Notes under the pieces: generated by a model
Seen by the model: only the letters and a program-made list of their open reading frames with translations
Databases searched by the model: none
What the model was told of the DNA's origin: nothing
Translations under genes and position numbers: made by a program
In this document: one piece after another, positions 1-64,000 of the stretch
Layout: each line of letters starts with the position of its first letter
Numbering within the stretch: position 1 is the first letter of the stretch
DNA from: Selaginella moellendorffii
Lineage: Eukaryota > Plantae > Lycopodiophyta
DNA length: 64,000 bases
Direction: 5' to 3'
Assembly: GCF_000143415.4 (NCBI RefSeq)
Contig: NW_003314301.1
Coordinates: 282,259-346,258, forward strand

Positions 1-112
1 CCTCTTTTTAATATATATGCTTGGTGTAGCAATTGCCCTTTGATTCAAGGGTAAGCAACAGCTTGTTCAGCTTCTCCAATTTGGTGAGAATCTTGGTGAG
101 TGCACTAAGGAG

Positions 113-177
113 ATGCATCGGGCTGCAGTGTTGCTACTGCTACTCTTTGGATTGTTCGGATCATTCTTCTGCAACAG
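113..177 (+). pseudogene. Captured 5' fragment (signal-peptide coding) of the methylesterase gene; also at 8529-8592(+), 14859-14922(-), 21778-21840(-)
   Basis: ATGCATC.GGCTGCAGTGTTGCT.CTGCTACTCTTTGGATTGTTCGGATCATTCTTCTGCAAC matches the start of the MES gene at 39139(-) and 41259(+); homology then stops abruptly. Confidence 0.85.
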
Positions 178-1703
178 TAGCGGCTGCCTCCATGCAATGT
201 GTCAATATTAGTACATGCATTGGGCCTATTTACCATATGTTTATTAAGCTTTCAACATTCCAAATGTTCTTCTTTGTTTTTGTCTGTTGTTTTTAAGTGA
301 TGATGCAGTTGACTACATTTCTAGCACATCACAGGTTCAGGAGGTTCACAATAGCAAGTCTCATTCATCAGATCAAACTCTTGACGACGTATGTAACAAG
401 TTCTTGAACTTACACCCAGGTATAGTTTCCATTATAATCAAAACTTTCCTTTAACATTGTAAGAATGCTATAGCAACCACTGAGCTTGGGAATAATAATG
501 ACGCAGCTATGAACTGTGTTGCAACAAAGCCTAATGTCACCAAGCACCACAACATTCCTAGTATGCATTACCGACATTTTTTGCTTTTTTGATTAATCAA
601 ATTTAACGTAAAGTCAAGTGGTGCTCCTAACAATAGTGGTATGCTACAATTGCTCTCAAATGATATTTTAATTTGCATTTTAGTTGGCAAAAGTTCTAAT
701 AGCATACTTGACATTAGTGGTATGTTTATTTCATGCCAACCATGCAACACCTACCACTGTGATGGCATTTATTTCAACAGGTATATGGTTTTCTTTTAAC
801 ATGGTTTCTTACAACATTCTTACGAAACTATATGTGGATTACTTCACTTCAACTTTTGATTCAATGCTACCACTATGTAAAAAATTATTTTTTGGGTGAT
901 ATTTTCTTACTATTTTTTGACATAGCAAAGCGTCAAATTAGTGACATATCACAAGATAATCTATGGTGTTCTATTACAAGTAGCATTTTCAAAGCCAGTG
1001 GCCACTCCTCAGTGGATCAAATTGCTGACTTGCAACTGCTATCTGGAGCTCAATATACACCCTATCTTGCTATGGAACTTATAATGGCTTCTGCAACAGC
1101 TTGCGGAGAACTAGCTCTACCACCTTCCCCAATGTCAACTTCACTGATATTGGTGGTGTTCATATTGCTACAACTTCTCTTTCTCAACATATTGCTGATA
1201 TGTTTGGTGGTCTATTCCTTTAGATTTGCTATTGATATTATTGCTTCCTCCCTAGTTTGTGAGTTCCCACCACTGAGGCCACCTATGCTTGATATAATTC
1301 CTATATCCAACTTGGTTCTTTTGCATGATCTCACGCTAGAAACCACATGATCAGCATTTTGCACTGCTGCAGCATACTTCCTCAGTTGACCTAAATGAGC
1401 AGAGCATAAACATGCTTATGACTTTGAGTATATTTACAAGGTATGCTTGAGCTTTCAATACAGCTGTTAATAATAACTACCATACTCCGGTTCAAGTTGC
1501 CGCATGTATGTCTTTTGCGTATGATAAAGTCAAGTCAGAAGGGTTTGGATGTCAAATGCCACTCAAAATATTTCACAACATCGAAGGAACAAGTGATTAT
1601 AATGTTTCCAAGATTGGACCTCCAACTATAGTTTACAATATGCCTGGGCTAGCACTATGGAATGCAACTCATGACCACTTGAAATCCATAACTTCTATGT
1701 ATC

Positions 1704-2125
1704 NNNNNNNNNNNNNNNNNNNNNNNNNNNNNNNNNNNNNNNNNNNNNNNNNNNNNNNNNNNNNNNNNNNNNNNNNNNNNNNNNNNNNNNNNNNNNNNNN
1801 NNNNNNNNNNNNNNNNNNNNNNNNNNNNNNNNNNNNNNNNNNNNNNNNNNNNNNNNNNNNNNNNNNNNNNNNNNNNNNNNNNNNNNNNNNNNNNNNNNNN
1901 NNNNNNNNNNNNNNNNNNNNNNNNNNNNNNNNNNNNNNNNNNNNNNNNNNNNNNNNNNNNNNNNNNNNNNNNNNNNNNNNNNNNNNNNNNNNNNNNNNNN
2001 NNNNNNNNNNNNNNNNNNNNNNNNNNNNNNNNNNNNNNNNNNNNNNNNNNNNNNNNNNNNNNNNNNNNNNNNNNNNNNNNNNNNNNNNNNNNNNNNNNNN
2101 NNNNNNNNNNNNNNNNNNNNNNNNN
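1704..2125. other. Assembly gap (N run)
   Basis: Run of N. Confidence 1.
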
Positions 2126-3188
2126 TCAATAAAGACAATCGTTATCCAGAAAGATGCTTTCTTAAGTCAGCCACTGTAAATGGGATCTCTGAAGTTATGG
2201 CCTTCAAACCGAGGTAAATGCATCAATATCAGTTATTCGAGAAAAGCTTTATATGTGTTTCATATAGCAATGCTTGATTTTCTTAATAGTAGGGTTATTC
2301 CTACCTATTAATTCAATTGATCAAATAAAAATTTATAATTTATAAACACAAGATTAATCTTATTTCATATCAACCATTAGATGGTAGAATAAAAAATAAT
2401 ATACTAGAAAGTGTTTAACCAAGTTTATAAATAATAAACATGTTTATAAATAATAAATACAAGATTAATCTAAGACTATCCTAGAATATCCAAGCATATT
2501 CTAGGTATATTCACTACCATCCCAGTTTCTCTGCAAATTTGCTTAAGCAAACAAAAAAAAGACAAAAAAATGCAACTATGTTGTGTTATAATATAAAATG
2601 TGTGTGTCTAGCTAGTAGAAAGCTTTGGAGTTGGTCAACAGTAACTAATAATGGCACATAGAGATATTCCAACCATAAGGTAGCAAATGTTTAGCAAAGA
2701 CTAACTAGTACAACTCCTTCTTTTCTCTCTATGTGTTCTCTCTCCTTGTCTCATTGTTAGTATTTGGAACAATATTTGGAATAAACCTTGGGAAGATGGA
2801 CTATAGCTGCCAACAACAATAACAATGGCAAGCTTTAATGAGTGTAGGTCCAAATCCAATAACAACTATAGTGACTTGCAATTGAATTGGGTCTGAGGGG
2901 CACAAAGTAGGCCATGCAATAGCAAAAAGACATCTAGTGTGTGTGATGCAACAATTACAAACACTACCCAAATGAGTGTCCACAATTAACAATGAATTGA
3001 GACAAGTGCTAGTATTGTTGGCAAACTAATCATCACTGGGAAGATTATTTTTACAAGCCAGGAAATCTAGCAATCCCTACAAGTTACATCAATACCTTGT
3101 TGTCATCACCACCATCTTCAGCTTGAGCACCAATTTTCTTTCAACACGCATTTTCTCTTTCAATTTAGACAATGAGCTACAAGCCAGC

Positions 3189-3345
3189 TGTAACGCTCTT
3201 AAGTTTGGACTTCCCGGGAGGTCACCCAGCCCAGTACTATTCAAACCGATTGGAAAAGGGGGTGCACTCTTGTTCATGGGCCCTTTCCCTCTATATTTGA
3301 ACCCCAACGGATCATCTCTCAAGTCGTTCCCTTTGGTTGCTTACA
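3189..3345. mobile_element. Solo LTR (157 bp)
   Basis: TGTAA...TTACA termini with 5-bp TSD CCAGC (3184-3188 and 3346-3350); the paralogous site at ~12000 is empty with a single CCAGC. Confidence 0.9.
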
Positions 3346-4559
3346 CCAGCATCTGAGGAAACAGATTAGGTACCAGCCTATATATGGAATCTGTCAGACA
3401 CAAGGCTTGCATAAGCAGGACAATTGCCTGCACAAGCTTAAGCCAAGCAAAAAGCAATGCAATTTTCATCTAACAAGTTGCACCAAAATCTAGAGTTATG
3501 CCATGGGCACAACAACATTAGTATATGGAGAAGTTTGTATTTCATGATGTTGAGGAGGAGGAAGAACTCTGTACTTGATGATGTTGAGGAGGAGGAAGAC
3601 ATAGAGAAAATTGCAAGAAAAAACCGCAAGGAGAAAAGAGAGAGTGAGCAGCCAAGATTAGATCCTCCCACAACAATTAACCAAGATAAACCAGTCTCTA
3701 ATGCCAAAATAACTACCTTGGCTAAGCTTTTACACAAAAAGTGGAAACATGTGCTAAATCTGGAAACACAGCCCTACAACATTCTTCAAGACTTGGACAG
3801 CCAATGCTTGAATATCACATTCGCTCAACTCTCACTCATGTGTATAAAATAAATTATATTCATCCAGCATTTGCTGGGCAAGTACTAATTTAATTATATT
3901 GCAAGATGTATGTTTGAAAATTTGTATCTATAAAGATTATTTTGCAAGTCACAGATCTCAAACAGAGTCCCCTTTTAAAGCTAAGGTTACCAAAAAGAAA
4001 ACTGTAGAAGTGTATGTTTCCTTGTAACTCATGCCACTTTTGCCCAAGCAAGGTGGCTGCCACCATTGCAAACTACTTATGGTGTTTGAGGATGAGGACA
4101 AGATCATTTCTTGAGATCCCAAGCTAGAGAATAAAAGTGGGAAGCAATTCCACATCAGCATCTACAATGTGCTGTGAGGCTGGGTTATGTGCATGTGCTT
4201 GTTTTGCATTGTGAAGCTGCCATTAGCAAGCAAAGAGCAACCGGGCTGTGTTAGCAAGAGATCAGGGAAGCATTGCACATGTTAGATATACTAAGTTTGT
4301 TCATTACACCCTTCTAGGGTAGTACAAACTTGCATAAAGCAGCAACACAACTCTTGCAATCTAGGGATGTCCACCACTTCCTAGGAAAGATCTTATTCCA
4401 AGACTCTTTGTTGTTTGGTAGTTGCTCTGGCTGACGAGCTGGGTGACAAAAAATTGACTTATTCCACACTGTGAGCTGCCCAGACGAACATCTGGGCAGT
4501 CTCAAAGGATTGCAAGATTGTGACAGTGATCCAAGTTCTCACTATCCTTCCTAGAACCT

Positions 4560-6093
4560 TTCATGTCTATGAGCTCAATGGACTTTGTCTAAACTTCAAA
4601 AGCTTAAGAGTTTTCTAAAGCATTGTTTCAAACTCCTTGATTCCATGTAGATTGTGGCAAGCAATGTCAGATCGAAAATCGAGGTGGAATCACCCATCCT
4701 CGGGGCAAGTCCGTGACCNNNNNNNNNNNNNNNNNNNNNNNNNNNNNNNNNNNNNNNNNNNNNNNNNNNNNNNNNNNNNNNNNNNNNNNNNNNNNNNNNN
4801 NNNNNNNNNNNNNNNNNNNNNNNNNNNNNNNNNNNNNNNNNNNNNNNNNNNNNNNNNNNNNNNNNNNNNNNNNNNNNNNNNNNNNNNNNNNNNNNNNNNN
4901 NNNNNNNNNNNNNNNNNNNNNNNNNNNNNNNNNNNNNNNNNNNNNNNNNNNNNNNNNNNNNNNNNNNNNNNNNNNNNNNNNNNNNNNNNNNNNNNNNNNN
5001 NNNNNNNNNNNNNNNNNNNNNNNNNNNNNNNNNNNNNNNNNAATCGAAAGATGTTTCCAGGAAGGGAGAGCGTAGTTGGAGGTTAAAGATGTGTATGCCA
5101 CATTGGTTTTCCAAGACAAGGGCCGGCAAGCATTTTCTCTAGGCTCTTGTGTTCATTTGCCCTTTTCATGCTGTACAAGGCAGAGTGTAAGCACGATGAG
5201 CAAGAACCAGAGTGGCGGCAGTTCCAGTTAGAAATGGGCTTAGAGTTGGAGGAGGATGAGGAGGCACAGGATGAGGAGGCCGTTTTTCTGGACCTGGAGT
5301 TTCCACATGATGGCATTGATCAACCTACTAACGATGTCACCTCCTCTGAGGAGGGCTTGATTGGCATTCCGATCCTGGATGTGCGTACACTAAAATTGGG
5401 AACTGATGTGAAGCACCACGACCTGCTATGTAAAGCTGGTCAGTATCTGAAATCTGCGTTAAGATCTGGTACAGGTTTTCATGTACGTGGATCACTGCCA
5501 GCTTAGGGAAGCAAGCAAGACCTCCAACATATCTTCATGTATGTACCAGTTTCTAGTTTCGTGTTTTGAAATCAATTTCTGTTTGTTTTCTGTATGCCAT
5601 GGACATGAGGGAATGGCGATATGCCATTTCTGAGATCGATGGATATGTGCCGGTCAAGGGAAACCAGCTGGTTGAAGCTTCTCTGCATTCGTTCCCTGAC
5701 TCACCCAGAGAGCCGATATCGGAAGAGGCCTTCACCAAGCAGGAGGTTCGGGATAAGTTTGCAGCCTGGAGAGCATCCTTGTTATCAAAGGACCTTACGA
5801 TTCCGGATGGGTTGCACCCTGTTGGCCGGTTGTACTACTGCTCCAAGGTGAGTTTTTGTCGTGTGTTTAAAGTCTTTTGCCTTGAACGTGCCAAGGTGAG
5901 TTTTGTTCGTGTGTTTAGAGTCTGTTGCTTTGAACAGGCATGGGGGATGCCGAGCTTTGAAAGCGGCTTTGCAGCCATCTCAGTGGGAGAGCTCAAGTTG
6001 TACTCGGGTATCCTGATTGGCCAGCGAGTGCGGCGCTGGACTCCAAGGAAAGTTTGGCAGTTCGCACCTGATGGTGGGCATGTGCCATGCTGA
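4560..6093 (+). pseudogene. Degenerate multi-exon gene of unknown function, convergent with the oxygenase; copies at ~17394-18950(-) and ~24440-25731(+)
   Basis: GC-richer, coding-like blocks (acidic LEEDEEAQDEE stretch; AMDMREWRYAISEIDGY...HPVGRLYYCSK followed by a GTGAG donor); indels and stops differ among copies. Confidence 0.45.
4719..5040. other. Assembly gap (N run)
   Basis: Run of N. Confidence 1.
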
Positions 6094-6357
6094 GGCCCCA
6101 TGGATTAACGTAGCTTTTGACCTTTGTTCCTTCCGCTTGACAAGCTTTTCCTTCTCTTAGGTGTGAAGTGAGTGTGTCAACTTAGACTTCTAACTACAAC
6201 CTGTAATATCTTAGAATCATTGTCTTTAGCCAGAGCGTGTTTCTACATTGTTTGGATCCCATATTGTTCTGCAAAAATTACAAAAAGATTCACGTAAACT
6301 ACGCATTTTCAAATGATGCTTTGTTCTCCGAACGAATGTCCTATGCCCGTTCTATTT

Positions 6358-7401
6358 CTATGCGTGCATTTGCCGGAAGGGGCAGCGCAAGCCTCCATCG
6401 TAGTATGGTCCAAGCTTGCCTGATTTCAGCGCTCCCAGCTCCGCCAGCTTGTATCCCTTCTCAAATGCCGGTGGCCGATACACATTCACGTTGAGCTGCC
6501 GGTACTCTTCCGGATTGGCAGCGGGATTAGGACACCAGTCCACCTCAATGCTGCCCTTTGCATCCTCCACACGCCTGGGAGGCAAGAACGCGGACACGAA
6601 GCTCCCGGCCAGCAGCTTGAACGCACCCAAGATGATCCACTCCACAATTGCTGGAGGCTTTTCCAATCCAACAGCGCTCCTGATTGTGGGATCGATGAGT
6701 GCACAGATCCCAGTCTCGACCAGCGGCTGCACGGGGCGAGGAAATGCATCCAGCACCAGATGCTTGAGATCCTGGACGATGCTCTTGTTCTTGTCCGTCA
6801 AGATGGCGTTCTTGGCCTCGTAATCGCGAATGTACTCCCGCATCTCTGGAATGCTATCTGGGATGGTTGTGATGCCCATCCTCACGCCCACGTCGTGCCA
6901 CACAACATACGCGGCCTCCTTCTCGTTGTCGGTCCACTTGCGGAATCCAAATCTCTCGGAGAAATCAATGGGGCTGACCACGTTGAGGCAGAGGACGTAG
7001 GCGAATTGGTCGTTTGGGATCTTGAATTTGTTGTGGATTCCATTCAATCTCCTCACCGCGTATGAGCCGCGATCACTGTCGACGTGGTGGTGGATCATCT
7101 CGCTCACCAGAATGTTGGTCTCGGCGGCGCGCTTCTGCGGATCCTTGAGGCCGTACTTGGTCTTGAAGAGCAGATTTGTGATCCCCGGGATGCCGAGCGT
7201 GCGGATTGTGCCAAACTCGAGCGCCTTTTGCGAGAGGAAGGGGAATTCCACCGAGTACATGTACCACAAGATCTTGTGTGCGTCTCTCACGGGGTGGAGC
7301 GACGCTAGAAATCGTGCCCTCTCTTCTCTCTTGCGGATACACACCATCTTCCATGCTGCAGCCATCACGAGAAACGCAATCATCAACACGATTGCAGCCA
7401 T
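6358..7401 (-). CDS. MpaB/Lcp-family (DUF2236) membrane-anchored heme oxygenase-like protein, copy 1, 347 aa, intronless
   Basis: N-terminal hydrophobic anchor; motifs EFPFLSQKALEF, RTLGIPGITNLL, KRAAET (R-x3-T), RRLNGIH (putative heme His), NDQFAYVL, FGFRKW, GVRMGI as in fungal MpaB and bacterial DUF2236 proteins. Confidence 0.85.
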   Translation of the reverse strand: MAAIVLMIAFLVMAAAWKMVCIRKREERARFLASLHPVRDAHKILWYMYSVEFPFLSQKALEFGTIRTLGIPGITNLLFKTKYGLKDPQKRAAETNILVSEMIHHHVDSDRGSYAVRRLNGIHNKFKIPNDQFAYVLCLNVVSPIDFSERFGFRKWTDNEKEAAYVVWHDVGVRMGITTIPDSIPEMREYIRDYEAKNAILTDKNKSIVQDLKHLVLDAFPRPVQPLVETGICALIDPTIRSAVGLEKPPAIVEWIILGAFKLLAGSFVSAFLPPRRVEDAKGSIEVDWCPNPAANPEEYRQLNVNVYRPPAFEKGYKLAELGALKSGKLGPYYDGGLRCPFRQMHA

Positions 7402-8415
7402 TTCGAAATGGTGAAAACTGTTTGATCGATCTGATCAACTTGATTGGAGAATGTTTTCTACTCCTCTGTGGGTTGAGGAAACAGAGGCTGGAGAAGGGTC
7501 TTTTATACTATCAGAGCTATTAGAGATCACATTTCACGTTTTTTATTTCTGTGTGATCCGTATTCTGTACGTTACACACATAGCCACATACTTGGAGAGA
7601 AATCTTGTTGTTTTATACGCTGCACGTTTTCCACACAGTTATCTGTCCATGCAATTTATCGGTCCTACCAACTTGAACGTTTCACGTTTAGAACTGGATT
7701 CTGTGTCCTTTATTACAGATTTCACAAAAGATGCAGTAGAAACCATATTTAAATTAGTATATTCGTAATGTACCAAAGTTTTTTTGGTTGTTTCTCTTAA
7801 ACTAGTATACAGTTTAATCTAGCATAATTTCAAGAAATACCATATAATACAATATGGTTTCTCGGTTTATTCATATGTATAAGAGATTTAAATAAATAAT
7901 GTATTTTTATTGTAATGAATAATGTAGAATTTGGTCAACTTCATTTTCTTTTATATTATTTATTTTTCACTTTAAAGTCATGGTTATTATAGATCAACTT
8001 CTATGCATTTGGTGTAAAGCTCTTGGAGCAGCCATGCCGGATGGATGACATCACTGGCAGCTAGATCCATGGAGTGGGCTGCTTGAGGGTGAAGCTCGAT
8101 TCAGGCCTGGCCGCCCATCAAGAAGGCTGTTGACCTGGACATTAGGTAACTGTGACTTGATGTGACTTGGCAGCTTCTTACTACCACGAGGGTCTCTTGA
8201 AGCTTAACAGCACAAGCTTGGTTAAGAGTAATTGCAACAGTAATGTTGCCCCAAAACATGGCAAGCGCATGGTCAGGGGTATACTAAGCTAGGAGCAAAC
8301 GGTTCATACTCTTTCTAATAAATTGGAATTGCCATATCTTATCATAAATCGGAAAGTCATAATAGAAAAAACCTTATAGTTTGCTTCCTTGCTTTCCACG
8401 TTGACAGCTCTAACA

Positions 8416-10982
8416 TCTCTTTTTTAATATATATGCTTGGTGTAGCAATTGCCTTTTGATTCAACGGTAAGCAGCAGCTTGTTCAGCTTCTCCAATTTGG
8501 TGAGAATCTTGGTGAGTGCACTAAGGAGATGCATTAGGCTGCAATATTGTTGCTGCTACTCTTTGGATTGTTCAGATCATTCTTCTACAACAGCAGTGGC
8601 TGCCTCCATGCAATGTGTCAATATTAGTACATGCATTGGGCCTATTTACCATATGTTTATTAGGCTTTCAACATTCCAAAAGTTCTTCTTTGTTTCTGTC
8701 TGTTGTCTTCAAGTGATGATGCAGTTGACTACATTTCTAGCACATCACAGGTTTAGGAGGTTCACAATAGCAAGTCTCATTCATTAGATCAAACTCTTGA
8801 CGATGTATGTAACAAGTTCTTGAACTTACTGTAGCGCACGTGGTTTTTACCCTTTATCCTATGGTGATTTACCAAAGGATAACACTACGAAGCGAAACCT
8901 AAACCCTCTTTGTGCCACGTGACAAGATGCCATGTGTCACATGCCACGTGTCCAAAGGACAGTGGTGTGGAATCCGAGTTTCAGGGCCTTAGGCCACTGA
9001 ACAAAGGAACGGTGCCAAACCCCCAAGCATGGAGCCAAGGAGTGATGGAACTGGCCCACAGAGCAACTCTCTAGTATATAGCCTAAGGAGCGAAGGAACA
9101 GGAGCCCGGAGCGACTTGGAACAGTCCTAGAGCAACTAACATCCCAATGGCAGGACCAGCATGCAAAATGGAGCCAAACGGAGTCTGGCGCTATTTCAAC
9201 ATACCGGTGGCCTAACACAAGGACATGGGTACTCCACCAGCTAGCATGGAATGGAACTTGGGCTTAGACACAAGTCGGACGCAGAACAAAGACAAGCACG
9301 CAAGCAGGAGCTAGACTATGCCTCAGGTTTGTCAGCCATGCCCGACCTACCCACTATCCCTACTATACATTATACATTTGGAACCCCCCATAGCCCCCCC
9401 CCCCCTCCCCCCTTGAGGAACACACGCTTTGGGCTTTCACCCCAAGCCTCCCTTAGTATCAGGAGTTAGTCTCTAGGAGAAGCTCGAAACTTACTAAATA
9501 TGGAATGTCCCTAGATTGCGAATTTGGACACGGGACGAACACCATTGTGTTCAGGATGATCTCTACATTCCGTAGATATGCCAAATGAGCAAATGTCTAT
9601 ATTTCATGATGTTGAGGAAGAGGAAAAACTCCATATTTGATAATGCTGAGGAGGAGGAAGACCTAGAGAAAATCACAAGAAAGAACCGCAAGGAGAAAAG
9701 AGAGAGTGAGCAGCCAAGATCAGATCCTCCAGCTACAATTAACCAAGATAAACCAGTCCTTGATCCCAAAATAACTACCCTAGCTAAGCTGTCATGCAAA
9801 AAGTGGAAACACAGCCCTACAACATTCTTGAAGACTTGGACAGTCAACGCCTGAATATCACATTCGCTCAACTCTCACTCATGTGTATAAAATTTATTTT
9901 TATATTCATCCAGCATTTGCTGGGCAAGTACTAATTCAATTATATTTCAAGATGTATGTTTGAAAATTTGTATCTATAAAGATTATTTTGCAAGTCACAG
10001 ATCTCAAACAAAGTCCCCTTTTAAAGCTAAGGTTACCAAGAAGAAAACTGTAGAAGTGTATGTTTCCTTGTAACTCATGCCATTTTTGCCCAAGCAAGGA
10101 GGCTGCCACCATTGCAAACTACTTATGGTGTTTGAGGATGAGGACAAGATTGTTTCCTAAGATCCCAGGAATCTCAAAGTTAAAGAATAAAAGTGGGAAG
10201 CAATTCCACATCAGCATCTGCAGTGTGTTGTGAGGTTGAGTCATGTGCATGTGATTGTTTTGCATTGTGAGGTTGCCATTAGCAAGCAAAGAGCAACCGG
10301 GCTGTGTTAGCAAGAGATCAGGGAAGCATTGCACATGTTAGATATACTAAGTTTGTTCATTACACCCTTCTAAGGTAGTACAAGCTTGCATAAAGCAGTA
10401 ACACAACTCCTGCAATCTAGGATGTCTGCCATTTCCTAGGAAAGATCTTGTTCCAAGACTGTTTATTGTTTGGTAGTTGCTCTGGCTGATGGGCTGGGTG
10501 ACAAATATTTGACTTATTCCACACTGTGAACTGCCCAGACAAACATCTGGGCAGTCTCAAAGGATTACAAGATTGTGACAGTGATCCAAGTTCTCACTAT
10601 CCTTCCTAGAACCTTTCATGTCTATGAGCTCAATGGACTTTGTCTAAACTTCAAAAGCTTAAGAGTTTGCTAAAGCATTGTTTCAAACTCCTTGATTCCA
10701 TGTGGATTGTGGCAAGCAATGTCAGATCAAAATTCAGGTGGAATCACCCATCCTCGCGGCAAGTCCATGACCACGATCGTATACAGCAGTGCCATCATCA
10801 CCAAAAGAGAGTCACCAAAGTCAGAGAAGGTGGAGGGGGGCAGCTCATAAGGTTTTGGTTCGTCTTTGGAACACATTAGGGCTCTGCTCATAGGAGTTGC
10901 TCCCACAGCACAACTCGCAGCGCTACAGCAACAAGCACCACTATTCCAAGTGTCACCTAGCAAGATTACTTAAGAGCAATTT
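8416..10982 (-). repeat. Amplicon unit 2 (partial; interrupted by an LTR fragment with ~3.1 kb deleted)
   Basis: 8416-8829 equals 1-410; 9596-10770 matches ~3537-4718; the unit ends at the inversion junction. Confidence 0.85.
8830..9595 (-). mobile_element. LTR retrotransposon 3' fragment (LTR, polypurine tract, short internal remnant)
   Basis: Begins TGTAGCG exactly where the host sequence (..GAACTTAC) breaks; the C-run at 9394-9412 reads as a G-rich PPT on the minus strand; absent from other copies. Confidence 0.6.
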
Positions 10983-13900
10983 GCAGACATCCCTAGATTG
11001 CAGGAGTTGTGTTGCTGCTTTATGCAAGCTTGTACTACCTTAGAAGGGTGTAATGAACAAACTTAGTATATCTAACATGTGCAATGCTTCCCTGATCTCT
11101 TGCTAACACAGCCCGGTTGCTCTTTGCTTGCTAATGGCAACCTCACAATGCAAAACAATCACATGCACATGACTCAACCTCACAACACACTGCAGATGCT
11201 GATGTGGAATTGCTTCCCACTTTTATTCTTTAACTTTGAGATTCCTGGGATCTTAGGAAACGATCTTGTCCTCATCCTCAAACACCATAAGTAGTTTGCA
11301 ATGGTGGCAGCCTCCTTGCTTGGGCAAAAATGGCATGAGTTACAAGGAAATATACACTTCTACAGTTTTCTTCTTGGTAACCTTAGCTTTAAAAGGGGAC
11401 TCTGTTTGAGATCTGTGACTTGCAAAATAATCTTTATAGATACAAATTTTCAAACATACATCTTGAAATATAATTGAATTAGTACTTGCCCAGCAAATGC
11501 TGGATGAATATAAAAATAAATTTTATACACATGAGTGAGAGTTGAGCGAATGTGATATTCAGGCGTTGACTGTCCAAGTCTTCAAGAATGTTGTAGGGCT
11601 GTGTTTCCACTTTTTGCATGACAGCTTAGCTAGGGTAGTTATTTTGGGATCAAGGACTAGTTTATCTTGGTTAATTGTAGCTGGAGGATCTGATCTTGGC
11701 TGCTCACTCTCTCTTTTCTCCTTGCGGTTCTTTCTTGTGATTTTCTCTAGGTCTTCCTCCTCCTCAGCATTATCAAATACGGAGTTTTTCCTCCTCCTCA
11801 ACATCATGAAATATAGAGTTCTCCATATGCTAATGCTGTTGTGCCCATGTCATAACTCTAGACTTTGGTGTAGCTTGTTGGATGAAAATTGCATTGCTTT
11901 TTGCATGGCTTAAGCTTGTGCAGGCAATTATCCTACTTATGCAAGCCTTGTGTCTAACAAATTCCACATATAGGCTGGTACCTAATTTGTTTCCTCGGAT
12001 GCTGGCTTGTAGCTCATTGTTTGAACTAGAGGAGAAAATGGGTGTTGAAAGAAAATTAGTGCTCAAGCCGAAGATGGTAGTGATGACAGCAAGGTCTTGA
12101 TAGGAGATTTCCTGGCTTGTAAAAATAATATTCCTAGTGATTATTAGTTTGCCAACAATATTGGCACTTGTCTCAATTCATCACTGGTTGTGGACACTCA
12201 TTTGGGTAGTGTCCGTAATTGTTGCATCACACACTAGATGTCTTTTTGCTATTGCACAAACTACTTTGTGCCCCTTGGACCCAATTCAATTGCAAGTCAC
12301 TGTAGTTGTTGCTAGATTTGGACCTACACTCATTAAAGCTTGCCATTGTTGTTGTTGCTAGCAGCTATAGTCCATCATCCCAAGGCCTATTCTAAATATT
12401 GTTCCAAATACTAACAATGAGATAAGGAGAGAGAACATATAGAGAGAAAGGAAGGAGTTGTACTAGCTGGTCTTTGCTAAACATTTGCTACCTTATGGCT
12501 GGAATATCTCCATGTGCCATTGTTAGTTATTCTTAACCAACTCCAAAGCTTTCTACTAGCTACACACACACATTTTATATTATAACACAATACAATTGCA
12601 TTTTCTTGTCTTTTTTAGTTTCCTTAAGCAAATTTGTAGAGGAACTGAGATGGTAGTGAATATACCTAGAATATACTTGGATATTCTAGGATAGTCTACC
12701 ATCTAGCAGTTATAATTCATTTAGAGTAATTTTGTGTTTATAAATTATAAACTTTTATTTGATCAATTGAATTAATAAGTAGGAATAACAGTACTATTAA
12801 GAAAACCAAGCGTTGCTACATGAAACACATAGAAAGCTTTTCTCGAATAACTGATATTGATGTATTTACCTCGGTTTGAAGGTCATAACTTTAGAGATCC
12901 CATTTACAGTGGCTGACAAAAGAAAGCAGCCTTTTGGATAAGGATTGTCTTTACAGAGTTTGATGGCCATAGATAAATTAGTTGAAGTAAACATTTGAAG
13001 AAAGGTGATGGCCATCAAGCCATATACACAGTCAATGAGAGCATCATCCATTGTTACGTGCTGTGTTGTTGCTATAAGTGGATATCAACCGGCCATGTAC
13101 ACATATAACCATGAAAAAAAGATGCTCATTGTTGCACTCAATGCAGTGTCCAATCTGCAAGTTAATCCTAGATAGCCAAAATTTGTGGCAAACACACCAG
13201 CCCAAGGACACAAAGATGTCTTGAGAGGCAAAAGGAATTAAGCATTCCTTTATCTTAAATGAATAAATATAAGCCATTGAACAAATAAATATGACATACA
13301 TACCCCATCAAAGTTTCTTCGATACATAGACGTTATGGATTTCAAGTGGTCATGAATGGCATTCCATGGCGCTAGTCCAGGCGCATTGTAAACTATAGTT
13401 GGAGGTCCAATCTTGGAAGCATTATGATCACTTGATCCTTCAATGTTGTGAAATATTTTGAGTGGCATTTGATATCCAAACCATTTTGATTTGACTTTAT
13501 CATACACAAAAGACATACATGTTGCAAATTGAACCTAAGTATGGTAGTTATTATTAACAGCTGTATTGAAAGCTCAAACATACCTTGTAAATATACTCAA
13601 AGTCTTAAGCATGTTTGTGCTCTGCTCATTTAGGTCAACTGAGGAAGTATGCTGCAGCAGTGCAAAATGCTAATGATGTGGTTTCTAGCGTGAGATCATG
13701 CAAAAGAACCAAGTTGGATATAGGAATTATATCAAGCATAGGTGGCCTCAATGGTGGGAACTCACAAACTAGGGAGGAAGCAATAATATCAATAGAAAAT
13801 CTAAAGGAATAGACCACCAAACATATCAGCAATATGTTGAGAAAGAGAAGCTGTAGCAATATGAACACCACTAATATCAATGAAGTCAACATTGGGGGAG

Positions 13901-16032
13901 GTGGTAGAGTTAGTTCTCCGCAAGCTGTTGCAGAAGCCATCATAAGTTCCATAGCAAGATAGGGTGTATAGTAGCAATGGTGAGCTCCAGATAGCAGCTG
14001 CAAGTTAGTAATTTGATCCACTAAGGAGTGGCCACTGGCTTTGAAAATGCTACTTGTAATAGAACACCATAGATTATCTTGTGATATGTCACTAATGTGA
14101 CGCTTTGCTGTGTCAAAAAATAGTAAGAAAATATCACCCAAAATTTCTTTTTTACTTAGTGGTAGCATTGAATCAAAAGTTGAAGTGAAGTAATCCACAT
14201 ATAGTTTTGTAAGAATGTTGTAAGAAACCATGTTAAGAGAAAACCATGTATCTGTTGAAATAAATGCCATCACAGTGGTAGGTGTTGCATGGTTGGCATG
14301 AAATAAACATACCACTAATGTCAAGTATGCTATTAGAACTTTTGCCAACTAAAATGCAAATTAAAATATCATTTGAAAGAAAAAGTGTAGCATACCACTA
14401 TTGTTAGGAGTGCCACTTGACTTTACGTTAAATTTGATTAATGAAAAAAGCAAAAAATGTCAGTAATACATGCTAGAAATGTTGTGGTGCTTGGTGACAT
14501 TAGGTTTTGTTGCAACATAGTTCACAACTGCGTCATTATTATTCCCAAGCTTAGTGGTTGCTATAGCATTCTTAGAATGTTAAAAGAAAATTTTGGTTAT
14601 AATGGAAACTATACTTGGGTGTAAGTTCAAGAACTTGCTACATACGTCATCAAGAGTTTGATCTGATGAATGGGACTTGCTATTGTGAACCTCCTGAACC
14701 TACAATGTGCTAGAAATGTAGTCAACTGCATCATCACTTGAAGACAACAGACACAAAACAAAGAAGAACTTTTGGAATGTTGAAAGCCTAATAAACATAT
14801 GGTAAATAGGCCCAATGCATGTACTAATATTGACATGTTGCATAGAGGCAGACACTGCTGTTGCAGAAGAATGATCCGAACAATCCAAAGAGTAGCAGTA
14901 GCAACACTACAGCCTAATGCATCTCCTTAGTGCACTCACCGAGATTCTCACCAAATTGGAGAAGCTGAACAAGCTGCTGCTTACTGTTGAATCAAAGGGC
15001 AATTGCTACACCAAGCATATATATTAAAAAAGACATGTTGGAGCTGTACACGTGGAAAGCAAGGAAGCAAACTGTAAGGTTTTTTCTATTATGACTTTCC
15101 GATTTATGATAAATATGGCGATTCCAATTTATTAGAAAGAGTGTGAACCGTTTGTTCCTAGCTTAGTAAACCCCTAACCATGCGCTTGCCATGTTTGGGG
15201 ACAACATTACTGTTGCAATTACTCTTAACCAAGCTTGTGCTGTTAAGATTCAAGAAGCTGGCAAATCACATCAAGTCACAGTTACCCAATGTCCAGGTCA
15301 ACAGCCTTCTTGATGGGCGGCCAGGCCTGAATCGAGCTTCACCCTTGAGCAGCCCACTCCATGGATCTAGCTGCCAGTGATGTCATCCATCTGGCATGGC
15401 CACTCATAGAAGTTGATCTATAATAACCATGACTTTAAATTGAAAAATAAATAATATAAAAGAAAATACAGTTGACCATATACCTTTTAGAAAATTCTAC
15501 ATTATTCATTACAATAAAAATACATTATTTATTTAAATCTCTTATAATAATTTATTTAAATCTCTTATAAATATGAATAAACCGAGAAACGATATTGTAT
15601 TATTGAAATTATGCTAGATTAAACTGTATACTAGTTTAAGAGAAACAACCAAAAAACTTTGGTAAATAACGAATATACTAATTTAAATATAGTTTATCTC
15701 TGGTTTCTACTGCATCTTTTGTGAAATCTGTAATTAAGGAACCAGAATCCAGTTCTAAACGTGAAACGTTCAAGTTGGTAGGACCGATAAATTGCATGGA
15801 CCAGATAACTGTATGGAAAACGTGCACCGTATAAAACGACAAGATTTCTCTCCAAGTATGTGGCTACGTGTGTAACGTACAGAATACGGACCACACGGAA
15901 ATAAAAAACGTGAAATGTGATCTCTAATAGCTCTGATAGTATAAAAGACCCTTCTCCAGCCTCTGTTTCCTCAACCCACAGAGGAGTAGAAAACATTCTC
16001 CAATCAAGTTGATCAGATCGATCAAACAGTTT

Positions 16033-16132
16033 NNNNNNNNNNNNNNNNNNNNNNNNNNNNNNNNNNNNNNNNNNNNNNNNNNNNNNNNNNNNNNNNNNNN
16101 NNNNNNNNNNNNNNNNNNNNNNNNNNNNNNNN
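16033..16132. other. Assembly gap (100 N) covering the start of oxygenase copy 2
   Basis: Run of N; the paralog shows ~80 nt between the same flanks. Confidence 1.
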
Positions 16133-17109
16133 GCAAGAGAGAAGAGAGGGCACGATTTCTAGCGTCGCTCCACCCCGTGAGAGACGCACACAAGATCTTG
16201 TGGTACATGTACTCGGTGGAATTCCCCTTCCTCTCGCAAAAGGCGCTCGAGTTTGGCACAATCCGCACGCTCGGCATCCCGGGGATCACAAATTTGCTCT
16301 TCAAGACCAAGTACGGCCTCAAGGATCCGCAGAAGCGCGCCGCCGAGACCAACATTCTGGTGAGCGAGATGATCCACCACCACGTCGACAGCGATCGCGG
16401 CTCATACGCGGTGAGGAGATTGAATGGAATCCACAACAAATTCAAGATCCCAAACGACCAATTCGCCTACGTCCTCTGCCTCAACGTGGTCAGCCCCATT
16501 GATTTCTCCGAGAGATTTGGATTCCGCAAGTGGACCGACAACGAGAAGGAGGCCGCGTATGTTGTGTGGCACGACGTGGGCGTGAGGATGGGCATCACAA
16601 CCATCCCAGATAGCATTCCAGAGATGCGGGAGTACATTCGCGATTACGAGGCCAAGAACGCCATCTTGACGGACAAGAACAAGAGCATCGTCCAGGATCT
16701 CAAGCATCTGGTGCTGGATGCATTTCCTCGCCCCGTGCAGCCGCTGGTCGAGACTGGGATCTGTGCACTCATCGATCCCACAATCAGGAGCGCTGTTGGA
16801 TTGGAAAAGCCTCCAGCAATTGTGGAGTGGATCATCTTGGGTGCATTCAAGCTGCTGGCCGGGAGCTTCGTGTCCGCGTTCTTGCCTCCCAGACGTGTGG
16901 AGGATGCAAAGGGCAGCATTGAGGTGGACTGGTGTCCTAATCCCGCTGCCAACCCGGAAGAGTACCGGCAGCTCAACGTGAATGTGTATCGGCCACCGGC
17001 ATTTGAGAAGGGATACAAGCTGGCGGAGCTGGGAGCGCTGAAATCAGGCAAGCTTGGACCATACTACGATGGAGGCTTGCGCTGCCCCTTCCGGCAAATG
17101 CACGCATAG
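16066..17109 (+). CDS. MpaB/Lcp-family oxygenase-like protein, copy 2 (start codon inside gap; start coordinate estimated from paralog length)
   Basis: Visible portion is identical in protein to copies 1 and 3. Confidence 0.8.
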   Translation, partial: XXXXXXXXXXXXXXXXXXXXXXXKREERARFLASLHPVRDAHKILWYMYSVEFPFLSQKALEFGTIRTLGIPGITNLLFKTKYGLKDPQKRAAETNILVSEMIHHHVDSDRGSYAVRRLNGIHNKFKIPNDQFAYVLCLNVVSPIDFSERFGFRKWTDNEKEAAYVVWHDVGVRMGITTIPDSIPEMREYIRDYEAKNAILTDKNKSIVQDLKHLVLDAFPRPVQPLVETGICALIDPTIRSAVGLEKPPAIVEWIILGAFKLLAGSFVSAFLPPRRVEDAKGSIEVDWCPNPAANPEEYRQLNVNVYRPPAFEKGYKLAELGALKSGKLGPYYDGGLRCPFRQMHA

Positions 17110-18540
17110 AAATAGAACGGGCATAGGACATTCGTTCGGAGAACAAAGCATCATTTGAAAATGCGTAGTTTACGTGAATCTTTTTGTAATTTTTGCAGAA
17201 CAATATGGGATCCAAACAATTTAGAAACACGCTCTGGCTAAAGACAATGATTCTAAGATATTGCAGGTTGTAGTTAGAAGTCTCAGTTGACACGCTCACT
17301 TTACACCTAAGAGAAGGAAAAGCTTGTCAAGCGGAAGGAACAAAGGTCAAAAGCTTACCTCCACGAGAAAACCTCACGTTAATCCATGGGGCCTCAGCAC
17401 GGGGCATGCCCACCATCAGGTGCGAACTGCCAAACTTTCCTTGGAGTCCAGTGCCGCACTCGCTGGCCAATCAGGATACCCGAGTGCAACTTGAGCTCTC
17501 CCACTGAGATGGCTGCAAAGCCGCTTTCAAAGCTCGGCATCCCCCATGCCTGTTCAAAGCAACAGACTCTAAACACACGAACAAAACTCACCTTGGCACC
17601 ATGCCTGTTCAAGGCAAAAGACTTTAAACACACGACAAAAACTCACCTTGGAGCAGTAGTACAACCAGCCAACAGGGTGCAGGAATCGTAAGGTCCTTCG
17701 ATAACAAGGATGCTCTCCAGGCTGCAAACTTATCCCGAACCTCCTGCTTGGTGAAGGCCTCTTCCGATATCGGCTCTCTGGGTGAGTCAGGGAACGGATG
17801 CAGAGAAGCTTCAACCAGCTGGTTTCCCTTAACCTGCACATATCCATTGATCTCATAAATGGCATATCGCCATTCTCTCATGTCCATGGCATACAGAAAA
17901 CAAACAGAAATTGATTTCAAAACACGAAACTAGAAACTGGTACATGGTCTTGCTTGCTTCCCTAAGCTGGCAGTGATCCACGTACATGAAAACCTGTACC
18001 AGATCTTAACGCAGATTTCAGATACTAACCAGCTTTACGTAGCAGATCGCAGTGCTTCACATCAATTCCCAATCTTAGTGTACGCACATCCAGGATCGGA
18101 ATGCCAATCAAGCCCTCCTCAGAGGAGGTGACATCGTTAGTAGGTTGATCAACGCCATCATGTGGAAACTCCAGGTCCAGAAAAACGGCCTCCTCATCCT
18201 GTGCCTCCTCATCCTCCTCCAACTCTAAGCCCATTTCTAACTGGAACTGCCGCCACTCTGGTTCTTGCTCATCGTGCTTACAGTCTGCCTTGTACAGCAT
18301 GAAAAGGGCAAATGAACACAAGAGCCTAGAGAAAATGCTTGCCGGCCCTTGTCTTGGAAAACCAATGTGGCGTACACATCTTTAACCTCCAACTACACGC
18401 ACGGCGCTCTCCCTTCCTGGAAACATCTTTCGATTATACCTGGAATGTCGAGAAACTTAGACACAAGACGAGGTCAAGAATCCTTACCGATCATAGGGAG
18501 GCGTGGCATCTGGGATCTGTTCGATCAGCCCGTACCTCTT

Positions 18541-21500
18541 CTTAAATTCCTCTTCAGTAATCTTGCTAGGTGACACTTGGAATAGTGGTGCTTCTTGCTG
18601 TAGCGCTGCAAGTTGTGCTGTGGGAGCAACGCCTTGAGCAGAGCCCTAATGTGTTCCAAAGACGAACACAAACCTGCATCCCTCTGTTTCTTATGAGCTG
18701 CCCCCCTCCACCTCTTTTGACTTTGGTGACTCTCTTTTGGTGATGACGGCATTGCTGTATATGATCACGGTCACGGACTTGCCCCGAGGATGGGTGATTC
18801 CACCTTGATTTTCAATCTGACATTGCTTGCCACAATCTACATGGAATCAAGGAGTTTGAAACAATGCTTTAGCAAACTCTTAAGCTTTTGAAGTTTAGAC
18901 AAAGTCCATTGAGCTCAAAGAACCTAGACATGAAAGGTTCTGGGAAGGATAGTGAGAACTTGGATCACTGTCACAATCTTGGAATCCTTTGAGACTGCCC
19001 AGATGTTCGTCTGGGCAGCTCACAGTGTGGAATGAGTCAAATATTTGTCACCCAGCCCATCAGCCAGAGCAACTACCAAACAACAAAAAGACTTGGAACA
19101 AGATTTTTACTTGCTAATGGCAGCCTCACAATGCAAAATAAGCACATGCACATGACTCAACCTCACAGCACACTGCAGATGCTGATGTGGAATTGCTTCC
19201 CACTTTTATTCTTTAACTTTGAGATTCCTGGGATCTTAGGAAACGATCTTGTCCTCATCCTCAAACACCATAAGTAGTTTGCAATGGTGGCAACCTCCTT
19301 GCTTGGGCAAAAATGGCATGAGTTACAAGGAAACAAACACTTCTACAGTTTTCTTCTTGGTAACCTTAGCTTTAAAAGGGGACTCTATTTGAGATCTGTG
19401 ACTTGCAAAATAATCTTTATAGCTACAAATTTTCAAACATACATCTTGCAATATAATTGAATTAGTACTTGCCCAGCAAATGCTGGATGAATGTAAAAAT
19501 AAATTTATACACGTGAGTGAGAGCTGAGTGAATGTGATATTCAGGCATTGACTATCCAAGTCTTGAAGAATGTTGTAGGGCTGTGTTTCCACTTTTTGCG
19601 TGACAGCTTAGCCAAGGTAGTTATTTTGGCATTAGAGACTGGTTTATCTTGGTTAATTGTAGTGGGAGGATCTGATCTTGGCTGCTCACTCTCTCTTTTC
19701 TCCTTGCGGTTTTTTCTTGCAATTTTCTCTAGGTCTTCCTCCTCCTCAGCATCATCAAGTATAGAATTCTTCCTCCTCCTCAACATCATGAAATACAGAG
19801 TTCTCCATATGCTAATGCTGTTGTGCCCATGTCATAACTCTAGATTTTGGTGCAGCTTGTTGGATGAAAATTGCATTGCTTTCTGCTTGGCTTAAGCTTG
19901 TGCAGGCAATTGTCCTGCTTATGCAAGCCTTGTGTCTGACAAATTCCACATATAGGTTGGTACTGTTTCCTCATATGCTAGCTTGTAGCTCATTATCTGA
20001 ATTGGAGGAGAAAATGGGTGTTGAAAGAAAACTGGTGCTCAAGCCAAAGATGGCAGTGATGACGGCAAGGTCTTGATGTAACTTGCAGGAGATTTCCTGG
20101 CTTGTAAAAATAATCTTCCTAGTGATGATTAGTTTGCCAACAATAGTGGCACTTGTCTCAATTCATCACTAGTTGTGAACACTCATTTGGGTAGTGTTCA
20201 TAATTGTTGCATCACACACACTAGATGTCTTTTTGCTACTGTATGGCCTACTTTGTGCCCCTCGGACCCAATTCAATTGCAAGTCATTGTAGTTGTTGGA
20301 TCTGGACCTACACTCATTAAAGCTTGCTATTGTTGTTGTTGCTAGCAGCTATAGTCCATCATCCTAAGGCATATTCCAAATATTGTTCCAAATACTAACA
20401 ATGAGACAAGGAGAGAGAACACATAGAGAGAAAGGAAGGAGTTGTACTAGCTGGTCTTTGTTACACATTTGCTACCTTATGGCTGGAATATCTCTATGTG
20501 CCATTGTTAGTTACTGTTGACCAACTCCAAAGCTTTCTACTAGCTACACACACACATTTTATGTTATTAGTTGCATTTTTTTGTCTGTTTTTGGTTTCCT
20601 TAAGCAAATTTGTAGAGGAATTGGGATGGTAGTGGATTATATTTATTATTTATAAACATGTTTATATATAAACTTGCTTAAACACTTTCTACTATACTAT
20701 TTTTTATTCTACCATCTAATGGTTGATATGAAATAAGATTAATCTTGTGTTTATAAAATATAAACTTTTATTTGATCAATTGAATTAATAAGTAGGAATA
20801 ACAGTACTATTAAGAAAACCAAGAAACATATAGAAAACATATAGAAACATATAGAAACATGAAACATATAGAAAGTTTTTCTCGAATAACTGATATTGAT
20901 GTATTTACCTCAGTTTGAAGGCCATAGTTTTAGAGATCCCATTTACAGTGGCTGACAAAAGAAAGCCACCTTCTGGATAAGGATTGTCTTTACAGAGTTT
21001 GATGGCCATAGATAAATCAGTTGAAGTAAACATTTGAAGAAAGGTGATGGCCATCAATCCATATGCACGGTCAATGAGAGCATCATCCATTGTTACGTGC
21101 TGTGTTGAGTTGCTATAAGTGGATATCAACCAGCCATGTACACATATAACCCTGAAAAAAGGATGGTTATTGTTGCACTCAATGCAGTGTCCAATCTGCA
21201 AGTTAATCCTAGATAGCCAAAATTTGTGGCAAAAACACTAGCCCAAGGACATAGAGATGTCTTGAGAGGAAAAAGGAATTAAGCATCCCTTTATCTTAAA
21301 TGAATAAATATAAGCCATTGAACAAATAAATATGACATACATACCCCATCAAAGTCTCTTCGATACATAGAAGTTATGGATTTCAAGTGGTCATGAATTG
21401 CATTCAATGGTGCTAGCCCAGGCACATTGTAAACTATAGTTGGAGGTCCAATCTAAGAAGCATTATGATCACTTGTTCCTTTGATGTTGTGAAATATTTT

Positions 21501-24138
21501 GAGTGGCATTTGACATCCAAACCATTTTGATTTGACTTTATCATACACGAAAGACATACATGCTTTGCTACATACGTCGTCAAGAGTTTGATCTGATGAA
21601 TGAGACTTGCTATTGTGAACCTCCTAAACCTGTGATGTGTTAGAAATGTAGCCAACTACATCATCACTTGAAGACGACAGACAAAAACAAAAAAGAACTT
21701 TTGGAATGTTGAAAGCCTAAGAAACATGCCCAATGCATGTACTAATATTGACACGTTGCATGGAGGAAGCCACTGCTGTTGCAGAAGAATGATTCGAACA
21801 ATCCAAAGAGTAGCAGCAGCAACACTGCAGCCTGATGCATCTCCTTAGTGCACTCACCCAGATTCTCACCAAATTGGAGAAGCCGAACAAGCTGCTGCAA
21901 TTGCTACACCAAGCATATATATTAAAAAAGAGATGTTGGAGCTGTCAACGTGGAAAGCAAGGAAGCAAATTGTAAGGTTTTTTCTATTATGACTTTCCAA
22001 TTTATGATAAGATATGGCAATTCCAATTTATTAGAAAGAGTGTGAACCGTTTGTTCCTAGCTTAGTAAACCCCTAACCATGCGCTTGCCATGTTTGGGGA
22101 CAACATTATTGTTGCAATTACTCTTAACCAAGCTTGTGCTGTTAAGCTTCAAGAGCTTCAAGAGTGGTAGTAAGAAGCTGCCAAATCACATCAAGTCACA
22201 GTTACCCAATGTCCAGGTCAACAGCCTCCTTGATGGGCGCTCGAGCAGCCCACTCCATGGATCTAGCTGCCAGTGATGTCATCCATCCGGCATGGCTGCT
22301 CCAAGAGCTTTACACCAAATGCATAGAAGTTGATCTATAATAACCATGACTTTAAATTGAAAAATAAATAATATAAAAGAAAATAAACTTGACCATATAC
22401 CTTTTAGAAAATTCTAGATTATTCATTACAATAAAAATAGATTATTTATTTAAATCTCTTATAAATATGAATAAACCGAGAAACCATATTGTATTATATG
22501 GTTAGTTTAAGAGAGACAACGGTAAATAATGAATATACTAATTTAAATATAGTTTATCTCTGGCATCTTTTGTGAAATCTGTAATTAAGGAACCAGAATC
22601 CAGTTCTAAACGTGAAACGTTCAAGTTGGTAGGACCGATAAATTGCATGGACCAGATAACTGTATGGAAAACGTGCAGCGTATAAAACAACAAGATTTCT
22701 CTCCAAGTATGTGGCTATGTGTGTAACGTACAGAATACGGATCACACGGAAATAAAAAACGTGAAATGTGATCTCTAATAGCTCTGATAGTATAAAAGAC
22801 CCCTCTCCAGCCTCTGTTTCCTCAACCCACAGAGGAGTAGAAAACATTCTCCAATCAAGTTGATCAGATCGATCAAACAGTTTTCACCATTTCGAAATGG
22901 CTGCAATCGTGTTGATGATTGCGTTTCTTGTGATGGCTGCAGCATGGAAGATGGTGTGTATCCGCAAGAGAGAAGAGAGGGCACGATTTCTAGCGTCGCT
23001 CCACCCCGTGAGAGACGCACACAAGATCTTGTGGTACATGTACTCGGTGGAATTCCCCTTCCTCTCGCAAAAGGCGCTCGAGTTTGGCACAATCCGTACG
23101 CTCGGCATCCCGGGGATCACAAATCTGCTCTTCAAGACCAAGTACGGCCTCAAGGATCCGCAGAAGCGCGCCGCCGAGACCAACATTCTGGTGAGCGAGA
23201 TGATCCACCACCACGTCGACAGTGATCGCGGCTCATACGCGGTGAGGAGATTGAATGGAATCCACAACAAATTCAAAATCCCAAACGACCAATTCGCCTA
23301 CGTCCTCTGCCTCAACGTGGTCAGCCCCATTGATTTCTCCGAGAGATTTGGATTCCGCAAGTGGACCGACAACGAGAAGGAGGCCGCGTATGTTGTGTGG
23401 CACGACGTGGGCGTGAGGATGGGCATCACAACAATCCCAGATAGCATTCCAGAGATGCGGGAGTACATTCGCGATTACGAGGCCAAGAACGCCATCTTGA
23501 CGGACAAGAACAAGAGCATCGTCCAGGATCTCAAGCATCTGGTGCTGGATGCATTTCCTCGCCCCGTGCAGCCGCTGGTCGAGACTGGGATCTGTGCACT
23601 CATCGATCCCACAATCAGGAGCGCTGTTGGATTGGAAAAGCCTCCAGCAATTGTGGAGTGGATCATCTTGGGTGCGTTCAAGCTGCTGGCCGGGAGCTTC
23701 GTGTCCGCGTTCTTGCCTCCCAGACGTGTGGAGGATGCAAAGGGCAGCATTGAGGTGGACTGGTGTCCTAATCCCGCTGCCAATCCGGAAGAGTACCGGC
23801 AGCTCAACGTGAATGTGTATCGGCCACCGGCATTTGAGAAGGGATACAAGCTGGCGGAGCTGGGAGCGCTGAAATCAGGCAAGCTTGGACCATACTACGA
23901 TGGAGGCTTGCGCTGCCCCTTCCGGCAAATGCACGCATAGAAATAGAACGGGCATAGGACATTCGTTCGGAGAACAAAGCATCATTTGAAAATGCGTAGT
24001 TTACGTGAATCTTTTTGTAATTTTTGCAGAACAATATGGGATCCAAACAATTTAGAAACACGCTCTGGCTAAAGACAATGATTCTAAGATATTACAGGTT
24101 GTAGTTAGAAGTCTAAGTTGACACGCTCACTTTACACC
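18541..24138 (+). repeat. Amplicon unit 4 (tandem with unit 3, with internal deletions)
   Basis: Repeats unit 3 in direct orientation; lacks ~1.1 kb at ~21563 and other blocks. Confidence 0.9.
22897..23940 (+). CDS. MpaB/Lcp-family oxygenase-like protein, copy 3, 347 aa
   Basis: Protein identical to copy 1. Confidence 0.85.
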   Translation: MAAIVLMIAFLVMAAAWKMVCIRKREERARFLASLHPVRDAHKILWYMYSVEFPFLSQKALEFGTIRTLGIPGITNLLFKTKYGLKDPQKRAAETNILVSEMIHHHVDSDRGSYAVRRLNGIHNKFKIPNDQFAYVLCLNVVSPIDFSERFGFRKWTDNEKEAAYVVWHDVGVRMGITTIPDSIPEMREYIRDYEAKNAILTDKNKSIVQDLKHLVLDAFPRPVQPLVETGICALIDPTIRSAVGLEKPPAIVEWIILGAFKLLAGSFVSAFLPPRRVEDAKGSIEVDWCPNPAANPEEYRQLNVNVYRPPAFEKGYKLAELGALKSGKLGPYYDGGLRCPFRQMHA

Positions 24139-25731
24139 GGGATGCCGAGCTTTGAAGGCGGCTTTGCAGCCATCTCAGTGGGAGAGCTCAAGTTGTACTC
24201 GGGTATCCTGATTGGCCAGCGAGTGCGGCGCTGGACTCCAAGGAAAGTTTGGCAGTTCGCACCTGATGGTGGGCATGCCCCGTGCTGAGGCCCCATGGAT
24301 TAACGTGAGGTTTAATCGTGGAGGTAAGCTTTTGACCTTTGTTCCTTCCGCTTGAAGCCCATGCCTGTTCAAGGCAACAGACTCTAAACACACGAACAAA
24401 ACTCACCTTGGCAAGGTGAGTTTACAAGCTCAGCTAAGTATCCTTCCAAGAACCTTTCATGTCTAGGTTCTTCAAGCTCGATGGAGCATGAAGGCACTTT
24501 ATCTAAACTTCCAAAGCTTAAGAGTTCGCTAAAGCATTGTTTCAAACTGCTTGATTCCAGGTAGATTGCGGCGAGCAACGTCAGATCGAAAATTGAGGAG
24601 TCGAGGTGGAATCACCCGTCCTCGGGGCAAGTGCGTGACCTCGATCATATACAGCACTGCCGTCATCACCAAAAGAGAGGCACCAAGGTCAGAAGTGGTG
24701 GAGGGGGGCAGCTCATAAGAAACAGAGGGATGCAGGTTTTGGTTCGTCTTGGAACGCATTAGGGGCTCTGCTCAAGGAGTTGCTCCCACTCCCACAACGA
24801 TTCCGTGACCAACTCGCAGCCCTACAGCAAGAAGCACCACTATTCCAGGTACGGGCTGATCGAACAGATCCCAGATGCCAAGCATCCCTATGATCGGTAA
24901 GGATTCTCGACCTCGTCTTGTGTCTAAGTTTCTCGACATTCCAGGTTTAATCGAAAGATGTTTCCAGGAAGGGAGAGCGCTGTGCGTGTAGTTGGAGGCT
25001 GCGTCCTTAAAGATGTGTACACATCGGCTCGCCACATTGGTTTTCCAAGACAAGGCCTGGCAAGCATTTTCTCTAGGCTCTTGTGTTCGTTTGCCCTTTT
25101 CATGCGGTACAAGGCAGAGTGTAAGCACGATGAGCAGGAACCAGAGTGGGGGGGAGTTCCTAACTCTGGTTACCTACTAACGACGTCACCTCCTCTGAGG
25201 AGGAACAGGCCGAGCTTGATTGGCATTCAGGCATTCTAGCGTTCACAACCTCGATCCTGGATGTGTGTACACTAAGATTGGGAATTGATGTGAAGCACCG
25301 CCATCTGCGCACTAAGATCTGGTACAGTGGATGGCCACACCAAAGGCACTGCCAGCTTAGGGAAGCAAGCAAGACCTCCAACATATCTTCATGTACGTAC
25401 CAGTTTCTAGTTTTGTGTTTTGAAATCAGTTTCTGTTTGTTTTCTGTATGCCATGGACATGAGGGAATGGCGATATGCCATTTCTGAGATCGATGGATAT
25501 GTGCAGGTCAAGGGAAACCAGCTGGTTGAAGCTTCTCTACATTCGTTCCCTGACTCACCCAGAGAGCCGATATCGGAAGAGGCCTTCACCAAGCAGGAGG
25601 TTCGGGATAAGTTTGCAGCCTGGAGAGCATCCTTGTTATCGAAGGACCTTACGATTCCGGATGGGTTGCACCTGTTGGCCGGTTGTACTACAGCTCCAAG
25701 GTGAGTTTTTGTCGTGTGTTTAAAGTCTTTT
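24139..25731. repeat. Scrambled end of the amplicon (short alternating-orientation pieces plus a + strand copy of the unknown gene)
   Basis: 24139-24355 matches 5945-6140(+); 24356-24411 is in the opposite orientation; 24440-25731 matches ~4545-5880(+). Confidence 0.8.
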
Positions 25732-25939
25732 GGCAATGGCGTTCACGTCCTTGACTAGGCTGAGCAGAATTGACTACAAAGTCAGCAAAAGTCACGAGAG
25801 AGCGCAAAATGAAAACCTCTAGAGAAAGCATTAAGTCACCAATATGCACAATGAATGGACTTGGAAGGTGCTCTTGCAAATGATCACTTCCAGCCCAAAG
25901 ATCCGACTTGTGATTGTAACTCCATGGACAATTTCATTG

Positions 25940-26760
25940 TTGGGAACTTGGATCATTATCACAGCCCTGCAATCTTTTGAGACTGCCCAAATGTTCTTTT
26001 GAGCAGCTTACAGCATGGAATAAGTCAAATATTTGTCACCCAGCTCGTCAGCCAAAGCAACTTCCAAGCAAGATGGTATTTGAGTGGTCCCAAAGAGACT
26101 TGGGACAAGATCTTTCCTAGACATTCCTAGATTTCAAAAATTGTGCTGCTACTTTACAGAAGCTTGTACTACCCTAGAAGGGTGTAATGAACAAACTCAA
26201 TATATTTGACATGCCAGTTTAGCGATGCTTCTGTGATCTCTTGCCAACACAGCCCAGTTGCTCTTTGCTGGCCAATGGCAGCCTCACGATGCAAAACAAC
26301 ACATGACCCAGCCATGATCCAACCTTGCAACACACTGCAAATGCTGACACGGAATCTCCGAATATGTTCACTTGGAGGAACACAAAATCTTGAGGGATGG
26401 GATGGGGTGAGGTGTAGCCTAACCCTCACTCCCCATTGCTTCGTGCTTTTATTCTCTAGCTCTGAGATTTTTAGGATCTCAAGAAATGATCTTGTCCTCA
26501 TCCTCAAACACCATCAAGTAGTTTGCAATGGTGGCAGCCACCTTGCTTGGGCAAAAGTGGCATGAGTTACAAGGGAACATACATTCCTGCAGTTTTCTTC
26601 TTGGTAAGAATAATCTTCCTTAGCTGGACTCTTGTTGGCATGTGACTCACAAAATAATCTTTATAGACACCAAACACACATCTTGCAATATAGTTGAATT
26701 CTCTAGGTTGACCTCCTTCTAAAACATGCCATCATATTTTGACTAGTATTTGCCCAGCAA
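25940..26760 (+). repeat. Older diverged copy of the amplicon block 18955-19480
   Basis: Alignable by eye with many substitutions and an insertion at ~26360-26435; a further remnant lies at ~42880-42975 in the opposite orientation. Confidence 0.7.
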
Positions 26761-27044
26761 AAGCTACACAATTAGCAAAGGTAAATTTAGTGTTAAAACT
26801 AATGCAATGCACCATACTAATCATTGTGCTATGCATGTGTTCCTCTTTTCCCGCTGGATAACAAAGGAAAAGCTCTTTGTGAGATTTTTTTTTCTTCCAC
26901 AAAAAAGAAGCATGGTACCTATTCCCAATTGGAGCAGATTATCTCAAGCACCCAAGCAATGCCACATCAATGCTTTTTTACACAATCTAACAAAAAAGCA
27001 AGAAATCAAATTATGCTTACTCTTTCCTAGAGTGGATAGGATGG

Positions 27045-27785
27045 TGTAGTGCACCTTTATCCCCTAAGGTTCCAAGGATCCACGGTGACAATATATCTAA
27101 ATCTCATCCCATGATCACATACGCTATACTCACCCCCCCTTTAGAGATATTAATGTCCTTATTGACTATTGACTAGTAACCCCTATTGAGCCAAGGGGAA
27201 TTAACACCTCCATTTCCGCACTGAATCTACTAAGCCAACTGGAAAAAGAGGCAATTGCTTGATGAGAGAGCCTTTAGTGGCTATTTTATCCTTATTTATC
27301 CCCTAAAGTTCTAAAGATCCACGTGACAGTATATCTAAATCTCATCCCATGATCACATACGCTATACTCACCCCCGCCTTTAGAGATCAATGTCCTTATT
27401 GTCCTTCCATTATGTAGACCAGTCATCCACCCGTACTGCAGTCCCACGGTAGATACCTTCATCCGTGGATATTCCACACAAGAGGAAAGACATACGCATG
27501 GATGCCCAATATGTACGATTTCAAATTTAAGGGTAGGAATATACTTTGCTCAAGGGTATATCGTATTTTACGTAGCCACTAATCAATGGGAATCAAACCC
27601 ATGTCATTTGCTTTAATACCAACTGTAGTGCATTTTATCTCTCTCCCCTTAAGCCAACTGGAAATGGGGCAATTACTTGATGAGAGAGCCTTTAGTGGCT
27701 ATTTTATCCCCATTTATCCCTCAAGGTTCCAAAGATCCACAGTGACAGTATATCCAAATATCATCCCATGATCACATGCGTTACA
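27045..27785 (-). mobile_element. TRIM-like non-autonomous LTR element with three (two partial) LTR copies
   Basis: TGTAGTG...GTTACA ends; TSD GATGG (27040-27044 and 27786-27790); PBS TGGTATTAAAGC on minus (27621-27610) resembling the tRNA-iMet PBS TGGTATCAGAGC; PPT-like G runs at ~27130 and ~27370. Confidence 0.85.
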
Positions 27786-28196
27786 GATGGATGTTGTCTG
27801 GACGTAGGAACTTCTAGCATTGCCACCAACTCTATTGGGATCTTTTCCTCCTCTACTGATCTTTGGTGAGACATAGCTTCCCATCACTCTGGGCTTGTCA
27901 AATTCCTTCCCTTCCTTCAATTAAGGATAGCTTTGTGGATATAACATATATATATCACTACTGTTGCATGATTGTGCTAGATCATAGCTGGGAGGCTGTA
28001 GCTTCTTTCTTCCTCTCACATTTCTTCTCACCTAAAAAGCACCACTTCAAATAAAATTGTGCTAAGGGCAAAATTGCCGAAGTTCATCAATTTCTCCTCA
28101 AGTTTCCTCTTTGCAAGAGAGGAAAGAAGTGTTGCAGCAGGGATTGGAGGAATCGTTGTGTCAGAACTCAAGTGTCATATTTGGGAAGTGGCCATT

Positions 28197-28358
28197 TGTA
28201 ATGCATGTGATCATGGGATGAGATTTGGATATACTGTCACCATAGATCCTTGGAACCTTGGGGGATAAATGGGGATAAAATAACCACTAAGAGCTCTCTC
28301 ATTAAATAATTACCCCTTTTTCAGTTGGCTTAAGGGGAGAGAAATAAGGTGCATTACA
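28197..28358 (+). mobile_element. Solo LTR of the same TRIM family (162 bp, opposite orientation)
   Basis: TGTAATGCA...TGCATTACA; TSD CCATT on both sides; reverse complement of 27624-27785. Confidence 0.9.
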
Positions 28359-28509
28359 CCATTTGATTTGGTTGAGCTAGAGAGCCCTTTTGAAGTTGAG
28401 AACTTGATGAAAAAGATCATCCACGAAAAATTTCTTGGTGCCAATGGAGCTTGTTATCAACACTTTGCATGTGAAACATGTTGCAACACCTTCTTCTCTT
28501 GCCCCAGAT

Positions 28510-29790
28510 TATATGAGTTTTGCACGTGCTTAATGATGTGGCAAAAAATAAGCAAGGCATTGGGCCAATAACTATGATTAACCCAAAGTTAATCAATTGC
28601 TTCATTCAGGATCTTTCTCTACAATGACAGTAGTAGATAGTGATTCTAATTTGGGGTCTCAAGACCATGTAGACTAGTCATTACCAAACAATGTCTCTTT
28701 GCAACAGCAACAAACTCTAGATGATGTAAAAATGGGTGGAGAGAGTAGTGAACTAGATTTGTGTTTATCTTGATAAGGTAGAATCTAATCACTTTCCTTT
28801 CTAGGAACAACTGTTAAATTTTTGACATTCATCTCTAAATTGATATTTAAATGTAAAATGCATCTGCAAAAACAGAAAGAAAGACTAAGTAAAGCTTGCA
28901 AAAAGTATTAAACTTGATCTACTTGTTTCACCTCCATGCTAGCTTCGAATCTTTGTTCCAAATACCCTGGAGGTAAGCAACAAAAGTTCCAAGTCTCGAA
29001 GAAGATATAAGCAAATATCATCCAAATTGGAATTGCAACACTACCATTGCCTAATCCTTGTTGCTTGCAAAAGCCTAGATTCTTTCCTATGTTGACATAA
29101 TCATAGAGCTTGCAACTAAATTTTCTCTACTTTTATTGTTGATCTGCAGCAAGACCTGGTGGAAGAGAGCTTGATAATTTTTCAAGTGAGCAACATAGAG
29201 TTTCTCGTACGATAAAACTTCTACCAACTTCAATGTCACTAAAGACACTGTAACATGGTCTTTACCAATAGAAGTTGGATCTTTGAAAAAACCTTCAAAG
29301 GAAGAACTTATTGCTAGTATAAGCATTGCCCAATTCCAACTCCATAAGAGAATGCTCAAGATCATCTATTCTATCAAATTGCTATACATGCCTTGTAAGT
29401 ATCTAGGTTTTTTTCTCTAGAGTTGGAGTTGAGAATATTTTTTTCTCCTGGCTCTTTTGCTATTTATTTTTGTCTTTTTTATCTACATAAGCTATGCAAG
29501 GCACTCAAATTTTACCTTATCAAGATAAACACAAACTTGGTTCATTGCTTTCTCCACCCATCTCTACATCACTTAGAATTTGTTGTTGTTGTGAAGAGAT
29601 ATTGTTTGGCAATGATTGGTAATTGTAGGCTACATGGTCTTGAAACCCAAAACTAAAGTTGCTAGCTGCCACTACTATTGCAGAGAGAGATCCTGAATGA
29701 AGCAATTGATTAACTTTGGGTTAGTCATAGCTGTTGGCCCAATACCCTACTTTTTTGCCACGTAATTGAGCACATGCAAAACCCACATAA
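28510..29790. repeat. Diverged inverted repeat: ~280-bp arms (28510-28786 and 29508-29790) around a ~720-bp spacer
   Basis: e.g. GTGTTTATCTTGATAAGGTA / TACCTTATCAAGATAAACAC and ACCCAAAGTTAATCAATTGCTTCATTCAGGATCT / AGATCCTGAATGAAGCAATTGATTAACTTTGGGT. Confidence 0.85.
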
Positions 29791-30429
29791 CTTTTTTGCT
29801 TGATAAACGACAAGCACAGTCGTGGTCAACACATTGCATGCAATATGCACAGTAGTGCCTTCTTCTCTCACCCTAGGCAATTTGCCACCTCCTATTAACA
29901 AACATTAGCATGATTATTTGCTAAGACATGGTTAAAGAAATAATCCTTTTACGATTAACCCTCCATTAGATGGCTGCCATTGGCTGGATCTAGCGGCCTT
30001 GAAAGTTCAACACTCCCTCATTATTATAGATTAGCAATTTCTCAACAAATGCTAGGTGGTTGACAATTTTCATGCCATTTCAAGAGATTTGTTAAGGTTA
30101 GATATGTTTGCTATTTTATTAACTCTTAAACTGCTAAAGTGTCTAAGGATAGCTCTCAAAATCTAGAAGAAAGAACTTTGCAAAAAAAAGTCTTATTCTC
30201 TTGAACAACCTATCATAGTTAGTAATTGACTCAGGGATCTATTGTTAAGCCCACCCAATAGCCTAAAATTTCTTTAGTAGAGAGAAGAAAATAAAACAAA
30301 CCTTTGGCTATCACTCATGTAAGTTGTTGCTATGTACCTATGGCTATTGTTGGCAATGATGTTAATACCGATTTAATGATTCCTAAATGGTTCACTCTGA
30401 ACTTGCTTGCTATATCCTAGGCAAGAGAA

Positions 30430-31170
30430 AAATATCTGAGCCTCCATCCTGTCAAAAGCCTCTAGAGTTAAAGCTGTCTTCAGTGTTAGCTCATTTTAAG
30501 AATGTGAGCTTGTAAGCTGTGATGATTCCATGATTAAGAAAGCCAGCACAACTTTGATTCTATGGCAGCCATAAGCATTATGGCTTGGAACTTGCCACAA
30601 CTCAATCTCCAACACCCTGGTTGACACTTACACAAAGTCTAAGAGCATGCTAGACACTCGAGTATTGTTTGACCAGATGAAGCATTATAATGTACTGGGA
30701 TATGCTAAAAAAGGGGAAAGCAAGATGGTTTTAAAGTTTTTGAATGCACACGGCTGTAAGAAACACTGCCAATATTTGCAACAGTGCTACTGATAGTTTG
30801 TGGAACTTTGGTGGATTTGGAAACTAGAAGGGAATTTGATCTTGGGATCTGCTAAAGACAGTAGTGTCACAAATAGTGTTTACGGCAAGTGTGGAATTAT
30901 AACCATTGCTCAACACATCTTTGATTCTCTGTGATATCCAGGGATATGGTTTTGTGGAACATGTTGATAGCAAGTTATAACTACAAAGGTAATGTAACCA
31001 AGGTGGTGGAGATATTTGGCAAGCTAGAGAAACATTCCTCTTTGTTATTGCAATGTGTAGTGCCACAGGATGGATTGAGTAGGGCCAAAAGTTTTCCCAA
31101 GAGATGTGGAGGTATGGTGTAGCCCAGTGTTGAATCAAGGGAGGTCCAGCATGAATTAGGGATAATGCAA
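30430..31170 (+). pseudogene. PLS-class PPR pseudogene fragment
   Basis: NTLVDTYTKSKSMLDTRVLFDQM, FYGKCG..IAQHIFDSL and RDMVLWNMLIASY motifs with stops and frameshifts. Confidence 0.75.
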
Positions 31171-31372
31171 CATGTGTCACATTTCTCTCTTTTTCACACT
31201 AGCCAATTGTTAGCCAAGCTGTGCCAATCTTTGATTAGCCAGTGCAAACATCCACATGATTTTTACAAAAACCATGGCTACCAACTTTGGCCCAAGCCTG
31301 GGATCCAACAACCTGCAAGCCTCCCCCCTATCGCTTTATATATATAGCTTTGCCATACAAACTTTATGCGAC

Positions 31373-31890
31373 TTAATCATCACTTAACTTTTCCACCTTG
31401 CAAAACCCATTAATCAGTATGGCAAAGTCAACTCCACTAGTATCAATCACAAGCCTCAAGTGTTCCAAGGCCTCTTCCATCCTCCCAATCTGGCAAAAGC
31501 CCTTGAGAATCTCACTGTGCATTGTCTCATTGGGTGATAGATCGCAAGCTTTCATCTCCTTGATGAGCTGCAGTGCCTTGCACATGTAGCCTTGGACAAG
31601 GAAATTGTAGCTTGCCATAGATGGATATTGGAGCGCCAGGAGATCTATGAATAATTTGTGCACCTCACTTGGATGGCCCTCATCTATGGCAATGCGTAGC
31701 AGGGAATTGCAGGTCTGTGTGTTGTGCTTGAACTTAGCCTGCATTGGCACCCAATGGAAGAAATCTAGTGCAATGTTAGTCTTGTGCATGCTCGCCATTG
31801 CCTCAGGGAAGATCTGTGGCATGATTACAATGGAGAACCTGTCAGAAACCTCTCTGGCCATAATTCTTCACATTTCTGCCCTGTGCAAGA
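31373..31890 (-). pseudogene. P-class PPR gene fragment
   Basis: ALDFFHW...FKHNTQTCNSLL, SYNFLVQG, ILKGFCQIGRMEEALE, FAILINGFCK; truncated with internal deletions. Confidence 0.8.
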
Positions 31891-32150
31891 CCATGAGCTT
31901 TAGAAATAAACCCCATATTAGGGTTTTAAAGTATATCATTTGAGCTAGCATTTAATCAACATTTGAAGACAATGGCAACCAATGCATGTGGAGCACTCTT
32001 AATTCTTTTATGTTGCTTTTCCTTGCTACCTAGAGTGCTATCATTTATTTTATAGCAATGGCTATACATATTATGAATTTTTTTGGCCTTTATTGTACAT
32101 AGAAAATTATTAATCAAAGTTTAGGAATGCTACTTTAATTAATAAAATGT

Positions 32151-35100
32151 TGTGAGTGCTTGGAATATGGAAAGGGAATACAAAAAATATGCATATCAAT
32201 TAGCCCAAAAACCCTAGTTTATAAACAGGAGCGAGTGGTCCAAATTAAAACCAATCCGACAGTTACCAAAATCCCACTACGCTAATATTAATATACAGCA
32301 TCGTAGCCATACATTTGGCCCTCACATCATCCCCTCCTCTCAGAATAATGGAAGGCCATCAGGGTTCTCTTGTAGATAGGCCAGGATTTGGAGGAACGTC
32401 AGGAGGAGGCATCGGCAGATCTGTAGACAGTATTAACTACTCCTGATCCCTTTGTATGAAGCATTTCAACCGTTGGACATGCATAATCTCCGGAGGATCG
32501 GCCTGTTGGACGTCATGCCGAACCTCATAAATTTGCGGTCCAACTTGCTACAACACCCGATACAGTCCTTTCCACTACACAAGGATCCCCTTAGATAAAC
32601 CACGTACCATAAGATGGGGAAAATAGACTAACACCAAATCATCCACTTTGTACTCTACAGGTGGAAGATGATGGGAGTTGTAGCGCCATTATTGTCCCAC
32701 TTGTATGCAGCCTAAGTGTTCAGTAGACTTTGCTCGGACAAGTGGAAGAATGCTCGTCAAATATTGATCCCATGACCTAGCATCAGGAGCTCGTGGCAAT
32801 CACGAAGGTAAACCTAGCTCCGTTGGTAATATTGGATCATGACCATATAGAAGTTTATATAGTGAAGCACCAACAGAACTTTGCACCCCTGTGACAAGTA
32901 TATCGAAGAAACGGCAAATAACCATCCCAATCCGAATGCTGAAAGTTCACATACTTCGCAATAATCCCTTTGAATGTCCAAATGAGCCGTTCCACCAGAC
33001 CATCTGATTGTGGATGATAAGCACTCATAAAAGTGTGGCATATCCCTAACCAAGATGTCAAAACATGAAATACCTCAGCCATAAATGTAGGACCATTATC
33101 CGAAAGAATCTGCTCTGGACAAGAATGTTGGAACACCACTCGATTGAGGAGGAAGTATCCAACAACAATTGTAGAGGTGCTAGCAAGAGCACCAACTTCC
33201 ACCCAACGAATCAAGTAGTCAAAAACAATAATAACATACTCATTGCCAATAGTCGACCGTGGAAAAGGTCCCATAAGATCAAATGCCACCAACTTAAATA
33301 GATGGGAAATTGCAATTGACTCCAACCGTCCTTCCGTAGCACAAGGGGTAGTATTATGAGCTTGGCACTAAACGCAGTTACACACATAACATACCAAATA
33401 ACATCACGTTGCATTTCCGGCCAATAGAAAAATCTGCGCAGCTTCTCGGTCACACGATGATATCCCATATGCCCACCTAGAACAGGAGAATCATGGTACA
33501 CATGGAGAAACCACGTAATAAAGACAGAAGGCACCATCAGCCGTAAATGATCATCAGGATCTGTCCCCACAAAATAAAGAAGGCCATCTTTAAGGCGATA
33601 TTGAGAATATAAATGCTAGAAAGGAAAGTCATCAGCAAGTGATGCAGGATTCTTAAATACATCTCGAAGCCTTCGAATCCACAGCTCAATCTTTTGAGCC
33701 TCACGAACCTCATCAAGAGAAGGTAGATCTTGCTTTGCGCCTTGTGGACACTAAACGTCAAGTACAGCAACTGCCGATGGCATAGAATCCTTGTCTAAAA
33801 AATCCATAGATGCTGGAACAACAGGCTCATCAGAAACATGAAAAGAGAGTGGAGAAGGAAGAGGAGCTCGAAAAAGGGCATTAGCATCAGCCATAGAACT
33901 CCCTGGGCAATGAACAACATCAAAATCATATATCTGAAGCTTCAAAAACCATCGAGCAGTACGACCAGCCAAGTTCTTCCACTTCAATAATGAAGTAACG
34001 GCAGCATGGTCACCTTTAAGTAACGTCCGAGAACCATATAGATATGCATGAAGTTTCTCGAAACCCCAAACTGCCACTAAACACTCTTTCTCTGTCGTGG
34101 AGTAGTTCACCTCTACTGGTTGTAACGTATAGCTTATATATGCAATAGGATGACGTTGACCAAGCACACTCATGATTAAGATCAGCACAGTAGAGGCAAA
34201 GATTATGAGATATTCGACGTTGCTTCTCAGCAGGACTCAACTTCCCTCTAATGAGTCGGGGAGTACCAGAAATATCCATCGGGACCGGAGCAGTAGGTTC
34301 AGGAGTATGTCCTGAAAACTCAAGTTGGGATTCCTGAGTCTGGGACGGAAAAACAGCGGCGCGGCAATTTTCCTGACGACGTTCAAAGAGATAATTGTCG
34401 CATCGAACAGCTTTGTTGATGGCATCCGATAGGTCCTTGGGATCCTCCATGGTGAGCAACAAATCCTTGACACCATTGTTGAGGCCGAAATGAAATTGGT
34501 TAATTAGGGCCCACTCATCCCATTGAGTGTCCAAGGCAAGGAGTTGGAACTCTGCAGTGTAGATCGAGGCAAAACAAGACCCCTGAGAGAGACGTCTCAT
34601 CTTTGTGGTAGCAGCCCGAACCCAATCCATCTCGCCAAAACATGCTTCGAGCTTCTCTTTGAACAATTGAAGATCCATCAGCTCTGGAACCACAACCCCT
34701 TTCATGCTCTTCTCCAGAACCATGACAAAGCTACACCTTTGAGCAATGTCCCAATCGCGCCGATATGAGACTCAGGAGTGGGGTACCGCCAATGTTGAAG
34801 TGCGAAGATAAACTCCATCTGGTTCAGGAATCCACGAAGCTCTAAACGCTTGCCTGAAAATTTTGCCGGGAAACTCACCTTTGGTTCAGGAACTTTGCTG
34901 GATCCTTGAGCTGAAAGTGAAGCAAGCTCTTGCTGCATGTAAAGAAGGGTCGCCTTCAGCTCGGTATTCTCAGACTGGATTTTTGCAAGGACTTCAGCAA
35001 AGAAATCAAGATGGCTTGGAGACTCCATTGGCAAAAAGAAAGAAAAAGGGGGAAAAAGGGCAAAGGTAGTCAAACAATCAAAATGAGTTAAAGCAAAAAA

Positions 35101-36591
35101 TGAAAAAACACAATCTGAATCAAACGGTCAAAACCCCCAACAAGATCAAGACTGGAAAATACAAAAGACAAAGAGAAAAGCTAGTGGAAACAAAGAAGAG
35201 GCCTTAGACTAGCGTTGATTCAGATTGTGGAGAAATAGAACAAGGCTAACTTATATATACTATAGGTTGATGAAGCTCCACCACTCTTGGATCGAGGATA
35301 GCCTAAATATAATTGAGGTCGAGGAGGCACCACATCATCATCAGGAATGTGGCTCAAGACTCAAGAATCGTATAGGAAATCAGAAACTCAGGAATAGAGA
35401 AGTGTCTCGAAAGTCAAGAATAGGGAAGTGTCTCAAGAGTCAGGAATAGGGAAGTGTCTCAACAGTCAGAAATGTGGTCTGCAAGTCAGGAATCCGGTGA
35501 GAGTCAGGAATGTGGCAAGAATTGGGGAATTCCTGACAATAGGAAGTGGAGCTGAAGGACAAAAAGTGGAATAGGTGACATCTCATAATGTTGTGCCAAG
35601 GGTGGCAGGAGCAAGTGCATGCACAAGTCCGACAAGATCTTGACGAAGTGCTAGCCACAACATTCTTAGCTTGATCTGCTCCAACATATTGGGCTCCGCA
35701 CGAAGTAAAAGACTTCGGAAACAAATGCCAAATTGCATCACCGACTCAAATGGCCTTTGGCGAAGACGATGCAATTGTTGGAAGGCATCATCACAGTCGT
35801 CAGCATGTCCAAAGGTGCGTTTGAAAATGTCCGGAAGAACACTCCAATCCCCACGAATAGCCACGCTCAATCCATTGTACCACTGCAATGCCATTCCTTG
35901 GAGACACGTGGGAAACTCATGCAAATGTCGAGCATCATCCCAAGAATGATATGTGGCAATCACCGTGAAGTAATCGAACCAATGGTACATATCATCCCTA
36001 GGATTCCCACGAAAGAACTCTGGTTGAATGCAAGGATTGGCACCAAGAGCAGGAGGAGTTGGACTGCATGCTGTGAACACCATCATCAATTGAATTTGGT
36101 TGTTCAATTGCAAGTGTATAGCATCAAGCAATTGGACCAACTGTTGCTTTAAAGTTAAAGGAGGAGATTGCTAATCTGCCATGAAGATGAATGAAAAAGA
36201 AAGAGCAAAAAAAGAGAAATGACAAAAAGCTAGAAGGAAATGGTAGATCCAGACAATGCAAAAAGCTAGATCTAAACCAAAATCTTGAAAAGGAAGAACA
36301 AAAGAAAAAAAATGAAAAAAGCTAGATCTAAATTATGTAAAAGCTAAATCTAAACCAAAATCCCAAATCCAAGTACTCCTCAGGGACAATCAAAAGTGCC
36401 CCTCACCACCACCAATGTGAGTATTTGAAATATAGAAAGGGAATACAGAAAATATGCATATCAATTAGCCCAAAAACCCTAGTTTATATACAGGAGTGAG
36501 TGGTTCAGATTGAAATCAATCCGATGGTTATCAAAATTCTACTATGCTAATATTAGTATACAGCATCGTAGCCATACACTTGGCCCTCATA
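32151..36591 (-). mobile_element. Ty3/Gypsy LTR retrotransposon, defective, with a nested second element
   Basis: 176-bp LTRs at 32151-32326 and 36416-36591 (TGTGAG...CTCAC/TA); TSD (A)ATGT; PPT at 32327-32340; TGG-starting PBS at ~36414-36397; gag 36140-35583, RNase H 34188-33751 (NYSTTEKECL, DHAA, ARW), integrase HHCC and core 33570-32855, C-terminal remnant. Confidence 0.92.
34160..35538 (-). mobile_element. Nested 5' portion of a second Gypsy element (putative LTR 35226-35538 plus a sushi/PEG10-like gag)
   Basis: TG..CA-bounded 313-bp block with internal ~25-bp tandem repeats; gag with PAKFSGKR, PVPMDIS, GKLSPAEKQRR and a CLYC..H knuckle, fused directly to the RNase H region. Confidence 0.7.
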
Positions 36592-38055
36592 ATGTTAATC
36601 AAATATTCAGAATGTTAAAAAATATATTATATACTTAGAAATATTTATGATATTTTGAACAGTTATAGTATAGATATCCAAAAGCTGGATAGTTAATAAA
36701 AAAAACATAAATGTATGTAATAGTCAATATTAAAAAACTTCTCAATAATAGTTGAGTTGTAATCATAATTCTTACAATTATTTATTTTTAATATAATTAA
36801 AATTTTCAACTAATGTGATAAATTTTTTACGTAATACATAAATTATTTATATAAAAATTAATTATGATGCTTAGCTTTAAATAAGTGATGATACTTCTGT
36901 CATTTAGAAGTGTTGATAACTATTTATATCAAATATTATATTATATACATAAAAAATCTATATATTCTATGAAAAGTTAAAAATAATTCTTAAAACATTT
37001 CTCCTTATAGTGCATAGATTTTGCATTTGGTTGTACATATATTTTTTAATGTTGTTAAAACTTTTGAAATATTACTATCAATTGACAAAAAAGTTAAAAA
37101 AATAATTTCATTATATAAATTTTTTAAATTTAATGTGTTAAAAATAAAACAATTTATGCTAGACTTTTAATAAAATATTATATAATAAATTAATTTTTAT
37201 TTAAAATATAGTGTTTATGGAATGTTATATGGGAATTCATTTTTTAAAAATTATGTTACGATCCAATATTAGTAAATAAAATGAAGAAAAATAAAATAAA
37301 ACAAAACTTATCAAATTAATTAATATTTTATTTAAATTTTAAATTTTAAAAATAAATAAACAAGCTATCGACTCAATGAGAATTGTTGTGACTGTCTAAC
37401 CTTACACTAGAATTTTTCAATTATTTTATATATAATAATTTAAAACAAATATCTTTAAGTTTTTGAAATTTAAATTTAAATTTAAATGTATTATATACAT
37501 AATAAATCCGGAATTTAGCTAGCAAAATATTCAGGAAAAATATTATATAATCAAACAGTTTTTTTATGCAACAACAGAAAAACATAACTTTTCTTTTGTA
37601 ATGAGTCATGGAAGTGATGATGGTGATCTTGCGTGGTGGAAACCTGACTATTAGGACCATCACAGATGGTGGTGCTTCCTTAGATTTTTAAGGAATGCTT
37701 CCTGTGCCGATTGAAGTAGGCGCAACTTTAGATGTCTGCATTAACATCTACAACTCTCAAGGAACAATGAGCTGTATGTGTAAATCCATCACATATTATT
37801 AACAGCAGGTTTTATTCATTTCAGATGCTAGGCGAGCAATTGTACCCACTGGTGGACATAGAACATGACCACACATGGCCAACGTGACCGTCATGCTTTT
37901 TGGAGATGGACCACATGGAGGTTTTACATCTGATTGAGTGACCAGAGGATCTGAAGGCTATGGCCATGGAAGTGTTGAGGAAGGCCAAACTTTTTCAATG
38001 AGGCCTTTGCTAGCTTTAGTTGAAGGATTCTATTGTTTAATTCGTCTGTGTTCTG

Positions 38056-39139
38056 CTAGCCATAGTGAAGCTTTGCAACTTTGAGAAGATACTCCAACAG
38101 GATGGCAGGCTTGCTGAAGAATGGGCTGTGATCGGAATGAACATGCAAAACCCATTTCAGTGGATTGTACTTGATCATCAAATCCTGCAGCTTGGGTGAA
38201 ATCAGCTTGTCTTGTGTTGTCTTCACGAAGTACCTCGGAATTGATACATACTTCTCCCGTGAGAGCTCAGCACTGTGGTGCTTGAAAAGTGGGCGAGGTT
38301 TCAACAGCAACTTTGCTAAAATTACATCTTTGGATGGAGAAAGGTGGTAGAGCACGTCTTCTACTACGTAGAGCTTGAATGCCACAGCAACAGGGGTCTT
38401 TGATCCATTGGAGTAGAAGTACACTTTGCTGTTTTGTACCGCCATGTTGTTAGTAATAACCTGTAAGTTGACAGCAATTGAACACTTATAAGCATCCACT
38501 TTGCTGCTGCTCTTGATGTATCTATAGAACAGCTTTGGCAAAAAAAGAACAGAAATGAAATCAAGCAAGAGTTTTATATGAATTTAACAATATCAAAACA
38601 ATATACCTGGTTGTAAACAAAAGTTCCGTTGGAGCCCCTTGGAAACATATTTGCAGCCACAAACATAGCAGCTGCAATTTGGTGAGGGTCCTTTCCATCA
38701 CATAGGTGAGACTGTCACCTCCGAGACTGTGACCAACCAAGATGATCTGCAGTAACAGTACTTGTTTTGGGTGAAGACCAGCAATAAAACATCAATATCA
38801 GGTTTGCAATGTTAGTTACCTTGTGGCCACGCGGCACCGATCGGAGGCGGGCCGGAGTATTGCTCCAGGCTGGTCACAGACCGGCGATCAACTCCGTTGA
38901 TCCCCGCGCTGGTCAAGTCAACGGCGCTGACCATGTGGCCTCGCTTCTGTAGTTGATGTACCAGCACCAAGCGCCGTGGCTTGCTCCATGAACAAGAACA
39001 AATGGGAACTGGCATTCTGCTGCTGACTTGCTTTTTGGATTTTTGATGCTGTGGAAGTACCAATTAGATTGCCGCCGTTGCAGAAGAATGATCCGAACAA
39101 TCCAAAGAGTAGCAGCAACAACACTGCAGCCTGATGCAT
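38056..39139 (-). pseudogene. Methylesterase (MES/SABP2-like alpha/beta hydrolase) with N-terminal signal peptide, frameshifted
   Basis: Three exons (39139-~38819, 38746-38607, 38460-38056); VHGA, AVDLTSAG, GHSLGG, QDKLI, DHSPFFSKP; frameshifts in exons 1 and 2. Confidence 0.88.
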
Positions 39140-40243
39140 CTCCTTAGTGCACTCAACGAGATTCTCACCAAATTGGAGAAGCTGAACAAGCTGCTGCTTA
39201 CCCTTGAATCAAAGGGCAATTGCTACACCAAAAAAAGAGATGTTGGAGCTGTCAACGTGGAAAGCAAGGGAGCAAACTGTAAGGCTTTTTCTTTCAATTT
39301 ATGATAAAATATGGCAATTCCAATTTACCACGAGGGTCTCTTCAAGCTTAACAGCACAAGCTTGGTTAAGAGTATCTGCAATAGTAATGTTGTCCCCAAA
39401 CATGGAAAGCGCATGGTTAGGCGTTTACTAGGCTAGGAACAAACGGTTGACACTCTTTCTAATAGTAAGAAGCTGCCAAGTCAGACCAAGTCACAGTTAC
39501 CCAATGTCCAGGTCAACAGCCTCCTTGATGGGCGGGCAGGCCTGAATCGAGCTTCACCCTCGAGCAGCACACTCCATGGATCTAGCCACCAGCGGTGTCA
39601 TCCATCCGGCATGGCCGCTCCAAGAGCTTTATACCAAGAAGTTGATCTATAATAATCTTGACTTTAATTTATCAAATTGAAAATAAATAAAAGAAAAGAA
39701 AATAAATTTGACAACTAAACTTGACCATATACCTTTTAAAAAATTCTAGATTATTCATTTCAATCAAAATACATTATTCATTTATAAATATTAATAAACA
39801 AAAAAACATAAGTGTACTTTGAAATTATGCTAGATAAACTGTATACTAGTTTAAGAGAAACAAACAAAAAACTTTGGTAAATAACGAATATACTAATCGA
39901 AATATAGTTTATCTCTGGTTTCTACTGCATCTTTTGTGAAATCTGTAATTAAGGAACCTTCTAGACGTCAAACGTTCAAGTTGGTAAGACCAATAAATTG
40001 AGATGACTATATGGACAACGTGCACCGTATAAAACAACAAGATTTCTCTCCAAGTATGTGGCTACGTGTGTAAGGTACAGAATACGGATCACACGGAAAT
40101 AGAAAACGTGAAATATGATCTCTGATAGCTCTGATAGTATAAAAGACCCTTCTCCAGCCTCTGTTTCCTCAACCCACAGAGGAATAGAAAACATTCTCCA
40201 ATCAAGTTGATCAGATTGATCAGACAGTTTTCACCATTTCGAA
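39140..40243. promoter_or_regulatory. Head-to-head intergenic (putative bidirectional promoter) region between MES and the oxygenase
   Basis: Homologous region lies upstream of all three intact oxygenase copies; TATAAAA about 105 nt before the ATG (40138; also 15940 and 22791). Confidence 0.55.
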
Positions 40244-40593
40244 ATGGCTGCAATCGTGTTGATGATTCCGTTTCCCGTGATGGCTGCAGCATGGAAGATG
40301 GTGTGTATCCACAAGAGAGAAGAGAGGGCACGATTTCTAGCGTTGCTCCACCCCAGGTACATGTACTCAGTGAAATTCCCCTTCCTCTTGCAAAAGGCAC
40401 TCGAGTTTGGCACAATCCACACGCTCGGCATCCCGGGGATCATAAATTTGCTCTTCAAGACCAAGTATGGCTTCAAGGACCCACAGCAGCGTGCTGTCGA
40501 GGCCAACATTGTGGTGAGCGAGATGATCCACCACCATGTTGACAGTGATCGTGGCTCATACGCAGTGAGCAGATTGAATGGAATCCATAACAA
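40244..40593 (+). pseudogene. Truncated oxygenase copy (left hairpin arm)
   Basis: Matches the first ~125 codons with a 24-nt deletion (HPVRDAHKILWY->HPRY) and many transitions. Confidence 0.92.
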
Positions 40594-41002
40594 TGGGGCT
40601 GACCACGTTGAGGCAGAGGGCGTAGGCGAATTGGTCGTTTGGGATCTTGAATTTGTTGTGGATTCCACTCAATCTTCTCACCGCATACGAGCTGTGATCA
40701 CTGTCAACGTGGTGGTGGATCATCTTGCTCACCAGAATGTTGGTCTCGGCAGCACACTTCTGTGGATCCTTGAGGCCGTACTTGGTCTTGAAGAGCAGAT
40801 TTGTGATCCCCAGGATGCCACGTGTGTGGATTGTGCCAAACTCGAGCACCTTTTGCGAGAGGAAGGGGAATTCCACTGAGTACATGTACCTGGGGTGGAG
40901 CAACGCTAGAAATCGTGCCCTCTCTTCTCTCTTGCGGATACACACCATCTTCCATGCTGCAGCCAATATGAGAAACACAATCATCAACACGATTGCAGCC
41001 AT
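40591..41002 (-). pseudogene. Truncated oxygenase copy (right hairpin arm plus loop)
   Basis: Same 24-nt deletion; extends to ..NVVSPI and joins the left arm through a shared CAA. Confidence 0.92.
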
Positions 41003-41258
41003 GTTGAAATGGTGATGTTTATAAATTATAAATACAAGATTAATTTAAATAAATAATAACCATTAAATGGTAAAATATCCTAAAATATCCAAGCATATTT
41101 TAAATATATTCAAGTTAAACCAAAAAGCCTTACCTTTCCTCAACATCTCTTTTTTAAAATATATGATTGGTGTAGCAATTGCCCTTTGATTCAAGGGTAT
41201 GCAGCAGCTTGCTCAGCTTTTCCAATTTGGTGAGAATCTTGTTGAGTGCACTAAGGAG

Positions 41259-41572
41259 ATGCATCAGGCTGCAGTGTTGCTGCTTCTACTCTTTGGATTG
41301 TTCGGATCATTCGTCTGCAACAGTGGCAATCTAATTGGTACTTCCACAGCATCAACAATCCAAACAGCAAGTCAGCAGCAGAATGCCAGTTCCCATTTTG
41401 TTTTTGTTCATGGAGCAGGCCACGGCCACGGTGCTCGTACAAGGTAATCGATCAACTACAGAAGCGAGGCCACATGGTCAGCGCCGTTGACTTGACCAGC
41501 GCGGGGATCAACGGAGTTGATCGCCGGTCTGTGACCAGCCTGGAGCAATACTCCGGCCCGCCTCCGATCGGG
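41259..41572 (+). pseudogene. Inverted duplicate of MES exon 1, truncated
   Basis: MHQAAVLLLLLFG...HFVFVHGAGHG, then MVSAVDLTSAGING; ends at a ~30-bp TRIM-LTR scrap (GCTATTTTATCCCCATTTATCC). Confidence 0.85.
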
Positions 41573-43199
41573 CTATTTTATCCCCATTTATCCTTCCATG
41601 GCCATAGCAAACCTCCATTAGGAAAGCATGCCCGTCACGTTGGCCATGCGTGGTCATGTTCTATGTCCACCAGTGGGTACAACTGCTCGCCCGGCATCTG
41701 AAATGAATAAAACCTGTTGTTAATAATCTTTGATGGAAACAAAAGAATCTATTCTAATGTGGACATTTGAAGTTGCCCCTACTTCAATTGGCACAGGAAT
41801 CATTCAGGGAGCACCACTAGTTCTAATAGTTAGGTTCCCACCACACAAAATCACTATCATCACTTCCATAACTCATTACAAAAGAAAAGATTTTTTTATC
41901 TTTGGCTAAAAAATCTATTTGATTTTTTTCCTCAATATGTTTTAGCTAAATTTCTGTTTTATCATGTATGAAATACATTTTTAATTTTAATTTTAACTTT
42001 AATTTTAAAATTATAAATCTCAAAAATATTTTTAATGTATTATATATATAAAAATATTAAAAATAGGTCTAGTTTAAAGGAAGACACTCACAGTAATTCT
42101 CATTAAGTTAATAGATTGTTTATTTATTTTAAATTTCAAATTTTAAATTAAATATTAGTTAAGTTCATAAGTTTTATTTGAGTTTTACTTTCTTCACTTC
42201 TTTACTAATATTGGATAATAGCGTAAATTTTATTGAAGAAAACTCCCACATAAAATTTCATAGATACCTTTTTAAATAATAAATAATTTATTACATACTA
42301 TTTTATTAAAAGTCTAGTATAAATCATTAATATTTATAAAATATTAAATTTAAGAATTTTATATAATGACATTATTTTTTCTTTACTTTTTGGTGGAAGG
42401 GATTCAATATTTCAAAATTTATGACAACATTAAAAAATATATGTACACTCAAATGAAAACTATTTACACTATAAAGTGCAATAATAATAGAATACATATA
42501 TATTTAATTTATATAATATAATATTTTTATTAAGTAATGATCAACACTTCTAAATGACACAATATCATGACTTATGCAAACCTCAGCATTATAATTTATT
42601 TTTTGTATAATTAATTTATTTATTATTTAGAAAATTTTATCATATTAATTAATGTTTTTAATTATATTAAAAATAATATTTTGTAAGAATTATGATTACA
42701 ACTCAATTACTATTTACAATTTTTGTAACATTGAGTATTGTATACATTTGTTTTTTTAATATCCAACTTTTTTATATCAATACTATAAATTTTCAAAAAA
42801 TCATAATTTTTTCTAAGTATGTAATATAACTTTTAACATTATCTTAAAATTTTATAAATTAAAGGAACATTTCTAAAATTTTGCATAAATCAACAGCATA
42901 CCTCTTACAATCTAGGGATATTTGCTACTTCCCAGGAAAATTTTTATTCCAAGTCTCTTTAAGACCACTTAAAACTATTTTGTTTAACAATTTCTTTACT
43001 TTGCGACCCACCCTAGGTGCACTTCTCCTTTTGGGATACCTTCTTCAAATTTTATAGAACTTAATTAGAACATATTATATTTCTCCTTCTTATTCTTTAA
43101 TACTTGTACATATTCATAAAATGTAGCCACTAGTACATAGTGTTGTATAGTGTGAAATGATTTTTGTGGCTAAATTTTTATTATGTAAGCATATAAAAT

Positions 43200-43960
43200 G
43201 GCATAACATGTTTTGAGCCCTAAGAGACTTCAAATATATGTGAGTTTAAATTTCTTAAACACATATCTTTAAACGTGACTGTTTTTTTCAAGCCATGGGC
43301 ATGCTTGCCACATTTGCATTATTTTATACACATCCTCATCAGGTAAGAATTCTTAATGCACCAGCTCATGCAAAATCCAAGTCAGTGAGTAAGGAGCCAA
43401 GTGAGAAGAAATCCTGCTGGCCCTAAAGGGAACTCTTGCTGGCCTACTTGCTCTATGAGACATCAAGTAGCAATTCAATCAAGCTAAGTGTCCACTTGCC
43501 GGCTGCTGTCGACTAATTTGGCAATACTATTGCTGCTTCATTAGGGCTCCTGACATTGTGGAGAGCACACAGTGCTCAAGCTCTTCACCAAGAATGAGGG
43601 TTTGATCCAAGGGAGTAGAATTGCAGCAGTAGTAGGAGGCAGGCCTTCGATGAGATTATCAGCAGATTGAAGCATTGTATGACGTGCTGGGCTCTAGCTG
43701 TTGGGTAGCATGTTTGACACGATTTAGCAATCAACATAGCATCTGAAAGCAACATAGTAACATAGAGATTCTCTACTATGTTCTTGGGAAGTTTGGGGAG
43801 GCTCATGAGGGTGGGTGGATCACCTGATCAGGCTTGTTTCGTGCTTTGCATGTTTTGTACAAGTTCACATACTTGCACACGTGGCATCAAATGTCTTGCC
43901 AATATTATAATGCATATAATCATGTTTTAATTGCTATATTAAAAATTAATTCTTAAAACT
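43200..43960 (-). repeat. Dispersed repeat with possible degenerate PPR-like coding remnant; diverged direct copy at ~56800-57540
   Basis: Shared blocks TTTTTTTCAAG..GGCATGC.TTGCCACAT, CTCTTCACCAAGAA..GTTTG.TC.A.GGGAGTAGAAT, and AATATTATAAT.CA.A.AAT..GTTT..ATTGCTAT. Confidence 0.5.
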
Positions 43961-44376
43961 TATGAACCAAAACTTCCATTGGATTTGTATATTTGTTTCC
44001 AATCTAAATTTATATGGCACTTAACACTGAATTAAAATATGAAAAGCTTATATGTCCACTTTGATGGATAGCATAACGAACCTTGTATTTGGCTTCGAGT
44101 CTAGTCTGTAGAAAGACTTACACCAAGAAGTAACTATTCCCCTTGAGGCAGTGTCATTGCAATCTTGCTCCGAGAAGAAACCATTTCGAGATCCAGACTC
44201 TGATTTGTGTGAGGACTGTATTTCAAGAGTCTGACCATATAAGCTGGATCTTCTTTTTGTCTCCAGGATTGGATGTTGCTTGAGATGTGAGCTGCACTGT
44301 TCCTATATTGACTATCGACGAAGCTTTGGACATGTATGTCATGACCACGAGAATGCATGTTAGATATATATATACA

Positions 44377-44465
44377 TCATTCTTGGATGTCAAGAATTCA
44401 CTGAAAGTGTGCAAACATATATATGTTTGCACCCTTTCAGGTGAATTCTTGACATCCAAGAATGA
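44377..44465. repeat. Near-perfect 89-nt hairpin (candidate MIRNA precursor or MITE remnant)
   Basis: TCATTCTTGGATGTCAAGAATTCAC-TGAAAGTGTGCAAACATA pairs with TATGTTTGCACCCTTTCAGGTGAATTCTTGACATCCAAGAATGA (one mismatch, one bulge). Confidence 0.85.
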
Positions 44466-44512
44466 CTACATACAGGTATATTCGAGTGTATTCTAGTTGA
44501 TTAACATATATT

Positions 44513-44578
44513 TCACTGCTAGTCTAGTGGAATAGCTCCCTGCCACAAAACAGACCCGGGTTCAATTTGGAAACGCTA
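44513..44578 (+). pseudogene. tRNA-Gly(GCC) pseudogene
   Basis: GTCTAGTGG-AATAG.TCCCTGCCAC...ACAGACCCGGGTTCAATT resembles plant cytosolic tRNA-Gly-GCC; D-loop deletion, broken anticodon and acceptor stems. Confidence 0.7.
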
Positions 44579-45216
44579 TGTTGTTTAGTCCTACAGCAGT
44601 TTTGTTGTCCTGCTGACACATTGTGTGCAACCTTGTTTGACACACAGAGTTCACAGTTTTTACCATCCTGCAATTTCTGACACATGTTATATGATGTGGA
44701 TTAGTGAGTCTCAGTGCAAATATCTACCATTTGGCCAGCTGCTGAGCTTCCCATTTCTTTGAAGTTGAGACAAGAATGACATGTCCTCACGCTACAAAGT
44801 AAACGACATTAAACAATACGACATAAACTATGTGCTCGGGATTTGTCAAGTGTGATCACTCCTCCCATCCTTGCAAGAAGTCTTCACATTTGTCGAGCCA
44901 TGAGACCACAATGCAATGGATGCAAATGAAAACTCCCCCAGCAACTATTAAGTGCTTGGCAACTATTAAAGTGCTTGGCAAAAAGCCTTTTACTAAGTTA
45001 GTCACAATCAACAATTCGCCTTCCATCACACGCAAGGGTTTTAAGTATATTCTGTAATTTAGGGTTTATACGGCATTGACAAGGTCTTTTTTCACGCGCT
45101 TTTAACTCCTTGATCTTGTCAATGCCGGACACTAGACACGACGCGAGGCAAAGTCTGACCCCCCGGGCACTGCTTAAATCTCTCAATCCCTAATCTTCCT
45201 GGAAAGAAGAAGAACC

Positions 45217-46302
45217 ATGGCAAATCGAGTGTTCTTCCTCGCATTCTTCCACTTCGCAATCATTGTGGGCTTCTCCTCGGGGCTCGACACCGCCATTCTA
45301 GCCGATCTTCCCACCAGCAATCTCGCCGGGGCGTGGGCGGATCTCCTCTCGCTCGTCGACGCACACAAGGGCGATTCCAAGCCCGCGATCCAGAAGCTCA
45401 AATCTTACTTCGTGGATTTCGGCTACCTCGGCAACTCCACTCTCACTGCCGATCTCTCCTTCGATGACGCGCTAGAGGCCGCCGTGAGGCTCTACCAGCA
45501 GAATTTCCACCTCCCGGTCACCGGGAACCTCGATTCCGCCACAATAGCCCAGCTCGTCACGCCCAGATGCGGTGGAATCGACGTGGATCCCAGCGGCGTC
45601 TCGCAAATGCTCCAGAATCTCACCCATCCCGGCACTTCCCATTTCGTCAAGCACTACTCCTTCTTCCCAGGAACGCCCAGATGGGTCTCCAAGCGATCGC
45701 TCACTTACGCATTCGATCAATCCACGACGTCGCTGGCCTCTGGAATCCCCCTGAATTCTCTCCGGACGGCCTTTAGCAGGGGATTCCAGCGCTGGGCGAA
45801 CATCGTCCCTCTCACATTCACAGAGACCTCGTCGATCTCCTCCGCGGACATCGTCATCGCGTTCGCGGGCTTCGATCACGGCGACCGGCATCCATTCGAT
45901 GGGCAAATGGGCGTTCTAGCTCACGCATTCGCTCCCGAGGATGGGCGATTCCACCTCGACTCCTCCGAGTCCTGGAGCGTCAATGTTCGATCCGCGACGT
46001 CGCTGGCCGCGATCGATCTGGAATCCGTGGTGACCCACGAGATTGGACACCTGATCGGGCTGGGCCACTCGGGCGATTCCGCGGCGATCATGTTTCCCAG
46101 CATCGCTCCTCGGCAGATCAAGACAGCGTTTGGACAGGACGATATCGACGGCGCACAGGCGCTGTACGGAGCCAATCCAAACTTCGTGCCGGGCTCGACC
46201 ACCGGTACGGACTCAAACGTCCAGAGTTCGAGCTCGTGGAAGGCCACGTTTTCTTGTTGGCATTTGCTTGTCCTCCTTGTCCTTGCCAAGATTCTTTTAT
46301 AG
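45217..46302 (+). CDS. Plant matrix metalloproteinase (M10A), intronless, probable GPI anchor
   Basis: Signal peptide, PGBD-like prodomain, cysteine switch PRCGGID, HEIGHLIGLGH zinc motif, Met-turn AIMFP, hydrophobic C-terminus. Confidence 0.95.
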   Translation: MANRVFFLAFFHFAIIVGFSSGLDTAILADLPTSNLAGAWADLLSLVDAHKGDSKPAIQKLKSYFVDFGYLGNSTLTADLSFDDALEAAVRLYQQNFHLPVTGNLDSATIAQLVTPRCGGIDVDPSGVSQMLQNLTHPGTSHFVKHYSFFPGTPRWVSKRSLTYAFDQSTTSLASGIPLNSLRTAFSRGFQRWANIVPLTFTETSSISSADIVIAFAGFDHGDRHPFDGQMGVLAHAFAPEDGRFHLDSSESWSVNVRSATSLAAIDLESVVTHEIGHLIGLGHSGDSAAIMFPSIAPRQIKTAFGQDDIDGAQALYGANPNFVPGSTTGTDSNVQSSSSWKATFSCWHLLVLLVLAKILL

Positions 46303-46328
46303 CAATAGAAAGATTCTTTCCGGGTTTG

Positions 46329-47531
46329 ATGATTCTAGGGCTCCTCCCACCGGTAGAGCGCCTTCTCGGGGTGGCGATTCCTTGCGCCGGCGCTGCCGCC
46401 GGATTCAATGCGGCATTGCTAGCATGGCAGGTGCGATCGCTGCTGCGAGCTGTGAATCGGGAAATTTATCGGGGATTTCTTGCGGATTTCTAGTGTGCAG
46501 GGAAGGCATTCCGGGTTTCTTGCGCTACCCCTGTTGCCGGATCGCTGCTGGGAGGCGTGGCGGTGGCATCGGCCTCGGTTCTCGCAGCTCAGGTTCTCGT
46601 TAATCAATTTCAGTCATAGATTTCTTTGATTCTTAGAGCTCTCTTTGCAACGCAGGTAGCGTTTGCGCTGGAATCTATTGTAGAAGAGGGCAATGGCAAG
46701 AGCCGGAAGAGGAAATTGCCGAGTGTTGGCGATCTAGTTCTTCATGCGGCAGTGGGCATGGTTTTGTTTAAGGTTTGCTTGGAAATTTTCATAGACTAGA
46801 CAATGTAGCCTACTGTTCATACAGATACTTGGCGGGCACTACAGGAATGTGATGCCAAGTAGCTTAAGCCATCCTGGAGCACTCTCACGATACTCAGTGC
46901 CTGGTCAGTTTGCCTCCTTTGATTTTTTCTCTCTGTCCCTCTCGTGCTGATTATTCTTTGGTCAGCTAGAGGATCAAGGTACGCAGGCGATGTAGAAGCA
47001 CAGCTCGTAAGAGACTTGTTTAGCAAGTATGGTTGTCATCACTGTGGAAGCTACAAAGGGACCAGGTACTCTCAATTTCCCTGGAGCTGACATTCACTCG
47101 TGAATTATTTTCTTAGCATAGCAGATCATATGCCACCCAACGTCGTGATGAAGAACAAGGTCGCCGAGAAACTGAGAATACTGAAAAAATTCAACTTTTC
47201 ACTTGCCAAGCATGTATTCAACATGGTCCATAAGCTCGAGTTGCAACGGTTCTACCCGCAGTGCGAAGCGTGTATGAGAAAGCAGGGTGGAGCTTTAAGG
47301 CAAGGCAAAAACGAGCTCGTCTACCATTTTAGAGTTGGCTTCCCAGAGGTAAATAAGTATTTCAACGCCACAAAGAATTATTTTTGTGTTTTTTGTTGCA
47401 GCCTCCATATCTCACAGGTTTTTTTCTCAGTGCTCTCAAGCTAGAGGACAATAACCAGGTAGAAACCTCACGAAAAATTGGCGACAGTTTACTCATCCAT
47501 GGTTTAAATACAGGGTACAGACAAAAAATGA
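46329..47531 (+). CDS. Spliced membrane protein with C-terminal HNH/His-Me-finger-like domain (not captured by the ORF track)
   Basis: GT-AG exons in phase: 46329-46430, 46494-46592, 46656-46772, 46825-46903, 46966-47065, 47117-47348, 47402-47458, then 47514-47531 (or read-through to 47566). Motifs GCHHCG, IADHMPP, QRFYPQCEACMRKQGG. Confidence 0.8.
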
Positions 47532-47532
47532 A

Positions 47533-48546
47533 TCACACCTTGACGAACTGGTGCCAGATTTCATAGTGATTGAACAAGAGACTATCGTGTGTCTGCTTGC
47601 CAACGTACTCCAGCTTCAGCTCTCGCAGCTTTTTGTTACACTCGTCTCCTCCGAGCCTGCTGCAAAACTTTATGTTGTGAGACACGAAAACTCTTCCACC
47701 CGGCTTGATCCTCGGCACGAGCTTCTCGAGACCAGTCCAGACGAGTTTATCAGGCATGTGAAGAAACGCTGCGCTTGCATAGACTACATCGTATTCATTG
47801 TCTCCTAACAGCTCGAATTCCAGATTGTCGCTGCGAACGATGACGGGTCTCTTGTGAAGCAGTCCTTGCGATGGCAACTCGTAAGAAAACGCAGCCATGA
47901 GCGAGAGCGGATCCTTTTCGATGCAGTGGTAGTTCCCGGCCGCGAGAAATCTGATGAAATGGAGGCCAACGCGCAGAGTTCCACAGCCAACTTCCAACAC
48001 CCGGTGGTGTCTCTTGAGAGCCGAGGCCTTTGCGATGAACTCAAAGACGTCTCGACCTCCAGCCCAAGGCTCGCCATAGTTGCTGTGGTGCTGCTCGACG
48101 AGAAGCTCGCTCGGACAAGGTAATCTCGTGTGGTTTTTCTCTTCGCTTTCTTCGTAATGAGATATCCCGTGGTACCTGTAGGAAGGAAACGCCAGCTCGC
48201 AACTCAAGCTTGCTATAGAGATCACTCGACCTTACCGGCGAAGATCATAGAGTTGCTCCTCTCTCGTCCGGGGATTTATCCCTTTGCGCATCCGGATCCA
48301 GTCCTCGGCCGACTTTGGAGGATCCCCAAGCTGGGCATTTGCCATCTGCGACGAAACCCATGTCAAATCCTCGCGACTCACACCCACAGCGTCCTCTTCG
48401 CGAGATTCGAGAGCTTGCTGCTGCTGCGGAGCGAAGGAGATCGATGGGCACAAGATGGTGGCGGTGTGAGGGAACAGCAGGAAGATCACGAGCAGTGGAA
48501 CAGAGACAACGAACCAGGAGAGAACGAGCGCTTTGGGACTGGCCAT
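47533..48546 (-). CDS. Class I SAM-dependent methyltransferase with N-terminal membrane anchor (2 exons: 48546-48236, 48175-47533)
   Basis: VLEVGCGTLRVG motif I, YDVVYASAAFLH, KPGG; 60-nt GT-AG intron in phase. Confidence 0.9.
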
Positions 48547-48640
48547 GGCTTGAATCTAAAGCTACATTCTCTAGAGCAATGTCAGGAACCCTAAAAATTA
48601 GAACTTGGTACGGCAATGGTATACGGACGTTAGGTCACCC

Positions 48641-51600
48641 ATGGCGATGGCGTCAATGCGGGGCTTGCAGATGTTTATCACGGATGTGAGGAACTGCCAG
48701 AGCAAGGATCAGGAGATGGCGCGCGTCGAGAAGGAGCTCAATAAGATCCGGATGAAATTCTCATACGAGAAGGTAGCAAATCTCTCTCTCTTTTTTTACG
48801 TTTCGATGGAACTGTGCGCAAATTTCAGAGTTTATCGTCGTATGAGAAGAAGAAATACGTGTGGAAGCTGCTCTACATCCACATTCTTGGCTATCAGCTT
48901 GATTTTGGGCATCGAGAGGTTCTTTCGCTTGTTGGATCGCATAAATATGCTGAGAAGCAAGTGAGTTCTCTCGGAGTTCTACTTTTCTCTCTCTCTTGCT
49001 TCACTGCTTATAGCTAAGGGCTAAGGAAATGCTCGCAGGTTGGCTACATGGTTGCTGGATGTTTGCTCCACGAAAACCATGAGTTTCTCAACTTGATCAC
49101 CAAAGCTATTCGTCTCGACATTATTGGTCGCAGCGAAACGTATCAGTGCCTTGCACTAACAATGGTAAGATCAATCGAAAGCTTTACACCAAGAGAAAAG
49201 AAGAAAACTCTCTCGTGCATGATCACAGATTGGAAACATCGGCGGCAGAGATTTTGCCGAAGCCTTGGCTCCGGATGTACAAAAGCTTGTCGTAAGTAGC
49301 TCCATTACTGCTCCTCTCGAATTGACAATGGAAGGCGCTATTTCTTTTCCAGGTTTCTGGTTCTTGTCGACCACTTGTGCGGAAGAAGGCGATTCTCTGT
49401 CTCCTTCACATTTACCGAAAGCATCCGGAGGTTATCCAACTGGATATATGGTAAGGAACTTATCCTAGTTTGCAGCATCAACTTGCATTGCTTGAAACTG
49501 GCTTGATCGGTCTGTAGGCCTGACCACATTGTGAATCTTCTTGACGAAAGAGATTATGGTGTTCTTTTATGTGTGATGACATTGCTTGTTGCACTAGCTT
49601 CAAATAATCCTCAGCAGTATTACTACTGTGTCTCAAAGTGTGTTCGCATTCTAGAAAGATTGTTGCGAAGTCAAAGCATTCCACAGGACTACACGTTCTA
49701 TGGAATCCCGTCTCCTTGGCTGCAGGTTTCTAGCTTAACTGCAGCTTCAGCAAATTCAAGTGCTAATAGTTCACTTTCAGGTGAAGACGATGCAAGCATT
49801 GCAACTGCTTCCATTGCTTGAAGACCCCTCTAGTGTGCGGCTGCTTCTCGAGGTTGTCTTCGTTCTCTCTCCCTCTCTTTTTTCTTCTCGTTAGACTTTA
49901 TATGACCATCGTTTTTTCTATCAGCTTCTCGAACGTGTTGTGATTGGGACCGACATCACTCAAAGTATAAACAAAACAAATGTTATGCACGCGGCTTTGT
50001 TTGAAGCCATGGAACTGGTAAGTTACTTCCTAGTTTTAGTCCGGCTTTGCTAACGATACTACAGCACCCTTGTCACAGATCATGCTGATTGATACACAGC
50101 AGAGTTTGATCCCAAGGTGTATGGTATCGCTTTCGAAGTTTGTTAGTCTTCGTGAACCGAACCTTCGATGTCTAGGCATGGTAATGTGCTTTGATGTACT
50201 CTCATTATATACTACTAACGTTGTTCATTGTAGAGAGTTTTAGCCCGGCTGCTGTCTGTGGCCGACGTCCGTGATAATGTGTGTGTTTATGAAACTGACA
50301 TTCTATTCTCCTTGAGAGAGGAAGACCGAAGGTTGGTTTGTTTGTTTTCCGGGTTTCCTAGTGATAAGTAACCCATTTGACAGTATCCAGAAGGTCTCTG
50401 TAGACCTTCTTTACGAAATATGTGATGCGACGAATGTCAAGCGCATAGTTGAAGAGTCCTGGAGGTATTTGGTTTTGTTTGTTTTGATTTCGAAATCAAA
50501 CGGTAACTTGTATGTAGTGTTTCTCTACGGCCGAGTTTGATGTTCAAGAAAGTATTGCCACAAAGGCTGGCCTTCTTGCAGAAAAATACGCAACAGATTG
50601 CTCCTGGTAAGCACAAGCTAGTGCTGGTTCAGAATGAGATGCGGTTTTGTTGAGATGTGGTGTGTGTCAGGTATGTGGACGTTGTTTTGCTTCTAGTTGA
50701 AAAAGGTGGAGCCCTTGTTCCGGATGATGTCTGGCGAGGGTTGATTCAATGCGTTGCAGAACATGACGATATACAAGTCTACGCCGCCACCAAAGCTCGG
50801 GAGTACATCAGCAAACCGATGGTTCACGAGACCATGCTTAAAGTAAGTTTTTCTGATTTCCGAACGACGACTCAGTAATGATTTTTTTGTCAGATTGCTG
50901 GGAGTCTTCTTGGAGACAACAGCCATTTACTTGCGCGAAAACCTGGCTACACTCCCAAGGAGATCTTTTGGGCCCTTCACGATAAGTTTTCAAATGTGAG
51001 GTAGGATGTGTGCTCCACTGAACTTTAATGAGTTTGATTATGTTTCCAAACAGTACGCCAACCAAGATGGTGCTGCTGTCTGCCTATATCAAATTGTTAC
51101 TGCATACACAGCCTGCAGATGAAGAGCTCCGGAAGGAAATTTTTCCTCTTTTTGAAAAGTGAGCTATTCTTGTTCTTTCCTTCCCTCATACTAGCATTCA
51201 CTACAGGTATGGGGAGCACCTTGAAGCAGACTTGCAACAACGTGCTATGGGATTTTTCTCTTTAAGCCAGCAGGATCAGAATATTTCTAATGAAGAACCA
51301 AAGCGACAGGTTCGTTCTTACAAGTGATGATTCTACGCAGTCTGACGTGCTTTTGCAGGAAGCTCCGGTAAAAAGCTCAAGGGATTCTCTCCCTGGAGTA
51401 CGTTATTTTGATTTTCTCATCGTCAGTAACATTTTTCTGGTCTATATTCCATCCAGACTTCAACAGCTAGAGCACCTGAAGTAGATCTTCTTGGGGACTT
51501 AGTGGCTCCTCGGCAAAACGACCCATTTCAAACGGGAATTACAAAGGATCCATTCTCTTCAATGCTCGCTCCTGCTGTTCAGGTAATAGAGTCTTTATTA

Positions 51601-53386
51601 TCCTTGCAGTAACTTGTTCTTTGTTTCTTTTGGTTTTTGCAGCCAACTGGAAACCTCATCGAATGGTTTAACGCCTTGTGTTACAAGGATACTGGAATCT
51701 TGTATGAAGATCCATACGTTCAGGTTTCTGGCATTGTTTAAGCTTGCAATTTGTGATTTTTCTTGGGTGCTTAGATTGGGATTAAAGCGCAATATCAAGG
51801 TCCTCGTGGCGAGATAAATTTCTATCTTGGTAATAAGCAAAGCGAGACTTTGACATCAGTCCGAGCCATTATCCTACCTCAGCCACATCTTAGAGTTGAA
51901 TTTCCGGGAGCTCCTCCAAGCATACAAGCTGCTGAACAGGTAGTAATGTCGTTGATAAGACTTCTAATTTCTTCATGATCGCCGTTGCAGATACAAGTGC
52001 TTCTTAAAGTGGCATGCTTGTATGCTGGGAGAATTGCTCCACTTCTCGACTTTTCTTATATGGTTTCTGGCATGACAGTAAGCTAAGCTTTCCCGTGTTT
52101 TATTTAGTGCTAACGTCCGCAGAACTCTTCTAGGTGTCTGTCAAATTGCGGATTCCAATTGTAATCAGCAAGTTTTTGCAACCAGCCACTCTCTCTGCAA
52201 ACGATTTTTTTTCTGCCTGGAGAGCTCTTGTTACAGCTCCAAACAAGCTTCAAGAAGTGGTATATGATCCTTTTCCATCGTTTTCTTCTGACTTCTATGA
52301 ATCCCTTTACAGATTCGTGGACTGCAGTATTCTACTGTCTCGGAGTTTTCTGACAAGCTAAACGGACTTCGCATAGGCGTGGCTACTGGACTGGTAAGCT
52401 AAGTCTGTTTTATAGATGCAAAACACGTAGACAAAGTTATCTTCCAGGAACCCAATCCCAATAACCTCGTTGCAGCCTCGAGTTTTCATTCAGAAACTGG
52501 TGGTGCTTTGCTGTGCATGGTAAGTTCATACCATTACGTACTCATTCCAGAGCTAAACAGGTTCCGTTTTCCCAGGTACGCATCGAAACAGATCCGGCTG
52601 ATAAGACGCAGTTACGCTTGACAGTCGCGTCGCCGAATTCACGCTTAGCACTAGAGTAAGCTTGATACTCTAAGCAGCACGTAGCTTGATTTTCTCATTT
52701 TTTTGTCCAGACTCAAGGAGTTTCTCAAAGAGCAATTGCCTGTGACTTTGCCAACGTCTACTCCTCCTGTTCAAACAGCTATGGTTCCAGTCCCACCCGT
52801 TTTACAGCCAGTTCTGCAGCCAGTTCAGTCAGTTCCAGCACCGATACTCTCCGCCCCTCCCATCACTGCAATGAGTTCTTCCAATCTGCAAGCGTTTCCC
52901 ACAGTTTCCACAGGCTTCGCTCAGAAACCTCTTCCTCTTTCTCGCAGTTTCACAACTCTGGCCATGATGGCTGGTCAAAATCTTTCGAGCTCCAATCCCT
53001 TCCCACCTATGAACGTCCCCGCGGTGCTTAATGATCCTCTTGCTGATCTCTTCGCTCCCAGTGATTTTGCGGCCTTAGCAAAGCCTTCCGCGTCATCATC
53101 CAATGCTGCACCAGTTTCTCTTCAAGAACCTCTCTCCTCAGCTGCTGTTCATATTCCTGCTTCGAACTACAGACAGGAAAACACTGGAGCCCCAGACAGT
53201 ATTGATCTTCTCGGACCCGACACTTCAGCCGAAGCTCTAGTCTCCAATCCAAGCTCGAGCGGCGAACAGTTTACAGCTGGCAATCCGTTTACTGACCTCG
53301 ATAGCGCTCCTGAAGCTTCTACTCCACCTCCAAATGCTCAACCGAGAAATCCAGCGTCAACTTTTGACTTCGAGGACCTCTTGTAG
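48641..53386 (+). CDS. AP-2 complex alpha-adaptin-like protein, divergent, >20 exons, with a long C-terminal tail
   Basis: MRGLQMFITDVRNCQ, EKKKYVWKLLYIHILGY, YGIPSPWLQV, REPNLR, GILYEDPYVQ, RIETDPADKTQLRLTV, LKEFLKEQL. Confidence 0.92.
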
Positions 53387-53445
53387 ATAACAGGTACTTC
53401 TTCTTCTCCGTTTTCTTTTATCTCATTTCTCGCTCTAGGGTTGTA

Positions 53446-54013
53446 ATGGCTGCTGCAGAAGGTAGCGGTGCTGCTGCTGCGCCATCGTCCCTGGATGGTG
53501 TTGGAGGCGATTCTTTACCGGTAAACTTTCATGGGAATCTCGTTAGTGCACGCAACAACGAACAGTTTAAGTCGCTGTTGGATCGGGCCAAGGCGTCAAA
53601 GAAGACGGTGAGCCTGTACTTCAAAGAGATTCCTCTTCCCTTATATGAGCTTTTTTTTATTTCTCTCGCTCTCTTTGCTATCTGGCTTTGATACACTGAT
53701 AGACGATCGTGAGCTTTGGAGCATCATGGTAACGATTTACCATTCTTCGTTTCTTTGCTGATGTATTTCTTTTTCTTCTCTCGATGCATCCAGGTGTGTT
53801 ATGTGTAAACAAATGCTCCCGACGTTTTGCAATCTTAGCAACGAATACCCGCGATCGCTGTTCATCTACGCGGACATAGACGAGTGCCCGGACGAAACCA
53901 AAGACGTGCGCTACACCCCCACATTCCGGTTCTACTCCAACGGCGACAAAGTGGACGAGTTCTACGGAGTTGGAGCTCAGAGGCTCCGTGATCGCGTCTG
54001 GCTCCACTCTTAG
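53446..54013 (+). CDS. Thioredoxin-like 3-3 type protein (exons 53446-53607, 53703-53728, 53794-54013)
   Basis: Spliced WCVMC active site; ADIDECP, RYTPTF, RLRDRVWLHS terminus. Confidence 0.9.
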
Positions 54014-54203
54014 AACTCTCGCGGACATTACGGATGACGTGAGAAGATAATAAAATTGTATGCACAGAAGCGCCAAAACCTGACCAGAAAATCTCTCCGG
54101 CCAGAACGTATGCAGGATTACAAGCCAACTCTACAGTTATGTTTGCCACATTGAAGACAATCAAGAGTATATTTCTTGGGTGGGCCCAATATCTCCATGC
54201 ATA

Positions 54204-54255
54204 GAATATGGAAAGAGAATATAAGAAATATACATATAAATTAGCCCAAAAACCT
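54204..54255 (+). mobile_element. Fragment of the same LTR family as 32151-32326
   Basis: GAATATGGAAAGAGAATA.AAGAAATAT.CATAT.AATTAGCCCAAAAACC. Confidence 0.65.
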
Positions 54256-54831
54256 TGATGCTGAATGAATGAATATGAAATATAAACAAACTATGCTTGT
54301 TTGCTTGAGCTTTCATTGGGTAAACCAAACATCTCATACACACAACATCAAACAACCAAACATCTTGTCATACCAACAAATCAAACCATCTGTGAACGAT
54401 CAAGTTTCTTAACCACGATAAATAAGGTTGTTTTGATACTCGTGGGTCTCATGATTTAAGTTTTTTAAAAAGGCCACGACAGCTTTTCAATATTTTCCTC
54501 TACAAACGCACAGCTGATAAGGAGTGTGCTTTGATCATCCTGGCCCAAAACACCTTGCTGAACATTCTTCAGTTCAACCTTTATGACAAAAGCTTAAAAC
54601 GAGTTTTAAAACAGGAAGCATAGTGGCACTATTAGTTGATTCATTGTTCTAACTCCCCTCTGCAAGAGAATCATGTCCTCCCAACAAGATGTAGTTGCTC
54701 GCTCTTCTTCTTTCTCTCACACCATTGATGGAGATAGTATTTCTTCCAATGTCCAATTCCAATTCCTCCGCCACAACCAGCCTTCCTAATCATAATCATG
54801 CTGCTGCTGCTGTTCTGTGTTTGAATCCAAG

Positions 54832-56261
54832 ATGACAATGCTGCTCCAGGGATCTGGGAGTTCACCCTCTGCGAAGGCCGCCAGCAACAATTCTTCTGCT
54901 CATGATCAATCGGTCTCCTCGGAGACTGGAAGCCTCTTGTGGTTCTACTACAAGAACAAGAATATCCGATTCTGGCTGCCAATTGTCGTCCTGCTCAACA
55001 GCTGCCTCACCTACGTTTTCTTCGTCCGTGGCAGCCAGAATTCCCCGGTTGCTCCAATTCTCCCAGATCTCCAAAACTCCTCAAATTCAGGTAATTTAGA
55101 TTTGAAACAAAGTTTCAGGGATACTAAAATGCTACAGACACCTGCGATTTGAGCAAGGGCGAGTGGATTTTCAACTCGACACCACCGCTCTATACGAATT
55201 CCACCTGCGATCAAATCCAGCTTCTCCAGAACTGCCTGGGAAATGGGAGGCCTGACACGTGCTACCTGCATTGGCGATGGCGGCCTCACAACTGTGAGCT
55301 CCTGCTTTTCGACCCCGCCACCTTTCTCGAGCTCATGCGGGCCAAAAGTATGCTCTTCTTTGGGGACTCGCTCGCCAGGAACCACATGCAGTCGCTTCTT
55401 TGCTCCCTCTCCCCGGTGAGTTCCTCAAACCTCGATTCAAATTTGTCTCAATGTGGTCACATAAAAAAGGTGGAGAGACCCGACAAGGTGTACTCGCGAG
55501 AGGACAAAGGACGTGAAATGGGAGTTCCAATCCTACAACTTCACGCTTGCCATCGTCTGGTCGCCATTCCTCGTCAAGCATGTCAAGGTTCACGACGATC
55601 CACTTCTCTTCAATCTCCACTTGGACGTCCCACACCCGGCATGGTGGCCATCGCTCGCGAGCTACGATTTCGCGGTCATGTCCACGTCCCAGTGGTTCTT
55701 CCGCCCAAGTATCTACACGATCAACAACACAATCTTTGGCTGCAACAAGTACTCGCACGAAAACTACACTGACGTACACTTCCTCACGGCGCTGGAGCTC
55801 GCATTCCGTACGTCCCTCCGCGCCATCGCCAAGCTGTACGGCTACAAGGGGACCACGTTCCTCCGTACTGCGTCTCCGGACCACTTCGAGCACGGGACGT
55901 GGAGCAACGGCGGGACGTGCAACCGTACGCGGCCGACGCACTCTGTACGCGATGCCATACGCGGTGGCGTTGGTGAGGTGGAGCTGCCGTGGCTGCCGAG
56001 CAATCTCAACCGTGTGCAGCGCGACGAGGCACGGAAGTTCGACCCATCCAATGGCTCCAGGCTGCGGGTGCTGGACGTGACGTACAGCACCTTCCTCCGG
56101 CCAGACGGCCACCCCGGCCATACAGAACATACCAGCCATATGCAGGAGAGATCACCCGCTACATCCGAAATGATTGCTTGCACTGGTGCTTGCCCTGGCC
56201 TGTGGATATGTGGAACCAGCTCCTCCTGGAATCAGTGAAGAAGTCGGAGAAGACACAATAG
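54832..56261 (+). pseudogene. Trichome birefringence-like (TBL) polysaccharide O-acetyltransferase with two frameshifts
   Basis: TM anchor, CDLSKGEW, GDSLARNH, RPDGHPG, DCLHWCLP; introns 55091-55137 and ~55416-55469; extra base at ~55507 and missing base at ~56118. Confidence 0.85.
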
Positions 56262-59200
56262 TTTGTTCTTTTGTTCTAGTCAAGTTTGTCTAGAGAAGCT
56301 TTCTTTGGCGAATTTAGTCCAGGCTCTAAAAAACTTGAATTGTAAACTTTGCAAGAAACATGAGATCTATTTTACAACAATAAAACACATAGACCTGCAG
56401 TAATGTTACTAGTCATGTCCAATTCCAAGCTTCTTTAGGTGATTTTGACCTTGGCTCTTCTCAAGCAAGAAAAATGTGGGTTTATTGAGTATCAGCAAAA
56501 CTTGAATGATGGCTATTACTATTGCACACAAAGAAACTTTCTTGGTGGAAAGCATGGCTACTGGAGCAGAGCAGCATACCTCTCTTAAGAGTTGCATAGG
56601 ACAAGATTGCTTGGCATCATTTTGTGGGGAGATTGGTTTAAATCTTCTTTTGATTTTTTTCTAATAATAAAAAACTATTTTGCCAAAGGATTTAATATTT
56701 TCATAGTCAGGGTTTATTATGGCAAGTAATTTATGCAGACCTAGCGGCAAAAAAAAAATGTATTAAGCTGCAAAATGTATGAATTTAAAACACAATTGTA
56801 AAATATATATATATGACTCACAAATAATCTTTTGGATGCCATGTTTTTTTTCAAGACATATATATATTGGCATGCATTGCCACATATGAGTTCTTAATCC
56901 ATGTAAGTTTATTTACCACATCAACATCTTCTTCTTTGTCACTAAAGTTTAGCAAGAATGGCAAGAATGTATGTCTTTAGATGTGCTCACTACATCACTT
57001 CCATTCTAGTGAGCAGAATGGAAGCACAGCTAAACTAGGCATGATAGATGTTAATTGTGAGAAGAGCATTAGCCATAAGCCATCACGTGCTCGCTATTGT
57101 CCATTGTCAACTACACCACACCATTGCTGTGCTCAATGAAGGCCTTTGATGCATTGAGCACACACTTGTGATCTTTAGCAGTTACATGCAGTTGGGTGTT
57201 GATCTAGAGTCTGGCAAATCTCTACCTCAGAACAGAAAATCACAAATACCACACATATTACAATATGATGCTCAAACTCTTCACCAAGAACAAAAGTTTG
57301 TTCTAGGGGAGTAGAATCCCAATAGAGACTAGATAAGCATATTAGCGAATTGATAGAGATTGTAGTTCTGTATGGCATGCTAGATGAGTCGGAATGTATG
57401 ATCCTATTGTCAAAAAAAAGGAGATGACGTGTGGCATGAAGTGTTTATGCATGTGGCATGTCCTATGCAAATATTATAATACACACAATTAGGTTTAGAT
57501 TGCTATTATAAAAATTAAAATGTGATTGTGTGCAATTAAAAACAAAAATTATACTCACATATGTAAATATAACAACACAATATTTCTACAGTTTGAATTC
57601 AAACTTGAGCATAAGTAAAAGCCATGTCTATGGTTCCTCAATTCATAACCAAGTGAAATGCCCCTTTCTATACATATCAATAACAATGGTGGATTAAACT
57701 CTTTTAGGGGGAGATGTGGTGCAATTTGATTTAGCACTTCAAAATGATGATTTTGACTATGGAGTGCTATTGCCTAATTGATATGAGGGATGATTGGTAT
57801 GCTCATGGCTTGCTTGAGGTTCTTTATGCCAACTTTATGCAATGCCTTCAGAAACCATATAATGCACACTCTCACAAAGAGGCATAGATATTGCCCTACA
57901 CATATTCTGGCAAAATTCCCACTGAATGAGCAAAGGGTATGGTGGTGACAAAGTTTCTATTCTAATATATGTTCAATGCAATATTATTGTGTTTTTAACC
58001 CCAAGAGACATTGTTGCATTAAACAATGACAAAGTGTACCAAAACACTGCTTTTGTCCCTTTTCACGAGGTATACATGCAAGGTCTCTCTCAATCAATTC
58101 ACCTAGTGTTTTTTCTTTCCAAGAGCTAGTAGGCCTCTACAATTACATGTATAAAAGTAATGTGGAAGGCCTTGAGTTCAACCACAAGGTCATCTTGCAC
58201 CTCACATTTACACTAGAGGATGTATATTCCATATCACCCTTCTCATATGTATGTATTTAGATCATACTATCACATTAATAGGGTTGCCTGTGCAACAAAG
58301 AGAAGCATGCTAGATGCTACTTCAGGCCTTGATATATAATATTAGCTTGAGTATGGTCAAGCACTGTGACTGGCAAATGTAGAGCCACACCTTCCTAAGG
58401 CAATAACTTACTCCTCCAGTTTAGAGGTTGCGGACCACTACTATGATGCAGAGCAATTTCTGCACAAGCTAAGGTATACCTCTATTCAGTGTGTGTTGAG
58501 TGGCTTAGGCAAGATACAGTATTGGATATAATGACTATTTTCATTTAAGTGAGGCTTTTATGGGGTTATGGGACAACACTTTTATAGAGTTTAGGTGATA
58601 ACAATTTTGTGGAGTTTATACAATAATAGTTTTGATAAATATAATCACATAAAAAGATGAAGTTTAAATATAATATGTAGGATTTTGGCTCTGTTTCTTC
58701 ATTCAGTGGCCCAAGGCTTTGAATCTCGGGTTCCGCTCCACTATCCTTGGGCACATGGCAACTTTGATAATAACCTACACTAAGGAATTCCATGCATGTA
58801 GCAAAATGATGGAGTATGTGCAACTTTCAGGTTCTAATTGCCATTATTGCAGTCTCAAAGAACACTTTCACCTCCATAAAGACCCATACATGCACTTATA
58901 TGTTGTATGGTGGATGTTGTGTAGTGTCGAAAGTTTGCTAATAAAGTGTTAGTCACTGTTATTATCTCAATGAAGAAAATGTGATGCATTGAACTTGAGG
59001 GTACATAACACCAACCTCTACTGCCCCTAGGATCTCTTTGTATTCTTGTAGACCCTTATTTTGTCAAGTGAAATTTGTTAGCTATCTACATCACCTTCTG
59101 CCACACTCCACATGACGTTGAGCAACTCCCATATTACATGTTGACATATGGCATATTCATGCAAACTGTGTGTAATAACACAATTGTGCATAGGCAATTT

Positions 59201-59299
59201 AGTTACATCTTTGCCTCTAGAATTTAGAACATCAAGATCCTAGCCATATACACTTTTGTGAAAATTTTCTCTAGAAGCTTTCTCACCTTTAGAGCATAT

Positions 59300-60250
59300 G
59301 CTTGCTAATTTCACCCTCCCTCATACTTGTCAAAGTATGTGTGCAAAACATGCTGTACTTGGCCTCATATGGCTTCCATATCCTTTTTTGTCAGCCCTCT
59401 GAAGTCTTGTATATCATCATCTAGCACCAATTGGCCACCAACAAACTGGTCAGCTAAGGGAAAAGCTAGCTTGTTCTTCTGAAAAACCTATGTACTCCAA
59501 GTTGAGGCAAACATTCACACACTTGCAACACTCTAAATTTGAAATATATATCTTGACATGCTCACCTAAGGGGTATCAGCATATATCTAGCCATGCTGGG
59601 GAGATTGTGATGACTGTGACACCAAAGTAGAAAGCACAGTGTTTCTAAGACATCAGGATCAGAATTCTCCTTTTATGGATATCCACCAAGAGGATTGACC
59701 AATTGGGCTGGTTTGTGTTTAGGTTCCATTCACAAGTGTTTAGCTGCCGTTCTAGTGTGTTACCTTTGTCTTGACACTCACAGGTCCAGGGGTTCCATCC
59801 ATGCCTGCTGCCATATACATGGAACTTGCTTCATAGGTAGTGCCCAATACCACACTCAAGTGTGGCCACCATCAAAATTGGTGTTTTCAGGCACAACACT
59901 ATCTCCTGGATCACCATGCTCGAGGCATGCATGCAAAACAGTTCTCCCATGGCTCTATCTCCAGAAAAACAGTGGAGAGCAAAGTAGTCCCACTTAATGG
60001 AATCCAAGGGGCTTGAGAGGTTGGCAATATAAGTATTGAGAGCCATGGTCACTAAGTTATGTGCTCAATTGTCCAGAAGGTCACCAAGTATCAAAGCTTA
60101 TGGACCAGGAATTTCCAAAAATCCTGGTGGCAATCTCTTCAAGGTATTGATGGAGCCAGAATGCTCAGTGCTGTTGGCATTCCTGGTTCTTAGGTAGGTT
60201 AAGTTCTTTACGGCCAGATAATGTAGGTTAACTGGCCACAAGCCTTAGGT
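59300..60250 (-). mobile_element. Possible highly degenerate retroelement pol remnant
   Basis: Weak RT-like peptide KCVNVCLNLEYIGF around 59490-59525; otherwise stop-riddled. Confidence 0.3.
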
Positions 60251-60499
60251 AGGTTAAGTTCCTTGCCAGATAATGATTACTTTGAACTATGCAGGATATC
60301 CTATTTGGTCAAATAGTATGGCACGTAGGTTTACTAATAGGATGCCATAGGTGCATTTCCTTCCTCCCACCAGCCAATGGACAACCACGTCACTGGGCCT
60401 GAGACCAGACGGCTGCACCTGCTCCCTATATATTGTGATGATAATGGTGATGAGTGGTGATACTGCTAAAGTCAACAACGAAATATGTAGATACTGAAT

Positions 60500-62827
60500 T
60501 TATTTCCAGACTAATGGAAGCATGCGCTTCACAATATCCTCCTCCGTGCGAGTCATCTGCAGAACATGACCACTGGTGTTGAGCTTCAGCACATCCCGCA
60601 TTGCGTCCACAACAGAATCCTCTAAAAGAAACGGGAACAGCTGACGAGACAGCCCGTAAATAACTATAGTCCGCCGAGCAGAACCTTCAACACTCACGCG
60701 ATTGTCAGGCGAGCCGAGCTGGAAAACGAGACTAAGCATGAACCCCACGCCATCAACACCAGCCTCGAGCTTCTCAACCGCTTCTGCTATGCCAGTCTTT
60801 CTGTCAGCTTCCCATTGTTTTGCCCGGATCCCAATCGCACCTTTGCTGCTTGGCAGAACGTTGTCAACGGCCTTTTGTCCGGGCTTGCACGTTAATGCTC
60901 GATAGTGTTGGGAGCACTCACTGATCAGGAGGGTATCCAAGCTTCCGTAAGTTGGTGAGAAGCTATTAAACTGGAGCTCAGCGTCCAAGTGAACTGTGCT
61001 TGCTAGACCGTCTGGAACCATTCCCAGCAGCGTAGTCAAGAACTCTCGGAGTGTTATCTTCATTGTGTACATCACGTCCGTCTTGCCTTTGAGACACGTG
61101 AGCATGGCTAGCAGCACTAGTAACCTGGTAACCATCTTCCCCGGTGGACCACCAGTTACCACGCCTTCCTTGCACATCTTGGAGACGGACACAAGAATCT
61201 TGCGGAGCTTGTCCTTGTCAAGCAAGACTGGTGCTGCGGCTGATGCAAGAACCGGTTCAGCAGCATTAGAAACGTGAATTCGCTGTCTGTCGTCGGAAAT
61301 CCAGGATGCCGTCATCATATGATATGCCATGCCGAGCTCCACCACCTTGGACCATGATGCAACCTCCACTCCAATAGTGCACCCGAGAACACCAACCACC
61401 ATCTCATCTTTCAGTTCCTCCTCCAGGTTAAGCTTGTCCTTCGCAAGGCTCAGTAACTCTTCAGGACTGCATCCTCGGTCGATAAAAGCGCGCCACAGAG
61501 GCCTTCCAAGGCGGAAGACAGATTTTGCTGCACCAGGCTCAGGAGGCGCCGCTGTCCCTGTTAACCAAAACGGCTTGAACAGCTTAGAGTCTCGAGAGCG
61601 CACTTTTCTTGTCGGATCCAAGGCTTTCGCTGGCGCAAAACCTGACAAGCGCGGATTCGTACCAAGCATTACTGCCCAAAGACCAGAAAATGCTGTGCCG
61701 AGAACCCGCCTTAAAAGTGTGAATCCAGTCTCCATTTCATCCGCCAACTCAGTATCCGCTAACGTACTAGCCTCGTCAAAGCAAAACAACACCTTCAGAC
61801 GTTTGCCGTCGGGTCCCGCAACGCCAAGCACAGGCAACTTTTCGATGGCAGCCTTCAAGGCTCTCTCCACAGTATCGTATGCATGCTTTTCCCCCTTAAG
61901 AAATTCTGTGGTCCGACGCTCAAACGTTATCGGGCCGGGCTCCTCCTGCGCCTCCATTGCGGAGTCTTCAAGACGCTTCAGACACCTTGGCATTTTGTCA
62001 TGTATCGTGGCTGCTATAGAAAACCCATGCTCAGGATGCGTCTGCTTCAAAATCCAGAGACCAGGGTTAGGACCTGTGCCTTTAGCGTTTCCAGTAACGT
62101 CGCTATCAGACTCCAGAACGCCTCGCACAGCTTCATCGGTTTCGCTATCAGACTCAGGAATGCCTGCGGCGCATTGTTCAGAGCCTCCCCCAACATACTC
62201 TCCGAGAGCCTCAATGCTGGCGATTAGAAACGCAGCCATCTTGAGTGCCGTTGCGTCTCTCGTACAGATCCAGTCGGCCAAATGTGGAGTTCGGCCGGGC
62301 ATTCCAGCCGAGTCAACCTTCATGCAGGAGACATAGATGGTGTACAAGCCTTTCCTGTGAAGCTCACACACGAGCCTTGACTTCCCCCAGCCGCTGCTCT
62401 GCACCACAGCAAAGTACGGCGCAAGATACCTGGAGCCGGGCGTTATCCAGGTCTCGTAATCCTGCTCGATCTTACGCCACAGCTCCTCCAGTATGTCCAT
62501 GTCCTGAAGCGGATAGTCGAAGAAAGCTTTCTGTGCTATCCCCATGCCCGGCGCTGCTTCTCTGCGAGGCCGCCGCATGCGGACGTTGCTAGCTTTGTTC
62601 TCATTCATGCTATCCACCGCAGCCAGAAATTCCTCCCTAGTGCTGAAATTTGCTAGCCGCATTCGCTCATTTCCGTTCTCGTACAGCCAATCCGCAACTG
62701 CTTCTACGTCCCCAGATGCAAAATTCGATCGCACCCATGAAGCGGTAGCGCTCAAGTGCCTGAGGTCGTTCACAGTTGGAGGCCTGAAACTTGCTGATTC
62801 AAAGATCTCCCTCGCCCGTTTCACCAT
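60500..62827 (-). CDS. Crinkler/CR-effector-type P-loop NTPase plus restriction-endonuclease-fold protein, intronless
   Basis: PYFAVVQSSGWGKSRL (Walker A), LFCFDEA (Walker B), GRPLW, EPVLA, CKPGQKAVDNVLP; first ATG at 62827 (the ORF track starts at TTG 62839). Confidence 0.8.
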   Translation of the reverse strand: MVKRAREIFESASFRPPTVNDLRHLSATASWVRSNFASGDVEAVADWLYENGNERMRLANFSTREEFLAAVDSMNENKASNVRMRRPRREAAPGMGIAQKAFFDYPLQDMDILEELWRKIEQDYETWITPGSRYLAPYFAVVQSSGWGKSRLVCELHRKGLYTIYVSCMKVDSAGMPGRTPHLADWICTRDATALKMAAFLIASIEALGEYVGGGSEQCAAGIPESDSETDEAVRGVLESDSDVTGNAKGTGPNPGLWILKQTHPEHGFSIAATIHDKMPRCLKRLEDSAMEAQEEPGPITFERRTTEFLKGEKHAYDTVERALKAAIEKLPVLGVAGPDGKRLKVLFCFDEASTLADTELADEMETGFTLLRRVLGTAFSGLWAVMLGTNPRLSGFAPAKALDPTRKVRSRDSKLFKPFWLTGTAAPPEPGAAKSVFRLGRPLWRAFIDRGCSPEELLSLAKDKLNLEEELKDEMVVGVLGCTIGVEVASWSKVVELGMAYHMMTASWISDDRQRIHVSNAAEPVLASAAAPVLLDKDKLRKILVSVSKMCKEGVVTGGPPGKMVTRLLVLLAMLTCLKGKTDVMYTMKITLREFLTTLLGMVPDGLASTVHLDAELQFNSFSPTYGSLDTLLISECSQHYRALTCKPGQKAVDNVLPSSKGAIGIRAKQWEADRKTGIAEAVEKLEAGVDGVGFMLSLVFQLGSPDNRVSVEGSARRTIVIYGLSRQLFPFLLEDSVVDAMRDVLKLNTSGHVLQMTRTEEDIVKRMLPLVWK

Positions 62828-64000
62828 GGCCGCCGACAACTAACCCTAAACCTGTTTGTAGGTATGTAAACAGTTCCGGGTTCGAAACCGGCTGTAAAAG
62901 TCATGACTCTTGCCAATTCCATTCCCGGAGCGCACTGCCGGTTCTGCACGTTGCGATCCATGAAAAGATTTTTTCAGCAATACCACACACAGGTAAACTC
63001 ACTTTTTTGTGCCACACTCAAAGTTTTGGCATCTCTCCTCAGATCATGCCTTAGTATTGGAATAGTTGGTCAATAAAATGGCTTGGGTTTGGTCAAGATT
63101 CCAACAGATGCCAGCTTAGCTTCATGCTTTACCTCTGTTTAATCAAGAAGCCGAGTAAGATGTATACCATTATATATGGATAAAAAAAACTATATTATTA
63201 TATGCTACTTTATTATTGTTGTAAGTCTATACCATCCAAACCGTGGAAACAGTAGAAGTCATATTTAATTAACATGGCATTTAAGGTGTGATGTGGAAAT
63301 GTATGGATATTCCCTAGGAATTGTAATAGGAGAAATTGCACTAGAGGATAGTAGAGATTTGAAAGAAATAAATGGGAGAGCTAGTTTCAATTTGGACCTA
63401 TAAGACGTTCCCATGGAAACCATATCTTTATATAGGTCCTTTGTTAGTGTATTTGTCTCCATCTACTACCAAGTTGCATAAAACTTATTGTTAAAAAGCT
63501 ACAGGAAACTCATTATATAGGGGCTTTGCAATGCTTAGTCTTTCACCAAGCAATGAATGTGGCATAGGTATAACAATTTTAGGAATGGAATCATGTGGTG
63601 GTTCCATGTTATCCAAGAGATAGAAAGTGAAAGTTTTTATAATCTTGCCATCTAACATCTTTTCCAAGCTTGCAAAGGGGTTTGCTATTAGGCCAAGATC
63701 TTATTTTATAACATGTTACATGATTCTAATATGGCATGATTCTAATATGAAACTTTGACAAGATTGGAAAAATTCCAAGCAAGGCTATAAAAAGACTTGA
63801 TGAGTCTTTATTTCTTAACAAATGGACTTGCATATGTAATGCATAACTACTGTCTTTACTGAAAGTGTGAAAGAGACCCTTTGTGAAAGATGAACTATGA
63901 GAGATTAATTCCTTTCCTCATAGAGTTTTGGTCATGCAAGGCAATTACTTAAGTCACTGTTACAAAACCATGAAAATCATGAATGGAGAATCCAAACCTT

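Follow-up and report, generated by a model that had tools for sequence, protein, structure and literature searches.

The soybean CHS I locus is an endogenous inverted-repeat siRNA locus, and fold-back inversions, palindromes with a central asymmetric spacer, are a general signature of genome instability. Inverted repeats that encode hairpin RNAs are methylated and silence themselves, and in the case of PAI1-PAI4 methylation can occur independently of its transcription (PMC9263138), with unlinked PAI paralogs becoming methylated over the sequence they share (PMC3203196). In angiosperms, inverted-repeat siRNA loci are diced by DCL2, DCL3 and DCL4 with the help of DCL1 (PMC10827316), and the young miRNAs miR822, miR839 and miR869 depend on DCL4 (PMC3707012). 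The lycophyte Selaginella moellendorffii has DCL1 and DCL3, lacks a DCL2 orthologue, displays no clear 24-nt small-RNA peak and, in adult aerial tissue, no CHH methylation (PMC5569507). Its DCL4 is disputed, as the same study describes DCL4 orthologues in each land plant studied whereas PMC3835848, with Banks 2011 as its reference for the statement, reports DCL4 as well as RDR6 to be absent; according to that one source, the enzyme required by miR822, miR839 and miR869 would be missing here. Judged by the reported machinery, S. moellendorffii is poorly equipped for classical inverted-repeat siRNAs.

A gene-derived inverted repeat and its source family

The window, by which we mean the whole 64,000-nt stretch of S. 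moellendorffii DNA analysed, maps to scaffold GL377605.1 in the JGI assembly and contains an inverted repeat with arms of 363 nt each (40231-40593 and 40653-41015), which stand 59 nt apart and are 90% complementary with 38 mismatches. With two inverted copies of a gene part and a long stem, it belongs to the structural class of gene-derived endogenous inverted repeats. RNA folding, proposed as a check in the first-pass annotation of this DNA, yields a long stem with a minimum free energy of -671 kcal/mol (z = -49.5 against 20 shuffles), and 359 pairs are predicted in the stem of a plus-strand transcript. The assembly annotation calls no gene at the hairpin. The left arm (plus strand) extends from position -13 of the source gene to position 374 of its coding sequence (CDS), is 8.0% divergent and has lost 14 of 59 CG positions, while the right arm (minus strand) likewise runs from -13 onward, has lost 19 CG positions and is devoid of an upstream region of its own. 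Together with the loop (40594-40652, minus strand), a single antisense copy of CDS 375-433 in which none of the eight CG positions is lost, the right part of the structure (40591-41015, minus strand) covers the gene from -13 to CDS 436. The two 5'-half pseudocopies are joined tail-to-tail, as the first-pass annotation had observed, by a CAA microhomology at 40591-40593 that belongs to both arms, being CDS 372-374 in sense and CDS 434-436 in antisense orientation. The estimated stem length of about 360 bp was also accurate, whereas the loop, given there as about 70 nt, measures 59 nt. Since a microhomology of at least 3 nt is expected in about 5% of random junctions, the CAA overlap is suggestive only.

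Both arms exhibit the same in-frame 24-nt coding deletion, located after about 40354 in the left arm and near 40891 in the right arm and corresponding to about 23008-23031 of an intact copy. The 21-mer across the deletion junction occurs in the two arms only when the window and 11 other loci are compared, and the deletion is also present in the right arm of the second haplotype. Carrying diagnostic alleles in addition to this unique junction, the arms form one clade in a phylogenetic tree (support 0.96). The simplest order of events, in which one copy that had already suffered the deletion folded back, is likely, and the earlier claim that fold-back followed the lesion stands at that strength; it is unproven, because nearly all of the substitutions common to both arms are located at CG sites (seven such changes, 4.6 expected by recurrence) and because the sole long perfect duplex of the stem, a 61-bp stretch at 40312-40372 (plus strand) that is longer than expected by chance (p about 0.02), spans the deletion and may represent a conversion tract, and conversion between the arms could have spread the deletion.

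The 347-aa product of the source gene matches the MpaB/Lcp catalytic domain (PF09995) with an E-value of 1e-12 and 48.9 bits against a cut-off of 23, a domain match that assigns the gene to the MpaB/Lcp family; the only informative relative of solved structure is trans-anethole oxygenase (8s1j), as a weak match (E 0.009). Genome-wide, at least 22 similar proteins are encoded on at least eight scaffolds (90% protein cluster, both haplotypes counted). The window harbours three of the gene copies, which differ at 5-7 coding sites and specify an identical protein where sequenced. Copy 1 (6358-7401, minus strand, 347 aa), a potential target of the hairpin, and copy 3 (22897-23940, plus strand, 347 aa; PF09995 at E 1e-12, above the gathering score) are intact, while in copy 2 (16066-17109, plus strand) the first 67 coding bases fall within an N gap (16033-16132). 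The hairpin had been described as matching three intact genes over 21 nt or more. The matches are indeed there, with eight exact antisense runs of 21-63 nt against copy 3 and 124, 75 and 103 perfect antisense 21-mers against the three window copies; the count of intact genes has to be revised in view of the gap in copy 2 and of the size of the family. Close family copies are matched by 113-132 perfect antisense 21-mers, and allowing two mismatches, about 298 of the 405 right-arm 21-mers match close copies and 229-239 match distant ones. By sequence comparison, the hairpin thereby possesses the antisense matching to paralogs over at least 21 nt that is expected of a PAI-type trans-silencer, and perfectly matching antisense 21-mers could be produced from it if it were transcribed.

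The arms contain open reading frames of 211 and 148 aa, which are absent from the protein collection by exact look-up and have no Pfam match. A homologue search with the 148-aa frame returned one distant fragment only, and no deleted form was found among the called proteins of 81-259 aa. A protein-coding role of the 211-aa read-through frame was considered and rejected, as the frame is truncated, lacks eight conserved residues and matches no Pfam family, and as the synonymous fraction of the pooled arms is neutral (p = 0.21; the left arm taken singly has a mild excess of 14/29 synonymous changes, p about 0.05).

The enclosing duplication, its promoter and the second haplotype

The hairpin sits in the middle of a larger inverted duplication, now decayed, which has mirrored outer arms and reaches at least 3.6 kb leftward of the stem. 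The outer left arm (38837-39231, minus strand) is the 5' part of a methylesterase-like (alpha/beta hydrolase) gene and is mirrored in the outer right arm (41167-41571, plus strand) by an inverted copy with 4.1% substitutions; a further outer arm (41623-42858) is an inverted copy of 36595-37899 at 75%. The left half of the duplication (36908-40593) is colinear with a block of methylesterase, promoter and gene at the opposite end of the array (L001 6633-10374, a locus on the same scaffold), and its right half corresponds, with unchanged orientation, to the inverted partner gene of that array. In L001, some 7-11 kb to the left of the window, a tail-to-tail pair of intact family genes (9980-11713 and 11918-13651) forms 1734-bp arms with 15 mismatches (99.1%) and an N gap at the centre. 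This intact pair is a possible read-through source of double-stranded RNA and, as such, a stronger potential source than the hairpin. Additional palindromes are found in L003 and L011, two loci on other scaffolds. With palindromes recurring across the array, inverted duplication is normal behaviour for the region.

Several other features of the array were recorded. A non-coding inverted repeat with 843-bp arms (9596-10437 and 10975-11817, 98.7%, 538-bp spacer) is located between gene copies 1 and 2, and short inverted and direct repeats of 65-285 bp (80-92%) cluster at 27056-29790, to the right of the gene array. Fragments of the oxygenase 5' end of about 190 bp occur in L003 (5260-5449 and 11576-11749) and L011 (12328-12517 and 24883-25072), inverted relative to nearby intact copies and 1.4-2.1 kb apart. 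The methylesterase-like alpha/beta hydrolase copy itself spans 38056-39231 (minus strand), and pieces of this gene's 5' end accompany most of the array's oxygenase copies. Decayed remains of an LTR retrotransposon (32855-36140, minus strand; gag and integrase core, sub-threshold Pfam matches) separate the intact genes from the hairpin block. At 44377-44465, a near-perfect 89-nt fold-back (45 bp, -62.5 kcal/mol) has many sub-threshold Rfam miRNA matches, and the second haplotype has its right arm only; it is probably a recent fold-back scar and not a miRNA. An intact 779-aa open reading frame with a P-loop-like motif and no Pfam match (60500-62839, minus strand) has a 756-aa allele in the second haplotype and a possibly similar 669-aa gene, also with no Pfam match, at L001 4131-6140; it may resemble the Crinkler-type ATPase/nuclease proteins expanded in Selaginella.

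Directly upstream of the left arm, the MpaB/Lcp-like gene's native upstream region is retained as a copy (39463-40230, plus strand) together with a TATA-like box, TATAAAAG, at 40138-40145 (plus strand), about 100 nt before the old ATG, in agreement with the first-pass annotation. The region differs by 5.8-8.6% and 10-14 indels from those of the intact copies and has lost 3-4 of 30-42 CG sites, the proximal promoter 1-3 of 18-20; the box is also found in the intact copies and in the second haplotype. As the TATA-like box is kept and the promoter CGs are largely spared, transcription could still take place. A sigma-70 promoter scan returned matches at chance level, from a model that is not applicable to a plant. 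On the other side of the stem, the upstream region of the right copy has been replaced by AT-rich filler (41017-41112) that is also found at 2423-2513 and 12657-12752, so that one promoter only faces the stem. An AATAAA motif is located at 41048, 33 nt past the stem.

In the second haplotype (GL377654.1, locus L013), the promoter is followed by a 100-N gap and then by the right arm, which carries the 24-nt deletion too and has the same orientation. The gap starts 24 nt before the expected stem and stands where the left arm would be, which fits a hairpin that defeated Sanger sequencing; the sequence beside it departs from the gene sooner than the window does, by 38 nt. Next to the gap, 43 nt (L013 4467-4509) have no match in the compared loci; they stem either from reads of poor quality or from an insertion into the second haplotype's loop. 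The haplotypes also differ by an inversion of about 19 kb (window 39811-59211), which extends from the hairpin promoter across the matrixin and adaptin genes; one of its breakpoints falls at about 39811-39950, and a 140-bp segment is flipped locally at the left breakpoint. In the second haplotype, an inversion breakpoint is positioned about 290 bp upstream. The allelic right arms are 8.0% apart, whereas neighbouring intergenic DNA differs by 3.7-4.6%, the matrixin gene by 1.3% and intact copies by about 1%; the difference from the adjacent 3.7% stretch is significant (p = 0.001). The allelic promoters are 6.0% apart with six indels, and TATAAAAG is kept in both. The hairpin structure probably persists in both haplotypes although these are old.

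CG decay, pairing and the origin of the hairpin

CG loss was scored as C>T or G>A at the CG positions of the intact reference. Pooled over the locus, 33 of 118 positions are lost in the stem as opposed to 10 of 115 in the upstream region, loop and outer arms (p = 0.0002), whereas a Fisher test of promoter against arm on a small subset gave p = 0.40. The arms have lost 15-22 of about 60 CG positions, intact copies at an equal distance (23-34 differences) 1-6 of about 68. As the CG-to-TG decay is confined to the stem, it points to methylation of the stem in cis: the stem would be, as an inverted repeat, under heritable CG methylation, with a deamination footprint coextensive with the repeat. That the decay ends with the stem and leaves the loop untouched is also strong evidence for a real and long-standing palindrome.

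In the intact copies, no excess CG loss was detected over CDS 1-436: CG-loss variants amount to 3/70 in the shared 5' part, against 4/80 for the 3' part, and the CpG observed/expected ratios of the two parts are 1.05 and 0.83. By their CG-loss footprint, the paralogs do not appear to be methylated over the shared sequence in the manner of targets of a PAI-type trans-silencer. This argues against heritable trans-methylation; cleavage of mRNA and somatic methylation fall outside that test. The arm mismatches comprise 17 that form G:U pairs on the plus transcript, 14 that do so on the minus transcript and seven transversions, with no strand bias (p = 0.72). Together with shared changes close to the number expected by recurrence and alleles that are 8% apart, this places the pairing under no visible selection of the kind expected for a MIRNA gene.

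Taken together, we consider it probable from these sequence features that the hairpin is a fold-back scar in an unstable, palindrome-rich array, which is methylated in cis, drifts and is silent or incidental, with no selected role. In a first step, a block of methylesterase-like gene, upstream region and MpaB/Lcp-like gene would have been copied from the array, and the gene copy would have lost 24 coding bases; the homology of the block and the deletion are seen directly, and their order is the presumed part. A strand broken near CDS 436 may then have folded back on the 3-nt inverted microhomology and been copied for at least 3.6 kb leftward, or equivalently a tail-to-tail pair may have undergone a central deletion; either mechanism would account for the observed junction, in a palindrome with a 59-nt spacer. 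AT-rich filler, which is observed in place of the right copy's upstream region, would later have left the 363-bp stem as the only tightly paired part. Such a tight inverted repeat could have drawn CG methylation on the stem only, as the footprint suggests, and deamination would subsequently have removed the quarter to third of the stem CG positions now missing. Finally, any leaky transcript or small RNA would have left no heritable mark on the intact family, consistent with the hairpin having no selected role. Several considerations weigh against the scar. The proximal promoter kept its TATA-like box and most of its CGs, so that self-silencing of the promoter is conjectural; small RNAs from a hairpin transcript could themselves have guided the stem-confined methylation; the structure probably survives in two old haplotypes; post-transcriptional cleavage would leave no footprint in DNA; CG loss can be masked in the intact copies, as these are young and under purifying selection; and the left arm has its mild synonymous excess.

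Alternatives and comparison with described systems

The first of these considerations leads to the strongest alternative, for with the promoter CGs spared the locus could still be an active siRNA source. According to this alternative, which we regard as a minority possibility, the hairpin is an active endogenous inverted-repeat siRNA locus: the native promoter co-transcribes it with the family, Dicer cuts the transcript, and the right arm supplies antisense small RNAs that cleave mRNAs of the family and dampen dosage, incidentally or under weak selection. The box in both haplotypes, the extent of predicted pairing on the plus strand, the number of perfect antisense 21-mers to close copies and the AATAAA motif past the stem all accord with such a locus, as does a methylation footprint coextensive with the stem, and mismatches and G:U pairs can release hairpins from self-silencing (PMC9263138). 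Against it stand the lack of selection on pairing, the fast divergence of the alleles, the indels in the second-haplotype promoter and the intact copies without a CG-loss footprint in trans; moreover, DCL2 is absent (PMC5569507), DCL4 and RDR6 are reported absent in PMC3835848 on the authority of Banks 2011, and the family went on amplifying with intact frames. In a more elaborate form, which we find doubtful, the hairpin would be transcribed from the spared promoter, be freed from self-silencing by the mismatches and G:U pairs that deamination created and be diced without DCL2, and perhaps without DCL4, into small RNAs that cleave mRNAs of the family of more than 20 copies. It would then be a natural feedback damper, co-regulated with its targets, and a MIRNA gene at an early stage of its birth, in a lycophyte whose siRNA pathway is reduced.

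The first-pass annotation had gone further in this direction and had proposed a co-regulated silencer or dosage-feedback module. Its observation is confirmed and its interpretation is partly supported; the module itself receives no positive support, given that the intact copies show no CG loss in their 5' half, that the arms are without selection for pairing and their alleles diverge faster than neighbouring intergenic DNA, that palindromes are routine in the array, and that DCL2 and a 24-nt peak are reported missing in S. moellendorffii. Nor is the locus an undescribed system, as had been suggested, since gene-derived inverted repeats are a described class and the hairpin would belong to it even if active.

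That the hairpin is a young MIRNA gene, from which DCL1 releases one dominant duplex targeting the family, is very improbable. The origin matches the inverted-duplication model (Allen 2004, as presented in PMC3707012 and PMC10827316), DCL1 is present (PMC5569507), and the 61-bp stretch is cleaner than chance. However, this stretch can be explained by conversion and has five mismatches against the right arm of the second haplotype, and the homology to the family spans the whole stem and is not narrowed to a duplex. In addition, no Rfam family matches the hairpin, none of the Selaginella-specific miR1080-1114 listed in supplement 4 of PMC5569507 (a subset of miRBase, screened by eye) resembles the stem, and the two nearest Selaginella miRNAs have no match to it within three mismatches. 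That the junction is a chimera, assembled from reads of two different pseudogene copies, is scarcely credible: this is a Sanger assembly with gaps at nearby palindrome centres (L001 and L013), and the second-haplotype sequence leaves the gene at a different point, yet the arms differ at 38 sites and have separate histories while sharing a deletion unseen in the other compared copies, the outer arms continue the same symmetry, the second haplotype repeats the order of promoter, gap and right arm in the same orientation, and a CG decay that ends at the stem and spares the loop requires a real, long-standing palindrome.

If the hairpin is silent, it constitutes a clean natural record of methylation placed precisely over a tight inverted-repeat stem in a lycophyte that reportedly lacks a 24-nt siRNA peak and CHH methylation, and is of modest interest for the recognition of inverted repeats. 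If it is active, the processing of long hairpins in the absence of DCL2 could be tested on it, as could the control of dosage in an enzyme family that was amplified recently.

Compared with the young MIRNA genes miR822, miR839 and miR869, the hairpin is likewise a fold-back of its target gene's own sequence (Allen 2004 model, as presented in PMC3707012), but no dominant duplex is known for it, it matches no annotated miRNA and its conservation is not focused. With IR71, Mu killer and soybean CHS I it has in common a long imperfect fold-back behind a Pol II-type promoter (PMC10827316 for IR71 and Mu killer), and, like them, it could in principle yield primary siRNAs without an RNA-dependent polymerase; for those three, transcription and dicing by DCL2, DCL3 or DCL4 are established, whereas both would be hypothetical for the hairpin. 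[quoted passage not shown] PAI1-PAI4, however, consists of two full-length genes behind a heterologous upstream promoter and methylates the unlinked PAI2 and PAI3, whereas both arms of the hairpin are 5'-half pseudogenes, its promoter is a native copy and its paralogs carry no CG-loss footprint; the intact 1734-bp pair at L001 is structurally nearer to PAI1-PAI4. With fold-back inversions the locus shares the asymmetric junction, the short microhomology, the small spacer and outer arms eroded by deletion: nothing essential sets it apart from them, and its particularity is that it falls inside a gene copy that retains its upstream region.

Follow-up and report, generated by a model that had tools for sequence, protein, structure and literature searches.

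The DNA analyzed here is a 64,000-nt stretch of the Selaginella moellendorffii genome (referred to below as the window). At positions 46329 to 47531 of the plus strand, the window contains a gene whose eight exons add up to 804 nt, i.e., 267 codons and a stop, with consistent phases throughout. All seven introns are of the GT-AG type, are 51 to 63 nt long each, and have a G+C content below that of the exons; two split codons give rise to Ala133 and Ser166. A full HMMER scan with the 77-aa exon 6 retrieved a 267-aa protein whose residues 167 to 243 are 100% identical to the query, and the translations of all eight exons are exact ordered substrings of XP_024540035.1 (P0068; 267 aa). An earlier note, made from the sequence alone, had described a hidden, intron-rich, phase-consistent gene at this location. 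The exon structure is fully borne out by the exact match. The gene is not hidden, however, since its exon translations equal a RefSeq protein: XP_024540035.1 is isoform X1 of LOC112349592, which is already annotated as “uncharacterized protein.” The motifs quoted in the earlier note (GCHHCG, DHMPPN, and QRFYPQCEACMRKQGG) are all present. The coordinates of the gene and its surroundings are collected in Table 1.

Table 1. Features of the LOC112349592 locus. Positions are counted from the first nucleotide of the window.
Feature	Position	Strand	Content
Matrixin ORF	45217..46302	+	single exon; Peptidase_M10 plus PG_binding_1
Exon 1	46329..46430	+	aa 1-34; start codon, most of hydrophobic helix 1; AF2 helix 9-39
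Exon 2	46494..46592	+	aa 35-67; conserved RVSCATPV loop, initial part of hydrophobic helix 2
Exon 3	46656..46772	+	aa 68-106; last part of helix 2, basic linker (KSRKRK), hydrophobic helix 3
Exon 4	46825..46903	+	aa 107-132 plus 1 nt; LGG..R..MPS...PGA...S.PA segment leading into the toxin-type domain
Exon 5	46966..47065	+	aa 133-166; helix 141-154, first zinc knuckle
GCHHCG	47031..47048	+	Cys156 and Cys159 (zinc ligands by analogy), invariant His157; compare Cys38/Cys41 of Gme HNH
Exon 6	47117..47348	+	aa 166-243; β1 with Asp-His, helical insert, β2, second zinc knuckle, α helix
DHMPPN	47124..47141	+	Asp169-His170 at the end of β1; predicted catalytic pair; compare Asp53-His54 of Gme HNH
QRFYPQCEACMRKQGG	47244..47291	+	invariant Gln209, Gln214, Cys215, Cys218, and Gln222; Arg210 nearly invariant
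Intron 6 donor, read through in isoform X2	~47349..47357	+	
Exon 7	47402..47458	+	aa 244-262; short hydrophobic C-terminal helix (PPYLTGFFLSAL)
Exon 8	47514..47531	+	aa 263-267, TGA stop
Stop codon of the gene	47529..47531	+	TGA
Methyltransferase stop codon	47533..47535	−	convergent SAM-methyltransferase gene

A protein that differs from XP_024540035.1 by one residue, XP_024518152.1 (P0001; LOC112341759), is encoded on a different scaffold and probably represents the second haplotype of LOC112349592; the Selaginella genome also carries a second paralogue, LOC9652271. RefSeq lists a 250-aa isoform X2 (XP_024540036.1, P0067), in which the donor of intron 6 is read through and the C-terminal hydrophobic helix is not present. 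On one side, the gene is flanked by a plant matrixin gene and on the other by one for a methyltransferase, with tight spacing at both ends. The matrixin ORF ends 26 nt before the ATG, and because of this short gap, either the promoter or 5′ untranslated region (UTR) overlaps the matrixin gene or the two genes are cotranscribed. On the other side, the TGA and the stop codon of the convergent methyltransferase gene are separated by one base; the 3′UTRs therefore overlap the opposite coding sequences, and natural antisense transcripts are possible at this pair.

A word search with XP_024518152.1 returned 45 relatives (best E value of 6e-70), all named hypothetical or uncharacterized, and a profile search returned 94. 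The support for the family is thus far above chance. In addition to the Selaginella paralogue, lycophytes are represented by Diphasiastrum, bryophytes by Sphagnum, Marchantia, and Calypogeia, ferns by Ceratopteris, Adiantum, and Pteridium, streptophyte algae by Closterium, and chlorophytes and prasinophytes by Coccomyxa, Chlorella, Enallax, Flechtneria, Chloropicon, and Ostreococcus. In Marchantia polymorpha, only one orthologue is annotated, Mp1g08910. A stramenopile relative, from Mallomonas annulata, falls within a large environmental clade with the motif FIADHMPPT. One metagenome contig that encodes a member of this clade (P0015 on L040) is 5.5 kb long and intron poor; the gene adjoins those of a GMA12/MNN10-type glycosyltransferase and a coiled-coil protein, and the contig most likely stems from a small eukaryote akin to the Mallomonas sequence. 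Seed plants and animals are absent among the named matches of the word and profile searches of annotated protein sets, in line with the remark in the earlier note that no such gene was recognized from flowering plants; neither search returned an apicomplexan member. Where relatives have N-terminal extensions, these are charged and unlike transit peptides.

A maximum likelihood tree of the domain unites 27 sequences of the green lineage in a single supported clade (96/86), within which embryophytes and chlorophytes separate (95/90). A single green clade with such a split is the topology predicted by vertical descent from one early acquisition.

To find bacterial relatives, one genome per species was scanned with QR[FL]YPQCxxC, the most conserved pattern of the family. 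The scan yielded 39 confirmed loci in Acidobacteriota, Cyanobacteriota, Pseudomonadota, Actinomycetota, Bacillota, and Bacteroidota. The match is always located at the extreme C terminus of the bacterial ORF, which ranges from about 90 to more than 2100 aa in length. Long ORFs carry RHS_repeat, RHS core, and DUF6531 domains; in Streptomyces, there is a WXG100-like N terminus (WXG100_2), and for the copies on plasmids, the annotation reads RHS core or polymorphic-toxin HINT protein. Plant and bacterial sequences align over the Cys/Asp-His/Cys core and over a lead-in, PG.fA.eSIPA, that precedes it; the LGG..R..MPS...PGA...S.PA segment encoded by exon 4 is common to the plant proteins and the bacterial toxins. 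A comparison of the plant profile with the bacterial profile by hhalign gave 99.8% (E value of 2.4e-29) over 90 columns. The ~130-aa domain of the plant protein shares ancestry with the domain found at the C-terminal end of RHS, HINT, and WXG-type toxins, and the link to RHS proteins proposed in the earlier note is thereby substantiated. A tblastn search of phage genomes gave no match. One of the bacterial domains, from a Hyphomicrobiales metagenome-assembled genome (L017:6001-6273), has an in-frame stop 38 codons into the match and is either a broken copy or an assembly error; it was excluded from alignments or included with X at the stop.

The surroundings of the bacterial genes were also considered. 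An Imm21 gene lies directly downstream of the toxin gene at three loci (L019, L002, and L023; E values down to 4.5e-29), and five further loci share the BLAST cluster of these Imm21 genes. At L020, the gene directly downstream is Imm33-like, and a neighbor at L033 belongs to the same BLAST cluster. Since small genes of immunity families directly follow the C-terminal toxin domains, the bacterial loci can be regarded as toxin-immunity pairs. Two additional types of neighbors were observed. The toxin gene is directly followed by a gene of the DUF7003 family (PF22535) at two loci that are unrelated to each other (L010:6331-6879 and L041:1497-1766), one from a Bacillus genome and the other from a metagenomic RHS fragment, which suggests that DUF7003 is an immunity protein. 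At 11 loci (L003:6294-6698, L015:6281-6646, L027:6279-6650, and 8 more), a family of 120- to 134-aa proteins with no Pfam match is encoded just downstream of the toxin gene or overlapping it; this is a candidate new immunity family for the toxin domain.

Homology between the plant protein and the toxins extends beyond the nuclease domain. The most informative sequence is a metagenomic RHS fragment (P0136), in which the end of the RHS core is followed by Gly/Ala-rich hydrophobic helices, a D-A-x-x-G-x-x-x-F-R-x-x-G-G stretch, CHHCG, DHIPPT, and QRLYPQCxxCM, and then by a DUF7003 gene. The alignment of this fragment with the plant profile extends over 186 columns, corresponding to Selaginella residues 11 to 227 (99.8%, E value of 3e-28). 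The score comes largely from the C-terminal domain; the region of helix 3 and the last part of helix 2, however, also contains a motif that is clearly common to the fragment and the plant proteins. Hydrophobic, Gly/Ala-rich stretches also separate the RHS core from the nuclease domain in two other RHS C termini (P0172 and P0183). When the plant N-terminal profile was compared to the 39 bacterial ORFs, only marginal matches were obtained (L006 and L039), so that homology of the N-terminal part rests on P0136. A quick tree contains a starred split (95) by which P0136 groups with the eukaryotic proteins and is separated from the GCHTCG/DHQPP-type toxins of bacteria (35 sequences). Its placement hints at the type of donor; with few columns and a short search, the tree is a hint rather than a proof.

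The three N-terminal helices of the plant protein are hydrophobic and rich in Gly and Ala, as the earlier note had it, and their hydropathy is sufficient for a membrane anchor: In most family members, the 19-residue (KD19) maxima of helices 1 to 3 are 1.5 to 1.9. Two positions encoded by exon 2, Ser43 and Gly54, are almost invariant in the family. A profile search of the Protein Data Bank (PDB) with the full family produced only matches with E values of ~0.05, in which the helical hairpin at residues 18 to 95 of P0001 (exons 1 to 3) is paired with the hydrophobic head hairpins of MakA and Nhe L1. We treat this likeness of Ala/Gly-rich helices to pore-forming toxins as compositional, although it is in keeping with a membrane-inserting segment. 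Structural alignment of the full-length model described below returned only membrane helical hairpins (Z of 5 to 6), which is nondiagnostic. Judging from the sequence and the model, the plant protein is likely to be associated with a membrane.

An AlphaFold2 (AF2) model of the full-length protein was built from the 45-sequence alignment (pLDDT of 90.5, pTM of 0.86). It contains helices at residues 9 to 39, 49 to 79, and 91 to 107, strand bridges at ~118 to 119 and 131 to 132, and a helix at 141 to 154 that is followed by the GCHHCG loop. The predicted ββα unit consists of a strand at 166 to 171 with Asp169-His170 at its end, a strand at 210 to 215, and a helix at 216 to 227; between β1 and β2, there is a helical insert (174 to 203). 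Such inserts, 30 to 60 aa long, are found in the eukaryotic proteins only, while the bacterial toxins lack them. Because structure searches with the full model are dominated by the long helices, we also folded the domain alone, using a natural fragment of 127 aa (P0020; pLDDT of 85.5), in which the ββα unit is predicted as well. When this domain model was compared to 48,161 PDB chains, the top 22 matches were nearly all HNH/EndoVII nucleases, with low Z scores of 2.7 to 4.4. The list, which is coherent although these scores are low for a firm claim, is headed by 4h9d (4.4) and includes T4 endonuclease VII (1e7d, 3.9), McrA (6ghc, 3.8), several Cas9 HNH domains, ZRANB3, Cap5, IscB, and PtuB. 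Foldseek searches of the PDB with the full-length and domain models gave nothing significant. Of the structural checks that the earlier note had proposed, the AlphaFold prediction of a ββα unit thus came out as anticipated in both models, while the structure searches gave a mixed picture: structural alignment of the domain points to HNH/EndoVII nucleases at low Z, and Foldseek does not.

Comparison at the level of profiles leads to the same protein. In a search of PDB sequences with the bacterial profile, 4H9D (Gme HNH) was matched at an E value of 0.057 and was the only nuclease and the only match spanning the catalytic core. The alignment places the CxxC pairs on Cys38/41 and Cys73/76 and the Asp-His on Asp53-His54, positions that PMC3765158 identifies as the zinc ligands and the active site of Gme HNH. 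With these residues in register and the predicted ββα unit, the two Cys pairs flanking an Asp-His conform to the HNH treble-clef layout that the earlier note had read from the sequence. Among 54 sequences from plants and bacteria, eleven residues never vary (C156, H157, C159, G160, D169, H170, Q209, Q214, C215, C218, and Q222); since this set spans both groups, nothing that is invariant among the toxins has changed in the plant proteins. At two positions, the family departs from canonical HNH enzymes. The Asn between the strands is absent, the position of Asn68 of Gme HNH being occupied by Arg210, and the metal-ligand Asn/His after the second CxxC is likewise absent, the position of Asn77 being occupied by Ser in bacteria and by Ser/Met219 in plants. 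The invariant Gln222 is located one helical turn beyond the latter position. For this reason, the metal site can be assigned by inference only. No Pfam family was matched at threshold by single exons, 10 full-length relatives, the 45 family members, or 33 bacterial domains, and NCBIfam has no model for the domain. Subthreshold Pfam matches were seen for bacterial relatives only and were to HNH_5 in two members (E values of 0.003 and 0.066) and to NinG (E value of 0.1).

Overall, these results are best explained if the nuclear gene LOC112349592 is the descendant of a complete RHS C-terminal toxin module and encodes a membrane-tied HNH nuclease, a reading that we consider probable. Activity of the domain as a nuclease is likely on the basis of the sequence comparisons and structure models. 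In such an enzyme, Cys156, Cys159, Cys215, and Cys218 would coordinate a structural zinc ion. His170, positioned where β1 ends, would be the general base that activates water for phosphodiester cleavage; Asp169 together with Gln222, and possibly with Gln209 or Asn174, would hold the catalytic divalent metal, and Arg210 may contact the phosphate. With hydrophobic helices 1 to 3 as its membrane tether, the enzyme would cut nucleic acid at the membrane surface. An early ancestor of green plants most likely acquired the gene, which would then have passed vertically from prasinophytes to ferns; from annotated protein sets, it appears to have been lost in seed plants. Organelle DNA turnover, repair, and programmed cell death are possible roles; the probability of any particular one is well below those of nuclease activity and of membrane association.

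An alternative is that the fold and the zinc site were kept while nuclease activity was lost, which would leave a membrane-bound module that binds nucleic acid or protein or performs other chemistry. The replacement of the canonical Asn and Asn/His metal positions by Arg and Ser/Met, the helical insert of 30 to 60 aa between β1 and β2 that distinguishes the eukaryotic proteins from the bacterial toxins, and the lack of an HNH model at threshold can all be read in this way. However, the same two substitutions are found in the bacterial toxins, which are presumably active because they are paired with immunity genes, and every toxin-invariant residue, the Asp-His included, is invariant in the plants as well. 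We therefore regard loss of activity as unlikely.

The protein might also still be a toxin, i.e., a cell-killing effector that is held in check by membrane sequestration or by a partner. Programmed cell death, antimicrobial defense, or a genetic conflict in which, for example, the organelle DNA of one parent is eliminated could be its uses. Retention of the whole toxin module, hydrophobic helices included, and of all toxin-invariant residues speaks for such an effector, as does the distribution of the family, which spans algae to ferns with no seed-plant member found. The species-like tree, the low copy number, and the modest divergence are nevertheless a better fit to a housekeeping function than to an arms race. 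A surviving toxin is thus quite improbable. Lastly, although the closest non-eukaryotic relatives of the domain are bacterial toxins, a spurious gene model or bacterial contamination of the assembly has a negligible probability given seven canonical spliceosomal introns of typical Selaginella size, a position between plant matrixin and methyltransferase genes, two probable haplotype copies and a paralogue in the Selaginella genome, and orthologues that track plant phylogeny.

Returning to the descent of the plant gene from an RHS toxin module, a stronger version of this reading can be formulated. It holds that an RHS warhead, composed of membrane-entering helices and an NGO1392-type HNH domain, was captured by an early green ancestor, kept active and membrane-tethered for hundreds of millions of years, and discarded by seed plants; a related version of the toxin module is present in stramenopile algae. 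Taken in its entirety, this scenario is rather unlikely. If true, it would imply a role in a process that algae, bryophytes, and ferns share and that seed plants have changed; selective breakdown of organelle DNA would be an example.

The presence of the clade in green plants has already been published (PMC3113570 and PMC3482391), and genes of this kind are known from comparative genomics. New are the homology of nearly the whole protein to an RHS C terminus, the lack of a curated model, and a phyletic pattern without seed plants. The gene provides a clean case of a bacterial weapon domain that became a conserved eukaryotic gene, with homology that reaches beyond the catalytic core. Its distribution, from prasinophytes to ferns and in stramenopile algae with no seed-plant match, is a testable handle on the role, and Mp1g08910 of Marchantia polymorpha offers a single orthologue in a tractable model. 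For bacteriology, a toxin domain is defined along with three or four candidate immunity families.

Among known systems, the family is closest to the NGO1392-like (Tox-SuFu-Nuc) clade. As described by Zhang et al. in 2012 (PMC3482391), this clade has the HNH/EndoVII fold and the signature CxxC, DH, CXXC, Q, occurs in RHS and HINT contexts, and is partnered by Imm-SuFu, Imm13, Imm21, Imm33, and Imm38; the NGO1392-like HNH is listed as the sole toxin partner of Imm21, and the eukaryotic range includes Viridiplantae and stramenopiles. Zhang, Iyer, and Aravind (2011; PMC3113570) listed members in animals, plants, stramenopiles, and apicomplexans and proposed that the eukaryotic members may have become a DNA-repair enzyme. 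The plant and bacterial family shares the CxxC, DH, CxxC, Q signature with this clade; the bacterial relatives share its C-terminal location in RHS/HINT polymorphic toxins and its Imm21 and Imm33 neighbors; and the eukaryotic relatives fall in Viridiplantae and stramenopiles, both of which are listed for it. Because signature, context, immunity genes, and taxa all fit, we file the gene under the NGO1392-like clade, to which it very probably belongs, the placement being based on the published description. Each of the two papers gives the eukaryotic members one sentence, and neither describes the hydrophobic N-terminal module, the missing seed-plant matches, or the gap in Pfam models. The animal and apicomplexan members listed for the clade did not appear in our family searches.

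The best structural match, the HNH nicking endonuclease Gmet_0936 of Geobacter metallireducens (4H9D; PMC3765158), aligns with the domain model over 74 residues (Z of 4.4, rmsd of 3.7) and has a Cys4 zinc site and Asp53-His54 in register with those of the plant and bacterial family. It differs from the family in that Asn68 and Asn77 correspond to Arg and to Ser/Met, the family instead having an invariant Gln four residues past the last Cys. It is also without the PS..PGA..S.PA lead-in, the hydrophobic helices, and the toxin context. GH-E (PF14410) resembles the bacterial relatives in being a small HNH-fold toxin domain at the C terminus of polymorphic toxins, and a language-model search with exon 6 placed GH-E clusters nearest (score of 0.83), which we took as a lead only. 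This identity was rejected: there was no PF14410 match at E values up to 10 for exon pieces, 45 eukaryotic relatives, or 33 bacterial domains, and the motif is Asp-His, not Gly-His, with no conserved Glu. Unlike whole RHS toxins, the plant protein lacks RHS repeats and any domain for secretion or trafficking, and its gene has spliceosomal introns and is not adjoined by an immunity gene. What the plant protein matches is the part of these toxins that follows the RHS core, i.e., a Gly/Ala-rich hydrophobic stretch and a nuclease domain.
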